This document shows, piece by piece, positions 1-64,000 of a stretch of 64,000 bases of DNA (within the stretch, counting starts at the first letter, position 1; every line of letters starts with the position of its first letter). Origin of the DNA: Pseudobdellovibrionaceae bacterium (lineage in GTDB: Bacteria; Bdellovibrionota; Bdellovibrionia; Bdellovibrionales; Bdellovibrionaceae). A model generated the notes under the pieces. The model saw only the letters and a list, made by a program, of their open reading frames with translations. It was not told the origin of the DNA and made no database searches. The DNA lies in assembly GCA_039810425.1 (NCBI GenBank), contig JBDHWW010000003.1:4121-68120 (forward strand). The letters are read 5' to 3'. A program made the translations under genes and the position numbers.

Positions 1-642
1 AACCGATGCGATGACCAAAGCCGCAAACTTACGATACTCCGTCTCGCGCCATTTCGGTAAGTTGATCATTAAGAAAGTTCCACAGAGGAACCAGCCGATA
101 GGATACCCGGGATGCAGATTCACCCAAAAGAGAAAAATCATCGGCAGCACATACTTCCAGCGGCCCGGTTTGATGTGTTCAGCCATCAGGATGTTTAAAA
201 CAGCGACGACAAAGAAGTCCGAGAAGAAGGAGGTCCTCTCCATCATTCGGAAGCTCATCGCATAGACCGCTAGAACGACCGAAACCCCCCAAAACCATGT
301 CGCCTGTGGAGACTTTCGGATTCGCCAGAGGGGAAAACAGTATACCAAAGTAATGAAGAACGATTTAACGACTATAATCAGATCAAAATCACCGAGCTGA
401 TAAAGACCGTAGAAAACAAAATAACCCAGCCACTGATGCAGAATTGTCCAATGAAAATTCGGGATTGAAAATAAGAAAGGATCCGTCACCGGCAAAGAAC
501 CGGTCTTAAAATACTCACGAACAATCGCGAGATACATGAAGAGATCCTCTGACATCAGCGGAAAGCAGCTCATGCTAATCACAAGCAAGGCAACAGAAAA
601 CCAGACCAGCCCTTTCGAGCTGGCGTCGAAATTCAACTTCAT
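1..642 (-). CDS. polytopic membrane protein, GT-C-like (ArnT/PMT-type) glycosyltransferase candidate; 3' end lies outside the window
   Basis: Absent from the ORF track because its stop is off-window. I checked all 214 minus-frame triplets from 642 down to 1 and found no stop. ATG at 642. The translation MKLNFDASSKGLVWFSVALLVISMSCFPLMSEDLFMYLAIVREYFKTGSLP... is a series of hydrophobic helices with an acidic first loop, as in GT-C enzymes. It supersedes + ORF 11..265. Confidence 0.6.
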   Translation of the reverse strand, partial: MKLNFDASSKGLVWFSVALLVISMSCFPLMSEDLFMYLAIVREYFKTGSLPVTDPFLFSIPNFHWTILHQWLGYFVFYGLYQLGDFDLIIVVKSFFITLVYCFPLWRIRKSPQATWFWGVSVVLAVYAMSFRMMERTSFFSDFFVVAVLNILMAEHIKPGRWKYVLPMIFLFWVNLHPGYPIGWFLCGTFLMINLPKWRETEYRKFAALVIASV

Positions 643-668
643 CCCAAAAGTTTAAAGGAGTTTACAAC

Positions 669-3236
669 CTACTGCAACTCTTCCAGGGCCCGCATCCACG
701 GACTCAAAACACGGCTCAATTGTGCCTGACTTGCTTGAGACAAAGACGGCTGCACCTCGACCAAAGCTCTTAGCGTTTGGATTTTTTCAGGAAAGCTCAA
801 ACTAGACCCGTCGCCGTTCACGTAGAAGCGGTCTGTCTTACTGAAAGCGTTCTTGTTGAGGGCAAAATAAATCTCATGAGCTGTCCAAAGGTATGCGTTC
901 ATTCCCGTGATTTCCCATGCGGCGACTAAGGCCCGAATGGCCATCGCCTGATCTTCGATGCGATAGTTCGGATTCTTCACCTTTTGCATTGTCTTCAACG
1001 AGTAAACCGATTGAACCATTGAGTTTTCATCCAAAAGCTGGCTGGAGATAAAATTTGCTAAAGCAATAGTCAAAAGCTTGAGATCCTTACGGCCCTCAAT
1101 CAGCGCCTGCAAAGGAGTCGCTCCGGTTTCATCGCGTTCTAGCAAAATTGCCGAACGCGTCCGCTCGACACCGTCAGTGGCTTTTAAGAACTCTTGAATT
1201 GCCAGCAAGAACTTTGCAACGTCCTGGCCTTGAACTTGATTTGCCCTTTGGCCGTCTTTGATATCAACGAGCCCGGCCATAATCGCGGTCTCTTCGCCGC
1301 CGGATTGATATTGATCAGCCCATATAGTTTTATTGTTCAAGGTGATCAAAAAAACCGGTGTCGATTTCTTCGTGATATTCTTTAGTAAAACCGCTGCATC
1401 CCCAATATTCAGCGCAAAGAGCATGTCTTTCGGGAATAACGGCCTTGCCAGCGCGGGATTTTGAATTTCACTCGTCAGTTCCTGCGCTTGAACTTTGCCA
1501 AGGCTTTCTTCAAAGCCAGTCTTTTTCCAATCGGCGGTGAAATTCAGCATTTGGCTGAGACCACGCAGCTGATCCGCATAGGCCGAGGCTGAGAAGTCTT
1601 TCGCGTAAGGCTCTTCAGAAGCCTGGAAAGAATCCGACATCTTGATTTTATCTGGAATACGATAAGAGTACGCCGACTTTGTAAATGTCATTAAGTCCAG
1701 TGAAGTCTTGGTCTTTTCGATCGGCATCATCAATGCCGGCACCAAACGCTTCTCGTCATCACGATAACCGCCCAGCGCAATCAACTTATTGATCTGCGAC
1801 AAGGCGATGCGCATTTTGAAATCATTCTGGTCCGGAGTATTTTGTAAAAACAAAGCATTCGCTGCCATTGAAGTGCCGGCCGCGTTTGCCTTTAAATCCA
1901 AAGAACTCCCTGCCGCTTCGACCGCCATTTTACTTTTTGTAGAAAATTGCAAGTTCACAGATGGAGCTTCAAATCCTGCAACCTTTCCGTCAGTGCCAGG
2001 CAAGGTCTTGCCTGCCCACTTGCTGATGAGGTTCTTCAGGTAGCGCGGATAGTCCTTACGGATCGCCAAAAGCTCATCCGCTTTATCGACAAGACCCGCA
2101 TCGATTTGCTTTGCGAATGTCTCTGGCATTGTCACGATGAAGGTCTGCGCGAACCGCTCGATAATGCCGATCATGTATTTCAAAGTCGCCTGGTTCAGTT
2201 TTGTATGAAGTTGCTCTATACCATATTGCTCAATCTTTGGCAGAATGAAAATCTTCTTGGCGACACCGTTGATAATACCACCGCTGCAGCCCGGAAGGCG
2301 CAGGCAACTCAGGTCTTTCGCGTCTTGCTTTGCAAGAAAGTCATACAGAGACTGATTTTCTTTTTGGAAATAGTCAACCCGCTCTTGCGGAGTCAAAATA
2401 CTCCAAATGTCGATCAAAACAGTCAAGCCCGCTTGCGGCGTTGTTAAACTGTCCAAGTCTTTTGCGATCACCCGGCCTTGCTGAATGCTCTTTTGGGTTT
2501 CTGCAGGCAACTGCATTTCAAATTGCGCAATCGCGCCTTCAACAAGGGCCAGTGCTTTTGAAAAGAGGGGCGTATTATAAAGCTGATTAGCCATATCGCG
2601 GAATTTCGCAAACAAAGTCGATGTTTGCTTCTGCAATTCCGCGTTGACTCCCTCAGAGATCACTTTTGGAATACCCAAAGCAGCGATTCTATTAGTCACG
2701 ACCAAGGTAAAAGCCTCAGCGCTGACGATAATGCGATTCAAATCCGAACCCTGTTGTGGCCATGCATAGCTTTTACCGAGATCAGCGATAGAGCTCTTAA
2801 TAAGTTTACGTGAACGATCCAAATCAACCTGAACCTCGCCGAGAGACTTCTGAACTTGCTCCTCAGTTTGAGTTGTTGCCAAAGTTGCAAAAGGGCTGCG
2901 TGCAAAATCCGTATAAGAGCTCGTCCTTGAAGACTTATAGAATCGCTCGACCCACTGCAAACCTGCTTGAGTCAGTTGGGGGCGCTCTGTCTTTTGACCA
3001 AGCAGCATCAGGTTTTCCGCTTGCTGAAAGAAGCTCGCCGTCGAAACCGTGCCTTCCCATGCGAGATTGGCTTTGAAAAGTTCGCTCTCTTTAAGGCCGG
3101 CGCTCAAATCCGTATCTTGATTACGAGGACCGAATTCGCTGGTCGGTTGTGGGAACTGACGTTCTTGGGCTTTCGGCGCACACGCATTGATGAGGAAGCT
3201 GGCGGCAATGGCAAGTTTGATAGTGTTTTTCATCAT
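669..3236 (-). CDS. large (855 aa) putative lipoprotein, function unknown
   Basis: N-terminus MMKNTIKLAIAASFLINAC has a signal peptide plus a lipobox-like Cys. It sits tightly between the OMP gene (stop at 3242) and the membrane-protein gene (start at 642), so an operon is likely. No catalytic motif recognised. Confidence 0.7.
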   Translation of the reverse strand: MMKNTIKLAIAASFLINACAPKAQERQFPQPTSEFGPRNQDTDLSAGLKESELFKANLAWEGTVSTASFFQQAENLMLLGQKTERPQLTQAGLQWVERFYKSSRTSSYTDFARSPFATLATTQTEEQVQKSLGEVQVDLDRSRKLIKSSIADLGKSYAWPQQGSDLNRIIVSAEAFTLVVTNRIAALGIPKVISEGVNAELQKQTSTLFAKFRDMANQLYNTPLFSKALALVEGAIAQFEMQLPAETQKSIQQGRVIAKDLDSLTTPQAGLTVLIDIWSILTPQERVDYFQKENQSLYDFLAKQDAKDLSCLRLPGCSGGIINGVAKKIFILPKIEQYGIEQLHTKLNQATLKYMIGIIERFAQTFIVTMPETFAKQIDAGLVDKADELLAIRKDYPRYLKNLISKWAGKTLPGTDGKVAGFEAPSVNLQFSTKSKMAVEAAGSSLDLKANAAGTSMAANALFLQNTPDQNDFKMRIALSQINKLIALGGYRDDEKRLVPALMMPIEKTKTSLDLMTFTKSAYSYRIPDKIKMSDSFQASEEPYAKDFSASAYADQLRGLSQMLNFTADWKKTGFEESLGKVQAQELTSEIQNPALARPLFPKDMLFALNIGDAAVLLKNITKKSTPVFLITLNNKTIWADQYQSGGEETAIMAGLVDIKDGQRANQVQGQDVAKFLLAIQEFLKATDGVERTRSAILLERDETGATPLQALIEGRKDLKLLTIALANFISSQLLDENSMVQSVYSLKTMQKVKNPNYRIEDQAMAIRALVAAWEITGMNAYLWTAHEIYFALNKNAFSKTDRFYVNGDGSSLSFPEKIQTLRALVEVQPSLSQASQAQLSRVLSPWMRALEELQ

Positions 3237-3241
3237 TCCCC

Positions 3242-4459
3242 CTAAAAAAACAACATCAAGTTAAGTTCTTGAACAAGCTGTCTTTCAATGTTTGTTCCTG
3301 CGACCACATCAGAAACCTCCAGCGCAATGATCGCAGGGATCACAGCTGTTTTTCTGAAGTAGCTTTTAATGCTATTATAAGTGAGTTCCATCTTCGCGCG
3401 TTGTGCGTTCAGGACCGTCTTCGCGGACAATAGATCGTATCGGGCATCTTTGGATCCACGATAGGAGTCTTTTTCTTTTTGAGAAAGCTCATAACCAGCG
3501 CCAAGACTCCAACTATCGCTAAAATCATAGACAAGGCTCCCACCGAGAGTGGTTGTATTACCGATTGTTCTTTGAACTGTTTGCTTTGTTGACGCATCCG
3601 GAAGAGTGTCATCTTCATTTGTTGGAACACGTGCCGTGACTTCATCCGGCATGTTGAACAGGTAGCCCAAATAAGGAATCGCGGTGAAGCCCTTGCCGAG
3701 CTTGCGGGAGTATACAAATGAGTTGTTCAAAGTTGTGCGACCGAAAACATTAAGCTCCGCGAGGTCGTCAGGATTGTATTTCGGACCCGTCGGCAGACCG
3801 AGCTGTGCTTGATACACGAGGGCTTGGTCATTGTTACCGAAAAGGCGGTACATACTCACGAGCTGAACATCGCCGACAAAGGTTTCGTTCTTATCACTGA
3901 GTTGCTTGTAGCCTTTATCCGCCAGGGCTTGATTAGTCGCGGTGCTGAGATCGGTGTTCAGTGCCTGATCCAGCTCCGGATCAAGCCCCGAGAATTGGCG
4001 GCGGTAAGCATCGATGTTGGAAAACTGGCTCGAAATCGAGATTCTATTTGTATAAGTTACAACTGGAAGACCGAAGCCCACTGTCCAATCATTGGTCACT
4101 CCGCGGGCGTAGACGGGGGCGAAGTACTTTACGGTTGGCATTGTTTCGACCTTGAGGACTCCAAGGTTGAATTGATCTCCGAGGCCCTGGGCGCCAAAAC
4201 GATTAAGGGCCGTAATGAGTTTTTTCGCGTCTGCATTAAATTTTGCCAAAGTCGGTGCATCAAAAATAACCGATTTGTAGTCTCCGAGTTTCATAAGGGT
4301 GCCGGTCTCGGTGTAGCGTTCATCGATACCTTGGATATTTCCCATGCGAATCGACGGGCTATGGACCCCTGCGGGCAGGAGCGAGGTCGACGGAAGAGCT
4401 TGGGCGCACTTTGTCCCCATTCCGATGGAGACTAAGACTAGTAAGGCAAGTAACTTCAT
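3242..4459 (-). CDS. outer-membrane beta-barrel protein (putative porin/transport barrel)
   Basis: Signal peptide MKLLALLVLVSIGMGTKCAQA, alternating beta-strand-like sequence, and a C-terminal ...LNLMLFF with the terminal aromatic typical of OMPs. ATG at 4459 is preceded by GGAAGGG. The track start at 4474 is a TTG that overlaps this RBS. Confidence 0.7.
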   Translation of the reverse strand: MKLLALLVLVSIGMGTKCAQALPSTSLLPAGVHSPSIRMGNIQGIDERYTETGTLMKLGDYKSVIFDAPTLAKFNADAKKLITALNRFGAQGLGDQFNLGVLKVETMPTVKYFAPVYARGVTNDWTVGFGLPVVTYTNRISISSQFSNIDAYRRQFSGLDPELDQALNTDLSTATNQALADKGYKQLSDKNETFVGDVQLVSMYRLFGNNDQALVYQAQLGLPTGPKYNPDDLAELNVFGRTTLNNSFVYSRKLGKGFTAIPYLGYLFNMPDEVTARVPTNEDDTLPDASTKQTVQRTIGNTTTLGGSLVYDFSDSWSLGAGYELSQKEKDSYRGSKDARYDLLSAKTVLNAQRAKMELTYNSIKSYFRKTAVIPAIIALEVSDVVAGTNIERQLVQELNLMLFF

Positions 4460-4769
4460 TGAGATCCCTTCCAATGACGCTTTAAAATCATCTATAAATT
4501 TTTCTAAGCGAACTTCGTGCCAACCTCAACCGCACCACACTGACAAACAACAACGAAAATGCCGCAGTCGGGTGTCGCAGTTCCGAATATTCAGAGTGTA
4601 TTTTTCAATTCGAGAAATTTTCACGAGACTTCTTCGCGCCTAAATGCATGAGAAACTCTCACGAAAAATTATGTTTCTTTTTCTGAGGTTCGAGAAACCG
4701 CGAATTCGCATCTAAAATCTTCTAACGCAGATTCATTTCAAAAATTCAGACCGATCGACGACCCCTTGG

Positions 4770-6071
4770 CTAGTAGAGTGTGCGGCCTGAGGCGAGTTCG
4801 AGGTTGCCTAAGGCTTCGATTGCGTCGATTTGCGATTGCACGAGTTTGGCTTTGTTAAGGTCCAACTCAAGCTCGGAGTCTAAGAGGTCATTGACCGTGC
4901 GAGTGCCCGCCTTTTTGCCGGCAGTGGCTTGACGAACAGCCTCTTGAGCTTGCGAGATCGAGACGGATTTTGATTTATATACGGAGACACTGTAATTGTA
5001 TTTGCGTTTCCAGAGGTCCAGCTCTTGTGGCAATTGAATCATCGCCGCACGAGTGGCCTCAGCCGCGATCTTTTCTTGATTTGCCGCTTGATGCTGGCTT
5101 GCCCAGGACGCTCCACCATCGAAGACTTCCCAATTCAAGGTCACCCCCACGGAGTAGGCATCTTTGTATTTTGATGACTCCACCACGTCGCGATCGGCGA
5201 AGTTATAATAAGTCTTATCGGCATAGACATTCAACTTTGGCGACCACCAAGCTTTAGAAGCCGCCGCCAACCGGGCGGCCCCCTCTTCACGCAAGAGCTT
5301 TGCCTGAATATCATCACGGTTTTGAGCCTCTGCCTGCAGATCCGCAGGAATTACAATCTTATCAATCGAAGGAAAGTCCCCCGCCAGATTCTCAGGGATA
5401 GACTCAAGACCCATAACCTGCGCTAAACGGTTTTTCGCCAGTGTAATATTATCATCGGCTTGAAGCTTTTCAGTTTTTGCCTCAGCCAATTGCACTTCGA
5501 TACGAAGGGCATCGTAGTTCGTCGTATAGCCATACTTCACATAGCGCTTGGCCTGATCCAAATGCTCGTCAAGATTCTTAACACGCTGATTGGCCACCAC
5601 GGCCAATGTCTGAGCTCCCAGCGCCTGATAAAAATGAGAACGGACGGTGCGCTCTAGTTGAAATTCCGCACGACGCAGTTCCAATTCAGAAGCGCGCTCC
5701 TGCAAAGCGGCGGCCTTGTAATTGTTCATACCACCGAAACCTTCAAACAAAGTATAAGCCGCGCGAATATTGAAGTCCGTGTAAGGGCTTTCAACCGGCA
5801 TCTCAATATGAGCGCCGCCAAAGTCCACCGGCATCAACATGTATTTCTCGCCGAACCGATGCTCGCCGTTCACGCTCAACTTCGGCATGAAAGTCGAAAA
5901 GGCTTTCTTTTTCTGCCATGTCGCGGAGTCGTGTCCTAAACGAAGCTGACGAATGCCCGGGTTATTGTCCTTTGCTTTTGCCAGCGCCTCTTGAAAGGTC
6001 AACGACTGAGCATGTGCCGCTCCACCGACGAATAGAACAAAACTGAAGAACAACTTTCCAACTTTTTTCAT
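4770..6071 (-). CDS. TolC-family outer-membrane efflux protein
   Basis: Signal peptide MKKVGKLFFSFVLFVGGAAHAQS followed by the two-repeat TolC-like helical pattern. ATG at 6071 has a GGAG RBS and lies 2 nt from the emrB-like stop (6073). It is the last gene of the marR-emrA-emrB operon. Confidence 0.8.
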   Translation of the reverse strand: MKKVGKLFFSFVLFVGGAAHAQSLTFQEALAKAKDNNPGIRQLRLGHDSATWQKKKAFSTFMPKLSVNGEHRFGEKYMLMPVDFGGAHIEMPVESPYTDFNIRAAYTLFEGFGGMNNYKAAALQERASELELRRAEFQLERTVRSHFYQALGAQTLAVVANQRVKNLDEHLDQAKRYVKYGYTTNYDALRIEVQLAEAKTEKLQADDNITLAKNRLAQVMGLESIPENLAGDFPSIDKIVIPADLQAEAQNRDDIQAKLLREEGAARLAAASKAWWSPKLNVYADKTYYNFADRDVVESSKYKDAYSVGVTLNWEVFDGGASWASQHQAANQEKIAAEATRAAMIQLPQELDLWKRKYNYSVSVYKSKSVSISQAQEAVRQATAGKKAGTRTVNDLLDSELELDLNKAKLVQSQIDAIEALGNLELASGRTLY

Positions 6072-6072
6072 T

Positions 6073-7629
6073 TCACGACTCCATCGCTGCAACTTCTGGA
6101 TCCACTTTGACTTTGCCTCGTGGCAGGAAGAAAGCAATGAGAACACAGCCACTGACAATACACGCTCCGACCAAGAAGGAATCCTGGAACGAAAGCACCA
6201 TCGATTTTATATTCAAATCCTGGATGAGCAAACCTTGCGAAACCGCCTGAGACTGCCCCCAAGTGTAACCCAAAGAATGCACATGATCGCGTAGGATCAC
6301 CGCCTGTCGGGCGAGGCCTTCGGTTTGGTTCGCAAGATTCTCGCCAACAACGCTGAGGTGATAATGCATACGGTGACTGAGCACCATCGACAGGATCGCG
6401 ATCCCCAAAGAACCACCTATCTGTTGCATGATGTTCATCATCGAAGACGCCATCCCGGCTTTGTTTTTAGGAACGGAGTTCATCGCAAGCGCTGAGATCG
6501 GTGAAATCATCAGCGCCAAGCCTACACCGCGAATCAGTGTCGGATAAATAATTCCCCATTTCGAGGTATTGATGTCCAAGTCCTTATAAAGGAACATGAA
6601 AATACCCAACAACACCAGACCGGTGATCGTCAAAGTCCGCGCGCCCATTTTATCGCTGAGGCGCCCGCCCACGGGCATTAACATCGCAAGAACCAAAGAG
6701 CCGGGCAGCATCAAAAGCCCGCTGTCCACTTCTTCCAAACCTTGAATCTGCTGCAAGAAGACCGGCAACAAGAATGTTCCGCCATACAAAGCCAGCGAGC
6801 GCACCATTGTCACCACCATCGCCATTGTAAAGGTGCTGTTTTTAAACAATGTGATGTCGATGATTCGGTTTTCCACTTGGGTTTCCACAAGCATGAAACC
6901 GGTAAAACCTAAGGTCGCGATAATTCCGCAGACAACAATGTAATTCGAAGTCCATCCTTCATGCTCGCCTTTTGAGACGCCTAGCAGAAAAGAAATAAGA
7001 AAAGCCGTTAAAAAGAAAAATCCCCACGTATCAAATGCTCTGCGGTGATGGGGATGCGGAACATCTTTACGCAGCATCTTCATCGCCATAATCAAACCGA
7101 TAATACCGATCGGCAGATTTACAAGAAAGATCGACCTCCAACCAAACCACTCGGTCAAAAAGCCTCCCAGTGTTGGGCCGATCGCAGGACCCGCGATCAC
7201 TCCGACGCCCCAATAGCCAAGCGCTTTACCACGCTCATCAGGATCAAATACCTCGGTGATCATCGCCATACCCGTTGGCGTGATCGCCCCGCCGCCCAGG
7301 GCTTGAATCACGCGCGCTACGATCAGCGAAGGCAAATCCCACGCAAGCCCGCACAGCACCGAACCTAAGGTGAACACAATAAGACTGACTGCATACAAGG
7401 ATTTATGACCGATGCGATCGCGGAGCCACGCAGTCAGCGGCATCAGAGAGGCAAAGGCCAACATGTAGCCCGTGACAATCCATTCGATGTCATCAACGCC
7501 AACACCGAAGTCGGCCATGATATTTGGTACAGAGACATTGACGATACTGGAATCCAGGGCGGCCATCATCGTCCCAATCATGACGATGATGAGCACCTCC
7601 CATTTATAACGCGAATTTTGCGTTTCCAT
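6073..7629 (-). CDS. emrB: MFS drug-efflux transporter, DHA2 (EmrB/QacA) family, 14-TMS type
   Basis: 518 aa. N-terminus ...LIIVMIGTMMAALDSSIVNVSVPNIM..WIVTGYMLAFASLMPLTAWLRDRIG is the typical DHA2 signature region. Many TM segments. Confidence 0.85.
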   Translation of the reverse strand: METQNSRYKWEVLIIVMIGTMMAALDSSIVNVSVPNIMADFGVGVDDIEWIVTGYMLAFASLMPLTAWLRDRIGHKSLYAVSLIVFTLGSVLCGLAWDLPSLIVARVIQALGGGAITPTGMAMITEVFDPDERGKALGYWGVGVIAGPAIGPTLGGFLTEWFGWRSIFLVNLPIGIIGLIMAMKMLRKDVPHPHHRRAFDTWGFFFLTAFLISFLLGVSKGEHEGWTSNYIVVCGIIATLGFTGFMLVETQVENRIIDITLFKNSTFTMAMVVTMVRSLALYGGTFLLPVFLQQIQGLEEVDSGLLMLPGSLVLAMLMPVGGRLSDKMGARTLTITGLVLLGIFMFLYKDLDINTSKWGIIYPTLIRGVGLALMISPISALAMNSVPKNKAGMASSMMNIMQQIGGSLGIAILSMVLSHRMHYHLSVVGENLANQTEGLARQAVILRDHVHSLGYTWGQSQAVSQGLLIQDLNIKSMVLSFQDSFLVGACIVSGCVLIAFFLPRGKVKVDPEVAAMES

Positions 7630-7631
7630 AA

Positions 7632-8504
7632 TTATCTCACTTTAATTTTTACCGTCACTGATTGCCCTGATTTCAAAGTGTCTAAAGGATTGTCCAAAAT
7701 AATTTTGATCGGAATGCGCTGAACCACTTTCACGAAGTTTCCCGAAGCATTGTCGCTCGGAATCAGAGCGAATTGTCCCGCAGTTGCCGCGCGCACTTCA
7801 CTGACTTTGCCACTGAGCTTACCACCTTCATCAATAGAGATGGCCACGGGTTGGCCGGGTTTAATGTGTGTGATTTCAGTTTCTTCGATGTTTGCGTTCA
7901 CCCATGCGTGGGCACGGTCGGCGACAGAAACCGCCGTCTGCCCATTCTCGAGAATATTTCCGACTTCGGCAAGCTTCTGAACCACAATTCCATCAAATGG
8001 CGCCTTCAAGAAGGTATTTTCAAACGCCACTTGCGCGAGCGTGAGCTCTGCTTGCGCCAGAATAAAGTTAGAACGGGCGTTATCGAGGTCTCTTTGTGGA
8101 GCGCTGTTTTGACGAACCAAGCCTTCGAGGCGGCCGAGCTCTTTACGCGTCAAATCCAGTTTAGATTGCGCACGGTCGACTTGCGCTTGACTGATACGGT
8201 GATCGAGCTCAACAAGCACGTCGTCTTTTTTAACGATCGAGCCCTCCTCCACGTTTACTTTTTCAATTCTCCCGCTCACCCCGCTCGGGGCGACGCGCAC
8301 GATGGTCATGGCCACGCGGGCGTCATCCGTATTGATGTACGGATGGAAGAAGAAAAACCACGTAATTAACGCCAGGAGGGTAATACCAAGAGTGCTGACA
8401 AGCACTTTGCGGCTCAGCTCCGACTTGTACCAAACCTTTTTCGCTGAGACAGAGCCTGTTGGAGTTGCTCTTGAAATGCCGGTCGTGATTGTAGTCTCTG
8501 CCAT
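7632..8504 (-). CDS. emrA: HlyD/EmrA-family periplasmic adaptor
   Basis: One N-terminal TM segment, a coiled-coil hairpin region (QAQVDRAQSKLDLTRKEL...) and a lipoyl/beta-barrel pattern (VNVEEGSIVKKDDVLVELD). The stop lies 3 nt from the emrB start. Confidence 0.8.
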   Translation of the reverse strand: MAETTITTGISRATPTGSVSAKKVWYKSELSRKVLVSTLGITLLALITWFFFFHPYINTDDARVAMTIVRVAPSGVSGRIEKVNVEEGSIVKKDDVLVELDHRISQAQVDRAQSKLDLTRKELGRLEGLVRQNSAPQRDLDNARSNFILAQAELTLAQVAFENTFLKAPFDGIVVQKLAEVGNILENGQTAVSVADRAHAWVNANIEETEITHIKPGQPVAISIDEGGKLSGKVSEVRAATAGQFALIPSDNASGNFVKVVQRIPIKIILDNPLDTLKSGQSVTVKIKVR

Positions 8505-8516
8505 AAAGGCTCCTAT

Positions 8517-8954
8517 TTATTTGCCGTGTACTTTGTCAAAGTGTGCGTTTATTTTTGTTAACAAACTAAAAAGCTGTTCATGTTCTTCCGGTGACAGGGA
8601 CGCCACCAAAAGATCCGCAAGTTCGCCGTAAATTGAAAGAATAACCGGCATTTGCTTTTCGCCTTCCGCCGACATCTTGACTGTCCATAGTCGGCCATCT
8701 TCGGGGCTTTGATTTTTCTCAACCCAACGCTGCTCCACCATCTGCGCGATGGAACGACTGACAGTTCCGGGGTCCGTACCGACACGCTCGGCAAGTTTTC
8801 CCAGGCTGATTTCGCCTTGTGTGTGGATTACTTTGAGCATCACCATCTGACGATGCCCGAAAGGCAGATGTTTAATTCTCTGAGAAATTTCTAAACTAAT
8901 GTTTCTTCTCAAAGCGCCATATTGCTCGAGGGTCTTAATATTATTGCTTGCCAT
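8517..8954 (-). CDS. marR: MarR-family transcriptional regulator
   Basis: Winged-HTH region GEISLGKLAERVGTDPGTVSRSIAQMVEQRWVEK with typical length (145 aa from ATG 8954). The track's longer start (9008) adds 18 residues. The choice between starts is uncertain. Confidence 0.75.
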   Translation of the reverse strand: MASNNIKTLEQYGALRRNISLEISQRIKHLPFGHRQMVMLKVIHTQGEISLGKLAERVGTDPGTVSRSIAQMVEQRWVEKNQSPEDGRLWTVKMSAEGEKQMPVILSIYGELADLLVASLSPEEHEQLFSLLTKINAHFDKVHGK

Positions 8955-8990
8955 GGCAACTAATATAACAGGTGTTATTTGCCATAGCAA
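8948..8990 (-). promoter_or_regulatory. tandem 12-bp palindromes, candidate MarR operator
   Basis: TTGCCATGGCAA (8948..8959, a perfect palindrome overlapping ATG 8954) and TTGCCATAGCAA (8979..8990, 1 mismatch). Centres are 31 bp apart, about 3 helical turns. Confidence 0.5.
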
Positions 8991-9050
8991 GGAGTGTGGA
9001 ACTCGCATTCCAAAATGAGACGTAAGATATTAGAATTATTATTCGACTTA

Positions 9051-9092
9051 GAAAAACAAAAAGCCATGGGCTTCAATCCATGGCTTTGTTTT
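9051..9092 (-). terminator. Rho-independent terminator (structurally bidirectional)
   Basis: 10-bp stem AAAGCCATGG/CCATGGCTTT (9060..9069 / 9078..9087) with an 8-nt loop. An A-tract upstream and a T-tract downstream give a U-tract on either strand (minus strand reads ...TTTGTTTTTC). Confidence 0.7.
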
Positions 9093-9112
9093 AAAAGAGT
9101 TTTATAGCTCTA

Positions 9113-9205
9113 CTATGGGGGTCCTGTCTCCTGGTGATGGACCAATTCACGAAGCTCCCTGTGAAGCATGAATTCGTGGCGAAGTGATTTGTTTATTCGT
9201 AACAC
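9113..9205 (-). CDS. candidate 30-aa basic/His-rich micro-protein (or the core of a ~190-nt sRNA)
   Basis: GGAGG (9216..9212) lies 6 nt upstream of GTG 9205. The translation is MLRINKSLRHEFMLHRELRELVHHQETGPP*, verified triplet by triplet. The strong terminator follows about 20 nt after the stop. Not in the ORF track because it is under 60 aa. Confidence 0.3.
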   Translation of the reverse strand: MLRINKSLRHEFMLHRELRELVHHQETGPP

Positions 9206-9249
9206 TCGCATCCTCCTCTAAGGCCATCACTACGATGAACCAACATGCA

Positions 9250-9265
9250 GTACTTATCGGCTGGA
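9250..9265. repeat. left arm of a 16-bp perfect inverted repeat bracketing pilZ
   Basis: AGTACTTATCGGCTGG is the exact reverse complement of 10192..10207. Confidence 0.9.
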
Positions 9266-9285
9266 CCTTCGGCGGGTTGAGGTTT
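9255..9285 (-). promoter_or_regulatory. candidate sigma-28 (FliA) promoter for the micro-ORF/sRNA
   Basis: The minus strand reads TCAA-N15-GCCGATAA: -10 octamer at 9262..9255 and TCAA at 9281..9278. This has the same geometry as the clearer promoter at 44402..44428. Confidence 0.35.
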
Positions 9286-9437
9286 TTTTTAACCAGCACG
9301 TACGATTATCAGTGTGAAACGAGACTTGCTGTATTTAATTGCACAAATAAAAAAATTTGTTCCAACATCACCCTGGCTTACAAAAGAACACTCGCATAAA
9401 AAAGCTGCTTGAGTCGCTACTCTTGAGGGGGCGCTTG

Positions 9438-10154
9438 ATGTATCATCAACTTGTGAGCCAGGATGGAACCGATATTTTTTCGAAAGTGACCGTCGAAGAA
9501 CGCATGCGTCTTTTCAGAGACCTTGCGAACGTGCGCGGTGAAGTGACCTGCAAAGGTGACGACGACGATGTTTATCGTATGATCGTTGAGCGTGCGACGG
9601 CCAAAGCCGAACTCCAATGTTCTATTCCTTTCGGTCTCCCATCCCCGGCTAAAGAAAAAGAGCTTTTAGGAAACTTCTTTTTAGGCGGTGAAAGATATTT
9701 CTTTAAAACACCGGTGAAGGTGGATAAAGACGTCGTCATTTTACGCATGGACTCCGATCTCTTTCACCTGCAGCGCCGCCAAAATTACCGCATTAAAATT
9801 CCAGAAAATTATCAGGCAACATTATTGATTTCCTCTCTGAACAAAGCCGCAGTAAAACTCACGGGCCAGCTTTATGATTTGAGCAGCGGCGGATGTCGCG
9901 TCGTTTTAGCTGCCAGTACGCCATTGCTTGAGCATGGCGATATTATTGAAGGGCATGTGGTGATCGGCAAAAGGGAATCACTTGGAATAGAGGGCACCGT
10001 CCGACACCATAAAATCGAAAAGGGCGCCAATCTCACTAAACAAGTTTTCGGTATCGAATTTAAACCCCTTTCTTCTCTATTAGAGGGAAGGTTGTTTGCA
10101 ATTACAATGGATTTGCACCGGGAATTCTTCTCAAGATTAAACACCAAAAGCTAA
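9438..10154 (+). CDS. PilZ-domain c-di-GMP receptor, YcgR-like architecture
   Basis: PilZ motifs QRRQNYRI (RxxxR) and LYDLSSGGCRV (D/NxSxxG) follow an N-terminal YcgR-N-like half. ATG at 9438 has a GAGGGGG RBS. The track start at 9357 is TTG. Confidence 0.8.
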   Translation: MYHQLVSQDGTDIFSKVTVEERMRLFRDLANVRGEVTCKGDDDDVYRMIVERATAKAELQCSIPFGLPSPAKEKELLGNFFLGGERYFFKTPVKVDKDVVILRMDSDLFHLQRRQNYRIKIPENYQATLLISSLNKAAVKLTGQLYDLSSGGCRVVLAASTPLLEHGDIIEGHVVIGKRESLGIEGTVRHHKIEKGANLTKQVFGIEFKPLSSLLEGRLFAITMDLHREFFSRLNTKS

Positions 10155-10191
10155 AGAATTCTTCAAAATTTTAATCGTGTCCAGAATAGAA

Positions 10192-10207
10192 CCAGCCGAT
10201 AAGTACT
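10192..10207. repeat. right arm of the 16-bp inverted repeat bracketing pilZ
   Basis: CCAGCCGATAAGTACT is the exact reverse complement of 9250..9265. Confidence 0.9.
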
Positions 10208-10226
10208 CTATGAAGGCAGGTGATTA

Positions 10227-10307
10227 ATGAAGTACGTACTTGGAATCATCATATTTTCGTTCATTCTAGGAGTCGGCGTCTGGTTTGAGCTGCTCATGAA
10301 CGCTTGA
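10227..10307 (+). CDS. candidate 26-aa single-TM micro-protein
   Basis: ATG at 10227 preceded by AGGTGA. MKYVLGIIIFSFILGVGVWFELLMNA* is one hydrophobic helix. It lies 73 nt downstream of pilZ. Under 60 aa, so absent from the track. Confidence 0.3.
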   Translation: MKYVLGIIIFSFILGVGVWFELLMNA

Positions 10308-10309
10308 TA

Positions 10310-10975
10310 TTAGTTCTTTAACTTGGCCGCGGCTTTGTTGGCCTCTTCAAATCGCTTCGTATAAGCACGAAGCTCCTGATTGAATTCGCTACTTTTCTCT
10401 CGCGCATAGTCGTCGAAGTTCTTTCTTTTATCTCTCATGTCTGATTCGAACTCTTCTCGTCTATCACGTTCCGCGGAATAAAATTCTTTTCTTTTGGCAT
10501 CGAGATCATCATAAAAATCCTTATTCTGATCACGTGTGCTTTTTCGTTTCTTAAAATCATTGCGCGCTTCCTCTTGCTGCTTGGTGAATTCGTCTTTGCG
10601 CTTTCTTTCTTCTTTCACATAAGCCTCGCGGGCCTTTGTCATGTCCTTCTGAAAGACCTCCCGCTTCTTACGTAAGAGCCCATCGAACTTTTCGCGGATG
10701 TTCGTTGGAGACTTTTTCCCGTCGGCGAAAAGCTGGTCCATGAATGCGAGCTCATCATTTTCTTTTTTCTTCTCTTCAGGAATATTCTTACGAAGCTCTT
10801 CGAACTGCTGGCGGTCCGCCGTCAAAGAGTACTTGTCGTCGACTAGTGGGGCATTCTCAGTTTGAGACAGAGCGCTTTCCGATTTTTTTGTAGAAACTTG
10901 GCAGGCAGAAATGAAAATCATGGATGCCACATAAAGCAGCGAAAGGTATTTTGTTTTCCCCGACCAATGTCCCAT
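10310..10975 (-). CDS. lipoprotein with an 11-residue periodic charged repeat (amphipathic-helix type)
   Basis: Lipobox MIFISAC and a GGGAGG RBS. Within REKF...KRF the aromatic residues recur at spacings of 11,11,11,11,13,11,11,11,11,11. Confidence 0.8.
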   Translation of the reverse strand: MGHWSGKTKYLSLLYVASMIFISACQVSTKKSESALSQTENAPLVDDKYSLTADRQQFEELRKNIPEEKKKENDELAFMDQLFADGKKSPTNIREKFDGLLRKKREVFQKDMTKAREAYVKEERKRKDEFTKQQEEARNDFKKRKSTRDQNKDFYDDLDAKRKEFYSAERDRREEFESDMRDKRKNFDDYAREKSSEFNQELRAYTKRFEEANKAAAKLKN

Positions 10976-11059
10976 GAACGGACCTCCCTGAGTCTAATTT
11001 GTCTCACTCTGAGAATAATTGGACTTCAAAGAAAGAGCAATCTGTCGATAAGTATATAT

Positions 11060-11788
11060 ATGTTGTACGGAAAACGAATCTACGAACCTCAGTCGCGCTT
11101 GTCGCACAATCGTTCCCAGAAGATGATTCTGAACAAGGCCTTCCAATACAAGTACACGGTCTTCTTGATGACCGCTGTCCTCGGTGGAGCGCTGTTATTC
11201 TTCGCGCCAGCGTACTACTTCATCAGTCAGAACTACACTCTCTTTACAAATCTTGCTTATGATACCCAACCAGCTCTTGTGACTCACCTCGAGCGCGAAG
11301 TGGTTTGGCTCGGTGTCGTTATGGTCCTTAGTCTGGTGATCATAGGTGGTTTCACCCTCGTCGCCGGTCTTCGCATGACCAAGAATCTTCTGGCCCCGTT
11401 GGTGCAAATGGAAAAGCACATGAAAGAGCTCATGTACGGTCACTGGCATATTCCTGATTACAAAATTACGAATGAAGACGACTTCCGCGACTTGGCGATG
11501 ACGTACGACTATTTCTATCGTTCATTGAAAGCCAACACCGAAGCCGAATTGAAGCTCATCGAAAAGCTTTCGATTGACCCTCAGAATCGTGAAGCCTACG
11601 CGGCTTGGAAGAATTTGATTACGATCAAACGCTCTCGCTTGGGCATGCAAGAGTTGCCGTTTGAAGAATTCACGGTGCAACCGTTGTCACGCAACGGCCC
11701 TGATTTTGGCTCAGAAAAAACAAAGACGGCTGTTACCGGTCCCGACGTAGTGTCGATCGAAGCTGGGCGTCGGCGTCGCGTTTCTTAA
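11060..11788 (+). CDS. two-TM membrane protein with a HAMP-like linker, signalling function unknown
   Basis: Two TM segments (FLMTAVLGGALLFFAPAYYF and VVWLGVVMVLSLVIIGGFTLVAG) are followed by LRMTKNLLAPLVQMEKHMKEL, which is HAMP-like. Alternative start at 11123 (MILNK). The track start at 10862 overlaps the divergent gene and is rejected. The 3' end overlaps the smpB 3' end by 56 nt. Confidence 0.6.
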   Translation: MLYGKRIYEPQSRLSHNRSQKMILNKAFQYKYTVFLMTAVLGGALLFFAPAYYFISQNYTLFTNLAYDTQPALVTHLEREVVWLGVVMVLSLVIIGGFTLVAGLRMTKNLLAPLVQMEKHMKELMYGHWHIPDYKITNEDDFRDLAMTYDYFYRSLKANTEAELKLIEKLSIDPQNREAYAAWKNLITIKRSRLGMQELPFEEFTVQPLSRNGPDFGSEKTKTAVTGPDVVSIEAGRRRRVS

Positions 11789-12185
11789 TGGCTTCGCGTT
11801 TATCGTGGGTTTTCTTCCCTTTAACTATGGCAATCTCAATTTTAGCGCGACCTTTTTTGAAGTAAATTTTCAAAGGCACGCAGCTATAACCCTTTTCACG
11901 AAGAGCATCGTAAATACGATCGAGCTCGATCCGATTCAGCAAAAGTTTACGCAATCTCTCAGGTTCATGATTGTTGTAACTACTGGCTTTGTAGACCGCG
12001 ATGTGGGCATTTTGCAGAAACGCTTCCGATCCACGGAAGCTCACATAGGAATCTTTGAGCTGAACATTCTTATCCCGCAACGACTTGACCTCACTGCCTG
12101 TCAGCATAAGGCCTGCCTCAAAGGTATCAACGATCTCGTAGTTGAACCGGGCATTTTTGTTTTCTTGGATGATCAGAATGCTCAT
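11733..12185 (-). CDS. smpB: SsrA-binding protein SmpB
   Basis: NKNARFNYEIVDTFEAGLMLTGSEVKSLRD...YSCVPLKIYFKKGRAKIEIAIVKGKKTHDKRE is canonical SmpB. ATG at 12185. The track start at 12221 is TTG. Confidence 0.9.
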   Translation of the reverse strand: MSILIIQENKNARFNYEIVDTFEAGLMLTGSEVKSLRDKNVQLKDSYVSFRGSEAFLQNAHIAVYKASSYNNHEPERLRKLLLNRIELDRIYDALREKGYSCVPLKIYFKKGRAKIEIAIVKGKKTHDKREAIKKRDADAQLRSTLRRDR

Positions 12186-12188
12186 TCC

Positions 12189-12209
12189 GAGGACCCTATC
12201 AGGGTCCTC
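12189..12209 (-). other. 9-bp stem / 3-nt loop hairpin abutting the smpB start
   Basis: GAGGACCCT-ATC-AGGGTCCTC. It lies between the GNAT remnant stop (12218) and the smpB ATG (12185) and has no U-tract. It could occlude the smpB translation-initiation region or act as a processing/stop structure. Confidence 0.4.
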
Positions 12210-12217
12210 GCGGGATG

Positions 12218-12585
12218 TCAAAACAGGGTTTGGGGCGGGATTGCATATCTAAGAAGATGGCTTAGCTCTCCGGAGGCCGCACCCGTATGCCTAAAACCAC
12301 ACTTCTCGAGGACATGAATCGAGGCCCGGTTTTGTGGGTGTACGACAGCGGTCAGGGGCCTTTTAAGTTTTGATCGAGCTGCTAAATCAACAAGAGCCTT
12401 ACAGGCCTCTGTTGCGAAGCCTTTGCCCGTATCGGGAAATGCATAAACGACATCGGGCTGGTTTCGAGCCCCTCCATAAGAAATTCTCTGACGTGTTCGT
12501 TTTTTGTGAGTGCATAGAAGTCATCGAAATCTTCTTCGGAAATGGGGCAGTAAAAAAGTCGCGGAGACATTGGCGTCAATGACAT
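12218..12585 (-). pseudogene. degraded GNAT (RimJ/RimL-like) N-acetyltransferase
   Basis: Frame A gives the GNAT N-terminus MSPRLFYCPISEEDFDDFYALTKNEHVREFL, then nonsense and a stop at 12382. A second frame continues with ...VVYAFPDTGKGFATEACKALVDLAARSKLKRPLTAVVHPQNRASIHVLEKCGFRHTG, the acetyl-CoA/C-terminal GNAT motifs. The total is about 110 aa against about 170 expected, so both a frameshift and an internal deletion are implied. Confidence 0.6.
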
Positions 12586-12621
12586 CTATCCAAATTACAA
12601 GATTCTCTCTGCCATTAAAAG

Positions 12622-12654
12622 CACCTTCGCCGATGGTAGTGGGGCGTTATTTTG
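12622..12654. repeat. 33-bp perfect direct repeat, copy A
   Basis: CACCTTCGCCGATGGTAGTGGGGCGTTATTTTG is identical to 13723..13755. It contains the dyad ACCtTCGcCGAtGGT. Confidence 0.95.
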
Positions 12655-12661
12655 CCGTAAG

Positions 12662-13642
12662 TTATAGGTCCTCGGGCCTTAACCCCAAATCCATGACCGC
12701 CACAAGAGAGACCAGATAGGCTACCTCTTCAATATGCCCTAAGACTTTTTGCATCTTAATTTCGGTAGGGCCTGGCATTTGATTCATACCAAAAACCTCT
12801 ACCGTCTCCCCTCGAACCACAGCACCACCAATGCGACTAATTTGAGGCAACATTGCTGTGTTCTTAGAAAAGTAATATGTCTTACCTTTTCTTATAGTCT
12901 CATTGGCAGCGAACTCGACAACTGCGCGATCGTCCGCATTTAGTATCGTCGACATTTCTGGACCGACATCTTTATACAGCTGCAAATAACCTGAATGTAT
13001 TTCTTTTGCTGAAGCACTGAGTTCTTTGATGACCACAACGTCTGGCGAGAGTTCGGCCACTTCTTTTTTATTAAGCAGATGCTCTGGAATCACCACAATG
13101 TATGGTTTCGTATGAGGCAATAAACTGTGCCCATCCCACATGGTGACTGGAATGTTTTTACCTCCAGACGCTAAGTGCTTTTTAATATATTGGGCAGTTA
13201 TTTCTAAACCACTCACCCCGCCAACAACGACAGAAATCTTTTCTAACTGACTCATGATAAATCTCCTCTCTTGTGGGCCCATGCCCTGATTTTTACTATG
13301 CAAAGAGGATAGAATTTTATAAATCACCTGTTCAGCACTGTGGAGTCGTATCTGCTCTTTCTGAAGATGACTGAGTCTCTCTTTTAAAAGAACTTCCAGA
13401 CGAGCTGGATTCATCGAGGTATCAACCTCGAGAAGTGACTTGATTTCATTCAACGTAAAACCAAATGATTTGAACTGTTTAATTCTTTGTACAACTTCCA
13501 CTTGTTCTTCTGTGTAGTAGCGGTACTTATTCTCGCCACGAGTATGAGCGGCAATAAGCCCTGCGGCCTCATACACACGAAGCGTTCGTTGAGTGAGCGA
13601 AACTTTCTTTGAAAATTGTCCTATGGATAACCAGTTCTTCAT
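12662..13642 (-). CDS. MerR-family regulator fused to a degenerate Mur-ligase-like (central-domain) module
   Basis: The N-terminus WLSIGQFSKKVSLTQRTLRVYEAAGLIAAH..YRYYTEEQVEVVQRIKQFKSFGFTLNEIK is a MerR HTH plus coiled coil. The C-terminal ~200 aa follow the Mur-ligase order of motifs, but the P-loop position reads VVGGVSGLEIT instead of GTNGKT(T/S). ATG at 13642. The track ATG at 13675 lies inside a palindrome. Confidence 0.7.
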   Translation of the reverse strand: MKNWLSIGQFSKKVSLTQRTLRVYEAAGLIAAHTRGENKYRYYTEEQVEVVQRIKQFKSFGFTLNEIKSLLEVDTSMNPARLEVLLKERLSHLQKEQIRLHSAEQVIYKILSSLHSKNQGMGPQERRFIMSQLEKISVVVGGVSGLEITAQYIKKHLASGGKNIPVTMWDGHSLLPHTKPYIVVIPEHLLNKKEVAELSPDVVVIKELSASAKEIHSGYLQLYKDVGPEMSTILNADDRAVVEFAANETIRKGKTYYFSKNTAMLPQISRIGGAVVRGETVEVFGMNQMPGPTEIKMQKVLGHIEEVAYLVSLVAVMDLGLRPEDL

Positions 13643-13668
13643 TCTTGCCTCTAGAAGAAGCCTAAAGT

Positions 13669-13683
13669 TTGACATTACGTCAA
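13669..13683 (-). promoter_or_regulatory. 15-bp palindrome, candidate MerR-type operator within the promoter spacer
   Basis: TTGAC-ATTAC-GTCAA, immediately preceded on the minus strand by TTGACC (-35-like) and followed by TAGGCT (-10-like) at about 19-nt spacing. This is the MerR-family hallmark geometry. A related TTGACGccaATGTC motif sits upstream of the GNAT remnant. Confidence 0.4.
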
Positions 13684-13722
13684 GGTCAAATCAGTTTTGA
13701 GAAAATATCAAATGGCCCGGAT

Positions 13723-13755
13723 CACCTTCGCCGATGGTAGTGGGGCGTTATTTTG
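13723..13755. repeat. 33-bp perfect direct repeat, copy B
   Basis: Identical to 12622..12654. It lies about 80 nt upstream of the MerR-like ATG. Confidence 0.95.
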
Positions 13756-13959
13756 TGAATGAGGACTATTTTTTATCGGCGCAAATTAATTCTTGACGTG
13801 AGTTTGGGGTGATTTCCCTCTTTACGCCTGTAGAAACAAGAAGTGTTTTAATAAGCTAATACAATTCATCACAAGGCTTGCACGCTTTTAATTTTTCCAA
13901 AATGAGGCCGCTCTCATGCGACCTGAAATCATCTCTGGTGGCGGATTTTAAGGGCCAAA

Positions 13960-15030
13960 ATGGAGCTTAAAAAACGCATGCTATACCTTTTCGCAGAGAA
14001 GGAATTAGCCATGAAACATATCAACTATATGATTGATGAGAATATCAAAAAGCTTTCCGACAAAACTTTGCTCGCGCAAACGGATCTCTTAGCGCTCGAA
14101 CATCGCAAGAACTCAATTCTGCTTTTACGTCACCTTCGTGAAATTGAAGTGCGCCGTCTGTTTGTGGATCTTGGTTTTACGTCTATGCATAAGTATTGCA
14201 TTCAACAGCTTAAGTTTTCAGAAGGCGAAACGCAAAGACGCCTGACCTCGGCAAGACTATTAACGGAGCTTCCAGAGATTGAAGAGAAAATCGAAGCCGG
14301 CAGTTTGAGTGTTACAAACCTTTCTAAAATCCAGAGTTTTCTCAAACAGGAGAAAGCCGCTTCTCATACTTTGAGCAAAGAAGAGAAATTAGACTTGATT
14401 GAAGAAATGCAAAACAAATCCACCCGCGAAGTGGAAAAAGAGCTTATCAGCCTTTCTCATCAGCCAGCCCTTTTAGCTGAGAAGTTTCAAGGCGCTAAGG
14501 CGTCTATGCTTTTAAGCGAGGTCGGTCAAGACTACCAGAAATTTGAAACTCATCTTTCAGAAGAACACCAAGCACTTTTAACAGAGTTTAAAAATCTCTA
14601 TGCCCATGAACTTAACGGACACGGCAATGGCGATGTTCTTGTGTTTTTATTAGAAAAAGCAGTTCAACATAAAAAGAAAAAGATGGGTCTTATAGATAAG
14701 ACGAAGCCTTTGCTCAAGAAAGTAAAATCTGCGAACAAAAGTGACGCCACCAATGCTGCGCCACCACCATCGGCGCCGAAGGTGAACATAACTCCGTACC
14801 GAAAATACATCAGCGTCCATACCAAAAAACATATTTGGCAGCGTGCCCAATCTTGTTGTGAACACCGAGACTCCGCAAGCCAAAAGCGCTGTGCCTCGAA
14901 GTTTGCACTGCAGATAGATCACGTTCAGTCACTAGCACTGGGTGGTTCAGATGAAATACCAAACTTACAATTGCTGTGTTGGGCGCATAATTCGCGACGG
15001 GCGATAAAGACTTTTCGTCAAAGGCATTAA
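13960..15030 (+). CDS. HNH endonuclease (DUF222-like N-terminal region)
   Basis: C-terminal HNH core CEHRD....QIDHVQSLALGGSDEIPNLQLLCWAHNSRRA. Hand-counted lines give about 38-43% GC against about 58% in a flhA line. Alternative start at 14011 (MKHINY). Confidence 0.8.
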   Translation: MELKKRMLYLFAEKELAMKHINYMIDENIKKLSDKTLLAQTDLLALEHRKNSILLLRHLREIEVRRLFVDLGFTSMHKYCIQQLKFSEGETQRRLTSARLLTELPEIEEKIEAGSLSVTNLSKIQSFLKQEKAASHTLSKEEKLDLIEEMQNKSTREVEKELISLSHQPALLAEKFQGAKASMLLSEVGQDYQKFETHLSEEHQALLTEFKNLYAHELNGHGNGDVLVFLLEKAVQHKKKKMGLIDKTKPLLKKVKSANKSDATNAAPPPSAPKVNITPYRKYISVHTKKHIWQRAQSCCEHRDSASQKRCASKFALQIDHVQSLALGGSDEIPNLQLLCWAHNSRRAIKTFRQRH

Positions 15031-15038
15031 CGCCAGCG

Positions 15039-15872
15039 CTATTCGAAGCCGAATTTCTTATAAAGCGCTACGAACTGCTCTGGGCTGAGTTCTTCGCCGC
15101 GGACGGTTTCTTTAAAACCCATTTCGGCGAGCCAACCCACGAGTTGGGCTTCGCTGATGTTTTTTTGCGAATAAAAAACCGATAGGTTTTTCTTTAGGAG
15201 CTTCCGGCGTTGAGCAAAGGCGGCCTTCACAAAACTTAAGAAAGACTTGGGCTGTGTCAACACGGGCGGCTTGCGAGTAAATGCCAAAACCCGCGAAGCC
15301 ACACGCGGAGCGGGATCGAAATCCCCCGGGCCAGCTTCCGTAATCTTTTCGGCTTTCCAGAATGTTTGTGCAATCACCGTCAACAAACCATAAGCATCGG
15401 TCTTTGCCGTCGCAGTAATTCTTTGCGCCACTTCTTTTTGGAACATCAGCACCATGTGATCCAAACCACCCTCACCGTCCAGGCAGCGATCAATCACAAT
15501 ACTTGAAGAAATCTGATACGGAAGATTACTGACCAAAACTTTTTTGCCCGCCGCTGAAGAATAAAACTGCTGCCAATCCAATTGCAGGGCATCACCTTCG
15601 ATCACCTCGAGCCCCTGAGAGCGCCAGAATTCGGCGAGCACGCGATCCAACTCAATCACGCGGAAATTCCCGCACATCTCGCGCAAGAAATAAGTCAAAG
15701 CCCCCGGCCCAGGCCCCACTTCGATCAAGGTTTCAGCAGAAAACTCGCGGGCTTTGTTGATGATTCTTTCAATCACCACATCGCTGACCAGAAAGTTCTG
15801 CCCCAGCGACTTCTTGGCTTCAATACCCAGAGCCTCTTGTACGACTTTCAGGCGTTGCCGAGCGGTACTCAT
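15039..15872 (-). CDS. rsmA: 16S rRNA (adenine1518/1519-N6)-dimethyltransferase
   Basis: KKSLGQNFLVSDVVIERII...EVGPGPGALT...SNLPYQISS are canonical KsgA/RsmA motifs. 4-nt overlap with tsaD. Confidence 0.9.
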   Translation of the reverse strand: MSTARQRLKVVQEALGIEAKKSLGQNFLVSDVVIERIINKAREFSAETLIEVGPGPGALTYFLREMCGNFRVIELDRVLAEFWRSQGLEVIEGDALQLDWQQFYSSAAGKKVLVSNLPYQISSSIVIDRCLDGEGGLDHMVLMFQKEVAQRITATAKTDAYGLLTVIAQTFWKAEKITEAGPGDFDPAPRVASRVLAFTRKPPVLTQPKSFLSFVKAAFAQRRKLLKKNLSVFYSQKNISEAQLVGWLAEMGFKETVRGEELSPEQFVALYKKFGFE

Positions 15873-16912
15873 TGTTGGTTATTGAAATCTTGGGGAAGGC
15901 TCTGCGGAGAAGGCCCAAGATCCAATGTCGAAATTTCGCCTCTATTCAGGCGCAAAACACCCACGTAGCCGATCATCGCGGCATTGTCCGTGCAATACCT
16001 GAGAGGCGGAATCACCAATTTAAAACCTTTACGTTTTGCCCAGTCTTCAGCCCGCGCACGCAAGCGAGAGTTCGCACTCACGCCACCAGTTAAGATCACA
16101 CGCTTGGCTTTAAATGTTTTCGCGGCCTTTTCAAGCTTTGCAATCAGCACATCCACGATGGCCTCTTGGAAAGAAGCACAGAGATCTGGTAGATGTTTTT
16201 TCACTTCCTCAGGGCCCATTCGCTCTAGCAGGCGTTGACCTGCGGATTTTAAACCCGAAAAGCTCATATCAAAAGTATCGTCATGAAGCATACTACGAGG
16301 GAACTCGTAAGCCTGAGGATTTCCCTTTTGCGACTCACGATCTACACGCACTCCGCCCGGAAAACCCAGCCCCGCCATCTTGGCAAATTTATCAAAAGCC
16401 TCGCCAGCCGCATCGTCTTTGGTCGTCCCTAAAACTTCGTAATCCCCAATCCCCCGGATATGATAGAGGCTCGTGTGCCCGCCGCTGATGGCAAGACCCA
16501 CATAGGGATAATCGAAATCTTCTGGTGGAGCATACTGAGCATCTTTCAAAAATGGGGCTAACAAATGCCCTTCAAGATGATTCACGCCGATAAACGGGAT
16601 TTTGCGAGACTGCGCAATACTTTTCGCGGTAACAAGCCCGACAATCAATGAGCCCACCAGTCCAGGGCGATTCGTCACTGCAATGGCCGGAATATCCTCC
16701 CAAGTCATATTGGCTTTTTTCAGAGCTTCTTCAATGAGCGGAATCAAGGCCCTCGAGTGATTGCGGCAGGCAATCTCTGGAACGATCCCCCCGTAAGGTT
16801 CATGTTCCAGGTCTTGGCTCGCGGAAACGACCGAGTGAACCCATCCCGTGCGTTCAACAACGGCCACAGAGGTATCATCACAACTCGTTTCAATCGCGAG
16901 AACGCGGTCCAT
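15869..16912 (-). CDS. tsaD: tRNA N6-adenosine threonylcarbamoyltransferase
   Basis: LAIETSCDDTSVAVV...GVNHLEGHLLAP...GLAISGGHTSLY...LTGGVSANSRLR is the canonical Gcp/TsaD pattern. Confidence 0.9.
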   Translation of the reverse strand: MDRVLAIETSCDDTSVAVVERTGWVHSVVSASQDLEHEPYGGIVPEIACRNHSRALIPLIEEALKKANMTWEDIPAIAVTNRPGLVGSLIVGLVTAKSIAQSRKIPFIGVNHLEGHLLAPFLKDAQYAPPEDFDYPYVGLAISGGHTSLYHIRGIGDYEVLGTTKDDAAGEAFDKFAKMAGLGFPGGVRVDRESQKGNPQAYEFPRSMLHDDTFDMSFSGLKSAGQRLLERMGPEEVKKHLPDLCASFQEAIVDVLIAKLEKAAKTFKAKRVILTGGVSANSRLRARAEDWAKRKGFKLVIPPLRYCTDNAAMIGYVGVLRLNRGEISTLDLGPSPQSLPQDFNNQQ

Positions 16913-16922
16913 TTGGTACTCT

Positions 16923-17615
16923 TTATTTTTTATTAAGACCTTTTAAACGGATCTTAGCCTTTTTTGCTTCGTTAGAATCTGGAGATTTGGTAACGAGCTC
17001 ATCATAGAATGTCTTGGCTTCATCTTTCATACTTAACTCTTGGAAAGACACGCCCATTTTGTATGTAGCCTCGTTGAACTTTTTGCCTTTGGGGTTTTCA
17101 TCGCGATATTTCTGATAGTTCAAGATCGCTTTTTTCCAATCCTTTTGTTCGAAAGCCTCTTGGCCGAGCTCATAGGCACTTTTCTTGGCTTCTGTGGCGG
17201 CTTTCGCCTGGGCCGCAGACGCCTGAGCGAGGGCAGCGGCTTTTTCAGCCTTTAAAGCGTTTACTTCAGCACTTAATTGGAAAACTGTTTTTTCGAGATT
17301 GCTGAGACCATCTTGTAAAAGAAGAATCTTCTTGTTGGCGTCTGCTGAAGAATCAGCGGCGAACTTCTTCGCAGCTTCCGCTTCTTGCGAGCCTTGGCCT
17401 TTTTGGTGCTCAAGCACTTCTACACGGCCTCTCAAGCCACGCACGTCCTCTTCAATATCCGAGAAGCGGCTCGCAGAGTCCGCGGAAGCCCTTTGCATTT
17501 TTGTGACCTCTTGCTGAATCACTTGTTTTTGCTCGGTTTCGCGCACGTCTGTACGGGTTTTCAAACAGCCAGTGAGGCCGAGGCACAAAATACATGCAGG
17601 AAGTAACCACTTCAT
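16923..17615 (-). CDS. cpoB: CpoB/YbgF-like Tol-Pal-associated protein (coiled coil + TPR), lipoprotein form
   Basis: Lipobox LGLTGC, a long coiled coil, then a TPR-like end (AYELGQEAFEQKDWKKAILNYQKYRDENPKGKKFNEATYKMGVSFQEL). Position is downstream of pal. Confidence 0.7.
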   Translation of the reverse strand: MKWLLPACILCLGLTGCLKTRTDVRETEQKQVIQQEVTKMQRASADSASRFSDIEEDVRGLRGRVEVLEHQKGQGSQEAEAAKKFAADSSADANKKILLLQDGLSNLEKTVFQLSAEVNALKAEKAAALAQASAAQAKAATEAKKSAYELGQEAFEQKDWKKAILNYQKYRDENPKGKKFNEATYKMGVSFQELSMKDEAKTFYDELVTKSPDSNEAKKAKIRLKGLNKK

Positions 17616-17920
17616 AAAACATCTCCTGTTTTTTGACGGATCAGGCGAGCTGAGTTTTCCGCTTTTTCAGCGGCCATCCTTGCTTTAATAAAAGCATCAC
17701 GTGCCTGGATGTAATCTCTGTCTTTGTAGTACAACCGGCCTTGTCGGTAGGCCTCGTCAGCTTGGTGCCAGTAGCCTGGTGAGTGGCGGGGGGCTTGGAC
17801 TGCCCGAGCGGCTTCAATCGCGGCGCGGGCCAGAGTATACTCTTCAATCGGTTGGGGGACCGTTTGGCAGCTCACTAAGAGAGCCAACATCGTCACTGCT
17901 AGAACAACAAATCCCCTCAC
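17612..17920 (-). CDS. DUF4398-like small lipoprotein
   Basis: Lipobox ALLVSC and a helical Ala/Arg-rich body (ARAAIEAARAVQAPRHSPGYWHQADEAYRQGRLYYKDRDY). ATGA overlap with cpoB. Confidence 0.65.
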   Translation of the reverse strand: MRGFVVLAVTMLALLVSCQTVPQPIEEYTLARAAIEAARAVQAPRHSPGYWHQADEAYRQGRLYYKDRDYIQARDAFIKARMAAEKAENSARLIRQKTGDVL

Positions 17921-17939
17921 CCGAAAATTCCTTTAACTA

Positions 17940-18449
17940 TTATTGCTGAACTGGCAAGAAGTTCGCGCGACGGTTTTTTGCGTTCGCAGCTTCGCTCTCA
18001 CCTGCTTCAACAGGTTTTTCTTTTCCGTAGCTGATCACAGACAAACGAGCCGCTGGAACACCCAAACTTACCAAGTAAGCTTTAACCGCGTTAGCGCGTC
18101 TTTCGCCCAATGCCAAGTTGTACTCGATAGTCCCACGCGCATCGCAGTGACCTTCGACTTGAACTTTGTAGCCACCGTTCTTTTTAATCCAATCCGCATT
18201 GCCTTGGAGGATCTTCTTATTCTCAGCATCGATGCTGGATTTGTCATATGCAAAATGCACCGTCTCAAGTCCAGGGATCTTACCGCTGTCACTGCCGGCA
18301 GTATCAAAACTCATTGGAGTTGATTCCACAGCCGTCTCAGACGTTGGAGTGGTGATAGGTGTTGATTCAACATCGGACTTCGTTTGTTTGCCTTTACAAG
18401 CAACTACCAAAGCGACTGCAGCAAAAGCGAACGTCAATTTACGTAACAT
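17940..18449 (-). CDS. pal: peptidoglycan-associated lipoprotein Pal (OmpA family)
   Basis: Lipobox LVVAC. OmpA-C motifs VHFAYDKSSI...VEGHCDARGTIEYNLALGERRANAVKAYLVSLGV. Confidence 0.9.
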   Translation of the reverse strand: MLRKLTFAFAAVALVVACKGKQTKSDVESTPITTPTSETAVESTPMSFDTAGSDSGKIPGLETVHFAYDKSSIDAENKKILQGNADWIKKNGGYKVQVEGHCDARGTIEYNLALGERRANAVKAYLVSLGVPAARLSVISYGKEKPVEAGESEAANAKNRRANFLPVQQ

Positions 18450-18570
18450 CGTTACTCCTCCTTAAAGTTTTTGACCTTTAAAACTTTAAGCCATGATGGG
18501 TTATTGTCAAACCATATCAATTAGTTGTTTCGATATTGATGTTGCGTTGCCATGCGGTGATACTGAGCCC

Positions 18571-21507
18571 ATGAAATTGAAAAATCTGTTATTTTTTGCG
18601 GCAGTCTTAGTCACAGCATCCTTCTTTTCCGCTCCCAGCTTGGCTCTCGAATTCCCTCCGAGTTGGAAGGTCAAGAAAATCACTACACCTCACTTTGAAG
18701 TGATTTATAATGCCGAGCAGCAAGAGCTGGGTGATCTTTACGCGCGCCAATTAGAGCGGGCCTACAGCGCGCTCTCTCCAATTTTCGCCGCCCAGCCCGA
18801 GAAAACTCTCGTGATCATCAATGACAAAACAGATGCGACCAATGGTTATGCGACTCGCATCCCTTATCCACATATCATGACGTATCCAGTTCTGCCTGGA
18901 CCGCAGGAAAGCTTAAGCGAAGCCGGCGATTGGTCTTTGGAACTTCTTGCACACGAATACACGCACATTCTCACATTTGAACCAGCGACCGGAGTTTTCC
19001 GTGTCCTGCGCGGAGTCCTCGGCAGCATTGCTTCGCCGAATATTCTTTTGCCGAACTGGTGGAAGGAAGGTCTCGCCGTTCAAGTAGAGTCCATGCTCGA
19101 ACCTAAAGGTGGCCGCTTGAAATCCCTGTACCAAGATGCGGCGATCCGCGCGATGGCGGATGATAACAGTTTGCAAAGTTATGACGTTGCACAAATCAAC
19201 GAGTTCATCCCCTCATGGCCCGAAGGCATGCGTCCTTACATGTTTGGTTCGATTTTCTGGAGCCAAGCCGTCGAGGAAAACGGCAAAGAGGTTATGAATA
19301 ACCTCAACATGCGCCACTCTTCGCGTATACCTTACTTTATCGATGCGCCGGCCGAAGATTTACTGAAACTTGACTACGAAGATTTCTATCAAAAGGCCCT
19401 CAGCACGACGAACACGATGGCGCAAGAGCAATTAAAATCTCTGCGAGCCACACCCACCACGGAGATTCACAGGCTGCCGCTAAAAGCAAAATACTCTTCC
19501 TCACCGGCAATCAGCGATGACGGCAAGTACTTGGCACTGATTACTGTCGATTACAAAGCCGATCGTGTGATTGATATTTTCATTCGTGATCCAAAGACAA
19601 AAGTTATTAGCAAGAAACTGCAAGTCGAAATCAAAAAAGAAGATGAGCCTCTCACGCCGAAAGATAATAACGACGGCCCGCCTTCAGGCAGCATCCAAAA
19701 GATCGCATGGTTCCATAAGACGCCGAAATTGATTTACGATCAGCTTCGCTACCTGAACCGCATTGAACGCTACTCGGAACTATACTCTTACGACCTCGAC
19801 ACCGGCAAAAGCAAACGTTTGACGACGGGCTTGCGCGGGCGCGAACCGTCCGTGTCCCCGGATGATGATAAAATCGTCTTCGTCCGTCTTGAAGGTGGAC
19901 GCACCCGCCTTGCAGTTTACGATCTGGCGACCGGAAAAGCCGAGATCCTCTTTAGCCCCCCCCTGCAAGAGCGTATCTCTTCACCGGCCTACATGAATGC
20001 GGACACGATCATCTTTGCGCTTCGTAACAGCCAAGGCGAGGAAGGCCTGTGGACCTACTCGCTCAAAGACAAAACCACCGCGCAAGTTTTAACATCATTC
20101 ACACAAGCGCGCTTTCCGAGTGTTACGAAAAACGGTTTGATGTTCACGGCGTCAAACAACGGCGTGCACAACCTTTATCTGGCAAATGCCGGGATGACTT
20201 CGGCAAAACCGGTGACTCATGTGGCAACCATGGTCAGCTCCTCAGCGTTGGACCCACAAACAGACAACCTCTATGCCACTTATATGTCATCCATGGGTCC
20301 GATGGTGGTCATGATCGCGGCCGATAGCTGGAAGAAAACTCCGGCGGCGCTGCCTCAAGTCGATGGGCTGTTTGCAAAACGCTATCAGAGGACACTCGTG
20401 CCTGCTGAAATGCCGACGGCGGACGAAACAAAATTCGAAGTCAGCGATTATAGCCCCTGGGGCTACTTGTGGCCGCGCTACTGGATTCCATATATTTGGA
20501 CTTCACCTGAGGGCGGTATCGTCATTCAGGCACAGACCTCCGGCTTCGATCCGCTTCATCGCCATTCTTACGATGTCCTTGTCGACTGGAATACTTATCT
20601 TAAAGCCTTTGACTGGTCCGTAAGCTATTTGAACAACACCACGAACCTTCCAGTTCAAGTCACGAGCGCGCAAACACACTCTTACTTGGTGGAACGTGAA
20701 AATCTCGTGAAAGATACTTTGGCGCAAGTCTCTGCCTTACCGGACATCTGGAGCCTTAGCGAGAAACTCACTCTGGGGCTTGGCTGGCGTTATCTCGAGA
20801 GAACGGTGGTCAGCAGCCCGACGACAAAACGCACGGGCCCCTTTGGCTCATTGATCTACAAAAACTTCACTCAGGGAGGAGAACAGTTTACTCCGCAAGA
20901 AGGTGGTGGCGCTTATCTGATGGCCGTGGACTACATCGCGGGCAAAGGCCTGATGAATCATTCGCAGTTCCAAACAGGTGGCGTCTACTATTTTTCGACG
21001 TGGTTGCCGAAACTGCACTCAATAATGGCCCGAGCAAGCGTGCTTTACACGCCTGAGAAAATCGCCGCGATTTACGGAACCCAGTCGGCCTCGATGGATT
21101 TTGACGGCTCGGATTTGATGTCCAAGTTCCTCGCCCGTGGCTACTCGACTGGTCAGTTCATTGGCCGCAACATGTACAATGCGAGCCTCGAGTACCGCCT
21201 GCCGATTTGGGACATGTACAAAGGCAAAGGGACCTGGGCGTTCTTTGCCCGCCGCCTTTACGCCGCGTTGACTATGGATGCCCTTTCAACCGACGGCTTT
21301 GCTTATGAAATCGTTAATGGCACTTTTGCGGCTAATGCGGTGACGGCGCATGATATTTTCATGAGCTACGGCTTTGAAGGGCACTTGGAAACGTCGATTG
21401 GCTACGAATTCCCGCTGAACTTCGTTTTTGGTGTCTACCAAGGTTCCAATAAAAAGTACACGCCAGACCCGACAGCAGGCCTTGCCATCCAATTCGGAGG
21501 CTTTTAG
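18571..21507 (+). CDS. 978-aa outer-membrane protein: HExxH peptidase-like N-domain + TolB-like beta-propeller + C-terminal beta-barrel
   Basis: Signal peptide MKLKNLLFFAAVLVTASFFSAPSLA. HEYTH motif (LELLAHEYTHIL). Propeller-like repeats (SPAISDDGKYLALI, EPSVSPDDDKIVFV, RFPSVTKNGLMFTA). C-terminal strands end in ...AIQFGGF. Confidence 0.7.
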   Translation: MKLKNLLFFAAVLVTASFFSAPSLALEFPPSWKVKKITTPHFEVIYNAEQQELGDLYARQLERAYSALSPIFAAQPEKTLVIINDKTDATNGYATRIPYPHIMTYPVLPGPQESLSEAGDWSLELLAHEYTHILTFEPATGVFRVLRGVLGSIASPNILLPNWWKEGLAVQVESMLEPKGGRLKSLYQDAAIRAMADDNSLQSYDVAQINEFIPSWPEGMRPYMFGSIFWSQAVEENGKEVMNNLNMRHSSRIPYFIDAPAEDLLKLDYEDFYQKALSTTNTMAQEQLKSLRATPTTEIHRLPLKAKYSSSPAISDDGKYLALITVDYKADRVIDIFIRDPKTKVISKKLQVEIKKEDEPLTPKDNNDGPPSGSIQKIAWFHKTPKLIYDQLRYLNRIERYSELYSYDLDTGKSKRLTTGLRGREPSVSPDDDKIVFVRLEGGRTRLAVYDLATGKAEILFSPPLQERISSPAYMNADTIIFALRNSQGEEGLWTYSLKDKTTAQVLTSFTQARFPSVTKNGLMFTASNNGVHNLYLANAGMTSAKPVTHVATMVSSSALDPQTDNLYATYMSSMGPMVVMIAADSWKKTPAALPQVDGLFAKRYQRTLVPAEMPTADETKFEVSDYSPWGYLWPRYWIPYIWTSPEGGIVIQAQTSGFDPLHRHSYDVLVDWNTYLKAFDWSVSYLNNTTNLPVQVTSAQTHSYLVERENLVKDTLAQVSALPDIWSLSEKLTLGLGWRYLERTVVSSPTTKRTGPFGSLIYKNFTQGGEQFTPQEGGGAYLMAVDYIAGKGLMNHSQFQTGGVYYFSTWLPKLHSIMARASVLYTPEKIAAIYGTQSASMDFDGSDLMSKFLARGYSTGQFIGRNMYNASLEYRLPIWDMYKGKGTWAFFARRLYAALTMDALSTDGFAYEIVNGTFAANAVTAHDIFMSYGFEGHLETSIGYEFPLNFVFGVYQGSNKKYTPDPTAGLAIQFGGF

Positions 21508-21590
21508 CGCTGCACGTTGTCGGCTCTCCACAAGGACCCCTTGACAATGATCCAGGTCGTCGAAAACACTGGAAATACCTGGAGGGGTGC

Positions 21591-22106
21591 ATGGAGAAAA
21601 TCAGCTGGATTAAAGAACTTGTGAAAGCTGAACAACAAATGGAAGAGTCTGGTCTCGTGGACATGACTTTTGGGTTCGACCCAGAACGCGTTCTCGTGAC
21701 CGAAAGCATCCAATTTCTCATGAACCTCAAAACCGAGTTCGTGGATGCTTCCACCAATTTTAATGAGTTGAAACCTTCTGCTCTCGGACGCATCAAAATT
21801 TATGGGATCGCGAAGACTCACGCAGACTTCATGCTTTTCCGTAATGGCTATAAAATGATTTTCTCATTGAAAGCCCCAGGTCAGATCAGTGTTCGATTCA
21901 ATTTCATCGGTACAAATTACATCCCCACTCCGGGAGCCCCAGAGAGCACTCCGGCGGCAAACGCGAACGTGATGGATGAAAATGTCGTTGAAGCAAAGTG
22001 GGCTGCTTTCGAAGAGCTCATCTGGACTTATCGTGGACAGACTGTGAAAATGGAATACATGGTTCGCCACTACCTCACTCAATTCATCCGCGAAAGCTCT
22101 AAATAG
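21591..22106 (+). CDS. hypothetical cytoplasmic protein (171 aa)
   Basis: Clean ORF without a signal peptide. No motif recognised. Confidence 0.6.
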   Translation: MEKISWIKELVKAEQQMEESGLVDMTFGFDPERVLVTESIQFLMNLKTEFVDASTNFNELKPSALGRIKIYGIAKTHADFMLFRNGYKMIFSLKAPGQISVRFNFIGTNYIPTPGAPESTPAANANVMDENVVEAKWAAFEELIWTYRGQTVKMEYMVRHYLTQFIRESSK

Positions 22107-22121
22107 TTTTAGAGTCCTGGA

Positions 22122-22144
22122 CTTATAAATTGTCCGCAGTTCGC
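22122..22144 (+). other. 9-bp stem hairpin between genes (terminator-like, no U-tract)
   Basis: ATTGTCCGC-agttc-GCGGACAAT. Confidence 0.35.
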
Positions 22145-22160
22145 GGACAATAGAGCTAAG

Positions 22161-22676
22161 ATGAAATCAAAGCTTTGTATTTATATCTTTGTTGGCCTGG
22201 GTTTTATCAATAGCGCTTTTGCTGCTGATATCTGTGCTAAAAACGGCAAAGACCTAGCTCTCTTGAAAGACTCTTTTCCTCGATTTTTTCAGTCACAAAC
22301 AGAAATCCACTTCGCTCGCTCAGAAACTCCGGTGGCGTATCTCAGTGTGACAGTATCTCCGGATAAAATAGCCGGCGAAGCAAAGTACAAAATTCCGATC
22401 TTCGGGATCAAGCAAGAAAAAGGCTATGCGACGAGTCTATGCTACAACAAAGACAATGGCGAGCTAAAAATCGAACTCGATAACGGCAAAGAATTCAAAG
22501 TGAAACTTATCAACGACAATCCGCCCGACGCCACTGTCACTATTAAAGGTTACGAGATGACTCGCAAACCAGCCGAGTACAATAAAGCCATGGCGATCTT
22601 AAATAGCACAAGCTCAAGCTCTTCGTCTTCATCAGGCGGATCTAGCGACAATAACAATAATGGAGGTGCTCAATGA
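22161..22676 (+). CDS. small secreted protein with a poly-Ser/Asn tail
   Basis: Signal peptide MKSKLCIYIFVGLGFINSAFA. C-terminus STSSSSSSSSGGSSDNNNNGGAQ. AT-richer by eye. Confidence 0.65.
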   Translation: MKSKLCIYIFVGLGFINSAFAADICAKNGKDLALLKDSFPRFFQSQTEIHFARSETPVAYLSVTVSPDKIAGEAKYKIPIFGIKQEKGYATSLCYNKDNGELKIELDNGKEFKVKLINDNPPDATVTIKGYEMTRKPAEYNKAMAILNSTSSSSSSSSGGSSDNNNNGGAQ

Positions 22677-23173
22677 TGTCTTTCGTAGTCAGCACACTTC
22701 TCAGTCTGTCCTTTGCAGCGACCACGCCAGTTCAATCCAAAGAAGAGATCAAGTTCATCTCTAAAACAGACAATAAACTCTTGGATACTTTTAAAACCGA
22801 CGCTTACATCGGTACGATCGGCCGCATAGACGAGAAAGCTCATGATCTGAGCCTCGTCGATCTTTATGCTTTTAAGGATAACGGCAAAATTTCGATGAAC
22901 GAGAATCTTTGTAAGGATTATCTCAAGCAAGTCTATGGGCCGCTTGATAAAATCACTTTGAAAGTAAAGTACATCACAGTTTATAAATCGCACACGGGCA
23001 ATACGTGCGAAGCCCAAGCGGATGATCCTGACCAAAAGAGTTCGATTCCTGAGCGTAGAATCATCATCGGCTTCTTGAACGCGAAACCGTATGCGATCGA
23101 ATTTAATCTTGCTAAGAAATCCACTCCAGACGTTCAAGAGAACATCCGCAAATTCTGGGACAGCCTACGCTAG
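22673..23173 (+). CDS. small secreted protein, translationally coupled to the preceding gene
   Basis: ATGATG overlaps the upstream stop (4-nt overlap). Short signal-like N-terminus MMSFVVSTLLSLSFAATTP. Confidence 0.6.
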   Translation: MMSFVVSTLLSLSFAATTPVQSKEEIKFISKTDNKLLDTFKTDAYIGTIGRIDEKAHDLSLVDLYAFKDNGKISMNENLCKDYLKQVYGPLDKITLKVKYITVYKSHTGNTCEAQADDPDQKSSIPERRIIIGFLNAKPYAIEFNLAKKSTPDVQENIRKFWDSLR

Positions 23174-24471
23174 TGAGTTGTCGCCTCGGCCTGCTTCGTA
23201 AGAGCTTCGGGCTGAGGCAGAGGGCGCTTTGTCTGGTAAATATGTAAAGCTAAGTAGCCAAATACCAGCCAGTAAAACCGGTCGGCCATTCCGCCGAGTG
23301 ATAAGTGCCAGTGATAAATAATCAGAATCGGAATCTGCACCGCCGCGTAGATTCCAAAGATGTGCATGACCGAGTTCTCGGACATCAAAACCTTGACCGA
23401 CATCGCCACCAGTAACAGTAAAAATATCCCCGTCCAAACAATAAAGGGCCAACCACCGACGACACCGGCAGAGGCAAAAATATTGTGCGGATCTTTGAAT
23501 GAGTTGTAGCTTTCAACATTGAGATCGTCTTTACCCGAGAATTTCGACAGCAAGCCCTGCCCGATCCATGGACTCGTTTGGAAGTACTCCCAGCCGCGTT
23601 CGACCTCTTCCATGCGGCTAGCGACACCGTCTTGAGCTTCGCGATCGACGAGGCCTTTTTTGCCGGTGGCAATGTCACTCGCATATTCGGCCATCTGCGC
23701 ACCAAAAAGCACCAAAGTGACAGTCATAATGAGTGCGGCTGAAAACTTAAAGAAGCGAAAGCCCGCGTGCTTCGTCGGAACTCTTAAAAGCCATAAAACC
23801 CACGCCATCATCACAGCCGCTAACGCCGAACGAGTTCCCGTGAGGACCAATGCCACAACGCTGAGGAGAATGCCAATGATCCACAATACTCTGACCCAAG
23901 ACCTTTTTGTCTGTTGCAAACACGCCAGTGGAAAGACAGCTCCGACCGTCGCGCAGGTCACCATGTAAGGAATGTGCTTAAAGATGCCGATAAAGCGGCC
24001 GCCTTTGAAAGTCAGATCCGGGCGTACCGCAAGCAGCACCAATGAGAGAACAACGAAGATCACCGAACAGAAACTGAGGAATCGTATTGCTTTCTTAGGA
24101 TCCAGCATCGCGGGCAAGAAAACTCCAAACAAAACAACGATCCAGTACGTAGACGCCAGCGCTGCCCACCCATAGAGACCCTTATGGTTATCCATAAAGA
24201 TAAATTGCAGAAGCGTTTCTAAAAAGAGCGTCAGCAGAAGCACAATCACAAGCGAGCGATAGACTTTGCCGAGTTTATTCAAACGGTCATGATGATGAAG
24301 AGTGTAGAAAACTAACGGCAGCCCCAGCAGAAAACTCAGAATGATGTTCATATACGGATGCAAACCGTGCTGAAAGATGATGACAGAGACCTGCGAAGGA
24401 ATCCCCATCCACGTCAGCGACAGTTTCGAGACGAACACCAAAAAGAGGAGTGCCAGAGCCCAGAAAGCCAT
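23170..24471 (-). CDS. O-antigen ligase (Wzy_C) family membrane protein
   Basis: About 10-12 TM segments and a Wzy_C-like core ...LVLTGTRSALAAVMMAWVLWLL... with a large loop carrying ...RGWEYFQTSPWIGQGL... Confidence 0.7.
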   Translation of the reverse strand: MAFWALALLFLVFVSKLSLTWMGIPSQVSVIIFQHGLHPYMNIILSFLLGLPLVFYTLHHHDRLNKLGKVYRSLVIVLLLTLFLETLLQFIFMDNHKGLYGWAALASTYWIVVLFGVFLPAMLDPKKAIRFLSFCSVIFVVLSLVLLAVRPDLTFKGGRFIGIFKHIPYMVTCATVGAVFPLACLQQTKRSWVRVLWIIGILLSVVALVLTGTRSALAAVMMAWVLWLLRVPTKHAGFRFFKFSAALIMTVTLVLFGAQMAEYASDIATGKKGLVDREAQDGVASRMEEVERGWEYFQTSPWIGQGLLSKFSGKDDLNVESYNSFKDPHNIFASAGVVGGWPFIVWTGIFLLLLVAMSVKVLMSENSVMHIFGIYAAVQIPILIIYHWHLSLGGMADRFYWLVFGYLALHIYQTKRPLPQPEALTKQAEATTH

Positions 24472-25037
24472 TACTGTTTTTCGTTGCTGTATTTACTAAT
24501 GAGAAGCCCCGTCAGGGCAATACTCATCACCACCGACACCAGTGTGATCGCTTTGCTGGCCTCGGGACTCACAAGCATTTCCCTTGGCGGAACGTAAATC
24601 AAATCTTCATGGTTCATTTTTAAGATATCGCCGCCCCCTTGTTTGATAAGTTCTTGGACATCGACCTCATAAGTCCCCCGATGCTCATCCACGGCTTTGG
24701 AGTGAACGCCGGACCACCTCTCCGGCTCTTGTTTGCGAACCAAGACGTCAGAGATATCGCCCCCGTTCGTACTGCCGCCCGCAAGAGTCAGAACCTTCAA
24801 TAGATCCGTGTTACTCGGCACATAGTAGACCCCGGGTTTTTGAACAGCGCCAAGTAACTGGACCGAGATCAAGGACTCTTTCGGCGAAGAGCGATACATA
24901 TATTCCGACGCTTGCGCTGGCGTTTTAATATCGCCAATCGCGCCCAAATCCATCGTCGACGCCGCCGTAGAGACAGACGTCCAAAAAGTTAAGAAAACCA
25001 TCAGGAATTTCAACAGCTTCTTCGCCACTATATTCAC
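24471..25037 (-). CDS. polysaccharide export protein (SLBB-domain, Wza-like short form)
   Basis: SVQLLGAVQKPGVYYVPSNTDLLKVLTLAGGST is an SLBB/soluble-ligand-binding beta-grasp motif. N-terminal signal and C-terminal TM. Confidence 0.65.
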   Translation of the reverse strand: MNIVAKKLLKFLMVFLTFWTSVSTAASTMDLGAIGDIKTPAQASEYMYRSSPKESLISVQLLGAVQKPGVYYVPSNTDLLKVLTLAGGSTNGGDISDVLVRKQEPERWSGVHSKAVDEHRGTYEVDVQELIKQGGGDILKMNHEDLIYVPPREMLVSPEASKAITLVSVVMSIALTGLLISKYSNEKQ

Positions 25038-25123
25038 GGTAAAATCCTCCCCGTTGCTCTTTCCTAGACCTGTTGGGATACAAATATAATTGCCCGGACC
25101 TTCGCCGAGAAGTGAAGATTTAG

Positions 25124-26176
25124 GTGACGGATTCTAGCCCTCCGTTTAGCCTTATACCTATGACGAGTCCAGTACCAGAGCACGAAAAATTATTCGACGA
25201 AATCAGTAACAAACTCAATGAGCTCAGCCAGCGCTATCAGGATGGCCCTACAGCCGAAGAAGCACCGTCTCAACAGCAGAGATTGGAGCGGATGCAGGAT
25301 CAGTTGAAGAAATTCAGAACTGATATGCAGGGCAACAATAATGAGATGATTGAGAAGATTAAAAGTCTTGAAAATGTGAATTTTTCGCAAAACGAGATCA
25401 CGGGGCAGCTGCGCCAAATCACGGAGCAACTGAACCATGAGCGCATGACGAACTCCAAACTCAGCGCAGACTTGGCAAAATCCTTGGAACTCTGCTTGCA
25501 ACTACAGCTTGAGATCCAAGGTTTAAAGGCCCGTTCAATGGCGATCCAAACTGAAGACAAAAAATTCTCAAACTCACTCATCGAAAAAAACCGCGTTCTG
25601 CAGCGTGAGCTGGACCTCTCGCAAGCACTCAAAGGCGAAATGGCGATGGAAATGGCTAAAGCCAAGAGCGCGATGCAAAGAGAGCAACAAACTTGGGTTG
25701 AGACGAGCCAAGGCTTGCAAAGTCAAATCGCGGAACTGAATAAAGAAAAAGCGGAGATGCTGGCCTCCATTGAAGAACTCAATGGCATGATGGATGAGAA
25801 AGATCTGCAGATCGCTAACTTGAGCATGGATATCGAAAAAATCTCCACCTCCTTCAACGAAGTAGAATCTTCAGCAGTTCAACAAAGTGATGTTCTTAAA
25901 AACCTGATGGCCGTTGCTGAAACGAAGATCGTAGAAATGAAACTCGCTTTGGACAAAAAGCATAGCGAAGCCGCGGACTACTACAGCCACTTGCAAAAGG
26001 CGCTGGCTCAAGTGAATGTTCTGGCTCAGGAGAACATGACTTTGAAAGACTATGTGAATAAGCTGAATTACTACCATCAGCAGACACAAGCCGTGCAACA
26101 GGCTCAAGCGCAGTTGCAACAGCAAGCCCAGCAAATGCAGCAACCGCCGCCTCAACAGCAGCTAAGCAGCCAGTAG
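25124..26176 (+). CDS. coiled-coil protein with a Gln-rich tail
   Basis: Heptad-rich throughout. The end is QAVQQAQAQLQQQAQQMQQPPPQQQLSSQ. The track start is GTG. Alternative ATG at 25160. Confidence 0.6.
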   Translation: MTDSSPPFSLIPMTSPVPEHEKLFDEISNKLNELSQRYQDGPTAEEAPSQQQRLERMQDQLKKFRTDMQGNNNEMIEKIKSLENVNFSQNEITGQLRQITEQLNHERMTNSKLSADLAKSLELCLQLQLEIQGLKARSMAIQTEDKKFSNSLIEKNRVLQRELDLSQALKGEMAMEMAKAKSAMQREQQTWVETSQGLQSQIAELNKEKAEMLASIEELNGMMDEKDLQIANLSMDIEKISTSFNEVESSAVQQSDVLKNLMAVAETKIVEMKLALDKKHSEAADYYSHLQKALAQVNVLAQENMTLKDYVNKLNYYHQQTQAVQQAQAQLQQQAQQMQQPPPQQQLSSQ

Positions 26177-26366
26177 CAAAACCAGCACCAGCAGCACTTT
26201 AGTAAATCTTTGAATACCGAAAAGAAATTACCTTGGTTCTTTTCCTAGAGTGCGTTTCAGCTCCACTTTGGAACCGGGCTGACGGAAATCAGACATTTAT
26301 TTCTGTTTACAAACCCGCGAGCGGTGTGAGAGTATGAGCTTAGTTCTATTGAAAGGAGGCTGCGAT

Positions 26367-26447
26367 ATGATTACACACATTGACTACTCGACTACAGAAT
26401 CCGGGATGAATTCTCAACTCCCCGTGGCCTTCCGAGTCGTCCGTTAG
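26367..26447 (+). CDS. candidate 26-aa micro-ORF behind a consensus Shine-Dalgarno
   Basis: GAAAGGAGG lies 7 nt upstream of ATG 26367. The translation is MITHIDYSTTESGMNSQLPVAFRVVR*. It sits in an otherwise empty 480-bp spacer that ends in a strong terminator. Confidence 0.25.
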   Translation: MITHIDYSTTESGMNSQLPVAFRVVR

Positions 26448-26628
26448 GTTTTATCACTATCAGTTCAACCACATTTTAATACTTAAATAAAACTTTCAGA
26501 GCGGTCTGTTAACTACCGACCGTCCGGAATTTTAATTCAACTCTCGTCTGGAGTTTGCTTTATCGGCCATAAAGCGCTTTGGCGATGCTAACTTGACAGC
26601 GATTAGCCTTCAAGCTGATTGCAACGAC

Positions 26629-26662
26629 GGGGCGGAGTCGCACAACTCCGCCCCTTTATATT
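26629..26662 (+). terminator. Rho-independent terminator
   Basis: 10-bp GC-rich stem GGGGCGGAGT/ACTCCGCCCC with a 6-nt loop, then TTTATATTATT. It abuts the stop of the convergent DUF2723 gene. Confidence 0.7.
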
Positions 26663-28487
26663 ATTCAGAGAGATGAGACAGGAACTTTTCCGCGCGCGCG
26701 TGGATTTGATCTTGCTCCGCTTTGAGCTCTGGCGTGAACTTGAGCAGTTTTTCATATACTTCAAGATTCATGAACGGCGCTTGGATAGATGCCACCGAAA
26801 CCGGACGAGGCTGAATCGGCGCTTGCTCCACTTCATCAAGGAGAACTTTTAAGCTATCCAAGTACAATCGATGCTCGCGTGCAATAAAATCCAAAGGCAC
26901 CCGCGATGATGGGAGTTTTAATTCCAAGCCGCTGCCAATCGGCGTGACCTGCATATCCGGCATATTGAAAATGTTTAAATCCCCGGGATACATCGCAAAA
27001 ATTCGATAGCCCTTCGCCAGGGCACGGGCAAAAATATCCAGCATAATCGATTCGCGGGGTTTGCCGGCAAACAGATACGACGGCTCGAGCAGGTGCTGCA
27101 CCAAGCGCAACTCAGATTTACCTTGGAACTGGCCGGTAATGACCGTGGCGATGCTAAAAAAGTAACAGCGGTAATTCGTTTGGAACTCATTGTAATACCT
27201 GCCGCCAAAATGAAATGGATCCGACAAGCCAAATACCAGGCAGCGGTTATATTGCGGATCGACCTCCGTATCCGGCTGAGGCCCCATCGTGCGCTCAATC
27301 ACGCGGTAAGTTTGCGCGATCTGAAAGTCCATCGTCGAATAGTGGCGATAGTTCAATCGGGTCAGCGAATAACTACCAGCCACCAGGGCCATGACGGCCG
27401 CTAGGACGTATACTTTCGTATCGCGCTTCTGGCTGAGTTTTTCGACGCCGAAAATCAGCGGATAAATTAACAGAAAGCCTGGAAACGTCAGGTAGCGAAC
27501 GAAGGCATTTTTACCCTCGAGGCTCTCTACCGGAAAATTCGCCATAAGACAGAATGCCGCTACAAAAACCACTAACGTTACCACAGATAAAACTGCTGTG
27601 GCCGACACTGGCTTACGTGCCCGCCAGAAAAATGGAATCGCCACCAAGCCCGCCAGCAGGCCGACCCCAAATGTGCTTTTAAAGAGCCCTTCGGCGATGA
27701 GTATAAAAATCTCCCAGGCCGGGACCCCATCGGCGGTTCCCGTCATTTGGAAAGTTCCATAGCCTTTGCGCAAAACCACGAACAATAAATCCTGCAAAGT
27801 GTTCACAGAGTAATAAGTATATGCCGGATCATGCGACGTCGCGATGAAGTAGTAAGCCATGGGTAAAAGGCCGAGCGCAAACCCCGCAGCAAACAAAGAA
27901 AAGCCCTTAACCCAACGGCCTTTCATAAAGCCGCGGATCAACAAACAGCCCGACGCCGGAACCATCAAAGCCATCAAGTGATGATGGCAAAGGCCCAAAC
28001 CGTACACCAAACCGATCATAAAAACATATTGAAGCTCGTGCTTCTCGTCAAAGCACTGATGAAAATAAATCAACGCCGCGACTAGAGTGAGGTTCAAAGT
28101 GAATACTTCTGGGATTAGAATGTATTGTTGAACTATTCCCTGCGCGAGGAAAATGAGAACTGCCACAAGCGCCGCATTTTTATTCGCCGCTAATGTCTTA
28201 AATAAAAAAAAGCAGGCGGCCCACGCGGCCAGAATATTCACCCAAAACTGGGCATCAAACGGGTTCTGGGTGAAAATAAATAAGAGCTTTCCCAAAAGAA
28301 CATACAGCGGATATCCCGGGGCATGCGGGATTCCCCAGCCTTGGATCGCTGTCGCAAAATCACTGGCATCAAAAAAAGAAAGCCCCTCGTGTCTTAAGTA
28401 AAAACTGACGAGAGTAAAAAGCAGAAAAACAAACTGACTGGCTAAGAACTGCTGGTTAAGGCTCGCCGCCTTTTTCAAGTATGTCAT
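26661..28487 (-). CDS. DUF2723/TMEM260-like GT-C membrane glycosyltransferase
   Basis: N-terminus ...FDASDFATAIQGWGIPHAPGYPLYVLLGKL matches the DUF2723 signature (GIxHPPGYPLY). About 10 TM segments plus a soluble C-domain. Confidence 0.7.
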   Translation of the reverse strand: MTYLKKAASLNQQFLASQFVFLLFTLVSFYLRHEGLSFFDASDFATAIQGWGIPHAPGYPLYVLLGKLLFIFTQNPFDAQFWVNILAAWAACFFLFKTLAANKNAALVAVLIFLAQGIVQQYILIPEVFTLNLTLVAALIYFHQCFDEKHELQYVFMIGLVYGLGLCHHHLMALMVPASGCLLIRGFMKGRWVKGFSLFAAGFALGLLPMAYYFIATSHDPAYTYYSVNTLQDLLFVVLRKGYGTFQMTGTADGVPAWEIFILIAEGLFKSTFGVGLLAGLVAIPFFWRARKPVSATAVLSVVTLVVFVAAFCLMANFPVESLEGKNAFVRYLTFPGFLLIYPLIFGVEKLSQKRDTKVYVLAAVMALVAGSYSLTRLNYRHYSTMDFQIAQTYRVIERTMGPQPDTEVDPQYNRCLVFGLSDPFHFGGRYYNEFQTNYRCYFFSIATVITGQFQGKSELRLVQHLLEPSYLFAGKPRESIMLDIFARALAKGYRIFAMYPGDLNIFNMPDMQVTPIGSGLELKLPSSRVPLDFIAREHRLYLDSLKVLLDEVEQAPIQPRPVSVASIQAPFMNLEVYEKLLKFTPELKAEQDQIHARAEKFLSHLSE

Positions 28488-28525
28488 ATAAAGTCTTTCA
28501 GCCCGTCCAAATGTTCCAACGCCCG

Positions 28526-29836
28526 CTATTCCACGAAGTGCGTGAACATCTTTAGATAAAATCCTTCTGGGAATTGCAAGATCGTCGGATGGTCCGCCGC
28601 GTGCCCACCACGAGTGAGGTTGCGGCCTTGCCAGTTATTACGCTGAATAGCTTTACGAATCGCCTCTTTAAAATCCTCTTCTTCAAGAAGTCCGGAACAA
28701 GAACACGACACCACAAAACGCTGCGCTTTAATCATACGGAAGGCTTGAGTGTTCAATTTTAAGTAAGCATGGCGCCCCGTGGGAATATCCTTCTTCGCTT
28801 TGATAAACGCCGGCGGATCCGCGATAATGATATCAAAGCTGCGGCTTTCAAACTTATCAAGACCTTCCAACACATCCACTTTATGGGCTGTGACTTGAGC
28901 ACCTTCGCGTTCCGCATTCAACTTGGCAAATGCCAAGGCGGATTCAGACACATCACCGAGGTGCACTTCCACCTCAAAATCCTGAGTCTTCAGCGCCCGC
29001 GAGATCTGTGTCGCCCAGTGACCGGCGTAGCAGCAAAGGTCCAAAATGCGGATCGGCTTTGCTTTCAATTCTGGATGCGCCTTCGCCCAGTTTTTAAAAA
29101 GCTGAACAGCTTGAAAAATATTTTGTGTCTGATCCAAGAAGAAGCCGGTTTTCTGACCCTCGGCAAGATCGCACTGCATGCGAATCACGCCTTCGTCACT
29201 CGCGGAATTCAAAAGAATATCCACTTTCGTGAGATCCATAGCCGGAATTCCTTTAATCGTTTTCGGAGCTTGAATCTCCAGACCTTCAAGCTTTCGCACG
29301 TTCACATCATTACGCAAAACCACGGCCGTTTCATCCCAACCCAGTGTTGTCAGATTCTGTTTCCGCGCCTCCTCTACGAGGAGCTTAAAAAAGCCCACCG
29401 CGTCTTGCAGGGCCTTATCCAAACCCGCCGTCACCAATTGAGACGCGAAGACTTGGCCATTCTTGCCGTTTTGCTCGACGAGGTAATAATCTAAAACCAA
29501 TCCCGGCAGGAAATCGGCTTCACCAAAGCACAGACGGAAGCTGCCACGAAAACCCGCGTTCTTGCGAACCTGCCAGGCTTGCGTGAGTTTCTTAATCAGC
29601 GCCGGAAAGCCCAGCGGTTCGCGTTCTTCGGCGTTGAAGCTCACGGCGCGGAATGAAATCAAAGAATGTGGATTGCCATAACCCCGCGCCAGAAAACCGC
29701 CCTTGCAATCTTGAAGCTCGACGAATGAACCCAGGCCAATCCCCTTTGGGCTGCTGGAGAGTTCATTAGAGAAAACCCACGGGTGGCCGCCGCGAATGCG
29801 CTTGTCAGCGCCCTGACGTAATTTCCAGATCACCAT
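28526..29836 (-). CDS. rlmI: class I SAM-dependent rRNA (m5C) methyltransferase, RlmI-like
   Basis: PUA-like N-terminus RIRGGHPWVFSNEL. SAM-binding ILDLCCYAGHW. DPPAF catalytic motif (IIADPPAFIK). Confidence 0.75.
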   Translation of the reverse strand: MVIWKLRQGADKRIRGGHPWVFSNELSSSPKGIGLGSFVELQDCKGGFLARGYGNPHSLISFRAVSFNAEEREPLGFPALIKKLTQAWQVRKNAGFRGSFRLCFGEADFLPGLVLDYYLVEQNGKNGQVFASQLVTAGLDKALQDAVGFFKLLVEEARKQNLTTLGWDETAVVLRNDVNVRKLEGLEIQAPKTIKGIPAMDLTKVDILLNSASDEGVIRMQCDLAEGQKTGFFLDQTQNIFQAVQLFKNWAKAHPELKAKPIRILDLCCYAGHWATQISRALKTQDFEVEVHLGDVSESALAFAKLNAEREGAQVTAHKVDVLEGLDKFESRSFDIIIADPPAFIKAKKDIPTGRHAYLKLNTQAFRMIKAQRFVVSCSCSGLLEEEDFKEAIRKAIQRNNWQGRNLTRGGHAADHPTILQFPEGFYLKMFTHFVE

Positions 29837-30924
29837 GACTCAACCTCTTTAACTGCAAATACCAACAACGTGGTTTTCTCTTTAGCGGAAAAATTATTAT
29901 CACTCATGACCAGCAAACTCTTCCGTCCATCCGGCAGAACCGGCCCCCAGGCCAGGGCCTCAAAGTTTTCCAACGTCTGATTTTTAAATAGTTCTTCAAA
30001 GTCGATGAGCTTTGTCTTCTTCATTGCCGTGGATTTACCATCCGCTAAGCTCTGCACGGCAGAAACTTCTTTGGCGCCTGAGGTTTCTGCCAAGTACAGA
30101 CCACCGGAGTAGGCGATCCCCTTCTTGGTTAGGCGAACTCCACGCTCAAGAACGATAAACTTTCCTTCGCTGACGTATAGAATCTCGGAAATGCCGCGAA
30201 AGATCTCCGCACCCATGGGGCTCTTCGGCATCCGAGTCATCATATAAGGATACTCCGCCGATGCTTTGAAGCTGTCGTTGTCTTTTTTGAATTCCACCAG
30301 GCGCAACCAGAAGTGTAAATCGTCATCGCTTTGATCTGCGATAATTGGATACTCGTTCATGATGTAAAGACTCTGGCCATTTGGGCTTGCCGTCATGCCT
30401 TCAAAGCCGTGGTTGTTCTCGATGCCTTTTTTCTGAAGCCCGGTGGGCTCCGGTAAAAACTTGTCCGGCAACGGAATCTCGGATTTATAGACTCCTGTTG
30501 CCGAAGTCACAAAGATGTGCGGCATCGCGCGGGGCTTTTTATTGTTATCACCTTCAGTGCTGATACCAAGATCACCCTTCGGCAGGCTGACGATGGCTTC
30601 ATCGTCAAGCACCCAGTTCTTTGGTGTTTCTTTCAAGTGCCGTGCCTTCGTCACTCTGAGATCCACTTTGCCCACACTGATTTTCATATCGAGTTCGTAA
30701 AAGCGGGGCGGACCGAATTTGCCACGATCATCGCTCACGGCGGTGAGAGCGCTACCGTCCCAGAACATTCCGGACAGTCCGCCGACAACTTCTCTGTCGA
30801 GCATCAATTTGGGTGCGAGGCTTGTTTGGGCATAGAGTTCAACCTGCAAGCTCTTGGCATTCGCCAGAGGGGCTTGGGCCAAGGCCGCCACGAATAGCAG
30901 AATTCTTAAAACTAGCTGCGCCAT
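29830..30924 (-). CDS. secreted esterase-like/phytase-like (PF13449-type) protein
   Basis: Signal peptide MAQLVLRILLFVAALAQAPLANA. VVGGLSGMFWDGSALTAVSDDRG resembles the phytase-like esterase family. ATG at 30924 overlaps the Rieske gene end by 13 nt. Confidence 0.6.
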   Translation of the reverse strand: MAQLVLRILLFVAALAQAPLANAKSLQVELYAQTSLAPKLMLDREVVGGLSGMFWDGSALTAVSDDRGKFGPPRFYELDMKISVGKVDLRVTKARHLKETPKNWVLDDEAIVSLPKGDLGISTEGDNNKKPRAMPHIFVTSATGVYKSEIPLPDKFLPEPTGLQKKGIENNHGFEGMTASPNGQSLYIMNEYPIIADQSDDDLHFWLRLVEFKKDNDSFKASAEYPYMMTRMPKSPMGAEIFRGISEILYVSEGKFIVLERGVRLTKKGIAYSGGLYLAETSGAKEVSAVQSLADGKSTAMKKTKLIDFEELFKNQTLENFEALAWGPVLPDGRKSLLVMSDNNFSAKEKTTLLVFAVKEVESW

Positions 30925-31952
30925 CTCAGGTCGGTCTCTTTCACCGGGTTGTGGAAATCCCGTTTTTCTTCCAGATGTTTTTCCCATTCCGTTTTTAAGG
31001 CATAGTACCACTTAGCCTGAGAGTCCGCATCTTTGATCAACATCAGGCTAGGATCATACCTGAGGCCGTCTTGTTGCTTGGAAACCGCATCCATATCCTG
31101 GTGCAAGAAAACCTTTGTAAATTTGTGAATGGCTGGCTTAATCAGACTCAGCCAGGGAATGTCCCAATAAGCCATCTGGTGAATCACGGTTTCTTTCTCA
31201 TTCACCGGGGTCAGAGCCGTATAAGAATAGAAACTGCGCTCACCGACCTGAACGTGTTCTACCCGCACGCAGGGAAGACTGAAAGTGATTTCCGTCGTCG
31301 GCACGCCGCCGAGAATTTTATAAGCTTTCGAGTTTGAGGACGGCTGATGGCGCACCATCTGAAAACCATGTTCCACCGGCGCGAATTTTTTACGTTTTTC
31401 ATGCATGGTTTTTTCTGAGCGCCAAAACCAGCTCTTATGAACATAAGGACCATGCGCCGGATCCATCAAACCGATCACCGCATGATCGATGTGGCATGGA
31501 AAAATACATTTTTCGAGAATCTTCGGCTGCACGTCCGCCGGCAGTCCCTTCATGTACGGAGGCTCTGGGGCCTGGGAAATATCAAAGTTCTTGTCACCTA
31601 CGAAAACCCAAATCAGCCCTTGCTGCTCTTTCACCGGATAGTGGCGAACCTTAATTTTTGTGCAATCTAAATCCTGGCCCTCGCACAAAGACGGGATCTC
31701 AGTACAAGTGCCCTCGCCGTTGAACTTCCAACCATGGTATGGACACTCCACTTGGTCTTTCACGACGCGGCCATAGCTCAAAGGAATGCCCCGATGGGGG
31801 CAGATGTCACGAATGCCCGAGATTTTGTTTTGCGAATCACGGAAAAACACAATGGGATCACCCAAGATTACGCGCGACTGCATTTTGTTTGCTTTTAATT
31901 CGCTGCTCGGGAGAGCCACATACCATACGTTACGAAGAAAAGTTTGTTGCAT
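30912..31952 (-). CDS. Rieske [2Fe-2S] non-heme-iron oxygenase (PaO/Tic55-like)
   Basis: Rieske motif CPHRGIPLSYG...CPYHGWKF, followed by a catalytic domain with a DHAVIGLMDPAHGPYVH iron-site-like region. Confidence 0.8.
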   Translation of the reverse strand: MQQTFLRNVWYVALPSSELKANKMQSRVILGDPIVFFRDSQNKISGIRDICPHRGIPLSYGRVVKDQVECPYHGWKFNGEGTCTEIPSLCEGQDLDCTKIKVRHYPVKEQQGLIWVFVGDKNFDISQAPEPPYMKGLPADVQPKILEKCIFPCHIDHAVIGLMDPAHGPYVHKSWFWRSEKTMHEKRKKFAPVEHGFQMVRHQPSSNSKAYKILGGVPTTEITFSLPCVRVEHVQVGERSFYSYTALTPVNEKETVIHQMAYWDIPWLSLIKPAIHKFTKVFLHQDMDAVSKQQDGLRYDPSLMLIKDADSQAKWYYALKTEWEKHLEEKRDFHNPVKETDLRWRS

Positions 31953-31964
31953 TGAAAACCCTCC

Positions 31965-32825
31965 CTATGAGCGACGAAGGCCCGCACGAACCTCGGCGAG
32001 GAAAACAGTATTTTCTAAAAGAGAAGTAATGGTCATCGGGCCCACACCACCCGGCACCGGAGTAATTGCTGAAACGATATCCGCAAGCTCTTCAAAACGC
32101 ACGTCCCCACAGAGTTCTCCTCCGCCCGTGCCGTGCATGCCGACATCCACCACCACGGAACCTTGCTTGAAATCCTCGCGGCCCAAGAAGCGTTTTTGCC
32201 CTGCTGCTACAACGACGATATCTGCACGCGAAGTGTAGTCACGTACGCTACGGGTTTTTGAATGGCAGATCGTCACCGTCGCATTGGCTTCATTCAGAAG
32301 CATCGCCATCGGTTTGCCAACGATTTGACTGCGGCCGACAACAACTGCGTTCATCCCTCCAACGTCGACTTTGTAATGTTCAAGAATGTTCATGATTCCC
32401 ATCGGAGTGCAGGGCTTCACAAACGGGCTCCCCAGGGCTAAGTAACCGGCATTCACATAAGTCAGACCATCGGCATCTTTCTCAGCCATGATGTTACGAA
32501 GAACCGGCTCGAGCCGAAGCTGTCTCGGAAGTGGCAACTGCACAAGGATGCCGTCGACTTTGGAATCCAAATTCAATCTCTCGATCCACTGATTGAGATC
32601 GTCCTGGGTCGCCGCCGCGGGTAGGGTGTAAATTGATGAATCCAATCCTGTCTTCTGACAAGCCCGGTGCTTACTTCGCACATACACCTGGCTTGCGGGA
32701 TCTTCTCCGACAAGAACAACTGAGAGCTGTGGCGCTCGGCCCGTAGCTCTCTTAAAGTTTTCAATTCTTGGTTTTAAAGCCTCTCTGCGGACCGCAGCGA
32801 CGTTTTTTCCATCCAAGAGGATCAT
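31965..32825 (-). CDS. folD: bifunctional methylene-THF dehydrogenase/methenyl-THF cyclohydrolase
   Basis: ILLDGKNVAA...LSVVLVGEDPASQVYVRSK...VVGRSQIVGKPMAMLL...TPVPGGVGPMT is canonical FolD. ATG at 32825 has an AGGTGG RBS. Confidence 0.9.
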   Translation of the reverse strand: MILLDGKNVAAVRREALKPRIENFKRATGRAPQLSVVLVGEDPASQVYVRSKHRACQKTGLDSSIYTLPAAATQDDLNQWIERLNLDSKVDGILVQLPLPRQLRLEPVLRNIMAEKDADGLTYVNAGYLALGSPFVKPCTPMGIMNILEHYKVDVGGMNAVVVGRSQIVGKPMAMLLNEANATVTICHSKTRSVRDYTSRADIVVVAAGQKRFLGREDFKQGSVVVDVGMHGTGGGELCGDVRFEELADIVSAITPVPGGVGPMTITSLLENTVFLAEVRAGLRRS

Positions 32826-32933
32826 CGAGTACCACCTTTGATATCTCAATTTGTTCTATTTCACTAAGAAATTCAATAATTTATCACAAAAAATTATCGG
32901 CTAAATGCTCTGCAACCGGCCATGGGTGCTGTC

Positions 32934-32962
32934 TTGACCGCAACAGTGCCATAGTTTATTGT
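32934..32962 (+). promoter_or_regulatory. sigma-70-type promoter for the small H1-tail protein gene
   Basis: TTGACC (32934..32939), a 17-nt spacer, then TATTGT (32957..32962). GGAGG RBS at 32981 and ATG at 32994. Confidence 0.5.
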
Positions 32963-32993
32963 ACAAATTCTTGAAACCACGGAGGAATTTAAA

Positions 32994-33281
32994 ATGGCTG
33001 AAAAAGTGAAACTTTCCAAAGATGGAAGTTCGATCGACTTTGTTCAATCTGACAGCATCCCTACGTCCCTAAAAAAGTTCCGCCAAAGCCCGGAGATCGA
33101 AGGGTTCTACCGTTTCGTTTTCGAGAATGATTTGCAAAAAGAATCTTACGAAATCCTCGATCAAATCATTATTGCTCGCAAGACTAAAAAAGCGACAGCG
33201 GCGAAAGAAGCTAAGGCAGCAGCTAAAGAGGCTGAATCCGCCGCGAAAAACGCAAAAAACATCAAAGCTAAAAAGAAATAG
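32994..33281 (+). CDS. small protein with a Lys/Ala-rich histone-H1-like C-terminal tail
   Basis: 95 aa. The tail is RKTKKATAAKEAKAAAKEAESAAKNAKNIKAKKK. It has its own promoter and terminator. Confidence 0.7.
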   Translation: MAEKVKLSKDGSSIDFVQSDSIPTSLKKFRQSPEIEGFYRFVFENDLQKESYEILDQIIIARKTKKATAAKEAKAAAKEAESAAKNAKNIKAKKK

Positions 33282-33310
33282 CTTTCTGCTTTAGAAACAA
33301 AAGTCCGACG

Positions 33311-33339
33311 AAAGGATCCGCAACCCGGATCCTTTTTTT
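33311..33339 (+). terminator. Rho-independent terminator
   Basis: AAAGGATCCG-caacc-CGGATCCTTT followed by TTTTT. Confidence 0.8.
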
Positions 33340-33368
33340 ATGTCCTCGGCTTAATCGGCCACCCGCCG

Positions 33369-33384
33369 TGGAATCCATTTTGCT
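33369..33384 (+). promoter_or_regulatory. candidate sigma-54 promoter upstream of flp
   Basis: TGGAAT-ccatt-TTGCT has the correct GG-N10-GC spacing. The -24 element is imperfect. It lies only about 25 nt from ATG 33408, so the leader would be very short. Confidence 0.3.
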
Positions 33385-33407
33385 CTGCTGCTCCAGCAGG
33401 AGGGCCC

Positions 33408-33671
33408 ATGTCCCAAAGAATTCTGAAAAACAGCAAAGGCCAAAGCCTGATTGAATATCTGATTATCGTTGCCATCGTCGCAGTGGGAACACTGTCAATC
33501 GTGCGTGTGGTCGGTAAAAACGTCTCCGTGCAATTCGCCAACGTGGCGAAGGCCCTTGGCAGCGGTGATGACAGCCAGCTCAAAGCCGAAAAACTCGATT
33601 CTAAAATGTATAGCAAAAAAGACTTAGGGAACTTCCTGGATGGCGCGACTTCCGGTAGCTCTAAAAAATAG
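33408..33671 (+). CDS. flp: Flp-family type IVb pilin
   Basis: MSQRILKNSKG/QSLIEYLIIVAIVAVGTL has the G/xxxxEY Flp processing motif and a hydrophobic helix. GGAGGG RBS. Confidence 0.85.
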   Translation: MSQRILKNSKGQSLIEYLIIVAIVAVGTLSIVRVVGKNVSVQFANVAKALGSGDDSQLKAEKLDSKMYSKKDLGNFLDGATSGSSKK

Positions 33672-33993
33672 TCGCGGTCAGGCCCTGATCGAAACTCTCG
33701 CACTAAGTTCGGCGCTCGTGGCGGCTCTCGGGGTTTTATTGGGAGTTCTCTATTTTGGTTTCGTGCATATCGGAGCGAACTACTTAATGCATGAGCTTCT
33801 CGTCTGCCAGGCGACTGACGGCGAGCACGGTTGCGAAAAGCAGTTTCGTTCGCGTGCGGGGTCTTTTTTGTTTGCGGCCAAAGTCCTCAGCCTCGAAAGC
33901 CGACAGAACTTCGCAGGCTATGGAGCTCGCTTGATTTTGCAAATGCCGATGAGGCGGACTTTGACCCTGAAAAAAGAACTGCGGATTTACTGA
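33640..33993 (+). CDS. TadE-like pseudopilin
   Basis: N-terminus MARLPVALKNSRGQALIETLALSSALVAALGVLLG has the same (K/R)GQxLIE motif as flp. Overlaps the flp end. Confidence 0.6.
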   Translation: MARLPVALKNSRGQALIETLALSSALVAALGVLLGVLYFGFVHIGANYLMHELLVCQATDGEHGCEKQFRSRAGSFLFAAKVLSLESRQNFAGYGARLILQMPMRRTLTLKKELRIY

Positions 33994-34730
33994 TGAAATC
34001 TTCAGAAGGTTTCGCCACTATTTTATTTTTGTCTTTGCTACCGCTGATCTTAGCTGCGGGAATTGCGCTGTTTTTTGCATTTGACCTTCTGAAGAGTGAT
34101 CTAGCGATCTTAAATGTCTGCCGTGCGAAGGCGTTGGCAGTGCAAAACAAAGCAGGTCGGAATTTGACGAAGTTGTTGAAGCTGAATCCCCGCGCTGTCA
34201 GTTTGCGCGCGGAAGAGGCCCGGGCTGAAAAGATACTGGTTTCCGCCGTGGAAAGCGGGAACCCCGGAGCGATTGCGGCGGCCGAAGCCTACTTGTTGTC
34301 AGTGAAAATGCGGCGTCAAGATCTGCACATCCGTCAAAGAGCCTTGATCGACACGGCAGATGCTTGGCTCGCGGCTGGTGGCACGGAACTACCTCGGGAG
34401 TTACAGCGAGAATGGCTTCAGCATCACCGAGGGCTGTCTTCTTGGCTCGAGAGCCGCTTTCAAACCGGGCGAACGAGTCTTGCAAAGCTTGCGGTTATGG
34501 CGGATCTCCCCGAGGTCGCGCCTGTTTATTTGCTGCGACCTGATTTTGTTGAAGCCCAAGCCTGGAAGCAGACCTGGAGTTTTCGGCTGACAACAATAGG
34601 CTGGGCACGAAGATATCTAAATTTTAACGGAGGCTTTGAAAGATCATGCACGGTTTCGTTGTATGTCGACGGCGAAGAATGGTTCGCCCGTCTGAAAAAG
34701 GACAAGTTCTCATCGAAGGGCTCTTTGTAA
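33993..34730 (+). CDS. Tad-locus membrane-anchored protein (TadG/TadF-like)
   Basis: The TGATG junction with the previous gene places the ATG at 33993. N-terminal anchor MKSSEGFATILFLSLLPLILAAGIALFFAF. The track start at 33831 is rejected. Confidence 0.55.
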   Translation: MKSSEGFATILFLSLLPLILAAGIALFFAFDLLKSDLAILNVCRAKALAVQNKAGRNLTKLLKLNPRAVSLRAEEARAEKILVSAVESGNPGAIAAAEAYLLSVKMRRQDLHIRQRALIDTADAWLAAGGTELPRELQREWLQHHRGLSSWLESRFQTGRTSLAKLAVMADLPEVAPVYLLRPDFVEAQAWKQTWSFRLTTIGWARRYLNFNGGFERSCTVSLYVDGEEWFARLKKDKFSSKGSL

Positions 34731-34840
34731 TGATTTTTTTCACCGGTATTTTACTGGTATTGATGAGTTTCGTTAGAAACCAAAACGGAGTGATGAAAAA
34801 CTATGAGCTACCTGCAAAAATTAAATATAAAAACCGATAA
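34646..34840 (+). CDS. small TadE-like pseudopilin
   Basis: ...RPSEKGQVLIEGLFVMIFFTGILLVLMSF is the third copy of the GQxLIE motif. GGAGG lies upstream of ATG 34646. It overlaps its neighbours in other frames. Confidence 0.45.
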   Translation: MHGFVVCRRRRMVRPSEKGQVLIEGLFVMIFFTGILLVLMSFVRNQNGVMKNYELPAKIKYKNR

Positions 34841-35282
34841 AGCACTTCTTATTGCTTTCGTCGGCTTAGGTGGCGCGATTTTGCTCTTAAACTTACTCGC
34901 CTCGTCCTCGACTTCGAGCGAGACTGCGGCTTCCCACAAAGACGAAGGCTATGCCGTCGACACAATGATTCCCGCGGGGTATCTCCTGATTCCCTTGGAG
35001 CTTAGCAATGCAGAATCACTGTCTTCTCTTTCAGGAAGCTTCTCGATTGTGGATCTGTATGTCACTGGTGATAAAGAAAAAAAGGGATTTAAAATCGCAG
35101 CCGCGGTCAAACTATTGCGAGCGCCACTAAACCCCCAGCAATTCGCAGTCTTGGTGCGTGAGGAGGACAGCGGAAAGATTGTCACACATGAAGGTCCCTT
35201 CTTCGCCGCGCTTAAAAACCCAAACGAAGTTTCCAAAGCCCGAACGACCAAGAATCCCCTCTTGATTCAATATGGAGAATAA
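34803..35282 (+). CDS. short CpaB/RcpC-like pilus assembly protein
   Basis: N-terminal TM segment ALLIAFVGLGGAILLLNLL, then IPAGYLLIPLEL...SFSIVDLYVTGDK resembling the CpaB C-terminal beta-clip region. Genomic context supports the call. Confidence 0.5.
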   Translation: MSYLQKLNIKTDKALLIAFVGLGGAILLLNLLASSSTSSETAASHKDEGYAVDTMIPAGYLLIPLELSNAESLSSLSGSFSIVDLYVTGDKEKKGFKIAAAVKLLRAPLNPQQFAVLVREEDSGKIVTHEGPFFAALKNPNEVSKARTTKNPLLIQYGE

Positions 35283-35287
35283 GTGTT

Positions 35288-36160
35288 ATGTTACAAAGAT
35301 ATGCTTTACTAGCCGTGCTGGTTTTTTTGAATTCCGCCCTGCCTTCGACTGCAAAAGCGATCTTGTTTCAGTCGCCGGGCTCAAACTCCGAAGAATTTCA
35401 AAACCATGCTCTTGGAAAAAATCAACTGACTTACACCCAGTGGGTTGAAAAAAATTTACAGGAGCCCGCGACAGAGCCCCATCCGCAAGTTCTTGAGTTC
35501 TCTCAACGGGCGCTTCAAGAAAAATCCTCGAAGCAGCTTGCCGCCGATTGGAAACGGATTCGACTCAATATTGATTTGAACCGGCTTGATCGCGAGATTT
35601 TGCTTTTACTTGCGGAAAAATTGCATGTGACTCAAGAACTCTGCCGCTATCTTCTTTTGGAGCCCGAAATGGCTGAACTCCTTAAGAATCCTGCTCCATC
35701 CGCCCTCTGCTCATCGCAGGCGGTTGCGCTGCCGGAGTCATTGCTCGCACACATTGATGCTCACGATCTGATTCTCATAGATGGGAAAGGGTTTACGAAA
35801 AACCAACTGCCCCCTCGTCTTGTGAACGGCTCTTACCAGTGGAAATTTGTTTCGAATCGCTTTGAGGACCGCCGTTTCACTGGGGATGCCAACGACTTGG
35901 CGGCGCTAAAAACCCCGCCACAGCCCTGGGTTCTAGGAGACTGCCAGAGTTACCGGTTTCCGAATTTAGATTTTTCTCTTCAGCTTCAATCGCAGGTCTA
36001 TTTTAGCAACGCCTGCGTCCAACCAGGAATCCCCAAAGAGAAAACCTGGGGTGATTGGGCCTCAAATCACAAAACTCTGCTTTGGGTTGTCGGCATTGTT
36101 GCGACGGGTATAGCCGCCAGTCAATTGAAAGATAAAACTTTAGTGATCACGAAGCCTTGA
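35288..36160 (+). CDS. secreted, C-terminally anchored hypothetical protein (last gene of the flp-proximal block)
   Basis: Signal peptide MLQRYALLAVLVFLNSALPSTAKA and a C-terminal TM segment LLWVVGIVATGIAASQL. No motif recognised. Confidence 0.6.
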   Translation: MLQRYALLAVLVFLNSALPSTAKAILFQSPGSNSEEFQNHALGKNQLTYTQWVEKNLQEPATEPHPQVLEFSQRALQEKSSKQLAADWKRIRLNIDLNRLDREILLLLAEKLHVTQELCRYLLLEPEMAELLKNPAPSALCSSQAVALPESLLAHIDAHDLILIDGKGFTKNQLPPRLVNGSYQWKFVSNRFEDRRFTGDANDLAALKTPPQPWVLGDCQSYRFPNLDFSLQLQSQVYFSNACVQPGIPKEKTWGDWASNHKTLLWVVGIVATGIAASQLKDKTLVITKP

Positions 36161-37429
36161 TTATTTTTCAGGTGGGAACGTCACCAGCCGTCCATCAAAC
36201 ATAAGCTCGTGTAGTTTTTGCCCCGAAAAGACCGTGTATGTCTCGCCGAGAGCCGCTCCAGGAAATGAATGATAGTCCAGGATGTCGCCTTTGAGGGCAG
36301 GGATTTTTGCTTTCATGCTTTCCGTGAGGGCGCGCTGATTATCCCAGAAAGAAGTTTTCGCCACCGGTGAATCACTACCGAAATAAAGCGGAATTCCCGA
36401 GCGAGACAAAGTCCCCCACGGGAATGCGTGCTTGTAAAGATCACCAAGCTTTTCTTTGAGCCACGCTTTATCACTGAGCCAGTGACATGGCTGCATATGG
36501 CAACGCACATGAAGAGCTTTCATCATCAGAACAGTTTCAGGTCGCAAGACCTCAACATGCTCTAAGTTTAGCCAGCCTGTGTATTGGTTCGTCGCCATGA
36601 CTTTTCTTGCCGCAAGTACGACTTGATGAGCCGCTTCATCGCCAATCGTGTGAACAGCGACCTCAAAGCCCTTCCCCCAGGCTTGCCGGAAAAGAGTCTC
36701 TAAATCTGAAGACGTCCATGAAAATTTATGATGAACGCAGTTGCACTGAGAAAGCCATGCGGTGTCTGAGCCCAAAGTGCCATCGAAGAAAATTTTAATT
36801 CCCTGCGCTTTTAGATGAGGTGTTTCTTGCCTCTTTGCCATCTCTAGCAGCTCTAAAACGCGATCAATGTCTTTCGGTTGCCCGCAGAGAAAGTTCTCTT
36901 GAACGTAAAGAGTCAGCTCGCCAGCCCTATCGAGCGCCAAAGCCACACGCCATTGCTGCTCATCGCAAGTCATATCACGAATATGTGTGAAGCCGGCACG
37001 ATTGAAAATCTCGCAGCCTTTTTTCAGTGATTGACGGATTTGCTGGTCAGAAAGTTTCGGTAAAGCGTAGTAAGCTTTAAAATGGTCTTCTTCGAGAAGA
37101 ATTCCGGAGTGGCTGCACTCGAAACCCAGTTGATCTAGCGCAATTGAATTCAGCCAAGAACAATGACCATCCGCACGCTGAAGCATCACTGGAAAATCCG
37201 GGAAGACGCGATCGAGGAGCTCTTTAGCTGGAAGTTTTTTATCAGACCACTTATGATGATCCCAGCCAAAGCCGACGAGCCAATTGCCGCGGAAGAACTC
37301 CGGCTTTACCGCGATCGCAGAAACGTCTTCGGGCTTTTGCAGATCAAAGAGCGGCAACCCGACGGCGATCTGTCCGGTGCCGAGCCAATGAATATGGGAG
37401 TCATAAAGACGCGGAATCTTTAAAAGCAT
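36161..37429 (-). CDS. metal-dependent amidohydrolase (Amidohydro_3/YtcJ-like)
   Basis: N-terminal DSHIHWLG metal-binding HxH motif, internal ...VAVHTIGDEA... and ...FGSDSPV... motifs typical of the TIM-barrel amidohydrolase superfamily. Zero-nt convergent junction with the gene ending at 36160. Confidence 0.75.
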   Translation of the reverse strand: MLLKIPRLYDSHIHWLGTGQIAVGLPLFDLQKPEDVSAIAVKPEFFRGNWLVGFGWDHHKWSDKKLPAKELLDRVFPDFPVMLQRADGHCSWLNSIALDQLGFECSHSGILLEEDHFKAYYALPKLSDQQIRQSLKKGCEIFNRAGFTHIRDMTCDEQQWRVALALDRAGELTLYVQENFLCGQPKDIDRVLELLEMAKRQETPHLKAQGIKIFFDGTLGSDTAWLSQCNCVHHKFSWTSSDLETLFRQAWGKGFEVAVHTIGDEAAHQVVLAARKVMATNQYTGWLNLEHVEVLRPETVLMMKALHVRCHMQPCHWLSDKAWLKEKLGDLYKHAFPWGTLSRSGIPLYFGSDSPVAKTSFWDNQRALTESMKAKIPALKGDILDYHSFPGAALGETYTVFSGQKLHELMFDGRLVTFPPEK

Positions 37430-37430
37430 A

Positions 37431-37466
37431 AGCCCCTCTGTTTTAGCAGAGAGGCTTCGTTTTTTT
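37431..37466. terminator. hairpin between the Gly/Met-rich gene and the amidohydrolase gene
   Basis: AGCCCCTCTG-ttttag-CAGAGAGGCT (1 mismatch). The T7 tract is on the + side and there is only a weak U-tract on the minus side. It lies 19 nt after the 37485 stop and directly upstream of the amidohydrolase ATG. Confidence 0.4.
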
Positions 37467-37484
37467 AAGCACTAATTTTGTAAA

Positions 37485-39212
37485 CTATCGGCTACCGGCT
37501 GGGATTACGACGCCACCGCCAGTTCCTGTGGCTGGAAGGACACCCGTTCCAGTGTTTACACCATTGCCCGGAGCCGGGATTGGAATGTTCGGATTACCCG
37601 TGCCACCAATTGTGTTGAACCCGCCACCGATGTTGAAACCACCACTAACTCCAAGGCTTGTGCCGTAAGAGCCGTAACCGTATTGAACTTGTTGGATTCT
37701 GTACATCAAGTTGTAAAGCTCAGATTGTAATCCCGCCATTGTCTGCTGACGAGCCATCTGATTTTGCATTTGCTGTTGATATTGTTGCATGTAGAGCTGG
37801 GTTTGCTGCTGTTGCATTTGCATCATTGCTTGCTGCATTTGCATTGAGCCCAAGCTGCCATCCATTCCACCCATACCGTATGGATTCATCATTCCACCCA
37901 TACCGTACGGATTCATCATTCCACCCATACCGTACGGATTCATCATTCCACCCATACCGTATGGATTCATCATTCCACCCATACCGTATGGATTCATCAT
38001 TCCACCACCCATACCGTACGGATTCATCATTCCACCACCTAAGCCACCATAGATGCCGCCGCCGATGCCGCCGCCCCAAGGACCCATACCACCAGCGTAC
38101 ATGCCGCCGCCATAGGGCGCACCAAACATTCCAGATGGATATCCGAAAGCACCACCGCCCATACCGCCATAGATGCCACCGCCTATGTTAGCACCGCCGC
38201 AGCCAAATGCACCCCCGCCAATACCGCCACCCAAAGCTCCGTACAAGCCGTTCGCTAAAAATGGAAGGCCATAGCCCCATGTAGGATAAGACTGGCTTTG
38301 CCAGCCAGCCGCTGAGTTGTATTGAGCCACCATTTTGTTTTGTTGGTAACCCATATACATTGCAAGCAAACCCGTACCCACATTTGCCGCAACACCCGCC
38401 CAGTTTGGCGCTTGTCTTTCGCCGCGATAACCATTGCCGGCCGCGAGACAAGTCAAACAAATCTCACTTTCGGTGCCAGCCTGACGGTCTTCCTTGTAAC
38501 GTTGTTTTGCATCACGCAAAAGCTCTGGCAACTGACTTTTGTAGTCAGCGATACTGCTCTCAGAACGCTTGATGTCAGTTTCTGTTCTCTCCAAATCTGC
38601 TGTGTCCTTACGATACGAATCTAAAGCATCCTTACAATTCTTCGGAGAAGATCCGCCGCGATCTGACGCTGCATAGCCCGGAGTTGTACAAACTGCCGCA
38701 TTGATAACGCCTTTACCTGGCTGGCAAACCGCCTGCCATTGTTTCGGGGAAAAACCTGCCGGTGCTTTCATGAGGCTCTTTTGAGCCCCGCCATCAGCGG
38801 GTGGAAGATCATGACCATCCTCTTCAACTTGAATGCGAGTTTTTACCGGTCTAACATCACCAGTGTCATACTCTTCGCACGTGCGAAGGTTATCGATATG
38901 CTCAGTGATAGCAGAAGTGTATTTCGAATCGATCGTTTTCTCGATCATTTGGCGTGACTTGTCGAGACTTTTTTTAAGATTGCGACGCTTGCGATTCAGC
39001 TCGTTAAGTTTTGCTTTTTCTTCCGACTCAGCCTTCTTTACATCATTGTACTCATCGAGGTAGCTGGCAGCACCGTCACCTGCAGAGACATTGTAGGGGC
39101 ATGATTGTTGACCCATGATGATCCCGGCTCCCCCCATCTGTGCATTTGCAGATACCGCAAATAACGTTACGGAAGACACCGCAAGTATCGCTAATCGCTT
39201 TCCGAATTTCAT
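37485..39212 (-). CDS. secreted protein with a Cys-containing charged N-domain and an extreme Gly/Met/Tyr/Gln low-complexity C-domain
   Basis: Signal peptide MKFGKRLAILAVSSVTLFAVSANA. The C-terminal ~275 aa are GGGIGGGAFG..., then six copies of MMNPYGM(G)GG, then MQMQQAMMQMQQQQTQLYMQQYQQQMQNQM, then a G/N/T/P-rich end. Confidence 0.85.
   Translation of the reverse strand: MKFGKRLAILAVSSVTLFAVSANAQMGGAGIIMGQQSCPYNVSAGDGAASYLDEYNDVKKAESEEKAKLNELNRKRRNLKKSLDKSRQMIEKTIDSKYTSAITEHIDNLRTCEEYDTGDVRPVKTRIQVEEDGHDLPPADGGAQKSLMKAPAGFSPKQWQAVCQPGKGVINAAVCTTPGYAASDRGGSSPKNCKDALDSYRKDTADLERTETDIKRSESSIADYKSQLPELLRDAKQRYKEDRQAGTESEICLTCLAAGNGYRGERQAPNWAGVAANVGTGLLAMYMGYQQNKMVAQYNSAAGWQSQSYPTWGYGLPFLANGLYGALGGGIGGGAFGCGGANIGGGIYGGMGGGAFGYPSGMFGAPYGGGMYAGGMGPWGGGIGGGIYGGLGGGMMNPYGMGGGMMNPYGMGGMMNPYGMGGMMNPYGMGGMMNPYGMGGMMNPYGMGGMDGSLGSMQMQQAMMQMQQQQTQLYMQQYQQQMQNQMARQQTMAGLQSELYNLMYRIQQVQYGYGSYGTSLGVSGGFNIGGGFNTIGGTGNPNIPIPAPGNGVNTGTGVLPATGTGGGVVIPAGSR
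37867..38031 (-). repeat. coding tandem repeat: five 27-bp units plus one 30-bp unit
   Basis: The unit is CCACCCATACCGTAYGGATTCATCATT (+ strand). Copies differ only at one synonymous Pro-codon position. It encodes GMGGMMNPY. Confidence 0.95.
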
Positions 39213-39254
39213 ATTCGCTCTCCTGAAACAAAAATGTACACTACTTCATTCAAC

Positions 39255-39282
39255 GTATCGTCAGGAGAAGACCGAGACTTGA
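39255..39282 (-). promoter_or_regulatory. weak candidate sigma-28-like promoter for the Gly/Met-rich gene
   Basis: The minus strand reads TCAAGTCT-N12-GACGATAC, against TCAAGTTT-N11-GCCGATAC at 44402..44428. The spacer is 1 nt longer and the -10 has 2 mismatches. It overlaps the palindrome TTGACTA-N5-TAGTCAA (39279..39297). Confidence 0.25.
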
Positions 39283-39386
39283 CTATCTTTTAGTCAAACT
39301 CGAGGAGGGTTTGTATAAACTGGACCTACATCCTTGTGAAGTCGTCATCCGTGACAAGCTTACTTTCCAATTCTACACTAAGTTTT

Positions 39387-40493
39387 ATGGCGAAGCATAC
39401 AATTCTTTGCGTGGACGATGAACTAGACAATGTGGATGCGCTGGAGAGACTCTTTCGCAAGAACTATACAGTACTAAAGGCCACGTCTGGAGCACAGGGG
39501 TTGGAAGTCCTAGCCGAAAATCCAGGCGTTGCCCTGATAATCTCGGATCAAAGAATGCCGAGCATGACCGGCGTTGAGTTCCTTGAAAAGACCCAGCGCA
39601 CCCATCCTGAAGCGCTCCGCATTCTCCTCACCGGTTATACGGACATCGAATCTGTGATTCAAGCCGTGAACCAGGGACAGATTTACCGTTACCTTACGAA
39701 GCCGTGGGATTCGAATGACCTTCTGAACACCGTCGCAACAGCAACTCAGAAATATGAAATGGCGAAAGAGCTCAAAAAGAAAAACTTCGAGCTCGCTAAA
39801 GCCTTAAACGAATTGAAGAGCCTCGACAGGGCAAAAAGTAATTTCATGATTTTGATTAACCACGAGCTGAAAACTCCACTGACTTCGATCATCAGCTTTA
39901 TCGGTCTTCTGAATGAAACACAGATGGATGACGAGCAGAAACTTTTCGTCAATCGCATCTCGCGCGGTGCTGATAAATTAAAATCCATCATCGATGACGT
40001 ATTATTGATCGTGCGCGCTGAGACCAACCAATTAAAAGTGAGTTTGTCACCAGTGTCGTTTACAGGCGTACAAAACCTGCTAAATCCGGAAGTCAGCAAT
40101 GTCCTTCAATACAAGCACCAGACGCTGATAGAAAAGAACCTGGCAGTGACAGCCGCAGCCGATAAGGATTTAATCCGCCAAGTTCTCAACAGACTCGTCC
40201 ACAACGCCGCGAAGTTTGGCTCCGACAATAGCGAAATTTTTATTGAGGCATCCATGGCCGGCGACCGGCAAATTATTTATTCAGTAACGAATACGGGACC
40301 GCAAATCGAAACGCCGATGATTGAGAAAATCCTGCGCCCGTTCTTCATTGATGAAGACGTCATGAATCATTCAACGGGCATGGGTTTAGGGCTCAGTATT
40401 TGCCAATCCATCTTGGGGTTGCATCAATCGAAACTACGAATCGAAAACACAGACGAAGGTGTCCGTGTCTCTTTCAATCTACCGGCTGCCTAG
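39387..40493 (+). CDS. hybrid REC - HisKA - HATPase_c protein (receiver-first histidine kinase, no sensor domain)
   Basis: REC domain: ILCVDDELDNVDAL...IISDQRMPSMTG...YLTKPW. H-box FMILINHELKTPLTSI. ATPase motifs NAAKFG and GMGLGLSICQSI. ATG at 39387. The track GTG at 39336 is rejected. Confidence 0.85.
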   Translation: MAKHTILCVDDELDNVDALERLFRKNYTVLKATSGAQGLEVLAENPGVALIISDQRMPSMTGVEFLEKTQRTHPEALRILLTGYTDIESVIQAVNQGQIYRYLTKPWDSNDLLNTVATATQKYEMAKELKKKNFELAKALNELKSLDRAKSNFMILINHELKTPLTSIISFIGLLNETQMDDEQKLFVNRISRGADKLKSIIDDVLLIVRAETNQLKVSLSPVSFTGVQNLLNPEVSNVLQYKHQTLIEKNLAVTAAADKDLIRQVLNRLVHNAAKFGSDNSEIFIEASMAGDRQIIYSVTNTGPQIETPMIEKILRPFFIDEDVMNHSTGMGLGLSICQSILGLHQSKLRIENTDEGVRVSFNLPAA

Positions 40494-41374
40494 CGGCTGA
40501 CTGCCTTCATTCTTAAATATCGTTCAGACTTCGGCACAAAAGGCTTTAGAGGTGTTGCCATGGACTTCGCCAGATTGATTCCGAGCTCCATGCCCGAGAA
40601 AGCTTGCTGTGCCGTTAAGAAATGCTTCTCCGCCCCGTAAAACGTAAAGGATGAGAAAGACGGGCCTGATTTGTAACCGGCACCTTCTTTCTTAATCTGA
40701 TCTTGCAAAAATCCATTTGGTGTCAGCAATGCCAAGTCCCAACCGAGCGCCTGAGCCCAGCGCTTTTCTTCGTCACTAGAAACGGCGGTGAGCTCCACAC
40801 CACGAAGGACTTGCTTACCACTCGCAGTCGTCATTTTTAAGAGGCCGTAAACTCCGTAATGAATTGCCGAGAGCATTTTATTTTGTTCCCAAAAATCTTT
40901 TAGCAGGCGTTTTAGGTCTCCGTTTCCCGGCAGATCATACATTGCCGCCATACCGCCCGCGATCAGTATTGAGGAGTAATCTTTGGCCTGAACCGCTGAA
41001 AGCTTTTTCGTGCTCGTCAGCTTTGCAACTGCATTTTCATCGCTCAGAAATCCCCGAGTGAGAGCATCATCAGCATTCATTGCATTGAGATTACGTGGAT
41101 CGCTTTTCTGTTCAATCGGTACGGCACCACCTTGCGGACTCGCGAAATCCACTTCATAGCCTGCGTTTAGCAATGCAAAGTATGGATGAACCGCGTCCGG
41201 CAGCCACACCCCCGTTTTGATCTGGCTGCTCCCCAGTTGCGCCCGGCTCGACAACACGATCAAGACTTTCCCTTTCGATATGAGAAATGTATTACGAATC
41301 TCCGCATAGGCAGTCACGACCAGTACGGAAATACCAAGCACTGCAAGAATCGACTTTAGAATCAGGGGTTTCAT
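40490..41374 (-). CDS. periplasmic DJ-1/PfpI (class I glutamine-amidotransferase-like) protein, apparently lacking the nucleophile Cys
   Basis: Signal peptide MKPLILKSILAVLGISVLVVTAYA with an AAAGGAG RBS. The fold pattern is KVLIVLSS...GYEVDFASPQGG...YSSILIAGGMAAMYDL. Where family members have A-I-C-H-G, this protein reads SAIHYG. Confidence 0.55.
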   Translation of the reverse strand: MKPLILKSILAVLGISVLVVTAYAEIRNTFLISKGKVLIVLSSRAQLGSSQIKTGVWLPDAVHPYFALLNAGYEVDFASPQGGAVPIEQKSDPRNLNAMNADDALTRGFLSDENAVAKLTSTKKLSAVQAKDYSSILIAGGMAAMYDLPGNGDLKRLLKDFWEQNKMLSAIHYGVYGLLKMTTASGKQVLRGVELTAVSSDEEKRWAQALGWDLALLTPNGFLQDQIKKEGAGYKSGPSFSSFTFYGAEKHFLTAQQAFSGMELGINLAKSMATPLKPFVPKSERYLRMKAVSR

Positions 41375-41578
41375 CGGCGGCTCCTTTAAATGAGGCTCTA
41401 GGATCGCCAATATCCTGTTTGCTTGCGACCCAACAGTCTTCCGATTTTGTGAAATTACCTTCCAAGCACGGACCACCGGATCTTAAAATCCGAATTTGGG
41501 ATGCCGACGCCGCTAGAAGGACATTTGAGTCCAGCCCCGTTTTTGCTGAGAGCATTCTTTATGTCCAGCGAGGTGGTT

Positions 41579-42889
41579 ATGAGGAGCGGGGTCTTCGTCT
41601 TATTATGGATTTGTTTACAGGCTTCCACAGGCAATGCTGAGTCTTTGGTTTTAAAAATTGGCGAAGACTATCGTTTGCCCATTCCTTCAAACCACCGGGT
41701 TTGGGTTCAAAACCGCAAGCTTCTGAGTATTTCTACCCAGGGTGGTTTCGTTATTTTAAACGGCCTGAACGAGGGCCAAACCACCCTGCAAGTGGGAGGC
41801 AAAGGTTACCAAGTTCAAGTGATTCAACCGTTAAAAAGGAACTTGCTGCAAAACTTCGAGAAAGAACTGCGCAATGTCCTCGGCCTTAAAATTCAAATCA
41901 AAAAATACCAAGTCACGGTGACCGGCAAGATCTATCGCTGGGAAGACTGGCAGCTCCTCGCCAAAATCAGCGAAGACACCGGCGTCAGTTATGCGATGAG
42001 TGCTGAAATTCCACCGAGCCTGCAGGCAAAAGCGCTGGCTGCTTGGCAACAAGAGTTTGATCGCGCAGGCCTTGCAGCCCTGCCCGTGCATTTTGCTCGT
42101 CCTTTGCAAGCTCGAAGCGCCGTGGACCCGCAACTCTTTGCCAAATACTCAGATATCCTAGGGCCTTACGGCATTGTGCTTGAAAAAGATGCGCAGGCGT
42201 TGGATATGGCTCCCGTCGTAAAGGTTCAAATCACGGTGGCTGAAGTTCGCAGGGACTTTGCGCAGAAATATGGTCTTCAATGGCCGGCCAGCTACTCCGC
42301 CAAGGTTTTGTCCAACGGGCAAACAGAGTTTGAAGATGTCATCTTCGCGGCCCAAGCGTTTGAACAACAAGGCCGCGGCAAAATCCTCGCAAGCCCGAAT
42401 CTGATCTGTCGAAGCGGCAAAGAAGCGGAATTTCTCGCGGGCGGAGAGTTTCCGATCAAAATTTCCAACTATAAAACGCAGGATGTCGTTTGGAAAAAGT
42501 ACGGGATCCTCTTAAAGGTGCGACCCAAGGCGGACTCTTCCGGGCGCATGAGCATTGGTATTGAAACCGAAGTATCCACCATCGACAATAGCCGGACGGT
42601 TGAAGGCATTCCGGGGCTCTTGACGAACCGAATCTCTTCGCACTTTGATCTGAGCCGTTCGCAGACAATCGTCCTTTCAGGGCTGATTAAAAACGAAGAA
42701 GGCAAATCCACAGAGGGCCTTCCGGGCCTCAGCCGTATTCCCGTTTTGGGAGCGCTCTTTGGCAGCCGTGACTTCAAGGAAAATCGCACGGAATTAGTGA
42801 TTCTTGTTCGCCCGTCGGTTGTGCGTGAAAATACCATGGCCGAAAGCGTGGATTCGTCTCAGCACCTTGGAGATATCAAACATGATTGA
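41579..42889 (+). CDS. cpaC: Tad/Flp pilus secretin CpaC/RcpA
   Basis: The C-terminus GLPGLSRIPVLGALFGSRDFKENRTELVILVRPSVV is the secretin signature. BON/N-domain-like upstream region. ATG at 41579 has a GAGGTGG RBS and the signal peptide MRSGVFVLLWICLQASTGNA. Confidence 0.85.
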   Translation: MRSGVFVLLWICLQASTGNAESLVLKIGEDYRLPIPSNHRVWVQNRKLLSISTQGGFVILNGLNEGQTTLQVGGKGYQVQVIQPLKRNLLQNFEKELRNVLGLKIQIKKYQVTVTGKIYRWEDWQLLAKISEDTGVSYAMSAEIPPSLQAKALAAWQQEFDRAGLAALPVHFARPLQARSAVDPQLFAKYSDILGPYGIVLEKDAQALDMAPVVKVQITVAEVRRDFAQKYGLQWPASYSAKVLSNGQTEFEDVIFAAQAFEQQGRGKILASPNLICRSGKEAEFLAGGEFPIKISNYKTQDVVWKKYGILLKVRPKADSSGRMSIGIETEVSTIDNSRTVEGIPGLLTNRISSHFDLSRSQTIVLSGLIKNEEGKSTEGLPGLSRIPVLGALFGSRDFKENRTELVILVRPSVVRENTMAESVDSSQHLGDIKHD

Positions 42890-43985
42890 GCAGTTCCGAG
42901 CGGCCTTCGCTAAAACCCAGCAGCACCTTCACGAAGCCGCCGACCGTGGCTACGGCCATGAGGAGTTTTGGCGCACACAAAACTCTGAAAAGTTCCGTGA
43001 GGCCCTCGAAGCCAGCCTGCACAATGAAGCTCCTGAAACACAAAAGCGGCTGACCGCTGAGTATTTTACCTATGGCCCACTTGATCATTTATTTGCTGAC
43101 GAAAACATCACAGAAATACTGGTGAACGGTCCTGAGTCGATCTGGTTTGAAAAAGACGGACGCCTACAGAGGCATCAGGATCTTTTTCTCTCAGACTCTA
43201 GTTACAATAATGCCCTTCACCGTCTTTGTGAAAAATCTCAATGCCAAAGCACCGTGGAACACCCAGCAGCCACGGGATTCTTTGATGAGTTTAGACTCAC
43301 TCTCGTTCGACAAGAACTCACCCGGAATCATCATCATTTGTCCCTACGACGACATCCGAAGAATCCTTGGACGTTGGAACGGTTGCTGAGTTGCGGCTGG
43401 GCTTCAGAGTCTGAGATTCTAGTACTTCGCGATTTGATGAATCGTCAGCAGAACTTTCTCATTGTCGGCAGCACCGGCAGTGGTAAGACGTCGCTCATCA
43501 ATGCTCTTCTACAGAGTATGCCCACAAATGAGCGGGCGATTGTCATCGAGGATACTCCGGAAATTGAGCTCCCGAACCCTGCGTGTATGAAGATGGTCAC
43601 GCGCGAAGATCCTCAGGGCGTTTTGAAGAGTGTGACTCAAAGTGACCTCCTCAGGCACTCGCTGCGGCTTCGACCTGATCGCATTATAATGGGTGAAATC
43701 CGCGGCCCGGAAGCAAAAGATCTTCTGATGGCTTTAGCCACCGGTCACGGAGGGAGTTTCGGGACTTTGCACGCGAGTGATCCTCGTCAGGCTCTGATTC
43801 GGCTCGAGATGCTGATTCAGATGGGTGCCCCGCAATGGAATCTGCAAGCCGTACGAAGGCTCATACATTTGAGCTTAAACTGTATTTTAGTCGTAGAGAA
43901 AACGCCCGAAGGAAAAAGAAAATTCCAGGGAGCATATAAGATATGTTCCCTGGAAGAAAATGGCTTTTTAGTCGAAAAGATTTAG
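42882..43985 (+). CDS. cpaF: Tad/Flp pilus ATPase CpaF/TadA
   Basis: Walker A GSTGSGKTS, Asp box AIVIEDTPEI, Walker B RPDRIIMGEIRGPEA and His box TGHGGSFGTLHA. 8-nt overlap with cpaC. Confidence 0.9.
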   Translation: MIEQFRAAFAKTQQHLHEAADRGYGHEEFWRTQNSEKFREALEASLHNEAPETQKRLTAEYFTYGPLDHLFADENITEILVNGPESIWFEKDGRLQRHQDLFLSDSSYNNALHRLCEKSQCQSTVEHPAATGFFDEFRLTLVRQELTRNHHHLSLRRHPKNPWTLERLLSCGWASESEILVLRDLMNRQQNFLIVGSTGSGKTSLINALLQSMPTNERAIVIEDTPEIELPNPACMKMVTREDPQGVLKSVTQSDLLRHSLRLRPDRIIMGEIRGPEAKDLLMALATGHGGSFGTLHASDPRQALIRLEMLIQMGAPQWNLQAVRRLIHLSLNCILVVEKTPEGKRKFQGAYKICSLEENGFLVEKI

Positions 43986-43988
43986 ACA

Positions 43989-44348
43989 CTATCTCTCGGT
44001 TGGCACACTCTGGTAGTTCGAGTTTTGCTCGATATTTTTGAGAGTCTCTTCTGAGAAGGTACCTTCATCTTCTTGCACAGCGCTGCGTGGATTGAAGAAC
44101 TTCTCTGCAATGTCTTCAACTGCTTTCGCGCGAGCGCTTTCTTTGCTTGCATTCTTGTATGTTGCTATCGGTTCCGGGGAGCGATTGTTCGCAAGCGAAC
44201 TGAGACTCACGCGGTCCTGTACATCTAAAGAGCGGCTCTGAATAGGGCGGCCAAACTCCGGAGCCCCCGGACGCACCGGTTGATTGCTCCCGATGTCTAC
44301 TGTCGTAACCCGTCTGCTGGGCGGAAGAATGCGGCTGATCTTTTCCAT
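43989..44348 (-). CDS. small sigma-28-dependent protein, FlgM-like (anti-sigma-28) candidate
   Basis: 119 aa, unstructured-looking, with ...DRVSLSSLA... and ...ARAKAVEDIAEKF... loosely like FlgM. GGAGGTG RBS. A near-consensus FliA promoter lies upstream. Confidence 0.45.
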   Translation of the reverse strand: MEKISRILPPSRRVTTVDIGSNQPVRPGAPEFGRPIQSRSLDVQDRVSLSSLANNRSPEPIATYKNASKESARAKAVEDIAEKFFNPRSAVQEDEGTFSEETLKNIEQNSNYQSVPTER

Positions 44349-44401
44349 CTCTCACCTCCGTGTGGAGACTGTTTCTATGAGCCATCCTAGCTCATAACTC
44401 C

Positions 44402-44428
44402 GTATCGGCTTGAGACGTTCAAACTTGA
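44402..44428 (-). promoter_or_regulatory. sigma-28 (FliA) promoter
   Basis: The minus strand reads TCAAGTTT-N11-GCCGATAC against the consensus TAAAGTTT-N11-GCCGATAA. It lies about 55 nt upstream of ATG 44348. Confidence 0.65.
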
Positions 44429-44463
44429 GACATATTCCGGAAAACTAGACCTTGTTCTAGAGG

Positions 44464-45573
44464 CTACCGCTTCGCACGGTCATACTGCACAGGCCACTTC
44501 AGGTCCACGCCGAGCTCTTTTGCCGCGTGCAATGGGAAATACGGGTCGCGGAGGAGTTCTCTGCCAATGAAAAGCGCGTCGGCCGCGCCCTCTTTCAAAA
44601 TCATTTCGGCCTGCGCGCCCGAAGTAATGATGCCGACAGCGCCGGTAAAGATCTGCGCTTGATCGCGAATGGCTGCGGCAAAAGGAACTTGGTAACCTGG
44701 GCCCGCAGGTATTTTTGCTTGCGCCGTTGAGCCGCCAGAAGAGCAATCGATCAAATCAACGCCGACTTCTTTGAGCTGTTTTGCGAACACGATGCTTTGT
44801 GGAAGGTCCCAGCCGTCGTCAACCCAGTCCGTAGCAGAAATGCGCACAAACACCGGCCACTTCGCAGGCCAAATCTTACGAACACATTCTGCGACTTCCA
44901 AAGGAAGGCGCATACGGTTTTCCAGCGAACCGCCGTAATCATCGGCGCGGTGATTCGACAACGGCGATAAAAATGCATGCAGCAAGTATCCATGGGCCGC
45001 ATGAATCTCGACGACTTCAAAGCCGGCGTCGAGAGCCCGCTGAGCCGCGGTTTCAAAATCCTGCACAACCGATTCGATGTCTTTTTTTGTCATCTCTCGT
45101 GGCACCACGTGGTCACTGCTGAATGCAATGGGACTTGGCCCCTCCGGCATCCACCCGCCTTGCTTGCCATCGACAGCCCCGCCTCCATGCCATGGAGAAG
45201 CGATTGAAGCTTTTCGTCCCGCATGCGCCAACTGAATCCCCGCAACAGCCCCATGCTCCTTCAAAAAAGCGACAATCGGTTTAAAGGCGTCCCGTTGGGT
45301 GTTGTTCCAAATTCCCAAATCCGCCGATGAAATACGACCCACGGGGTGAACAGCGGTGGCTTCGACCATCACAAGACCTGCTCCGCCGACCGCACGGCTG
45401 CCAAGATGAACCATGTGCCAATTGTTCGGCACGCCATCCATCGCCGAGTACTGGCACATCGGTGACATAAAAATGCGATTTTTAATATTCAACTCACGCA
45501 AACGAATCGGCGTAAAGAGTTTCGTTGCATGAGTTGTCAGCGGTGTGTGGGTTTGAACATCCATATGAGACAT
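44464..45573 (-). CDS. NADH:flavin oxidoreductase, Old Yellow Enzyme family (YqjM/NamA type)
   Basis: RIFMSPMCQYS..., ...VMVEATAV...GR..., ...GFEVVEIHAAHGYLLHAFLSPLSN.R.D.YGGSLENR... are canonical OYE motifs. Confidence 0.85.
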   Translation of the reverse strand: MSHMDVQTHTPLTTHATKLFTPIRLRELNIKNRIFMSPMCQYSAMDGVPNNWHMVHLGSRAVGGAGLVMVEATAVHPVGRISSADLGIWNNTQRDAFKPIVAFLKEHGAVAGIQLAHAGRKASIASPWHGGGAVDGKQGGWMPEGPSPIAFSSDHVVPREMTKKDIESVVQDFETAAQRALDAGFEVVEIHAAHGYLLHAFLSPLSNHRADDYGGSLENRMRLPLEVAECVRKIWPAKWPVFVRISATDWVDDGWDLPQSIVFAKQLKEVGVDLIDCSSGGSTAQAKIPAGPGYQVPFAAAIRDQAQIFTGAVGIITSGAQAEMILKEGAADALFIGRELLRDPYFPLHAAKELGVDLKWPVQYDRAKR

Positions 45574-45664
45574 AAAAGCAAAATATCACTCTCCACTGTA
45601 GGTGTAAAGCTGTGGGTGTAAAGAAGGTGCCGTCACTATGTCGTTGGACACGGACCCTTCGGCC

Positions 45665-47506
45665 TTACATCTCTTTGTCAGAGCCATGTGAGCGGGCCTT
45701 GCGAGCTTCATCCACCGCCTTTTCAGCAAGCGGCGTGAGTTTCACGCCGACTTCTGTCAGTTGATCGCGATTTACTTCGCTCGGGCAATCGGCCATAAGA
45801 TCCGTTGCTTTTGCTGTCTTAGGAAATGCGATCACTTCTCGGATCGCATCTGTTTCGCAGAGGAGCATCACCAAGCGATCCAAACCCCATGCGATACCAC
45901 CATGCGGGGGAGTTCCATACTTCAAAGCTTCGAGGAAGAAACCGAACTTGTGTTCTTGCTCTTCTTTGCTCAAACCCAAGAGACGGAACATCGCCTGCTG
46001 CAATTCGCTGCGATAAATACGGATACTTCCGCCACCCATCTCGTAACCATTACAAACAAGATCATAAGCTTTCGCGAGCATTTTACCGTAAGAAGCCTCG
46101 TTGCCCTCAATTAAATCCTGGGCGAATTCATCTTTTGGCGAAGTGAATGGATGGTGACGAGCGACCCAACGCTTATCATCCGGAGAGTATTCAAACGCCG
46201 GGAAGTCCACAACCCACAAGAATTTGTAAGTGCCAGGGCTTACAAGCTTCAGCTCTTTACCGAAGTGGATGCGAAGACTGGACAATGCCGCACAGGCCGT
46301 ATCGAAATCATCCGCCACGATCAAAGCGCAGTCGCCATTTCCAGCGCCAACAGCCGTAAACATCTCGCCGAGCTTTTCCGGGCTAAAGAATTTAGAAACC
46401 GGAGAGGAATAAGTGCCGTCTGCTTCAGACTTGATCCACACCAGGCCTTTAGCGCCCGCGCGTTTTGCCATGTCCGTGAGTTTGTCAAATTGACCACGAG
46501 AGTAATCGCCGCCCTTAGGAACCGCAATACCACGAACGATTCCGCCGCGAGCAAGAACATCGTCAAACACTTTAAAACCCGAACCCGTGACAACGGATTT
46601 CAAATCTTTGATCTCCATGCCGTAACGCGTATCAGGCTTATCGATGCCATAACGATCCATTGCCTCTTGGTAGGTCATACGTGGGATGTCGCCAACGTCG
46701 ATGCCTTTGATCTCTTTCCAAACCGTGCGCAGCAAGCGCTCATTCATCGCCATGATATCCTCTTGGTCTATGAATGACATTTCCATATCGATTTGCGAAA
46801 ACTCCGGTTGGCGATCAGCACGCAAGTCTTCGTCCCGGAAGCAACGTGCGATTTGGAAGTAACGATCGTAGCCTGAAATCATCAAGAGCTGCTTCAACGT
46901 CTGCGGAGACTGCGGAAGCGCGTAGAAAGTCCCTTGGTTCACACGCGAAGGAACAAGGTAATCCCGAGCCCCTTCCGGAGTGGATTTGTAAAGGATCGGA
47001 GTTTCTACTTCAAGAAAGCCATTGTCTGATAAGAAACGGCGAACGACTTGAGTTACTTTGTGGCGAGCGACGAGGTGATTCGTCAAACGCGGAGAGCGCA
47101 AATCAAGATAACGATATTTTAAGCGCAACATCTCGTTCACGTTCTCATCATCCACTTGGAATGGAGGAACCGCGGAGTCATTCAAAATCTCGCAACGAGC
47201 CGCTTCGATTTCGATCCCACCCGTTTTGATTTTTGCGTTCTTCATGCCGTCGGGGCGTGCACGCACCGTCCCTTCGACAGCAAGAACGAATTCGCCACGT
47301 AAATTTTTTGCTGCGGAAGTTTCGGCTCTGTTTGGATCCAGCACCACTTGCACGATGCCTTCACGGTCGCGCAAATCGATGAACACGAGGCTCCCGTGAT
47401 CACGGCGAGTATCTACCCAGCCCATGATAACGACTTTTTTACCGACGTGTTGAGAGTTTAAGTTTCCGCAATATTCTGTTCTTTTGAGATCTTTGACGAA
47501 TTTCAT
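45665..47506 (-). CDS. aspS: aspartate--tRNA ligase
   Basis: Class II motifs ([23 protein letters not shown]; GGGSIRI; GLDRLVM) and an OB-fold N-terminus starting [14 protein letters not shown]. The 51-codon track extension to 47659 is rejected. Confidence 0.9.
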
Positions 47507-47582
47507 AGTGTTATGAGTCTGACACGTTGTCTTATTGCAGTCAAAAACCAAGTCAGGTAAATTGTCTAGACTGGAGTCAACA

Positions 47583-47885
47583 ATGCCAAAATTTACGATC
47601 GAGCATAACAGCTCACACAGTGCGAAAGAGACCTTCGACAAAATCAAATCCTTTACCAATGACGAAGATCTACGACGCTTCGATCCTAAGATGCAGTGTC
47701 AATTCAATGATGGCGCGATGAATGGTTCCATTAAGGGCAGCCAGTTTAAGGCGGAACTGAATGTGCTAGCACAAGGAACAGGGAGTAAAATTGAGATCGT
47801 TGTCGATCTCCCTATGCTTTTGGCCCCGTTTAAGGGTAAAGTCCAGGAAACTCTCCAGAAGAAATTGTCTAAATATCTGGCATAA
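47583..47885 (+). CDS. small hypothetical protein (100 aa)
   Basis: [24 protein letters not shown]... Size and pattern are loosely like the PHA-system small protein family, but this was not verifiable here. Confidence 0.5.
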
Positions 47886-47895
47886 TTGAAAACCT

Positions 47896-49023
47896 ATGAA
47901 AAAGAAAGTGGCGGCCAAAAAGCCGAAGGAAAAAGCAAGCTCGGCCAAGAAGCCTGGAACTAAACCTGTTACTCAGCCTGTTGCGAAGAAAGCAACTTTG
48001 GCGAAAAAACCGGTCAAAGCCAAAGCCGTCGTCGCAGAAATTGTGGACGATACCGGCACGCTTGCGCCTGAAGAAGCTGCCCCCGAGATCGGCAAGGCCT
48101 ATGCAATACCCAACGAACGCGACATCGAGGAAGAGTTTGGCCTCAATGACGGGCCGACAAAAGGCTTGGTTCCTGCGGCAGATTCTAAGGCGATCACCTC
48201 AACTTCAGATCCGCTGGCGATTTACCTCGCCGATGTCCGCAAGTATCCGGTTCTGAGTAAAGAAGAAGAGCAAAAAATCGCTAAGAAATACTTCGAAACC
48301 AAAGATCCTGAAGCGGCACAGATTCTAGTGAAATCAAATCTTCGTTTTGTCGTGAAAGTTGCCGCTGAATATTCCAAATTCGGCGCAAAGATGATCGATC
48401 TTATTCAAGAAGGCAATGTGGGCCTGATGCACGCCGTGCGCGAATTCAATCCATACAAAGGCGCGCGTTTGATCACCTACGCTGTTTGGTGGATTCGTGG
48501 TTACATTCAGGAATACTTGATGCGCCAATATTCGATGGTTCGTATCGGCACGACTCAAAACCAGCGAAAACTTTTCTATCAATTGCAGAAGGAAAAAGAC
48601 GCACTCGATGCCATGGGGCAGTCCCCAGACATCGCGCTCTTAAGTTCTCGTCTCGGTATTCCTGAAGACGAAGTAGCGCAAATGGCGCAGCGGATGTCAG
48701 GCCGTGATGTGAGTCTTGACCGCCCCCTGGACGATGATTCTGGCGGCACGCTGATGGATTTTCAAAAATCCACGGCTGACATGAGTGTTGATGAGCGTAT
48801 CGCGCACGAGGAAGAACTAGAGATCTTAAAAAAGAAACTCGAAGAAATCCGTCCCGAACTTTCTGAGCGCGAAAAAATTATTCTTGATGAGCGCATTCTC
48901 AATGATGATCCGCTGACTCTGCAGGAAATCGGCGAAAAGCACGGTATCACTCGTGAAGCCGTCCGCCAAATGGAAGTCCGTGTGATGAAAAAAATCAAAG
49001 CCAAGATGGAAGAGCTGAAATAG
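47896..49023 (+). CDS. rpoH: RpoH-like (sigma-32 family) sigma factor with a ~105-aa Lys/Ala/Pro-rich N-terminal extension
   Basis: Regions 2-4 align by eye with E. coli RpoH, including LIQEGNVGLMHAVREFNP and the RpoH-box-like TTQNQRKLFYQLQK. The N-terminus is MKKKVAAKKPKEKASSAKKPGTKPVTQPVAKKATLAKKPVKAKA... Confidence 0.75.
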   Translation: MKKKVAAKKPKEKASSAKKPGTKPVTQPVAKKATLAKKPVKAKAVVAEIVDDTGTLAPEEAAPEIGKAYAIPNERDIEEEFGLNDGPTKGLVPAADSKAITSTSDPLAIYLADVRKYPVLSKEEEQKIAKKYFETKDPEAAQILVKSNLRFVVKVAAEYSKFGAKMIDLIQEGNVGLMHAVREFNPYKGARLITYAVWWIRGYIQEYLMRQYSMVRIGTTQNQRKLFYQLQKEKDALDAMGQSPDIALLSSRLGIPEDEVAQMAQRMSGRDVSLDRPLDDDSGGTLMDFQKSTADMSVDERIAHEEELEILKKKLEEIRPELSEREKIILDERILNDDPLTLQEIGEKHGITREAVRQMEVRVMKKIKAKMEELK

Positions 49024-49048
49024 CTCCTCCAGAGCTTGGACATAGCGG

Positions 49049-49786
49049 TTAATTACAAGGTCCTACGGAACCAGAAACATTACTATAGTTCAAAACCTTC
49101 GCCCCACCGTGCAAACAAATGCCACCAGCGTTGTTGCGAACCATTTTGATCACACCCCCATAAACGTGGATGACCCCGGCTGTATTCGAGATCTCGTCAA
49201 TCTCTGCCGCGATGATTTTTGTACCACCGGCCGTGCCCGAGACTGTACCGATCTTCATGGCATGGATGCAAACTTTGCCGGCCAAATTTGAGACCGATGA
49301 AATCTCGTTGGCATTCGCTTGAACCCCGCCTGAGGCACCACTGATTCGCACAATCTTATCGGCAGCCCCGATCAGGATGTGGCCAGCAACCCCTTGTAAA
49401 TCGACATTCTAGGCAAGATCAATATTAAGAGCACCCGCGTGACCCTTGAGAACCACATCTTGCGCGGAGCTTGGAATAGTCATAGGGATTTGCACACCGT
49501 TAAAGACGGAGCAGGCTCCAGAGTACGCAATGTTCGGATTATCCAAGCTCTCCTCCGAAGCAGATGGATTTCCACTACCAGAATTGTGATCGAACATTTG
49601 ACCGCGGGCATTTTCATCTGTAAACGAAGTACCGTCTTGGAGCGGTTCCATTCCCGCCTCCCCAGCCTTTAAAGATGTCGCCCCAGCAACCGCAGTGAAG
49701 TTTGTTTTACCGCAGTTTTGAAATCCGATGATCAATAGCGTAAGAAGAGTACCGAACACAATTCTTTGTGGTTTTCTGATGTACAT
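49049..49786 (-). pseudogene. lipoprotein gene with beta-helix-like repeats, interrupted by a single in-frame TAG
   Basis: ORFs 49409..49786 and 49049..49351 are in the same frame (verified codon by codon). The joined product reads ...GHAGALNIDLA*NVDLQGVAGHILIGAADKIVRISGASGG... Lipobox IIGFQNC. There is an internal ~34-aa repeat (EISSVSNLAGKVCIH... / EIDEISNTAGVIHVY...). Confidence 0.6.
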
Positions 49787-49950
49787 TGTTTCCCCCGAGA
49801 TAACTCCTTACTAAAGCAAGATAGCTGCCAAATATAAGCGGCCGTAATGAAGATAGGAGGGCCCTGGCTGCTCGGCTCTGCCAATTCCGTTTCCATCGTT
49901 TAAAAGATTTAAACAAAATCAAGGATTCACAATTGCATGAGTTCTCTGTT

Positions 49951-50805
49951 ATGTCCTATTTGGCTCGCATTACCCTATTCATAGCGATTATAACTTCCCT
50001 TGGGACCGGATCGGCTTCTGCGGCCAATGCCTTTTTGGGGAATCTGTACAATGATTCGACACTCTCCTTTGGTAAACCGGTGCCAACATCCCCGTTGCCC
50101 CCGGACAAAATACGATTGTTCGTTTGGAATATTCATAAGGCTGAAGATCCAAGGCTTTCCCAAGACTTCGCTGACCTGACTTTCGGTGCCGACCTCGCTC
50201 TTTTTCAAGAGGCCGTCAGCAGCCCTGGTTTTGTCCAGAGCTTAGTCGCCGCCAACACAGATTTCGAATGGACGATAGCCAAGTCTTTTCAGCTTTTTGA
50301 TTTTAGCTTTACCGGTGTTGCCACCGCGTACCGCGTGAAACCCGTGGGTGAGACCGTGATTGTCTCTAAGGTGACAGAGCCCGTGACTGAAACGCCGAAG
50401 ACGATCTTGCTTTCTCAGTTTTTAATCACCGGCAACTACGAGACACTTTTAGTCGCGAACGTACACGGCATTAACTTCGTTGGTCTTGAAGCTTATAAAA
50501 CTCAAATGAATCAACTCGTGGAAAAGCTGCGCCAGCATAAGGGCCCCATGATCGTCGCCGGCGACTTTAATACTTGGGCTCCAGCACGCCTCGACTATAT
50601 TAAAAGTCTCTTTGAGCCGCTCGGCTTAGTCCAAGTGAATACACCCGTCGCGGGAATGCTGGATTTAGATCACATTTTCCTGCGCGGCATGACAGCGAAT
50701 TTCATTTTCGATTTTTCATATATTGATTCTTCTGACCATGCCCCCCTGATGGTTGATTTAATTTTTGAAAACAGCAAGGTGATGATGTATGAAGAACACA
50801 AGTAA
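49951..50805 (+). CDS. secreted endonuclease/exonuclease/phosphatase (EEP) family protein
   Basis: Signal peptide MSYLARITLFIAIITSLGTGSASA. Motifs WNIHK, LFQEA, VANVHG, AGDFNTW, LDHIF and SDHAPL. Confidence 0.8.
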   Translation: MSYLARITLFIAIITSLGTGSASAANAFLGNLYNDSTLSFGKPVPTSPLPPDKIRLFVWNIHKAEDPRLSQDFADLTFGADLALFQEAVSSPGFVQSLVAANTDFEWTIAKSFQLFDFSFTGVATAYRVKPVGETVIVSKVTEPVTETPKTILLSQFLITGNYETLLVANVHGINFVGLEAYKTQMNQLVEKLRQHKGPMIVAGDFNTWAPARLDYIKSLFEPLGLVQVNTPVAGMLDLDHIFLRGMTANFIFDFSYIDSSDHAPLMVDLIFENSKVMMYEEHK

Positions 50806-51847
50806 GAATCTTTTCGTACTGGCTGGTTTCGCTGTGGCCCTGAATGCCTGCGATATGAAACGCAATCTCGATGAGATGCACGACCAAACCGCCGAGATGA
50901 ATAGAACCACCCAGCAGATGAACGAAACAACAGGTGATATGAACAAACGCACCGAAGGCCTTGAGAACGCCACTGGTGAGCTCTACGATGCTCTTCGCCA
51001 GGGTGATACTTTGGCTGCCCGCCGCTCCGCTTTGGATAATATGCTGAAAGCAGAAGAGCCCGCGCGCAAGCTCTCGGAGGCAGCTAAATACTTCATGTCT
51101 TTTGAATTCCAGTTCTGGACAAATGCCCACGAAGATAAAGGTGAAGCAAAACGTATCGACCTTGCGACACTCGCCGCCCGCGAGTTTTTTAAAGATGTTT
51201 ATCAGTTCATTCCGAACGGCGTAATGAAGACAGATCCGTTCGCCTATCAAATTATCTCTACGGATAAAGGCAATCTCATTGCTTGTTTGAATGCTCTGGC
51301 GGTAACAGCCCATTACTTGAATCCAAAGCAGGAAAAGCGCCTTAAAGAAAATCCTTCGCTGAAATCGATGTCAATGTACAAGATGATCGAGGAGTCCTTG
51401 CTTGCAAAAGCGCCGATTGAATCCGGTGAGAAAAAGATTTCTGACTATCCTGGTTATGTGTTCGAGATTCTTTCTAACGAGCCCGCGGCAGTTTATTTGA
51501 TGCAAGCCCGGTACAACTACCTCAGCGTCTTGTTCCTGGGCCGGGCCACTCCGATAGCTCACAGCAAATGGGCTGGCGTTAAATTCTTTGCAAGAAAGTG
51601 GACGCTGGATTTGAATAAATTCAACGCGGCTCAAATCGAAGAGTTCAATATGTTTCTGGAAGGGGCTTTGAAAACCAAGAAGATCCTTCAACAAATCGGT
51701 GTAAAGCCAGAAATGGATTTTATGGCGCAGAGAATGATTAACAACATGACTCTAGTGGATATCACCCAGAACCCTAAGATAACGGCCGAGAAAGCATCAA
51801 ACTTCCGCGAAATCGCCGCCCGCTTGACCGAATTAATGAAATACTAA
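50789..51847 (+). CDS. lipoprotein with an N-terminal heptad TxxMNxT repeat
   Basis: Lipobox VALNAC. The repeat reads TAEMNRT/TQQMNET/TGDMNKR/TEGLENA/TGELYDA. 17-nt overlap with the EEP gene. Confidence 0.7.
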   Translation: MKNTSKNLFVLAGFAVALNACDMKRNLDEMHDQTAEMNRTTQQMNETTGDMNKRTEGLENATGELYDALRQGDTLAARRSALDNMLKAEEPARKLSEAAKYFMSFEFQFWTNAHEDKGEAKRIDLATLAAREFFKDVYQFIPNGVMKTDPFAYQIISTDKGNLIACLNALAVTAHYLNPKQEKRLKENPSLKSMSMYKMIEESLLAKAPIESGEKKISDYPGYVFEILSNEPAAVYLMQARYNYLSVLFLGRATPIAHSKWAGVKFFARKWTLDLNKFNAAQIEEFNMFLEGALKTKKILQQIGVKPEMDFMAQRMINNMTLVDITQNPKITAEKASNFREIAARLTELMKY

Positions 51848-51865
51848 GCGAAAGCGGGGCGCCGA

Positions 51866-52672
51866 TTAAGCAACCTCAAGTTCACCCACGCCAATGCTTT
51901 GCTGCAACTTCACGCGAAGCCTTGCCACCGCTTGGGCGTGGAGTTGAGAGACGCGGCTCTCTGTTACGCGCAGAACCTGACCGATCTCTTTTAAATTCAG
52001 ATCTTCAAAGTAATACAAAGAAAGCACCAAGCGCTGACGCTCCGGTAGTTCCTCGATGGCCTGCGCCACGACTTCTTTGATGGATTTGATATTGAGCTGA
52101 TTGAACGGATTGTTCAATTTTGAACCTTCCAAAAGGTTTAAGATCGACTTGTGGTCGTCGTTACTGAAGGATTGGCTGTTATCAATGGAAAGCAGGCTCA
52201 CCGGACGAACTTGGTTCACGAGATCATGAAACTCATCGACCGTGATATTGAGAGCTTTAGAAACTTCCTCATCTGTCGGCGCACGGCCGAGTTCATTTTC
52301 AAGATTTGCCATTGTCTTATCGAGAAGTTTTGCTTTATCACGAATAGAACGTGGCACCCAGTCTTGGGCGCGGAGTTCATCGAGGATCGCGCCGCGGATG
52401 CGGAACTCGGCATAAGTTTTAAATTTATTGTCGCGAGTCGGATCGTATTTATCGATGGCGTCCATTAAACCGATCACACCTGCAGAGATCAAATCATCCA
52501 GTTCAATATTAGAAGGGAGGCGCACGGCGATCTTTTGTGCGACGAACTTAATCAGCGGAGCGTATTCCTTAATCAACTCATCCTTTTGTTTCTGGGTGAG
52601 TTTCTTAGGCTCTTCTTTGTATTTTTTCAGCAATGCCACGTTTTTCGCCATACGTTCCCTCTGTAATTCCAT
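51866..52672 (-). CDS. fliA: flagellar sigma factor FliA (sigma-28)
   Basis: Region 2 (PLIKFVAQKI...LISAGVIGLMDAIDKYDP), region 3 and region 4 (LSLYYFEDLNLKEIGQVLRVTESRVSQLH). An internal ATG at 52651 has a better RBS (AGAGGGAA) and may be the true start. Confidence 0.85.
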   Translation of the reverse strand: MELQRERMAKNVALLKKYKEEPKKLTQKQKDELIKEYAPLIKFVAQKIAVRLPSNIELDDLISAGVIGLMDAIDKYDPTRDNKFKTYAEFRIRGAILDELRAQDWVPRSIRDKAKLLDKTMANLENELGRAPTDEEVSKALNITVDEFHDLVNQVRPVSLLSIDNSQSFSNDDHKSILNLLEGSKLNNPFNQLNIKSIKEVVAQAIEELPERQRLVLSLYYFEDLNLKEIGQVLRVTESRVSQLHAQAVARLRVKLQQSIGVGELEVA

Positions 52673-52711
52673 GTTAGCAAACGGATACCAGTTCTAAAAA
52701 GTCCAATTCCC

Positions 52712-53542
52712 TTAAGCTACACCGACGACCTGCTCCCAGAACATCTGGAGCCCGCCCTTAGTAAGGGTTTTCTGGCTAGAATTCTCGATTTGCGAACAGA
52801 GATTCTTGATAGCTTTTGCGGACTCTGCGGTCGTATCATGTCTCATGATGAGACGATTGAGCTGCGTCGCCTTTCGAAGTACGGGGTCCATAGGTACCGA
52901 ACCCCAGTAATCAAGACCAATGCAGAGGAACTTGTTCACAACATCGTTGAAGCGTTGATAGAGGCCCGCGCCTTCAGCTTCGTCGCGAACATTGTTGCAG
53001 ATAATTGAAAACTTATTTTCTTTGTACTTCTGATGAAGAACCTTAATCAGCGCATAGGAATCCGCGAGGCTTGCTGGATCCGGAGTGATGACAACCGAGA
53101 TCGTTTGCGCGGCCGCATTCAGATATAAAACATTGTCCGCAATTCCCGGCGCGGTATCAATCAGCAAGTAATCAAAATCCTGTGGCAAAGTGCTCACCGC
53201 TTCGATCATCGTGCGCCGTTGAAAGCTATTGAGATTGTTAAACTCCAAGATACCGCTGCCGCCAGGAATCAAGAACACATCTTTTGCCACCTCAATGAGG
53301 ATTTCTTCAACAGTCTTATCACCCATAATAACATCATGGATATTTCCGCCGGCCTTGACGCCGTAGAGGATATCCACGTTTGCCATCCCCAAATCGCCGT
53401 CAAAGATCAAGACTTTGTTTCCCGTCTGTGATAATCGCAGTGCCAGGTTCGAAGTCAGAGTGGTTTTACCCACGCCGCCTTTGCCCGAGGTGATACTGAT
53501 TGTACGTGTTCCATCGCTTTGGAAGAGTCCGTTGTATTTCAT
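52712..53542 (-). CDS. flhG: MinD/ParA-type ATPase FlhG (FleN/YlxH)
   Basis: Deviant Walker A SGKGGVGKTT. Positioned between flhF and fliA. Confidence 0.85.
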   Translation of the reverse strand: MKYNGLFQSDGTRTISITSGKGGVGKTTLTSNLALRLSQTGNKVLIFDGDLGMANVDILYGVKAGGNIHDVIMGDKTVEEILIEVAKDVFLIPGGSGILEFNNLNSFQRRTMIEAVSTLPQDFDYLLIDTAPGIADNVLYLNAAAQTISVVITPDPASLADSYALIKVLHQKYKENKFSIICNNVRDEAEGAGLYQRFNDVVNKFLCIGLDYWGSVPMDPVLRKATQLNRLIMRHDTTAESAKAIKNLCSQIENSSQKTLTKGGLQMFWEQVVGVA

Positions 53543-54906
53543 AGTGTCTGCTGTTCCTGTCTATTCGCTTGAGTGATTTTGAAAAGAAGGTCAAGTACGC
53601 GCTCTTTCGTCGCAAACTCGAAGTCTTCAGGGACGCGTGTACCGATACCAAAGGAGTGCAATGGCACGTCAAAGCGCTTCATAAAGTTATAGATAGTCCC
53701 GTGCTGTACGGACTCATCAAGGCCGGTAAAGATCACGTCATGGTAGTCTAGTACTGAGTAACGACGGCCGAGCTCCGTCACGTCTTGGTCTTTCGCCAAT
53801 GTCGACAGCACCAAGTGCACGCGGGCCTTTAAAGTCGCCGGCGGCATCAAGCGCTTCAAGTTCATGCCTTCTTCAGCATTGCGCAGGCTCAATCCCGGAT
53901 AGTCGACAAGAATATAGTCCACGCTATTCATGTAATTCATAATGTGGTACCAGTCGCTGGCATTGCGGATCACACTGAACGGCACATTCAGGATCTGCGC
54001 ATAAATACGCATCTGATCCGCCGCCCCCACCTTAAAAGTATCAGCGGAAAGAATCGCTACTTTTTTGTTTTCGCGAACCACCAAATGGCTTGCCATCTTC
54101 ACAAGGGCCGTTGTCTTACCAGAACCTGCAGCACCGACAAAAATGTGCACCTTGGCCTGCTTGCTTTCTTCCGGCGTACAAACCTTTGTTGTTTCAAGAA
54201 TCTTTCTTGCAACCCAGCCTTCAACCAAAGCGCGGTTTTTAAGTTTTAATGACGGAAGGTCCTTTTGGGCGTGACTGCAAATATCAGCCGAAATTTCAGG
54301 TGCGACACCCGCAGTCACGAGCTTTTCAAACACGAAGCTCAAATCATAAGGTAAACCGAATTCTGAACCCGGATGGCCTTGCACAAAATTCTGTGGAATG
54401 TTTTGGAACTGAGCCAAAACCTGCTTCAAATTAGCGATCTCCGTTTTCAAAGATTGCATTTCCAGCGACTCTACTTGCTTTGCCGTGGGTGTTGGCATGA
54501 TGGGCATGACCACCGGAGCCGCCATAGAACCATAGCGGTTATCCTGCTGCTTCTGAACCTGCTCTTCATCGATATCAATGTACCGTTGTGAAGTAATAGG
54601 GCGTGGCAATTTGCTTCTTTCAAGATGCTTGTTGACCATCTTTTCGATCAGCTCTTTCTGCTGGCGAGCCGTACTTTGGCTGAATTTCGTACGCTCTTGC
54701 TCACGCAAACGGCCTTCTGCGAAACGCTTTTTTTGCAAAGTCTCTTCCGAAACCGCCGCTGTGATTTCGACACTACCGTCACCCACGAGGCCGTAGCTCT
54801 TGTTATTATCCCGTGCAGAAAGAATGATCGCATCGGGACCAAGCTCTGCTTTGACCATCTCGAGGGCTTCCTTCATCGTGCGGGCTTCAAATTTCTTAAC
54901 CTGCAT
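53539..54906 (-). CDS. flhF: flagellar SRP-type GTPase FlhF
   Basis: G1 motif GAAGSGKTT, then ...LSADTFKVGAADQ..., ...DYPG... and ...FTGLDES... Positioned after flhA. Confidence 0.85.
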   Translation of the reverse strand: MQVKKFEARTMKEALEMVKAELGPDAIILSARDNNKSYGLVGDGSVEITAAVSEETLQKKRFAEGRLREQERTKFSQSTARQQKELIEKMVNKHLERSKLPRPITSQRYIDIDEEQVQKQQDNRYGSMAAPVVMPIMPTPTAKQVESLEMQSLKTEIANLKQVLAQFQNIPQNFVQGHPGSEFGLPYDLSFVFEKLVTAGVAPEISADICSHAQKDLPSLKLKNRALVEGWVARKILETTKVCTPEESKQAKVHIFVGAAGSGKTTALVKMASHLVVRENKKVAILSADTFKVGAADQMRIYAQILNVPFSVIRNASDWYHIMNYMNSVDYILVDYPGLSLRNAEEGMNLKRLMPPATLKARVHLVLSTLAKDQDVTELGRRYSVLDYHDVIFTGLDESVQHGTIYNFMKRFDVPLHSFGIGTRVPEDFEFATKERVLDLLFKITQANRQEQQTL

Positions 54907-56995
54907 TGTTTAACTCCACCAAAGCGACGGATTGTACATTTGCGTCGGATGTTAATTCGTTGTGAGACAAAATCACCAGTTGCGGGATGAATCTGTGAGT
55001 CAGCTTAAATAGGTGCCGCCGTGAAGTCGGGCTTGTTAACAAGATCGGCTGACCCGCGATTTCGGGATGCGTTTCGACTGTGCGAGCAATCTCGCCGATC
55101 AAACGGTGCGCCGTATTTGGATCCATCACCAACTGAACGCCCTGTTCTGTTTGCAACAGGGAATTCGCAATCAACTCTTCAATCACCGGATGCAACGTCA
55201 TGACCGGAATATTGCCAAGTTCTGTCGTATATTTCGCCGTGATCGAGCGGGCCAAAGCACGACGAACATTCTCAGTAAGAACTTCAGTGTCTTTATTGCG
55301 AGGAGCTTCATCCGCCAGTGTTTCAAAGATGGTCAGTAAGTCACGAATAGAAACCTGCTCCTTGAGCAAGCCCTGCAATACACGCACAACAGCCCCCAAA
55401 GACATTTGATCCGGAATAAGCTCTTCGACCACTTTCGGATGGGACTTCTTGAAGTTCTCCACAAGGCTTGAAGCTTCCTGACGGCCAAGAAGTTCGTGGG
55501 CATGCGTACGTACGATCTCCGTTAAGTGAGTCGCCATGACTGTCGGCAAATCCACTACGGTATAGCCAGCCATTTCGGCCTCTTCCTTACGATTTGGTGA
55601 AACCCAAAGGGCATCCAAACCAAACGCGGGCTCTTTCGTGGCAATCCCCTCAATGCGCTCCACCACATTACCGGGATCCATCGCAAGCATAAATTCAGGA
55701 CGAAGAGTACCGCCACCGACTCGGTTGCCTTTAATAAGCACGCGGTATTCACCCGGAGCCAGCTGCAAGTTGTCACGGATATGAATACTTGGCACCACAA
55801 TCCCCAGATCAAGAGCAAACTGTTTACGGATACTGACGATCCGCTCGAGCAAATCACCGCTCTTGTCAGATTCAACGATGTTGATAAGACCGTAGCCAAC
55901 CTCGAGTTCGACAAGATCCAAAGGCAACATCGTTTCGATATTTTCTTTCTTTGGCGCAGAAGCTACCACTTCAGCCGCTTTTTTCTCGTTCTCTTCTTTT
56001 TCAGCTTTGTAACGCTTGATGACCCAAGAAACCGTTCCAAGAACAATCGCCATGAACAAGAACGGAACTGTGGGAAGGCCGGGCACCAAGGCCAGCAAGC
56101 CGATTACCGCAGCAGATATACCCACAGCGCGTGGGTTTACCAAAAGTTGCCCCGCGACCTCGGCACCCATGTTTTCATCAGTACTGGAACTTCGGGTCAC
56201 GATCATACCGGCTGCAGTCGAGATAATTAACGCCGGGATCTGTGCCAAAAGACCATCGCCGATTGTGAGCATGGTGTAATACTTGGCCGCTGTTGAAATA
56301 TCGAGGCCCTTTTGAATCACCCCAATCAAAAGTCCACCGATAATATTAATCAAAGTAATGATGATGCCGGCAATCGCATCACCACGTACGAACTTCGAGG
56401 CGCCGTCCATCGCACCGTAGAAGTCGGCTTCTTGTTCAATCTCTTTACGGCGTTTACGAGCGTCCGCCTCTGTGATCAAACCGGCATTTAAGTCGGCATC
56501 GATTGCCATTTGCTTGCCTGGCATCGCATCCAAGGTGAAACGCGCCGCAACCTCAGCGACGCGTCCAGAACCCTTGGTGATGACAATGAAGTTAATCACG
56601 ATCAAGATCATAAAGACGATGATACCGATCACGTAGTTATTACCAACAACGAAGTTGCCGAAGGCCTCGATCACGTCGCCGGCGGCATGCGTACCTTCAT
56701 GACCGTGAGTCAGAATCAAACGGGTTGTCGCCACGTTCATCGACAAACGGAACAAAGTCGTCATCAAGAGCAATGACGGGAACGACGTAAAATCGAGAGC
56801 ACGCTTTACGTAGATAGAAACCACCAGGATCAACAAGCTTAAAGACAAAGAAAAACTCAGGGTCAAGTCGAGCATCAAAGGAGGAAGCGGGATAATCATA
56901 ACCGCCAGGATCGCTAACAACCCGAAGGCAATGAATAGATCCGTATTCTTGGTGAATTTCTCGAATCTCTTGATGAATTGAAACAACGGTTCCAT
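54896..56995 (-). CDS. flhA: flagellar export apparatus protein FlhA
   Basis: 699 aa. FHIPEP-family N-terminal TM domain (...RFTLDAMPGKQMAIDADL...) plus a cytoplasmic domain. Confidence 0.95.
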   Translation of the reverse strand: MEPLFQFIKRFEKFTKNTDLFIAFGLLAILAVMIIPLPPLMLDLTLSFSLSLSLLILVVSIYVKRALDFTSFPSLLLMTTLFRLSMNVATTRLILTHGHEGTHAAGDVIEAFGNFVVGNNYVIGIIVFMILIVINFIVITKGSGRVAEVAARFTLDAMPGKQMAIDADLNAGLITEADARKRRKEIEQEADFYGAMDGASKFVRGDAIAGIIITLINIIGGLLIGVIQKGLDISTAAKYYTMLTIGDGLLAQIPALIISTAAGMIVTRSSSTDENMGAEVAGQLLVNPRAVGISAAVIGLLALVPGLPTVPFLFMAIVLGTVSWVIKRYKAEKEENEKKAAEVVASAPKKENIETMLPLDLVELEVGYGLINIVESDKSGDLLERIVSIRKQFALDLGIVVPSIHIRDNLQLAPGEYRVLIKGNRVGGGTLRPEFMLAMDPGNVVERIEGIATKEPAFGLDALWVSPNRKEEAEMAGYTVVDLPTVMATHLTEIVRTHAHELLGRQEASSLVENFKKSHPKVVEELIPDQMSLGAVVRVLQGLLKEQVSIRDLLTIFETLADEAPRNKDTEVLTENVRRALARSITAKYTTELGNIPVMTLHPVIEELIANSLLQTEQGVQLVMDPNTAHRLIGEIARTVETHPEIAGQPILLTSPTSRRHLFKLTHRFIPQLVILSHNELTSDANVQSVALVELNNAG

Positions 56996-58059
56996 TATCT
57001 TCTCACCTTTTTACGTAACTTATAAACATACGAAAGAACTTCTGCGACCGCGACGAACAGCTCACGAGGAATCACCTGGCCGATTTTGAGGGTTTTATAA
57101 ATTGTGCGCGCCAGCGGTTTATTCTCCACAATCGGAATATTGTGCTCGCGTGCGACTTCTTTAATTTTCTCGGCCATGAAATCAGCACCTTTGGCCACGA
57201 TTTGTGGCGCCGGCAAATTCGCATCGTATTTCAATACCACCGCGATATGAGTCGGATTCGTGATGACGACGTCGGCTTTAGGAATGGCGTCCATCATACG
57301 CTTACTCGCACGCTCCCGTTGCAAGCGGCGTACGCGGGCCTTGATCATCGGATCCCCTTCGCGGGACTTGGCTTCTTCTTTCACCTCTTGCTTGGTCATC
57401 ATCATTTCGCGCTCAAGTTTCCAGCGCTGAAAAAAATAGTCCGCAGCGGAAAGAACCAGCAACATCATGCCGATACCACCAAGCAGGCGAACGACAATAC
57501 CACCGATGTATTGAAGAATGCCTTCGAGGGAGTAACCGATCAGATAAGGAATCTTCACCACTTCTGAACGAAGCAAGAAGTACAGAACCATGCCAATAAA
57601 AAGTAATTTTAAAAACGACTTCAAGCCCTCAACCAGAGCCCGCATACTGAAGACGCGTTTAAACCCTTCAATCGGATTCAACTTGTTGAAGTCCGGGCTC
57701 ATCGCGTCTTCGACTTGCATGAAACCGACTTGGGCGATTGACGAGATAGCGCTGATCAAAGCGGCAACCGCCATCACCGGCGCAATCAACACAAACATCT
57801 TCTGCGCACTGAACGCCATTGCCTCCGTAAAGTTGCCCGAGCGGATTGTGGCCACAAGCTGTGGACCAAACGAGTAGTTGAAAACTTCAAAAATGTTTTG
57901 AAAAAAGAAGCGACTGAGGGCAAAAATGCCCCCCGCAAATGTCAACAATAGCAGGCAGGACGCCAACTCTTTTGTTTGCGCCACCTGGCCACGTCTGCGG
58001 AAGTCTTCCCTCCGCGCATCCGTCGCCTGTTCCGTCTTCTCTTCTTGATCCTCTGCCAC
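56995..58059 (-). CDS. flhB: flagellar export apparatus protein FlhB
   Basis: KTEQATDARREDFRRRGQVAQTKE N-terminus, four TM segments and the NPTH autocleavage motif (VVITNPTHIAV). Confidence 0.95.
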   Translation of the reverse strand: MAEDQEEKTEQATDARREDFRRRGQVAQTKELASCLLLLTFAGGIFALSRFFFQNIFEVFNYSFGPQLVATIRSGNFTEAMAFSAQKMFVLIAPVMAVAALISAISSIAQVGFMQVEDAMSPDFNKLNPIEGFKRVFSMRALVEGLKSFLKLLFIGMVLYFLLRSEVVKIPYLIGYSLEGILQYIGGIVVRLLGGIGMMLLVLSAADYFFQRWKLEREMMMTKQEVKEEAKSREGDPMIKARVRRLQRERASKRMMDAIPKADVVITNPTHIAVVLKYDANLPAPQIVAKGADFMAEKIKEVAREHNIPIVENKPLARTIYKTLKIGQVIPRELFVAVAEVLSYVYKLRKKVRR

Positions 58060-58073
58060 CTAAATGTTCCTTC

Positions 58074-58841
58074 CTAGAACGCTAAGGCTTTCATTACCAA
58101 CAACATTTTCGTCTGTGTTAAATCCAAAATCCCGTTCATCTCCATGACGAGTAATGGAATGCAGATGAACATCAAAACAAAACCCAACATCAAAGTTACC
58201 GGCATACTGGTTACTAAAACATTGATTTGGGGCACCGCCCTGCCCAAGACTCCCATAGCGATGTTTGTAATCAAAATCGCGCCGATAACCGGAGCGCACA
58301 TTTTGATCGCCATGACCATCATGTCTTGGACAAAACCCGCCATCTCGGCAAACGGTCCCACCGAAAATTTTAATTGCGCCAATGGGATCAGTTCGTAACT
58401 TTGGGCGATTCCCATCACCAGCATGTGATGGCCATTCACCGCAAAAAAAATCAACGTCGCGATCGTGTTGTAAAAATGCTCCACCGTATTGCTGTTCTGA
58501 CCCAGCATCGGATTAAAAATCTGTGCTTGGCCCAAACCGATCGAAACTGAGATCAGCTCTCCCATCATACCCACCGCGAAGAAAAACAAACGGGTTAAGA
58601 AGCCTAAACTCAAGCCAACGGCCACTTCCCGGGCTGACAGCAAAACCAGGTCCTCCGTCAAACGAGCCACTTCACCGGCAGAGATTTGAATCGAAGGCAT
58701 TACGACCATCGAAAACACCACGGCCAAAAGGATTTTGATCGGAACGCTGATATTGCCCGAGCCAAAAACCACAGAAGAAACCACGAAGGAAATCATCCTC
58801 AAAAAGATGAGCCCGAACATGATGACTTGTGCTTCCGACAT
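58074..58841 (-). CDS. fliR: flagellar export apparatus protein FliR
   Basis: A multi-TM protein between fliQ and flhB. ATG at 58841 (MSEAQ...). The track start at 58853 is TTG. Confidence 0.85.
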   Translation of the reverse strand: MSEAQVIMFGLIFLRMISFVVSSVVFGSGNISVPIKILLAVVFSMVVMPSIQISAGEVARLTEDLVLLSAREVAVGLSLGFLTRLFFFAVGMMGELISVSIGLGQAQIFNPMLGQNSNTVEHFYNTIATLIFFAVNGHHMLVMGIAQSYELIPLAQLKFSVGPFAEMAGFVQDMMVMAIKMCAPVIGAILITNIAMGVLGRAVPQINVLVTSMPVTLMLGFVLMFICIPLLVMEMNGILDLTQTKMLLVMKALAF

Positions 58842-58864
58842 TGCGTAGAACAAATGCGTCCCCT

Positions 58865-59137
58865 TTATTCCCGTACAATCGTGGCAATATTCTCAAACAA
58901 ACTGACTGTGTAATTGCTCATCACGTCCATCATCCAGGGACCGGCGAGCACAAATACCAACGCAACTACGATCATCTTTGGAATGAACGTCAGCGTTGAT
59001 TCATTGATCTGAGTCAAAGCTTGGAAGATGCTCACGGCCAATCCGATGACCAGCGTGCTCAACAGCATAGGGGCCGCCAACATTGCTGTCGTGCGAAGGG
59101 CGTCTTGCCCTAACTTGATAATAATCTCTTCAGTCAT
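58865..59137 (-). CDS. fliQ: flagellar export apparatus protein FliQ
   Basis: 90 aa with two TM segments. ...LAVSIFQALTQINESTLTFIPK... is the FliQ signature. Confidence 0.9.
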   Translation of the reverse strand: MTEEIIIKLGQDALRTTAMLAAPMLLSTLVIGLAVSIFQALTQINESTLTFIPKMIVVALVFVLAGPWMMDVMSNYTVSLFENIATIVRE

Positions 59138-59146
59138 CGTCCACTC

Positions 59147-59887
59147 CTACCCAAAACTCTTCACCATCGAACCGATGAGAAGGCCCCAGCCGTCAACCAA
59201 AACAAAGAGCATAATTTTAAATGGCAGTGAAATTACTACCGGCGGCAACATCATCATACCCATTGCCATTAAGACACTTGAAGCGACGATATCGATCACT
59301 AAGAACGGTAAGAAAATGATAAATCCAATCTGGAATGCCGTTTTTAGCTCAGACACAACGAAAGCGGGAACCAAAACGATCGTAGGAACGTCCGCACGAG
59401 TTTTGGGTGCTTCGATTTTCGCTAACTTCACGAACAACGCCAGATCTTGGTCACGGGTCTGATGGAACATGAACTTCCGAAGTGGCGCCAATGAGTTTTC
59501 CAGAGCCGCGTCTTGGGAAATTTTTCCCGCCAAATACGGCTGCACACCTGTTTCATTAATCTCTTTAAAGGCCGGCCCCATCACGAAAAAGGTCAGGAAT
59601 AAAGACAAGCCCACCAACAGTTGGTTTGGCGGCATTTGCTGAATACCCATCGCTTGCCTTAAAAAGGACAAAACAATAATGATACGAGTAAAGCCCGTCA
59701 TCAGAATCAAGATCGCCGGCGCTAAAGTCAGCACCGTCATGATCAGAACCAATTTAATGGCGTTGACCACTTCATTTGGGTTGTCCGTTGTTTTAAAACC
59801 CAAATTCACTGTTGGCAAAGTCACTTGTTGTGCCATCGCCCAGGAGCCGAAAAGAACGATACCCGCCATCAGTAAGAGTTTTTTCAC
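59147..59887 (-). CDS. fliP: flagellar export apparatus protein FliP
   Basis: ...[37 protein letters not shown]... and ...[25 protein letters not shown]... are canonical FliP. Confidence 0.95.
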
Positions 59888-60570
59888 TGGAAAGACCTCA
59901 TGCCCTTCAACTTCTTCGAAACAACATCTTTAACCCCGCGGATCGAAAACTCTTCCTCATCTTCCGCATCCATGGTCGCGTCCGGGGCCGTCTTCGCCGC
60001 CGGCGTGTACTTCGTTGCAGGTACGTTCGCGAAAGTGTCCGCGAAGTTACCGCTGTGAATTTCCTCTGGAACCTCGTCATCCAACAAAGCCAAGGACTTG
60101 ATCATATTGATGTTCTGGTCTGTCACGCCGATCAGGATGCTTTCACCTGCAACGCGAATGATTGCCAATGACTTCTTTGGACCCAAATAGTGCTGAGTCA
60201 GCACCTTAATTTCGTTATTCTTACCGGCCGCAAAACTCGTCTTAGAGTATTTGCGCATGTAAATATAGGCGCCTGTGCCAAGAACACCCATCATTGAAAC
60301 AATCAGAATCAATCTGAAAATAGGGGAACCATCCTCTGAAGCTTTCTTGGGGGAACTCAGGTTCAAAGGAATTTCTGATTCTTTTTTGCTTTCAACAACC
60401 GCATCTTTATTCTCGGCCGTCGTACCCACTGCCACCGGCGCGGTCTCCGTTTTCGCAGCTTCAGCCACCGCCACGGTTTCAGCCACGTTTGCGGGTTCTT
60501 TTGCCGAAACCGTCAAACTAACCATTAATAAAGATGCAACTAGTAACAAGCGCATGAATACCTCGTTCAT
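59884..60570 (-). CDS. fliO: FliO-like protein, unusually long (228 aa)
   Basis: Positioned between fliN and fliP, with a TAATG coupling at 60570. It has a signal-like N-terminus, an Ala/Val/Glu/Thr-rich spacer and a single TM segment [22 protein letters not shown], then [26 protein letters not shown]. Confidence 0.7.
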
Positions 60571-60974
60571 TATTTCAACTGCTCAATACGTTCGGTCGGG
60601 CTGATGATATCTGTCAGACGCACGCCGAATTTTTCATTGACTACAACTGCTTCGCCGCGGGCGATGAGCTTTTCGTTCACATAGACTTCCATCGGCTCAC
60701 CGGCCAGTTTAGCAAGTTCGATCACACTTCCTTGAGTGAGATTCAACAACTCGCTCACAGGCATTTTCGTGCGGCCCAATTCCACTGTCACGCGAAGTGG
60801 AATATCCAAAATTAATTGCAAGTTTTTATCTTTCGGTCCACCGGCGCCGCCACCGCTCATACCGCCGGCACCACCACCTCCGCCCGTATCGCCCCCGCCT
60901 TTACCCGCGAGCGCATCGTTCATTGCGGCGGCTTCTTCCGCGAGCTGATCGGCTAGATTCTCTAAATCGTTCAT
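60570..60974 (-). CDS. fliN: flagellar motor switch protein FliN
   Basis: The SpoA domain ILDIPLRVTVELGRTKMPVSELLNLTQGSVIELAKLAGEPMEVYVNEKLIARGEAVVVNEKFGVRLTDI is preceded by a poly-Gly linker. Confidence 0.95.
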   Translation of the reverse strand: MNDLENLADQLAEEAAAMNDALAGKGGGDTGGGGGAGGMSGGGAGGPKDKNLQLILDIPLRVTVELGRTKMPVSELLNLTQGSVIELAKLAGEPMEVYVNEKLIARGEAVVVNEKFGVRLTDIISPTERIEQLK

Positions 60975-60986
60975 GATGGCATCCCC

Positions 60987-61991
60987 CTATTTCTCAATTG
61001 GACGTGTGACTTGTACTGCCACCGTTCCGTGATGAATTCCGTAGTAACCTTTAAACTTTTTAACATTCTCAATTTGAATATCGATTTCACCGGTCGCATC
61101 CTGGTCCAGAGGAATCACGTCACCGATTTTCATACCCATCAAATCCTGAAGTAAAATCTCTGTTTGGCCGAGGTTTACTTTCACTTCACAGTTTGTTTCC
61201 AACAATTGCTCTTTGATGATCGCCGTCCAAAGTTTTTTATCTGTTTGATCAGACTCAACTTGGAAACCTGATTGGAGTTTTTGCTTAATAGGTTCGATGG
61301 TTGCGTAGGGAACGACTACTGATATAGTTCCTGTCGCATTTTCCAATTCCACGTCGAAAGTAGAAGCAATAACCACATCTGTCGGGGGAACGATACCGAC
61401 GAACTGGGGGTTCACCTCAGTACGTACGAAAGAACAGTCAATCTTCTCAACCGAAGCCCAAGCATTTTCCAAATCATTGATTGCGAGCTCCACGACCTTT
61501 TTAACAATCGAAAGTTCGATCTGTGTAAATTCCTTGCCGTCGATTTTAGTATAGGGGCGGTCCGCGCCGCCGAAGAAGCTGTCCACCAAAGCGTAGGCAA
61601 GTTTACTTTCGATCACCATCAAAGCCGAACCACGAAGAGAACCGAAACGCAGAACCGACATGCATGTCGGCATCGGCAAAGTATTGATAAACTCGCCGAA
61701 TTTCAAAAACTCAGTGCTTGTGAGCGTAATGGAGGCAATCTTACGCAGCGTTGATGACAACGAAACGCGGAAGGCGCGCATGAATTTCTCGTAGATAACT
61801 TCGAGTTGCGGCAAGCGACCGCGGATAATACGGTCTTGGCTCGTTAAATCGTAGTTAACGACGTTCTTGCCGTCTGTCGCCTTGACCGAACCGGAGCTCT
61901 CCGTTTTCGGCGTATCAGCGGTCGTCACCTCACCATCGGAGACGGCGGCTAAGAGCGCATCTACTTCACTTTGTGACAGGACCTGATTCAT
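60987..61991 (-). CDS. fliM: flagellar motor switch protein FliM
   Basis: N-terminal LSQSEVDALL (CheY-P-binding-type motif), a middle domain and a C-terminal SpoA-like domain. Confidence 0.95.
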   Translation of the reverse strand: MNQVLSQSEVDALLAAVSDGEVTTADTPKTESSGSVKATDGKNVVNYDLTSQDRIIRGRLPQLEVIYEKFMRAFRVSLSSTLRKIASITLTSTEFLKFGEFINTLPMPTCMSVLRFGSLRGSALMVIESKLAYALVDSFFGGADRPYTKIDGKEFTQIELSIVKKVVELAINDLENAWASVEKIDCSFVRTEVNPQFVGIVPPTDVVIASTFDVELENATGTISVVVPYATIEPIKQKLQSGFQVESDQTDKKLWTAIIKEQLLETNCEVKVNLGQTEILLQDLMGMKIGDVIPLDQDATGEIDIQIENVKKFKGYYGIHHGTVAVQVTRPIEK

Positions 61992-62000
61992 GTTCGACCT

Positions 62001-62546
62001 CTAGTTATAGATAAATTCAGTGAAGAACACGTTAGAGATCTTTCCTTTCACCAGGAAAGAATTGATGGTGTCCTTAATTTCATTTCTGAGATTGTCTTTA
62101 CCTTCTCGAGTCGAAACTTCCTCGTAGGTCTTGCTAGAGAGAATGATGATAATAATGTCGCGTACTTGAGCTTTGCGCTTGTCGATCTCTTCCTGAACCG
62201 CGGGGCCCCTTACTTCAAGCTCGATGCTTACGCTAGCAAGCTTTCGGCCCTTAGAGCCTGCAAGATTGATGATGAACTTCTCTAATGGAATGATTTGACC
62301 GACGAATTTCTTTTCTTCGGTATTTTCTTTTTCATGATCTTGGGCTTCTTTTTCGCCCTTAATCACTTGCTCGATTTTAGGTTCTGCCGCTTCTTTTTGT
62401 TTGCCTTTATAAAGCATGAAGCCCACGCCGGCGACCACCAACATGTTAATAACTGCCAGGGCAATCAGAATGATATTGTTTTTCCCGCCACTAGATGGCG
62501 CCGCTGCTGGTTCTACTGCCGCTGCCGCCGCTTTTTCCTCTGCCAC
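62001..62546 (-). CDS. fliL: flagellar basal-body-associated protein FliL
   Basis: Single TM segment (IILIALAVINMLVVAGVGFML) and a FliL C-domain (IIPLEKFIINLAG...ASVSIELEV...). GTG at 62546 lies 5 nt after AAGGAGG. The track TTG at 62609 falls inside the sigma-54 promoter. Confidence 0.85.
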   Translation of the reverse strand: MAEEKAAAAAVEPAAAPSSGGKNNIILIALAVINMLVVAGVGFMLYKGKQKEAAEPKIEQVIKGEKEAQDHEKENTEEKKFVGQIIPLEKFIINLAGSKGRKLASVSIELEVRGPAVQEEIDKRKAQVRDIIIIILSSKTYEEVSTREGKDNLRNEIKDTINSFLVKGKISNVFFTEFIYN

Positions 62547-62592
62547 TTCATCCTCCTTGATGAATAGACACACCGATCTCAGTAAGTTATTA

Positions 62593-62608
62593 AGCAACGT
62601 TAGTGCCA
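62593..62608 (-). promoter_or_regulatory. sigma-54 promoter of the fliL-fliA operon
   Basis: The minus strand reads TTGGCACTAACGTTGCTT, i.e. TGGCAC-N5-TTGCT with GG-N10-GC spacing. It lies about 45 nt upstream of the fliL GTG. Confidence 0.7.
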
Positions 62609-62738
62609 ACGCGACATCGGTCTAGTCGAGTCACGGTTTTGGCATGTCAGATAGAACTAATGAAATCTGGGAAATTTTTGCCGCTCGATCTGGACCCGGC
62701 AAGCTCCAAAATCCCGATAGGCAGAGTCAGCCTTTTGA

Positions 62739-62753
62739 CGGCAAATTTTGCCG
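62739..62753. promoter_or_regulatory. 7-1-7 inverted repeat, candidate enhancer-binding-protein (UAS) site
   Basis: CGGCAAA-T-TTTGCCG, about 140 bp upstream of the -24/-12 element. That is the usual distance for bEBP sites. Confidence 0.35.
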
Positions 62754-62848
62754 CACCAACCTTAGTCGAGGGCGACCAGGCAAAGAGGCGGGGGGCCTTA
62801 ATGCCGTGCGAATCACCTGCTCTAAAACGGAGGGCCAAATATATCAAA

Positions 62849-62883
62849 GAAAAAAATCAACCAACTGAAAAACTCGCTTGGTT
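62849..62883 (-). terminator. candidate Rho-independent terminator of the upstream membrane-protein gene
   Basis: The minus strand has AACCAA-13 nt-TTGGTT followed by GATTTTTTTC. The stem is short at 6 bp. Confidence 0.4.
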
Positions 62884-62905
62884 CGGGATTTAATCTTTCA
62901 AATGG

Positions 62906-64000
62906 TTAATTCGCAAAAACATCTGCACAGCGGGCGTTGAATGGGTTTTGTATTAGTCCCTTCATAACCGCTTGCGCAAACCGCGTTTCAATAAAGGTCG
63001 TTATCTTCGTGTTATTCAAGTATACGACAAGGCCGACGATACCAGACGTTGCCAAAGCTCCCCACGGGGACAGGCCATACACGCTCGGGCTAAAAAGCAT
63101 GGCCGTTGCCGCAAAATAACCCAGAAGAATGGATCGTGTCTCCTGCACTCGGCGGAAAACCCATTTCGAAGCCGGCTGAATGCGTTCGTCAATCGAAGCA
63201 ATATTCTCGGACCAGGCAAAGGATGCCACGCTCGACACTAGGCTCATCATTATCGGCACAGTCAACAGATGCATGTCCACTGTTCCATCAACGAGTCGAT
63301 CGAAGGAGAGGAAAGGAACCCGCGATAAGTTAATTAAACTTGAGAGCGCAAAGCTCGAAGTAAACAGCATACTGACGTCTGCAAAAGACTTCGCTTTAAG
63401 TTGGTCTGTTTTATAAATAAATTTGCTAAAAAATGAATAGAAGGGTTTCGTCGCATGGGACCAGCTATCTTTGTTAAGGCCGAATGCAACTGCGGTCATT
63501 ACGGTGAAAACTATATTAGCGGTTCTTTCGAAACTCGAAAGATGGCTCGCATGAATCCATACATAAGAATCGACAAGAGTATTAAAGGTTACAATCACGA
63601 GACCCCATTTATCGGCTTTCGCCGAAGTGACAACCTTCGCAGGATAAGCTCTTAGCAGCGCCGAGAAGTTCTTTGCCTTAGATTCTTTTCCCGCACGCGG
63701 AAGCGGCATCAACGCCACGTTTTCTTTTTTCAACTGAGCCGTACCGACCAAAATGTCTTCTAGATCCGAAGACACGATGACATTTTTATCAGTCTTCTCA
63801 ACGTGTTTTTTAATTTGAGCAAGAACCTCGGCCTCAGAGGCCACTTCCGGCAGCTCGACTTGAATATTCGTCGCCGCACTACCCGCCCCAACACTGAGCT
63901 GTACAGAGATGTCTTCACGAATAGGAATTCTCTGTTGAGCAAACAGAGTCTCGGCAGAAAAGAAAGCCAGCAGAATAAAAAGCGATGTGCGACGTACAAC
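62906..64000 (-). CDS. multi-TM membrane protein with an N-terminal signal sequence; 5' end lies just outside the window
   Basis: The frame stays open upstream of the track's GTG (63844) to the window edge. The upstream reading ...VVRRTSLFILLAFFSAETLFAQQ looks like a signal peptide, so the true start is off-window. No motif recognised. Confidence 0.65.
   Translation of the reverse strand, partial: VVRRTSLFILLAFFSAETLFAQQRIPIREDISVQLSVGAGSAATNIQVELPEVASEAEVLAQIKKHVEKTDKNVIVSSDLEDILVGTAQLKKENVALMPLPRAGKESKAKNFSALLRAYPAKVVTSAKADKWGLVIVTFNTLVDSYVWIHASHLSSFERTANIVFTVMTAVAFGLNKDSWSHATKPFYSFFSKFIYKTDQLKAKSFADVSMLFTSSFALSSLINLSRVPFLSFDRLVDGTVDMHLLTVPIMMSLVSSVASFAWSENIASIDERIQPASKWVFRRVQETRSILLGYFAATAMLFSPSVYGLSPWGALATSGIVGLVVYLNNTKITTFIETRFAQAVMKGLIQNPFNARCADVFAN

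What the first reader, a model, noticed from the sequence alone, without database searches (positions are those of the whole stretch)
37485..39297. Secreted Gly/Met/Tyr/Gln low-complexity repeat protein encoded inside the Tad pilus locus
The 575-aa product has three parts:
- a signal peptide;
- a ~300-aa charged, coiled-coil-like N-domain with about 10 Cys;
- a ~275-aa C-domain made almost only of G, M, Y, P, N and Q.

The C-domain contains GGGIGGGAFG-type stretches, six tandem GMGGMMNPY units, then MQMQQAMMQMQQQQTQLYMQQYQQQMQNQM.

The DNA repeat (five 27-bp units and one 30-bp unit) is identical except for one synonymous site. That suggests recent expansion or concerted evolution, and slipped-strand length variation is plausible.

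I know of no characterised bacterial family with this composition. Methionine-rich MxxM-type tracts are established Cu(I)-binding or oxidant-scavenging elements in CopA/PcoA/CusF-type periplasmic proteins. G/Y/Q/M-rich domains are classic phase-separating or amyloid-prone sequences. Either role would be new for a protein embedded between pilus genes.

A weak FliA-like promoter and a TTGACTA-N5-TAGTCAA palindrome lie in the shared divergent region with a REC-first histidine kinase.
Basis: partly seen in the sequence, partly recalled or inferred. Interest (0 to 1): 0.75.

Follow-up and report, generated by a model that had tools for sequence, protein, structure and literature searches.

The report
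Predation-linked Gly/Met-rich exported Bdellovibrio protein
This gene encodes an exported protein found only in Bdellovibrio-type predatory bacteria, with a rigid stalk joined to a rubber-like glycine/methionine-rich segment; its counterpart in the model predator is needed for predation, but nobody has studied how it works.

Summary
ORF 37485..39212 (-) encodes a 575-aa protein with these parts:
- a type I signal peptide;
- a confidently predicted antiparallel helical-hairpin stalk carrying a Cys-rich knob;
- a Gly-rich hydrophobic helical hairpin;
- a 118-aa uncharged G/M/Y/P tract;
- a Q/M-rich helix;
- a G/S/T tail ending in Arg.

It matches no Pfam, NCBIfam or PDB entry. It belongs to a conserved family restricted to Bdellovibrionales, with 212 clusters at 50% identity. 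In this family the Cys residues, the C-terminal Arg and the G/M-rich uncharged composition are conserved. The repeat unit and the tract length (35-258 aa) change quickly and in frame.

By gene order the window matches the B. bacteriovorus HD100 flp3 region, which makes the gene the orthologue of Bd3304. Public supplementary tables show that Bd3304 is:
- attack-phase induced;
- detected by 18 peptides;
- a strong Tn-seq predation-fitness hit (W about 0.001-0.01) with near-normal attachment and prey-rounding scores.

The upstream TCAAG-N16-ACGATA element fits the Bdellovibrio FliA promoter consensus and is conserved in nine orthologous loci.

Copper binding and on/off phase variation are not supported. 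A functional link to the Tad genes is unproven. My best reading is a self-associating, elastic envelope scaffold or tether; that mechanism is inferred, not shown.

The parts
37485..39212 (-). CDS, 575 aa (stop codon 37485-37487); orthologue by position of B. bacteriovorus HD100 Bd3304
   Evidence: ORF listing. 159 homologues. Gene order matches other genomes. Bd3303/Bd3304/Bd3305 annotations.
39141..39212 (-). Type I signal peptide, residues 1-24 (cleavage after SANA)
   Evidence: Read directly from the sequence. Equivalent A-x-A sites occur in the homologues. No predictor was run.
39063..39140 (-). Conserved N-terminal motif, residues 25-50 (family consensus QxWGTGMxGGMQxCPY...AGxGAxS), containing Cys38
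   Evidence: G28, G30 and C38 are invariant or nearly so in the alignments. Low pLDDT.
38478..39059 (-). Antiparallel helical-hairpin stalk (helices 52-93 and 190-245) carrying a Cys-rich knob (residues 94-189; C112, C163, C175, C193, H105)
   Evidence: AlphaFold2 pLDDT is mostly above 90. The head-only model has pLDDT 78. No Foldseek PDB match.
38448..38459 (-). Invariant CxxC (C252-L-T-C255) at the base of the stalk, preceded by TEGG
   Evidence: C252 and C255 are invariant in 120 sequences.
38199..38402 (-). Most conserved segment, residues 271-338: two Gly-rich hydrophobic helices (271-302, 312-326) ending at invariant Cys338. Not canonical transmembrane helices.
   Evidence: Alignment. 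AlphaFold2 pLDDT 70-80. The Kyte-Doolittle 19-residue mean never exceeds 1.6 in 120 homologues. No Pfam glycine-zipper hit.
37845..38198 (-). Uncharged G/M/Y/P low-complexity tract, residues 339-456, predicted disordered
   Evidence: Composition. pLDDT below 50. In the family the tract is 35-258 aa with median G 35%, M 23%, charged 0.4%.
37872..38039 (-). Tandem DNA repeat: 2 x 30 bp then 4 x 27 bp (GG(G)MMNPYGM), identical except for CCG/CCA
   Evidence: TRF: period 27, 6.3 copies, 94% matches. Unit-by-unit parse.
37680..37844 (-). Conserved Q/M-rich helix, residues 457-511; its C-terminal half has a heptad pattern
   Evidence: AlphaFold2 helix 459-511, pLDDT about 60. Conserved consensus. 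Heptad check: 62% hydrophobic at a/d positions in the best register.
37488..37679 (-). G/S/T/P-rich tail, residues 512-575, ending ...VVIPAGSR; the C-terminal Arg is conserved
   Evidence: The C-terminal residue is R in 113 of 120 homologues; the other seven end in G (4), T, M or H, and one of those (P0072) is the frameshift-truncated strain W product.
39218..39224 (-). Ribosome-binding site AGGAGAG, 5 nt upstream of the ATG
   Evidence: Sequence. TCAGGAGA is invariant in nine orthologous upstream regions.
39256..39282 (-). FliA (sigma-28)-type attack-phase promoter candidate: TCAAG (39282-39278), N16, ACGATA (39261-39256)
   Evidence: The pattern occurs twice in the window against 0.08 expected by chance. 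AGTCAAGTC and CCTGACGA are invariant in nine loci. Published consensus is TTAAG-N16-CCGATA (PMC3627812).
39279..39297 (.). Palindrome TTGACTA-N5-TAGTCAA; the promoter-proximal arm overlaps the -35 element
   Evidence: Sequence. Conserved as TTGACyA-N5-kAGTCAA in orthologous loci, imperfect in two of them.
37430..37457 (-). Terminator-like hairpin (11 pairs) between the stop codon and the downstream amidohydrolase start; the T-tract is weak
   Evidence: Consensus scan only.

Best explanation
What it is (well supported). The gene is the orthologue of B. bacteriovorus Bd3304. It belongs to a protein family confined to Bdellovibrionales. The product is Sec-exported and probably disulfide-bonded. 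It is transcribed from a conserved FliA-type attack-phase promoter.

Parts, in order:
- a roughly 100-residue antiparallel helical stalk with a Cys-rich knob;
- a CxxC motif;
- a highly conserved Gly-rich hydrophobic helical hairpin that is too weakly hydrophobic to be a normal membrane span;
- an uncharged, disordered Gly/Met/Tyr/Pro tract;
- a Q/M-rich coiled-coil-like helix;
- a G/S/T tail ending in Arg.

How it works (inferred). I propose a mechanical or structural envelope element rather than an enzyme or a metal-binding protein.
- The structured N-terminal module docks to a partner or to a membrane surface.
- The Q/M helix and tail drive self-association or anchoring.
- The G/M tract between them acts as a flexible, cohesive, abductin-like entropic linker. 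Selection keeps its composition, while its length and repeat unit drift through in-frame repeat gain and loss.

Tn-seq data on the orthologue place the requirement after prey attachment and rounding, or in survival of the attack-phase cell.
For: Family and architecture:
- 159 homologues were found, and every one that carries a taxon name is from Bdellovibrionales.
- An exhaustive HMMER scan with residues 25-345 gave 212 clusters at 50% identity.
- Eight Cys and the C-terminal Arg are invariant or nearly so.
- The AlphaFold2 stalk has pLDDT above 90. The tract is disordered. Helix 459-511 is predicted.
- There is no Pfam, NCBIfam or PDB relative.

Linker behaviour:
- Across the family the tract is 35-258 aa, with median G 35% and M 23% and about 0% charged residues.
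- In clusters at >90% identity, almost all indels fall within the tract, and all of them are in frame.
- Different 24-30-bp units have expanded in different lineages.

Composition parallels:
- The abductin Gly/Met domain has the consensus GGFGGMGGGX and is treated as an entropic elastomer (PMC13052691).
- GroEL Gly/Met tails resemble abductin (PMC12571646).

Orthology with Bd3304:
- The gene order Flp ... amidohydrolase - target - REC-HK - secretin - CpaF ... RpoH-like sigma ... FliA and the flagellar export genes matches HD100.
- The corresponding HD100 genes are bd3297, Bd3303, Bd3304, Bd3305, bd3306, bd3307 and bd3318.

Expression and phenotype of Bd3304:
- 11.7-fold attack-phase induction.
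- Tn-seq fitness W of 0.0036 and 0.060 in the full screen, and 0.0009-0.0099 in the mini screen.
- Attachment score 0.72 and prey-rounding score 0.89 (PMC6561027 Data Sets S4-S6).
- 18 unique peptides. Abundance dips at 3-4 h and rises at 5-7 h (PMC12546842).

Promoter.
Against: - No experiment or computation here addresses elasticity, self-association, localisation or binding partners.
- The HD100 Bd3304 sequence itself could not be retrieved. Orthology therefore rests on gene order and on that protein's published annotations ('PE family', Phyre hits to collagen and colicin Ia).
- The Tn-seq attachment and rounding scores come from pooled assays. The rounding score has a large spread (0.89 +/- 0.65) and was measured at high multiplicity of infection, so the stage of the defect is uncertain. 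No complementation of the Bd3304 mutant is on record.
- High Met content is conserved in about 95% of members. That could reflect Met-specific chemistry rather than generic flexibility.
- The invariant CxxC could be a redox or metal site.
- Both paralogue lineages lie next to two-component genes. This fits a sensing role at least as well as a purely structural one.
Confidence: 0.5

Rival explanations
1. Envelope sensor or modulator for a two-component system. The exported protein reports envelope state (distance, stretch, redox or damage during prey entry) to a neighbouring kinase, in the way accessory periplasmic proteins do. The flexible tract would act as a reach or a ruler.
For: - Both paralogue lineages lie beside two-component genes. 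Group A is divergent from a REC-HisKA-HATPase kinase in at least 15 loci.
- Group B lies 40-57 bp downstream of an OmpR-type regulator, with or without a HAMP kinase, in 10 loci. It is convergent with a YkuD L,D-transpeptidase.
- A conserved palindrome overlaps the target's -35 element.
- The invariant CxxC and the Met-rich tract could be redox-sensitive.
Against: - The group A kinase has no recognised membrane or periplasmic domain (Pfam shows only REC, HisKA and HATPase). Direct periplasmic contact is therefore unlikely.
- In several group B loci the kinase is missing.
- Bd3305 does not appear in the mini Tn-seq hit list, whereas Bd3304 does.
- Gene order in this region is conserved for unrelated housekeeping genes as well.
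Confidence: 0.2
2. Part of, or cargo for, the neighbouring Tad-like (flp3) secretin-ATPase apparatus. Examples would be a periplasmic plug or gasket, an alignment element, or a secreted substrate.
For: - Linkage with the secretin, the TadA/CpaF-like ATPase and the Flp/pilin-like genes persists from 57% down to about 25% protein identity.
- bd3307 (cpaF) is part of the attack-phase pilus gene set (PMC3818213).
- Tad-like Kil systems are tied to predation in related predators (PMC8460266).
Against: - The protein shows no homology to any Tad, Rcp or Flp component. It has a type I signal peptide, not a prepilin one.
- In HD100, flp3 is silent and can be deleted without a predation defect (PMC5430801), yet Bd3304 is a strong hit.
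- Bd3306 and Bd3307 are absent from the mini Tn-seq tables held as text.
- Group B paralogues are not near pilus genes.
- The locus has no TadB/C platform proteins.
Confidence: 0.12
3. One reading: the Met-rich tract binds Cu(I)/Ag(I) or acts as a sacrificial methionine sink against oxidants in the periplasm.
For: - MGGM (MxxM) spacing recurs in the repeats.
- The tract is 19% Met, and the family median is 23%.
- An invariant G-I/V-C-x-x-C motif lies just upstream. From my own recollection it superficially resembles the GMxCxxC motif of copper chaperones.
Against: - The tract contains no His and only one acidic residue (D450, read from the translation); known periplasmic Met-rich copper sites usually combine Met with His or Asp (my own knowledge).
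- No cupredoxin, CusF, CopC or HMA domain is present.
- No cop/cus/pco genes or metal-type regulators are in the 64-kb window.
- Met content drops to 4-9% in some members, while Gly and the lack of charge persist.
- Expression follows the attack-phase programme, and the phenotype concerns predation itself.
Confidence: 0.08
4. A contingency (phase-variable) locus in which slippage in the repeat switches the protein on and off.
For: - The tandem units are near-identical.
- Close strains differ in tract length.
- The strain W orthologue is split by a frameshift inside the repeat tract.
Against: - All units are multiples of 3 bp (24, 27, 30). Every indel seen between close relatives is in frame.
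- The single frameshift, in an older assembly, could be a sequencing error.
- The gene is under strong selection during predation.
Confidence: 0.04

Closest known systems
B. bacteriovorus HD100 Bd3304 (UniProt Q6MI66; 109J locus EP01_RS01730), an uncharacterised 'hypothetical protein'
   Same: - It occupies the same position between the Amidohydro_3 hydrolase (Bd3303) and the REC kinase (Bd3305), next to the secretin (bd3306) and cpaF (bd3307) and downstream of flp3 (bd3297).
- Its published annotations ('PE family protein'; Phyre hits to collagen and colicin Ia) fit a Gly-rich tract plus a long helical hairpin.
- It is attack-phase induced, which agrees with the conserved FliA-type promoter found here.
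   Different: - I could not retrieve its sequence, so identity and tract length are unknown.
- The window's organism is a different species: the closest homologue recovered is only 66% identical over the best local alignment (72% of the query).
- Bd3304 is mentioned only in supplementary tables, and no molecular study exists in the searchable literature.
Abductin, the molluscan hinge-ligament elastomer
   Same: - Both have a Gly/Met-rich, nearly uncharged, low-complexity domain. The abductin consensus is GGFGGMGGGX; here the tract contains GGGIGGGAFG, GGMGGGAFG and GGMMNPYGM.
- Both have Cys and Tyr available for cross-linking next to the tract.
- Both are extracytoplasmic (PMC13052691).
   Different: - There is no evidence of common ancestry; the resemblance is compositional only.
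- Abductin is a small metazoan matrix protein with very little Pro.
- This protein is bacterial, has 8% Pro and 9% Tyr in the tract, and places the tract between two structured modules.
- Elasticity is untested.
GroEL/Hsp60 C-terminal (GGM)n tails
   Same: Both are Gly/Met-rich, flexible and mildly hydrophobic segments in a bacterial protein. The GroEL tails are noted to resemble abductin and to sample polyproline-II conformations (PMC12571646).
   Different: GroEL tails are about 19 residues long, cytoplasmic and attached to a chaperonin ring. Here the tract is 118 aa (up to 258 aa in the family), exported and built from evolving tandem repeats.
Periplasmic Met-rich copper proteins (CopA/PcoA Met-rich loops, CusF, CopC/PcoC)
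   Same: Both are exported and Met-rich, with MxxM-type spacing.
   Different: - This protein has none of their folds and no His partners.
- It is not in a metal-resistance operon.
- Met content is not uniformly conserved across the family.
Envelope-spanning proteins with low-complexity spacers (TonB Pro-rich region, TolA domain II). The comparison is by logic, from my own knowledge.
   Same: A structured module at each end is joined by a long spacer of biased composition that tolerates changes in length.
   Different: - TonB and TolA have a true N-terminal membrane anchor and charged or helical spacers.
- This protein has a cleavable signal peptide, no canonical transmembrane segment and an uncharged Gly/Met spacer.
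- There is no sequence similarity.

Membership tests
Bd3304-type family (Bdellovibrionales-specific, uncharacterised) | Full-length sequence homology with the shared architecture: signal peptide, WGTG...C motif, stalk and knob, CxxC, conserved Gly-rich hairpin ending in FGC, G/M tract, Q/M helix, C-terminal Arg | tested here: met
   159 hits with E down to 1e-238. Alignments with invariant Cys. 212 representative clusters. C-terminal R in 113/120.
Bd3304-type family (Bdellovibrionales-specific, uncharacterised) | Position between the Amidohydro_3 gene and the REC-HisKA-HATPase gene, next to the secretin and CpaF-like ATPase (group A orthologues) | tested here: met
Strain W and AZI86 loci. HD100 tags Bd3303/3304/3305 and bd3306/3307.
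Bd3304-type family (Bdellovibrionales-specific, uncharacterised) | Direct sequence alignment with HD100 Bd3304 itself | not testable with these tools
   Two further homology searches did not return the HD100 protein. No tool gives access to the HD100 genome.
Bdellovibrio FliA (sigma-28) attack-phase regulon | Promoter TTAAG-N16-CCGATA upstream of the gene | tested here: met
   TCAAG-N16-ACGATA at 39282..39256: 9 of 11 bases match, with exact spacing. It occurs twice in the window against 0.08 expected by chance. It is invariant in nine orthologous loci. Consensus from PMC3627812.
Bdellovibrio FliA (sigma-28) attack-phase regulon | Attack-phase-specific expression and dependence on FliA | not testable with these tools
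   For the orthologue, 11.7-fold attack-phase induction is tabulated (PMC6561027 Data Set S6). Bd3304 was not found in the held supplements of the promoter-mapping paper. FliA dependence has not been measured.
Tad/Flp pilus machinery proteins | Homology to a Tad, Rcp, Cpa or Flp family, or a prepilin (G/XXXXE) leader | tested here: not met
   No Pfam or NCBIfam hit. The N-terminus is a type I signal peptide.
Tad/Flp pilus machinery proteins | Consistent genomic association with Tad genes | tested here: inconclusive
   Group A is always near the secretin, ATPase and Flp genes. However, the whole region keeps its gene order, and group B paralogues lie elsewhere.
Periplasmic Met-rich Cu(I)-binding proteins (CopA/PcoA, CusF, CopC/PcoC) | Cupredoxin, CusF or CopC fold, or Met/His motif arrays | tested here: not met
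   No family hit even at E<=10 on sub-segments. No His appears among the ten commonest residue types, which cover 116 of the tract's 118 residues; the translation shows none.
Periplasmic Met-rich Cu(I)-binding proteins (CopA/PcoA, CusF, CopC/PcoC) | Metal-resistance operon context | tested here: not met
   No cop/cus/pco genes among the Pfam-scanned ORFs of the window (mostly those of 120-150 aa or more).
Periplasmic Met-rich Cu(I)-binding proteins (CopA/PcoA, CusF, CopC/PcoC) | Cu(I)/Ag(I) binding | not testable with these tools
   Needs biochemistry.
Abductin-like elastomeric proteins | Gly/Met-rich, nearly uncharged repetitive domain | tested here: met
   G 43%, M 19%, one charged residue in 118 aa. 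Family medians G 35%, M 23%, charged 0.4%. Abductin description in PMC13052691.
Abductin-like elastomeric proteins | Rubber-like elasticity of a cross-linked network | not testable with these tools
   Needs purified protein and mechanical measurement.
Simple-sequence contingency loci | A repeat whose copy-number change shifts the reading frame or alters a promoter | tested here: not met
   Units are 27 and 30 bp here and 24-30 bp in orthologues. Indels between close relatives are in frame.
Glycine-zipper two-helix membrane domains (SlyB/Rick_17kDa/Gly-zipper families) | Match to the Pfam glycine-zipper models | tested here: not met
   No hit at E<=10 for residues 255-345 or the equivalent segments of two homologues. 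The resemblance is only a recollection of mine.

The most novel reading that the evidence does not exclude
This may be a bacterial counterpart of an elastomer or cohesive-gel protein. In this reading, an exported Gly/Met-rich entropic spring or self-cohesive mesh, held by a disulfide-locked stalk and a Q/M coiled coil, does one of two things. It gives the attack-phase predator envelope the deformability or sealing capacity it needs to pass through and close the entry pore in prey. Alternatively, it works as a stretch-sensitive tether read out by the adjacent two-component proteins.
Probability: 0.15. Interest if true: 0.85.

Novelty: categorically new. Interest (0 to 1): 0.62.

Why it matters
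How Bdellovibrio enters prey, establishes itself inside and survives the process is still largely unexplained, and many predation-essential genes are annotated only as 'hypothetical'.

This analysis gives one of the strongest such Tn-seq hits a concrete anatomy:
- a defined family with invariant residues that can be mutated (eight Cys, the CxxC, the C-terminal Arg);
- a conserved attack-phase promoter with an overlapping operator-like palindrome;
- a paralogue lineage tied to a two-component system and an L,D-transpeptidase;
- a naturally variable Gly/Met tract that invites linker-swap experiments.

If the tract proves to be an elastic or gel-forming element, it would be a new class of bacterial envelope material. 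It would also be an independent evolutionary route to abductin-like chemistry. If not, the family still marks an unexplored step of predation that follows attachment.

Tried and rejected
- **Known families:** Pfam and NCBIfam scans of the whole protein and of sub-segments (N-domain, hairpin, C-terminus) at E up to 10 gave only chance coiled-coil or Q-rich hits, for example DUF4175 at E=0.0017.
- **Solved structures by sequence:** a PDB profile search found nothing below E=0.26.
- **Solved structures by fold:** Foldseek against the PDB with the full model gave only generic long-hairpin matches at E>1 (dynein stalk, V-ATPase stalk, flagellin). With the head-only model it gave no matches at all.
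- **Retrieving HD100 Bd3304:** I queried with the B. bacteriovorus Bd16 orthologue, first full length and then N-domain only. Neither search listed the HD100 protein. An exact look-up of the window protein in the contig index also found nothing.
- **Locus assignment:** I first suspected the flp4 locus (bd2719-2720). I rejected it because Bd2723-2726 are a different, minor-pilin-type operon of other sizes.
- **Sigma factor:** I asked whether the sigma factor at 47896-49023 was FliA. It is RpoH-like. The FliA-like sigma is at 51866-52672.
- **Membrane hairpin:** a two-span inner-membrane hairpin topology for residues 271-337 was considered and set aside, because hydrophobicity is below the transmembrane range in all 120 homologues.
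- **RNA elements:** Rfam found no RNA family in the window.
- **Literature:** Bd3304 and the bd3298-bd3305 tags appear in no main text of the searchable library, and no paper combines 'Bdellovibrio' with 'methionine-rich'.
- **Promoter map:** the supplements of the promoter-mapping paper held as text do not contain bd3304.

Full report
**1. The observation**

The minus-strand ORF 37485..39212 encodes 575 aa and starts at an ATG preceded by AGGAGAG. The N-terminus, MKFGKRLAILAVSSVTLFAVSANA|Q, reads as a type I signal peptide with an A-x-A cleavage site. This is my reading of the sequence; no predictor was available.

Composition by segment:
- Residues 25-270 are charged and mixed.
- Residues 339-456 are G 43%, M 19%, Y 9%, P 8%, N 6%, with one charged residue.
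- Residues 457-511 are Q 40%, M 18%.
- Residues 512-575 are rich in G, T, N, P, V and I, and end in ...VVIPAGSR.

There are eight Cys (38, 112, 163, 175, 193, 252, 255, 338), not about ten.

Tandem Repeats Finder reports a 27-bp period, 6.3 copies and 94% matches at 37863..38036. Parsed unit by unit, the array is two 30-bp units (GGGMMNPYGM) followed by four 27-bp units (GGMMNPYGM) at 37872..38039. The units differ only at the third base of the Pro codon. The long ORFs in other frames and on the other strand across this stretch are by-products of the repeat. The palindrome TTGACTA-N5-TAGTCAA lies at 39279..39297.

**2. Structure prediction**

With a 120-sequence alignment, AlphaFold2 gave the following:
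- Two long helices (52-93 and 190-245) at pLDDT mostly above 90. They form an antiparallel hairpin carrying a partly structured Cys-rich head (about residues 94-189).
- Two further helices (271-302 and 312-326) at pLDDT 70-80.
- Disorder from 331 to 456.
- A long helix (459-511) at pLDDT about 60.
- A disordered tail.

Foldseek against the PDB returned only generic stalk-like hairpins at E>1. A separate model of the head (residues 90-205, pLDDT 78) found no PDB match at all. A PDB profile search by sequence was also empty.

The two hydrophobic helices after the stalk are the best-conserved part of the protein. Their Kyte-Doolittle 19-residue mean never exceeds 1.6 in any of 120 homologues; the medians are 0.92 and 0.82. 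I therefore do not treat them as ordinary membrane spans. No Pfam glycine-zipper model matches them.

**3. The family**

A word-indexed search found 159 homologues. Every hit that carries a taxon name is Bdellovibrio, Pseudobdellovibrionaceae or Bdellovibrionales, and all are annotated 'hypothetical' or carry evidently spurious names. An exhaustive HMMER scan with residues 25-345 found 212 clusters at 50% identity with E<=1e-3, and 143 with E<=1e-10. Most of the stronger matches align over nearly the whole query; many weaker ones match in two stretches or only its C-terminal two-thirds.

Conserved features:
- The Cys residues, H105 and the CxxC are invariant or nearly so.
- So are the segment TDWxxVxANVGxGLxAxYxGYxxNKMV...GWPTQ...YGA.GGG.G.G.FGC and several Gly/Pro residues just after it.
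- The C-terminal residue is Arg in 113 of 120 sequences. The other seven end in G (four), T, M or H, and at least one of those (P0072) is a frameshift-truncated product.

The low-complexity tract behaves differently. Its length runs from 35 to 258 aa (median 150). Its composition is held: median G 35%, M 23%, charged residues 0.4%. The repeat unit differs by lineage:
- a 27-bp GGGMGGYPM unit in L003;
- a 24-bp MGMPMMGG unit, 21 copies, in L015;
- a 30-bp unit, 10.8 copies, in L008.

Within clusters of >90% identical proteins, nearly all indels sit in this tract and all are in frame. Repeat-length polymorphism is therefore real, but it changes length rather than switching the protein on and off. 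One exception is the strain W orthologue, which is split by a frameshift inside the tract. I cannot tell whether that is an assembly error.

**4. Genomic setting**

The neighbours, in window order:
- FolD.
- A Flp-like ORF at 33408-33671 (Pfam Flp_Fap E=8.6e-5, below the curated cutoff).
- Several ORFs with pilin-like G-x-x-x-x-E N-termini.
- Two ORFs with no family match.
- An Amidohydro_3 gene.
- The target.
- Divergently, a REC-HisKA-HATPase kinase.
- A DJ-1/PfpI gene.
- A secretin.
- A TadA/CpaF-like ATPase.
- An OYE reductase.
- AspRS.
- An RpoH-like sigma factor.
- A FliA-like sigma factor, followed by the flagellar export operon.

No TadB/C, TadZ, CpaB or prepilin peptidase is present in the window.

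The block from FolD to AspRS keeps its order in at least 15 Bdellovibrionales loci, with target identity from 57% down to about 25%. It does so in strains W and AZI86 as well. Because housekeeping genes share in this conserved order, it is weak evidence for a functional link to the pilus genes.

A second paralogue lineage (group B: P0027, P0019, P0075) always lies just downstream of an OmpR-type response regulator, with or without a HAMP kinase. It is convergent with a YkuD L,D-transpeptidase and far from pilus genes. Both lineages therefore sit next to two-component genes.

**5. Mapping to the model organism**

The literature gives these HD100 assignments:
- flp3 = bd3297 and fliA = bd3318 (PMC5430801).
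- bd3306 'pilQ' and bd3307 'cpaF' (PMC3818213).
- Bd3303 = metal-dependent TIM-barrel hydrolase, Bd3304 = uncharacterised, Bd3305 = response-regulator receiver protein (PMC12546842 supplement).

Counting genes from the Flp ORF to the ATPase in the window reproduces this numbering, if the DJ-1 gene is left out. Most syntenic loci lack that gene. The target is therefore the orthologue by position of Bd3304. I could not retrieve the Bd3304 sequence to confirm this directly. Its published annotations ('PE family protein'; Phyre hits to collagen and colicin Ia) fit a Gly-rich tract plus a long helical hairpin.

**6. What is already measured for Bd3304**

In Duncan et al. 2019 (PMC6561027, Data Sets S4-S6):
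- Full Tn-seq fitness was 0.0036 on planktonic V. cholerae and 0.060 on V. cholerae biofilm.
- Mini Tn-seq fitness was 0.0009, 0.0052, 0.0099 and 0.0037 across V. cholerae and E. coli, planktonic and biofilm.
- The attachment score was 0.72 +/- 0.11 (hits were below 0.5).
- The prey-rounding score was 0.89 +/- 0.65 (hits were below 0.4).
- The killing assay was not done.
- The same table lists 11.7-fold attack-phase induction, taken from Karunker et al.

In the 2025 quantitative proteome, Bd3304 was identified by 18 unique peptides. Log10 abundance was 6.61 in attack phase, fell to 6.29 at 4 h and rose to 6.83 at 7 h.

The protein is therefore made, follows the attack-phase programme, and matters greatly for predatory fitness. 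The defect appears to lie after attachment and rounding, or in survival of the attack-phase cell. The pooled, high-multiplicity rounding assay and its large error make that staging tentative. No main text in the searchable literature discusses Bd3304.

**7. Regulation**

On the coding strand, upstream of the target, the sequence is TCAAG-N16-ACGATA (39282..39256). The published Bdellovibrio attack-phase/FliA consensus is TTAAG-N16-CCGATA (PMC3627812). The pattern occurs twice in the window against 0.08 expected by chance.

In an alignment of nine orthologous upstream regions, AGTCAAGTC, CCTGACGA and the ribosome-binding site TCAGGAGA are invariant, while the flanking sequence diverges. The palindrome is conserved as TTGACyA-N5-kAGTCAA, and its proximal arm overlaps the -35 element. 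That is the arrangement expected of an operator controlling this promoter; this is an inference. A terminator-like hairpin with a weak T-tract lies between the stop codon and the amidohydrolase start.

**8. Interpretation**

Firmly supported: this is an exported, Cys-stabilised, attack-phase protein of a lineage-specific family with no characterised relatives, and its model-organism orthologue is required for efficient predation.

Inferred mechanism: a structured N-terminal docking module and a C-terminal self-association or anchoring module (Q/M helix, tail, invariant Arg) are joined by an uncharged Gly/Met/Tyr/Pro tract. Selection acts on the tract's physical character rather than its sequence. 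The closest analogues in composition are the abductin Gly/Met domain (consensus GGFGGMGGGX, an entropic elastomer; PMC13052691) and the Gly/Met tails of GroEL (PMC12571646). I therefore favour a flexible, cohesive structural or tethering role in the envelope.

Rivals:
- A sensing role coupled to the neighbouring two-component proteins is a serious rival, because both paralogue lineages sit next to such genes.
- A role in the adjacent Tad-like apparatus is possible. It is weakened because flp3 is silent and dispensable in HD100, the protein has no Tad-like features, and group B lies elsewhere.
- The copper/oxidant idea lacks the usual His partners, fold and operon context. The invariant CxxC and the widely conserved Met enrichment keep it from being excluded.
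- On/off phase variation does not fit repeat units that are multiples of 3 bp.

**9. Novelty and score**

No known family, fold or system accommodates this protein, and I know of no other bacterial protein with such a domain. Its importance has been visible only as one line in supplementary tables since 2019. I rate it as lying outside known kinds. The mechanism is conjectural, and the link to the phenotype rests on gene order rather than on a direct alignment. Interest is 0.62.

Noticed in passing
window 33408-36160 (+): A Flp-like pilin ORF at 33408-33671 (Pfam Flp_Fap E=8.6e-5, N_methyl E=0.003) overlaps a spurious 121-aa ORF on the opposite strand. It is followed by ORFs with pilin-like N-termini: GQALIE at 33640-33993, GQVLIE at 34646-34840, and GFATILFLSLLP within 33831-34730. 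Two ORFs with no family match (159 and 290 aa) come next. By position this is the HD100 flp3 (bd3297) cluster. It may encode a minor-pilin 'tip' set like those described for Kil/Tad pili (PMC12075869).
   Followed up: partly
window 41501-43985 (+): The secretin and the TadA/CpaF-like ATPase (bd3306/bd3307 by position) have no TadB/C platform, TadZ, CpaB or prepilin peptidase anywhere in the 64-kb window. The apparatus is incomplete on its own and would have to borrow parts encoded elsewhere.
   Followed up: partly
window 39345-39387: A second conserved palindrome (GTCACGGATGAC) overlaps a sigma-70-like GTGACA-17-TACACT promoter at 39351-39379 (+). That promoter ends 8 nt before the likely true ATG of the REC-HK at 39387; homologues align from residue 17-20 of the GTG-started ORF. 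The kinase mRNA may therefore be leaderless.
   Followed up: no
window 40490-41476 (-): Among the syntenic loci, the DJ-1/PfpI-family gene between the kinase and the secretin is present only here and in Bdellovibrio sp. HCB337 (L004). It looks like a lineage-specific insertion.
   Followed up: partly
L027 10001-12095 (B. bacteriovorus W, CP002190.1): The orthologue BDW_12090 is split into 420-aa and 279-aa ORFs by a frameshift inside the G/M repeat tract. The second ORF carries the remaining repeats, the Q/M helix and the tail ending in Arg. A 647-aa full-length protein sits in the same 90% cluster. This is either a sequencing error or a real frameshift.
   Followed up: partly
L028 4864-10624; L030 4886-9996; also L001, L007, L009-L011, L013, L014, L021: A second paralogue lineage always lies directly downstream of an OmpR-type response regulator (a HAMP histidine kinase is present in 7 of 10 loci). 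It is convergent with a YkuD L,D-transpeptidase that carries a PG-binding domain. This suggests a link to the cell envelope and to signalling.
   Followed up: partly
window 47896-49023 (+) and 51866-62609 (-): An RpoH-like sigma factor has a roughly 100-aa N-terminal extension. Further along are a FliA-like sigma factor (268 aa) and then FlhG, FlhF, FlhA, FlhB, FliR, FliP, FliO, FliM and FliL. The target therefore lies about 13 kb from the gene for the sigma factor that probably transcribes it.
   Followed up: partly
window 37430-37457 (-): An 11-bp-stem hairpin ends immediately before the ATG of the downstream Amidohydro_3 gene (37429). It could attenuate read-through or occlude that gene's translation start. 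The pairing of target and amidohydrolase is conserved in all group A loci.
   Followed up: no
window 18493-21507 (+), 669-3236 (-), 3242-4474 (-): Three large ORFs (1004, 855 and 410 aa) have no Pfam match at E<=1e-5. They are further uncharacterised proteins in the window.
   Followed up: no
window 37750-38500: GC skew is strongly negative (down to -0.35) across the repeat tract on the plus strand. I attribute it to the density of Gly (GGN) and Met codons on the coding (minus) strand, not to a replication signal.
   Followed up: yes
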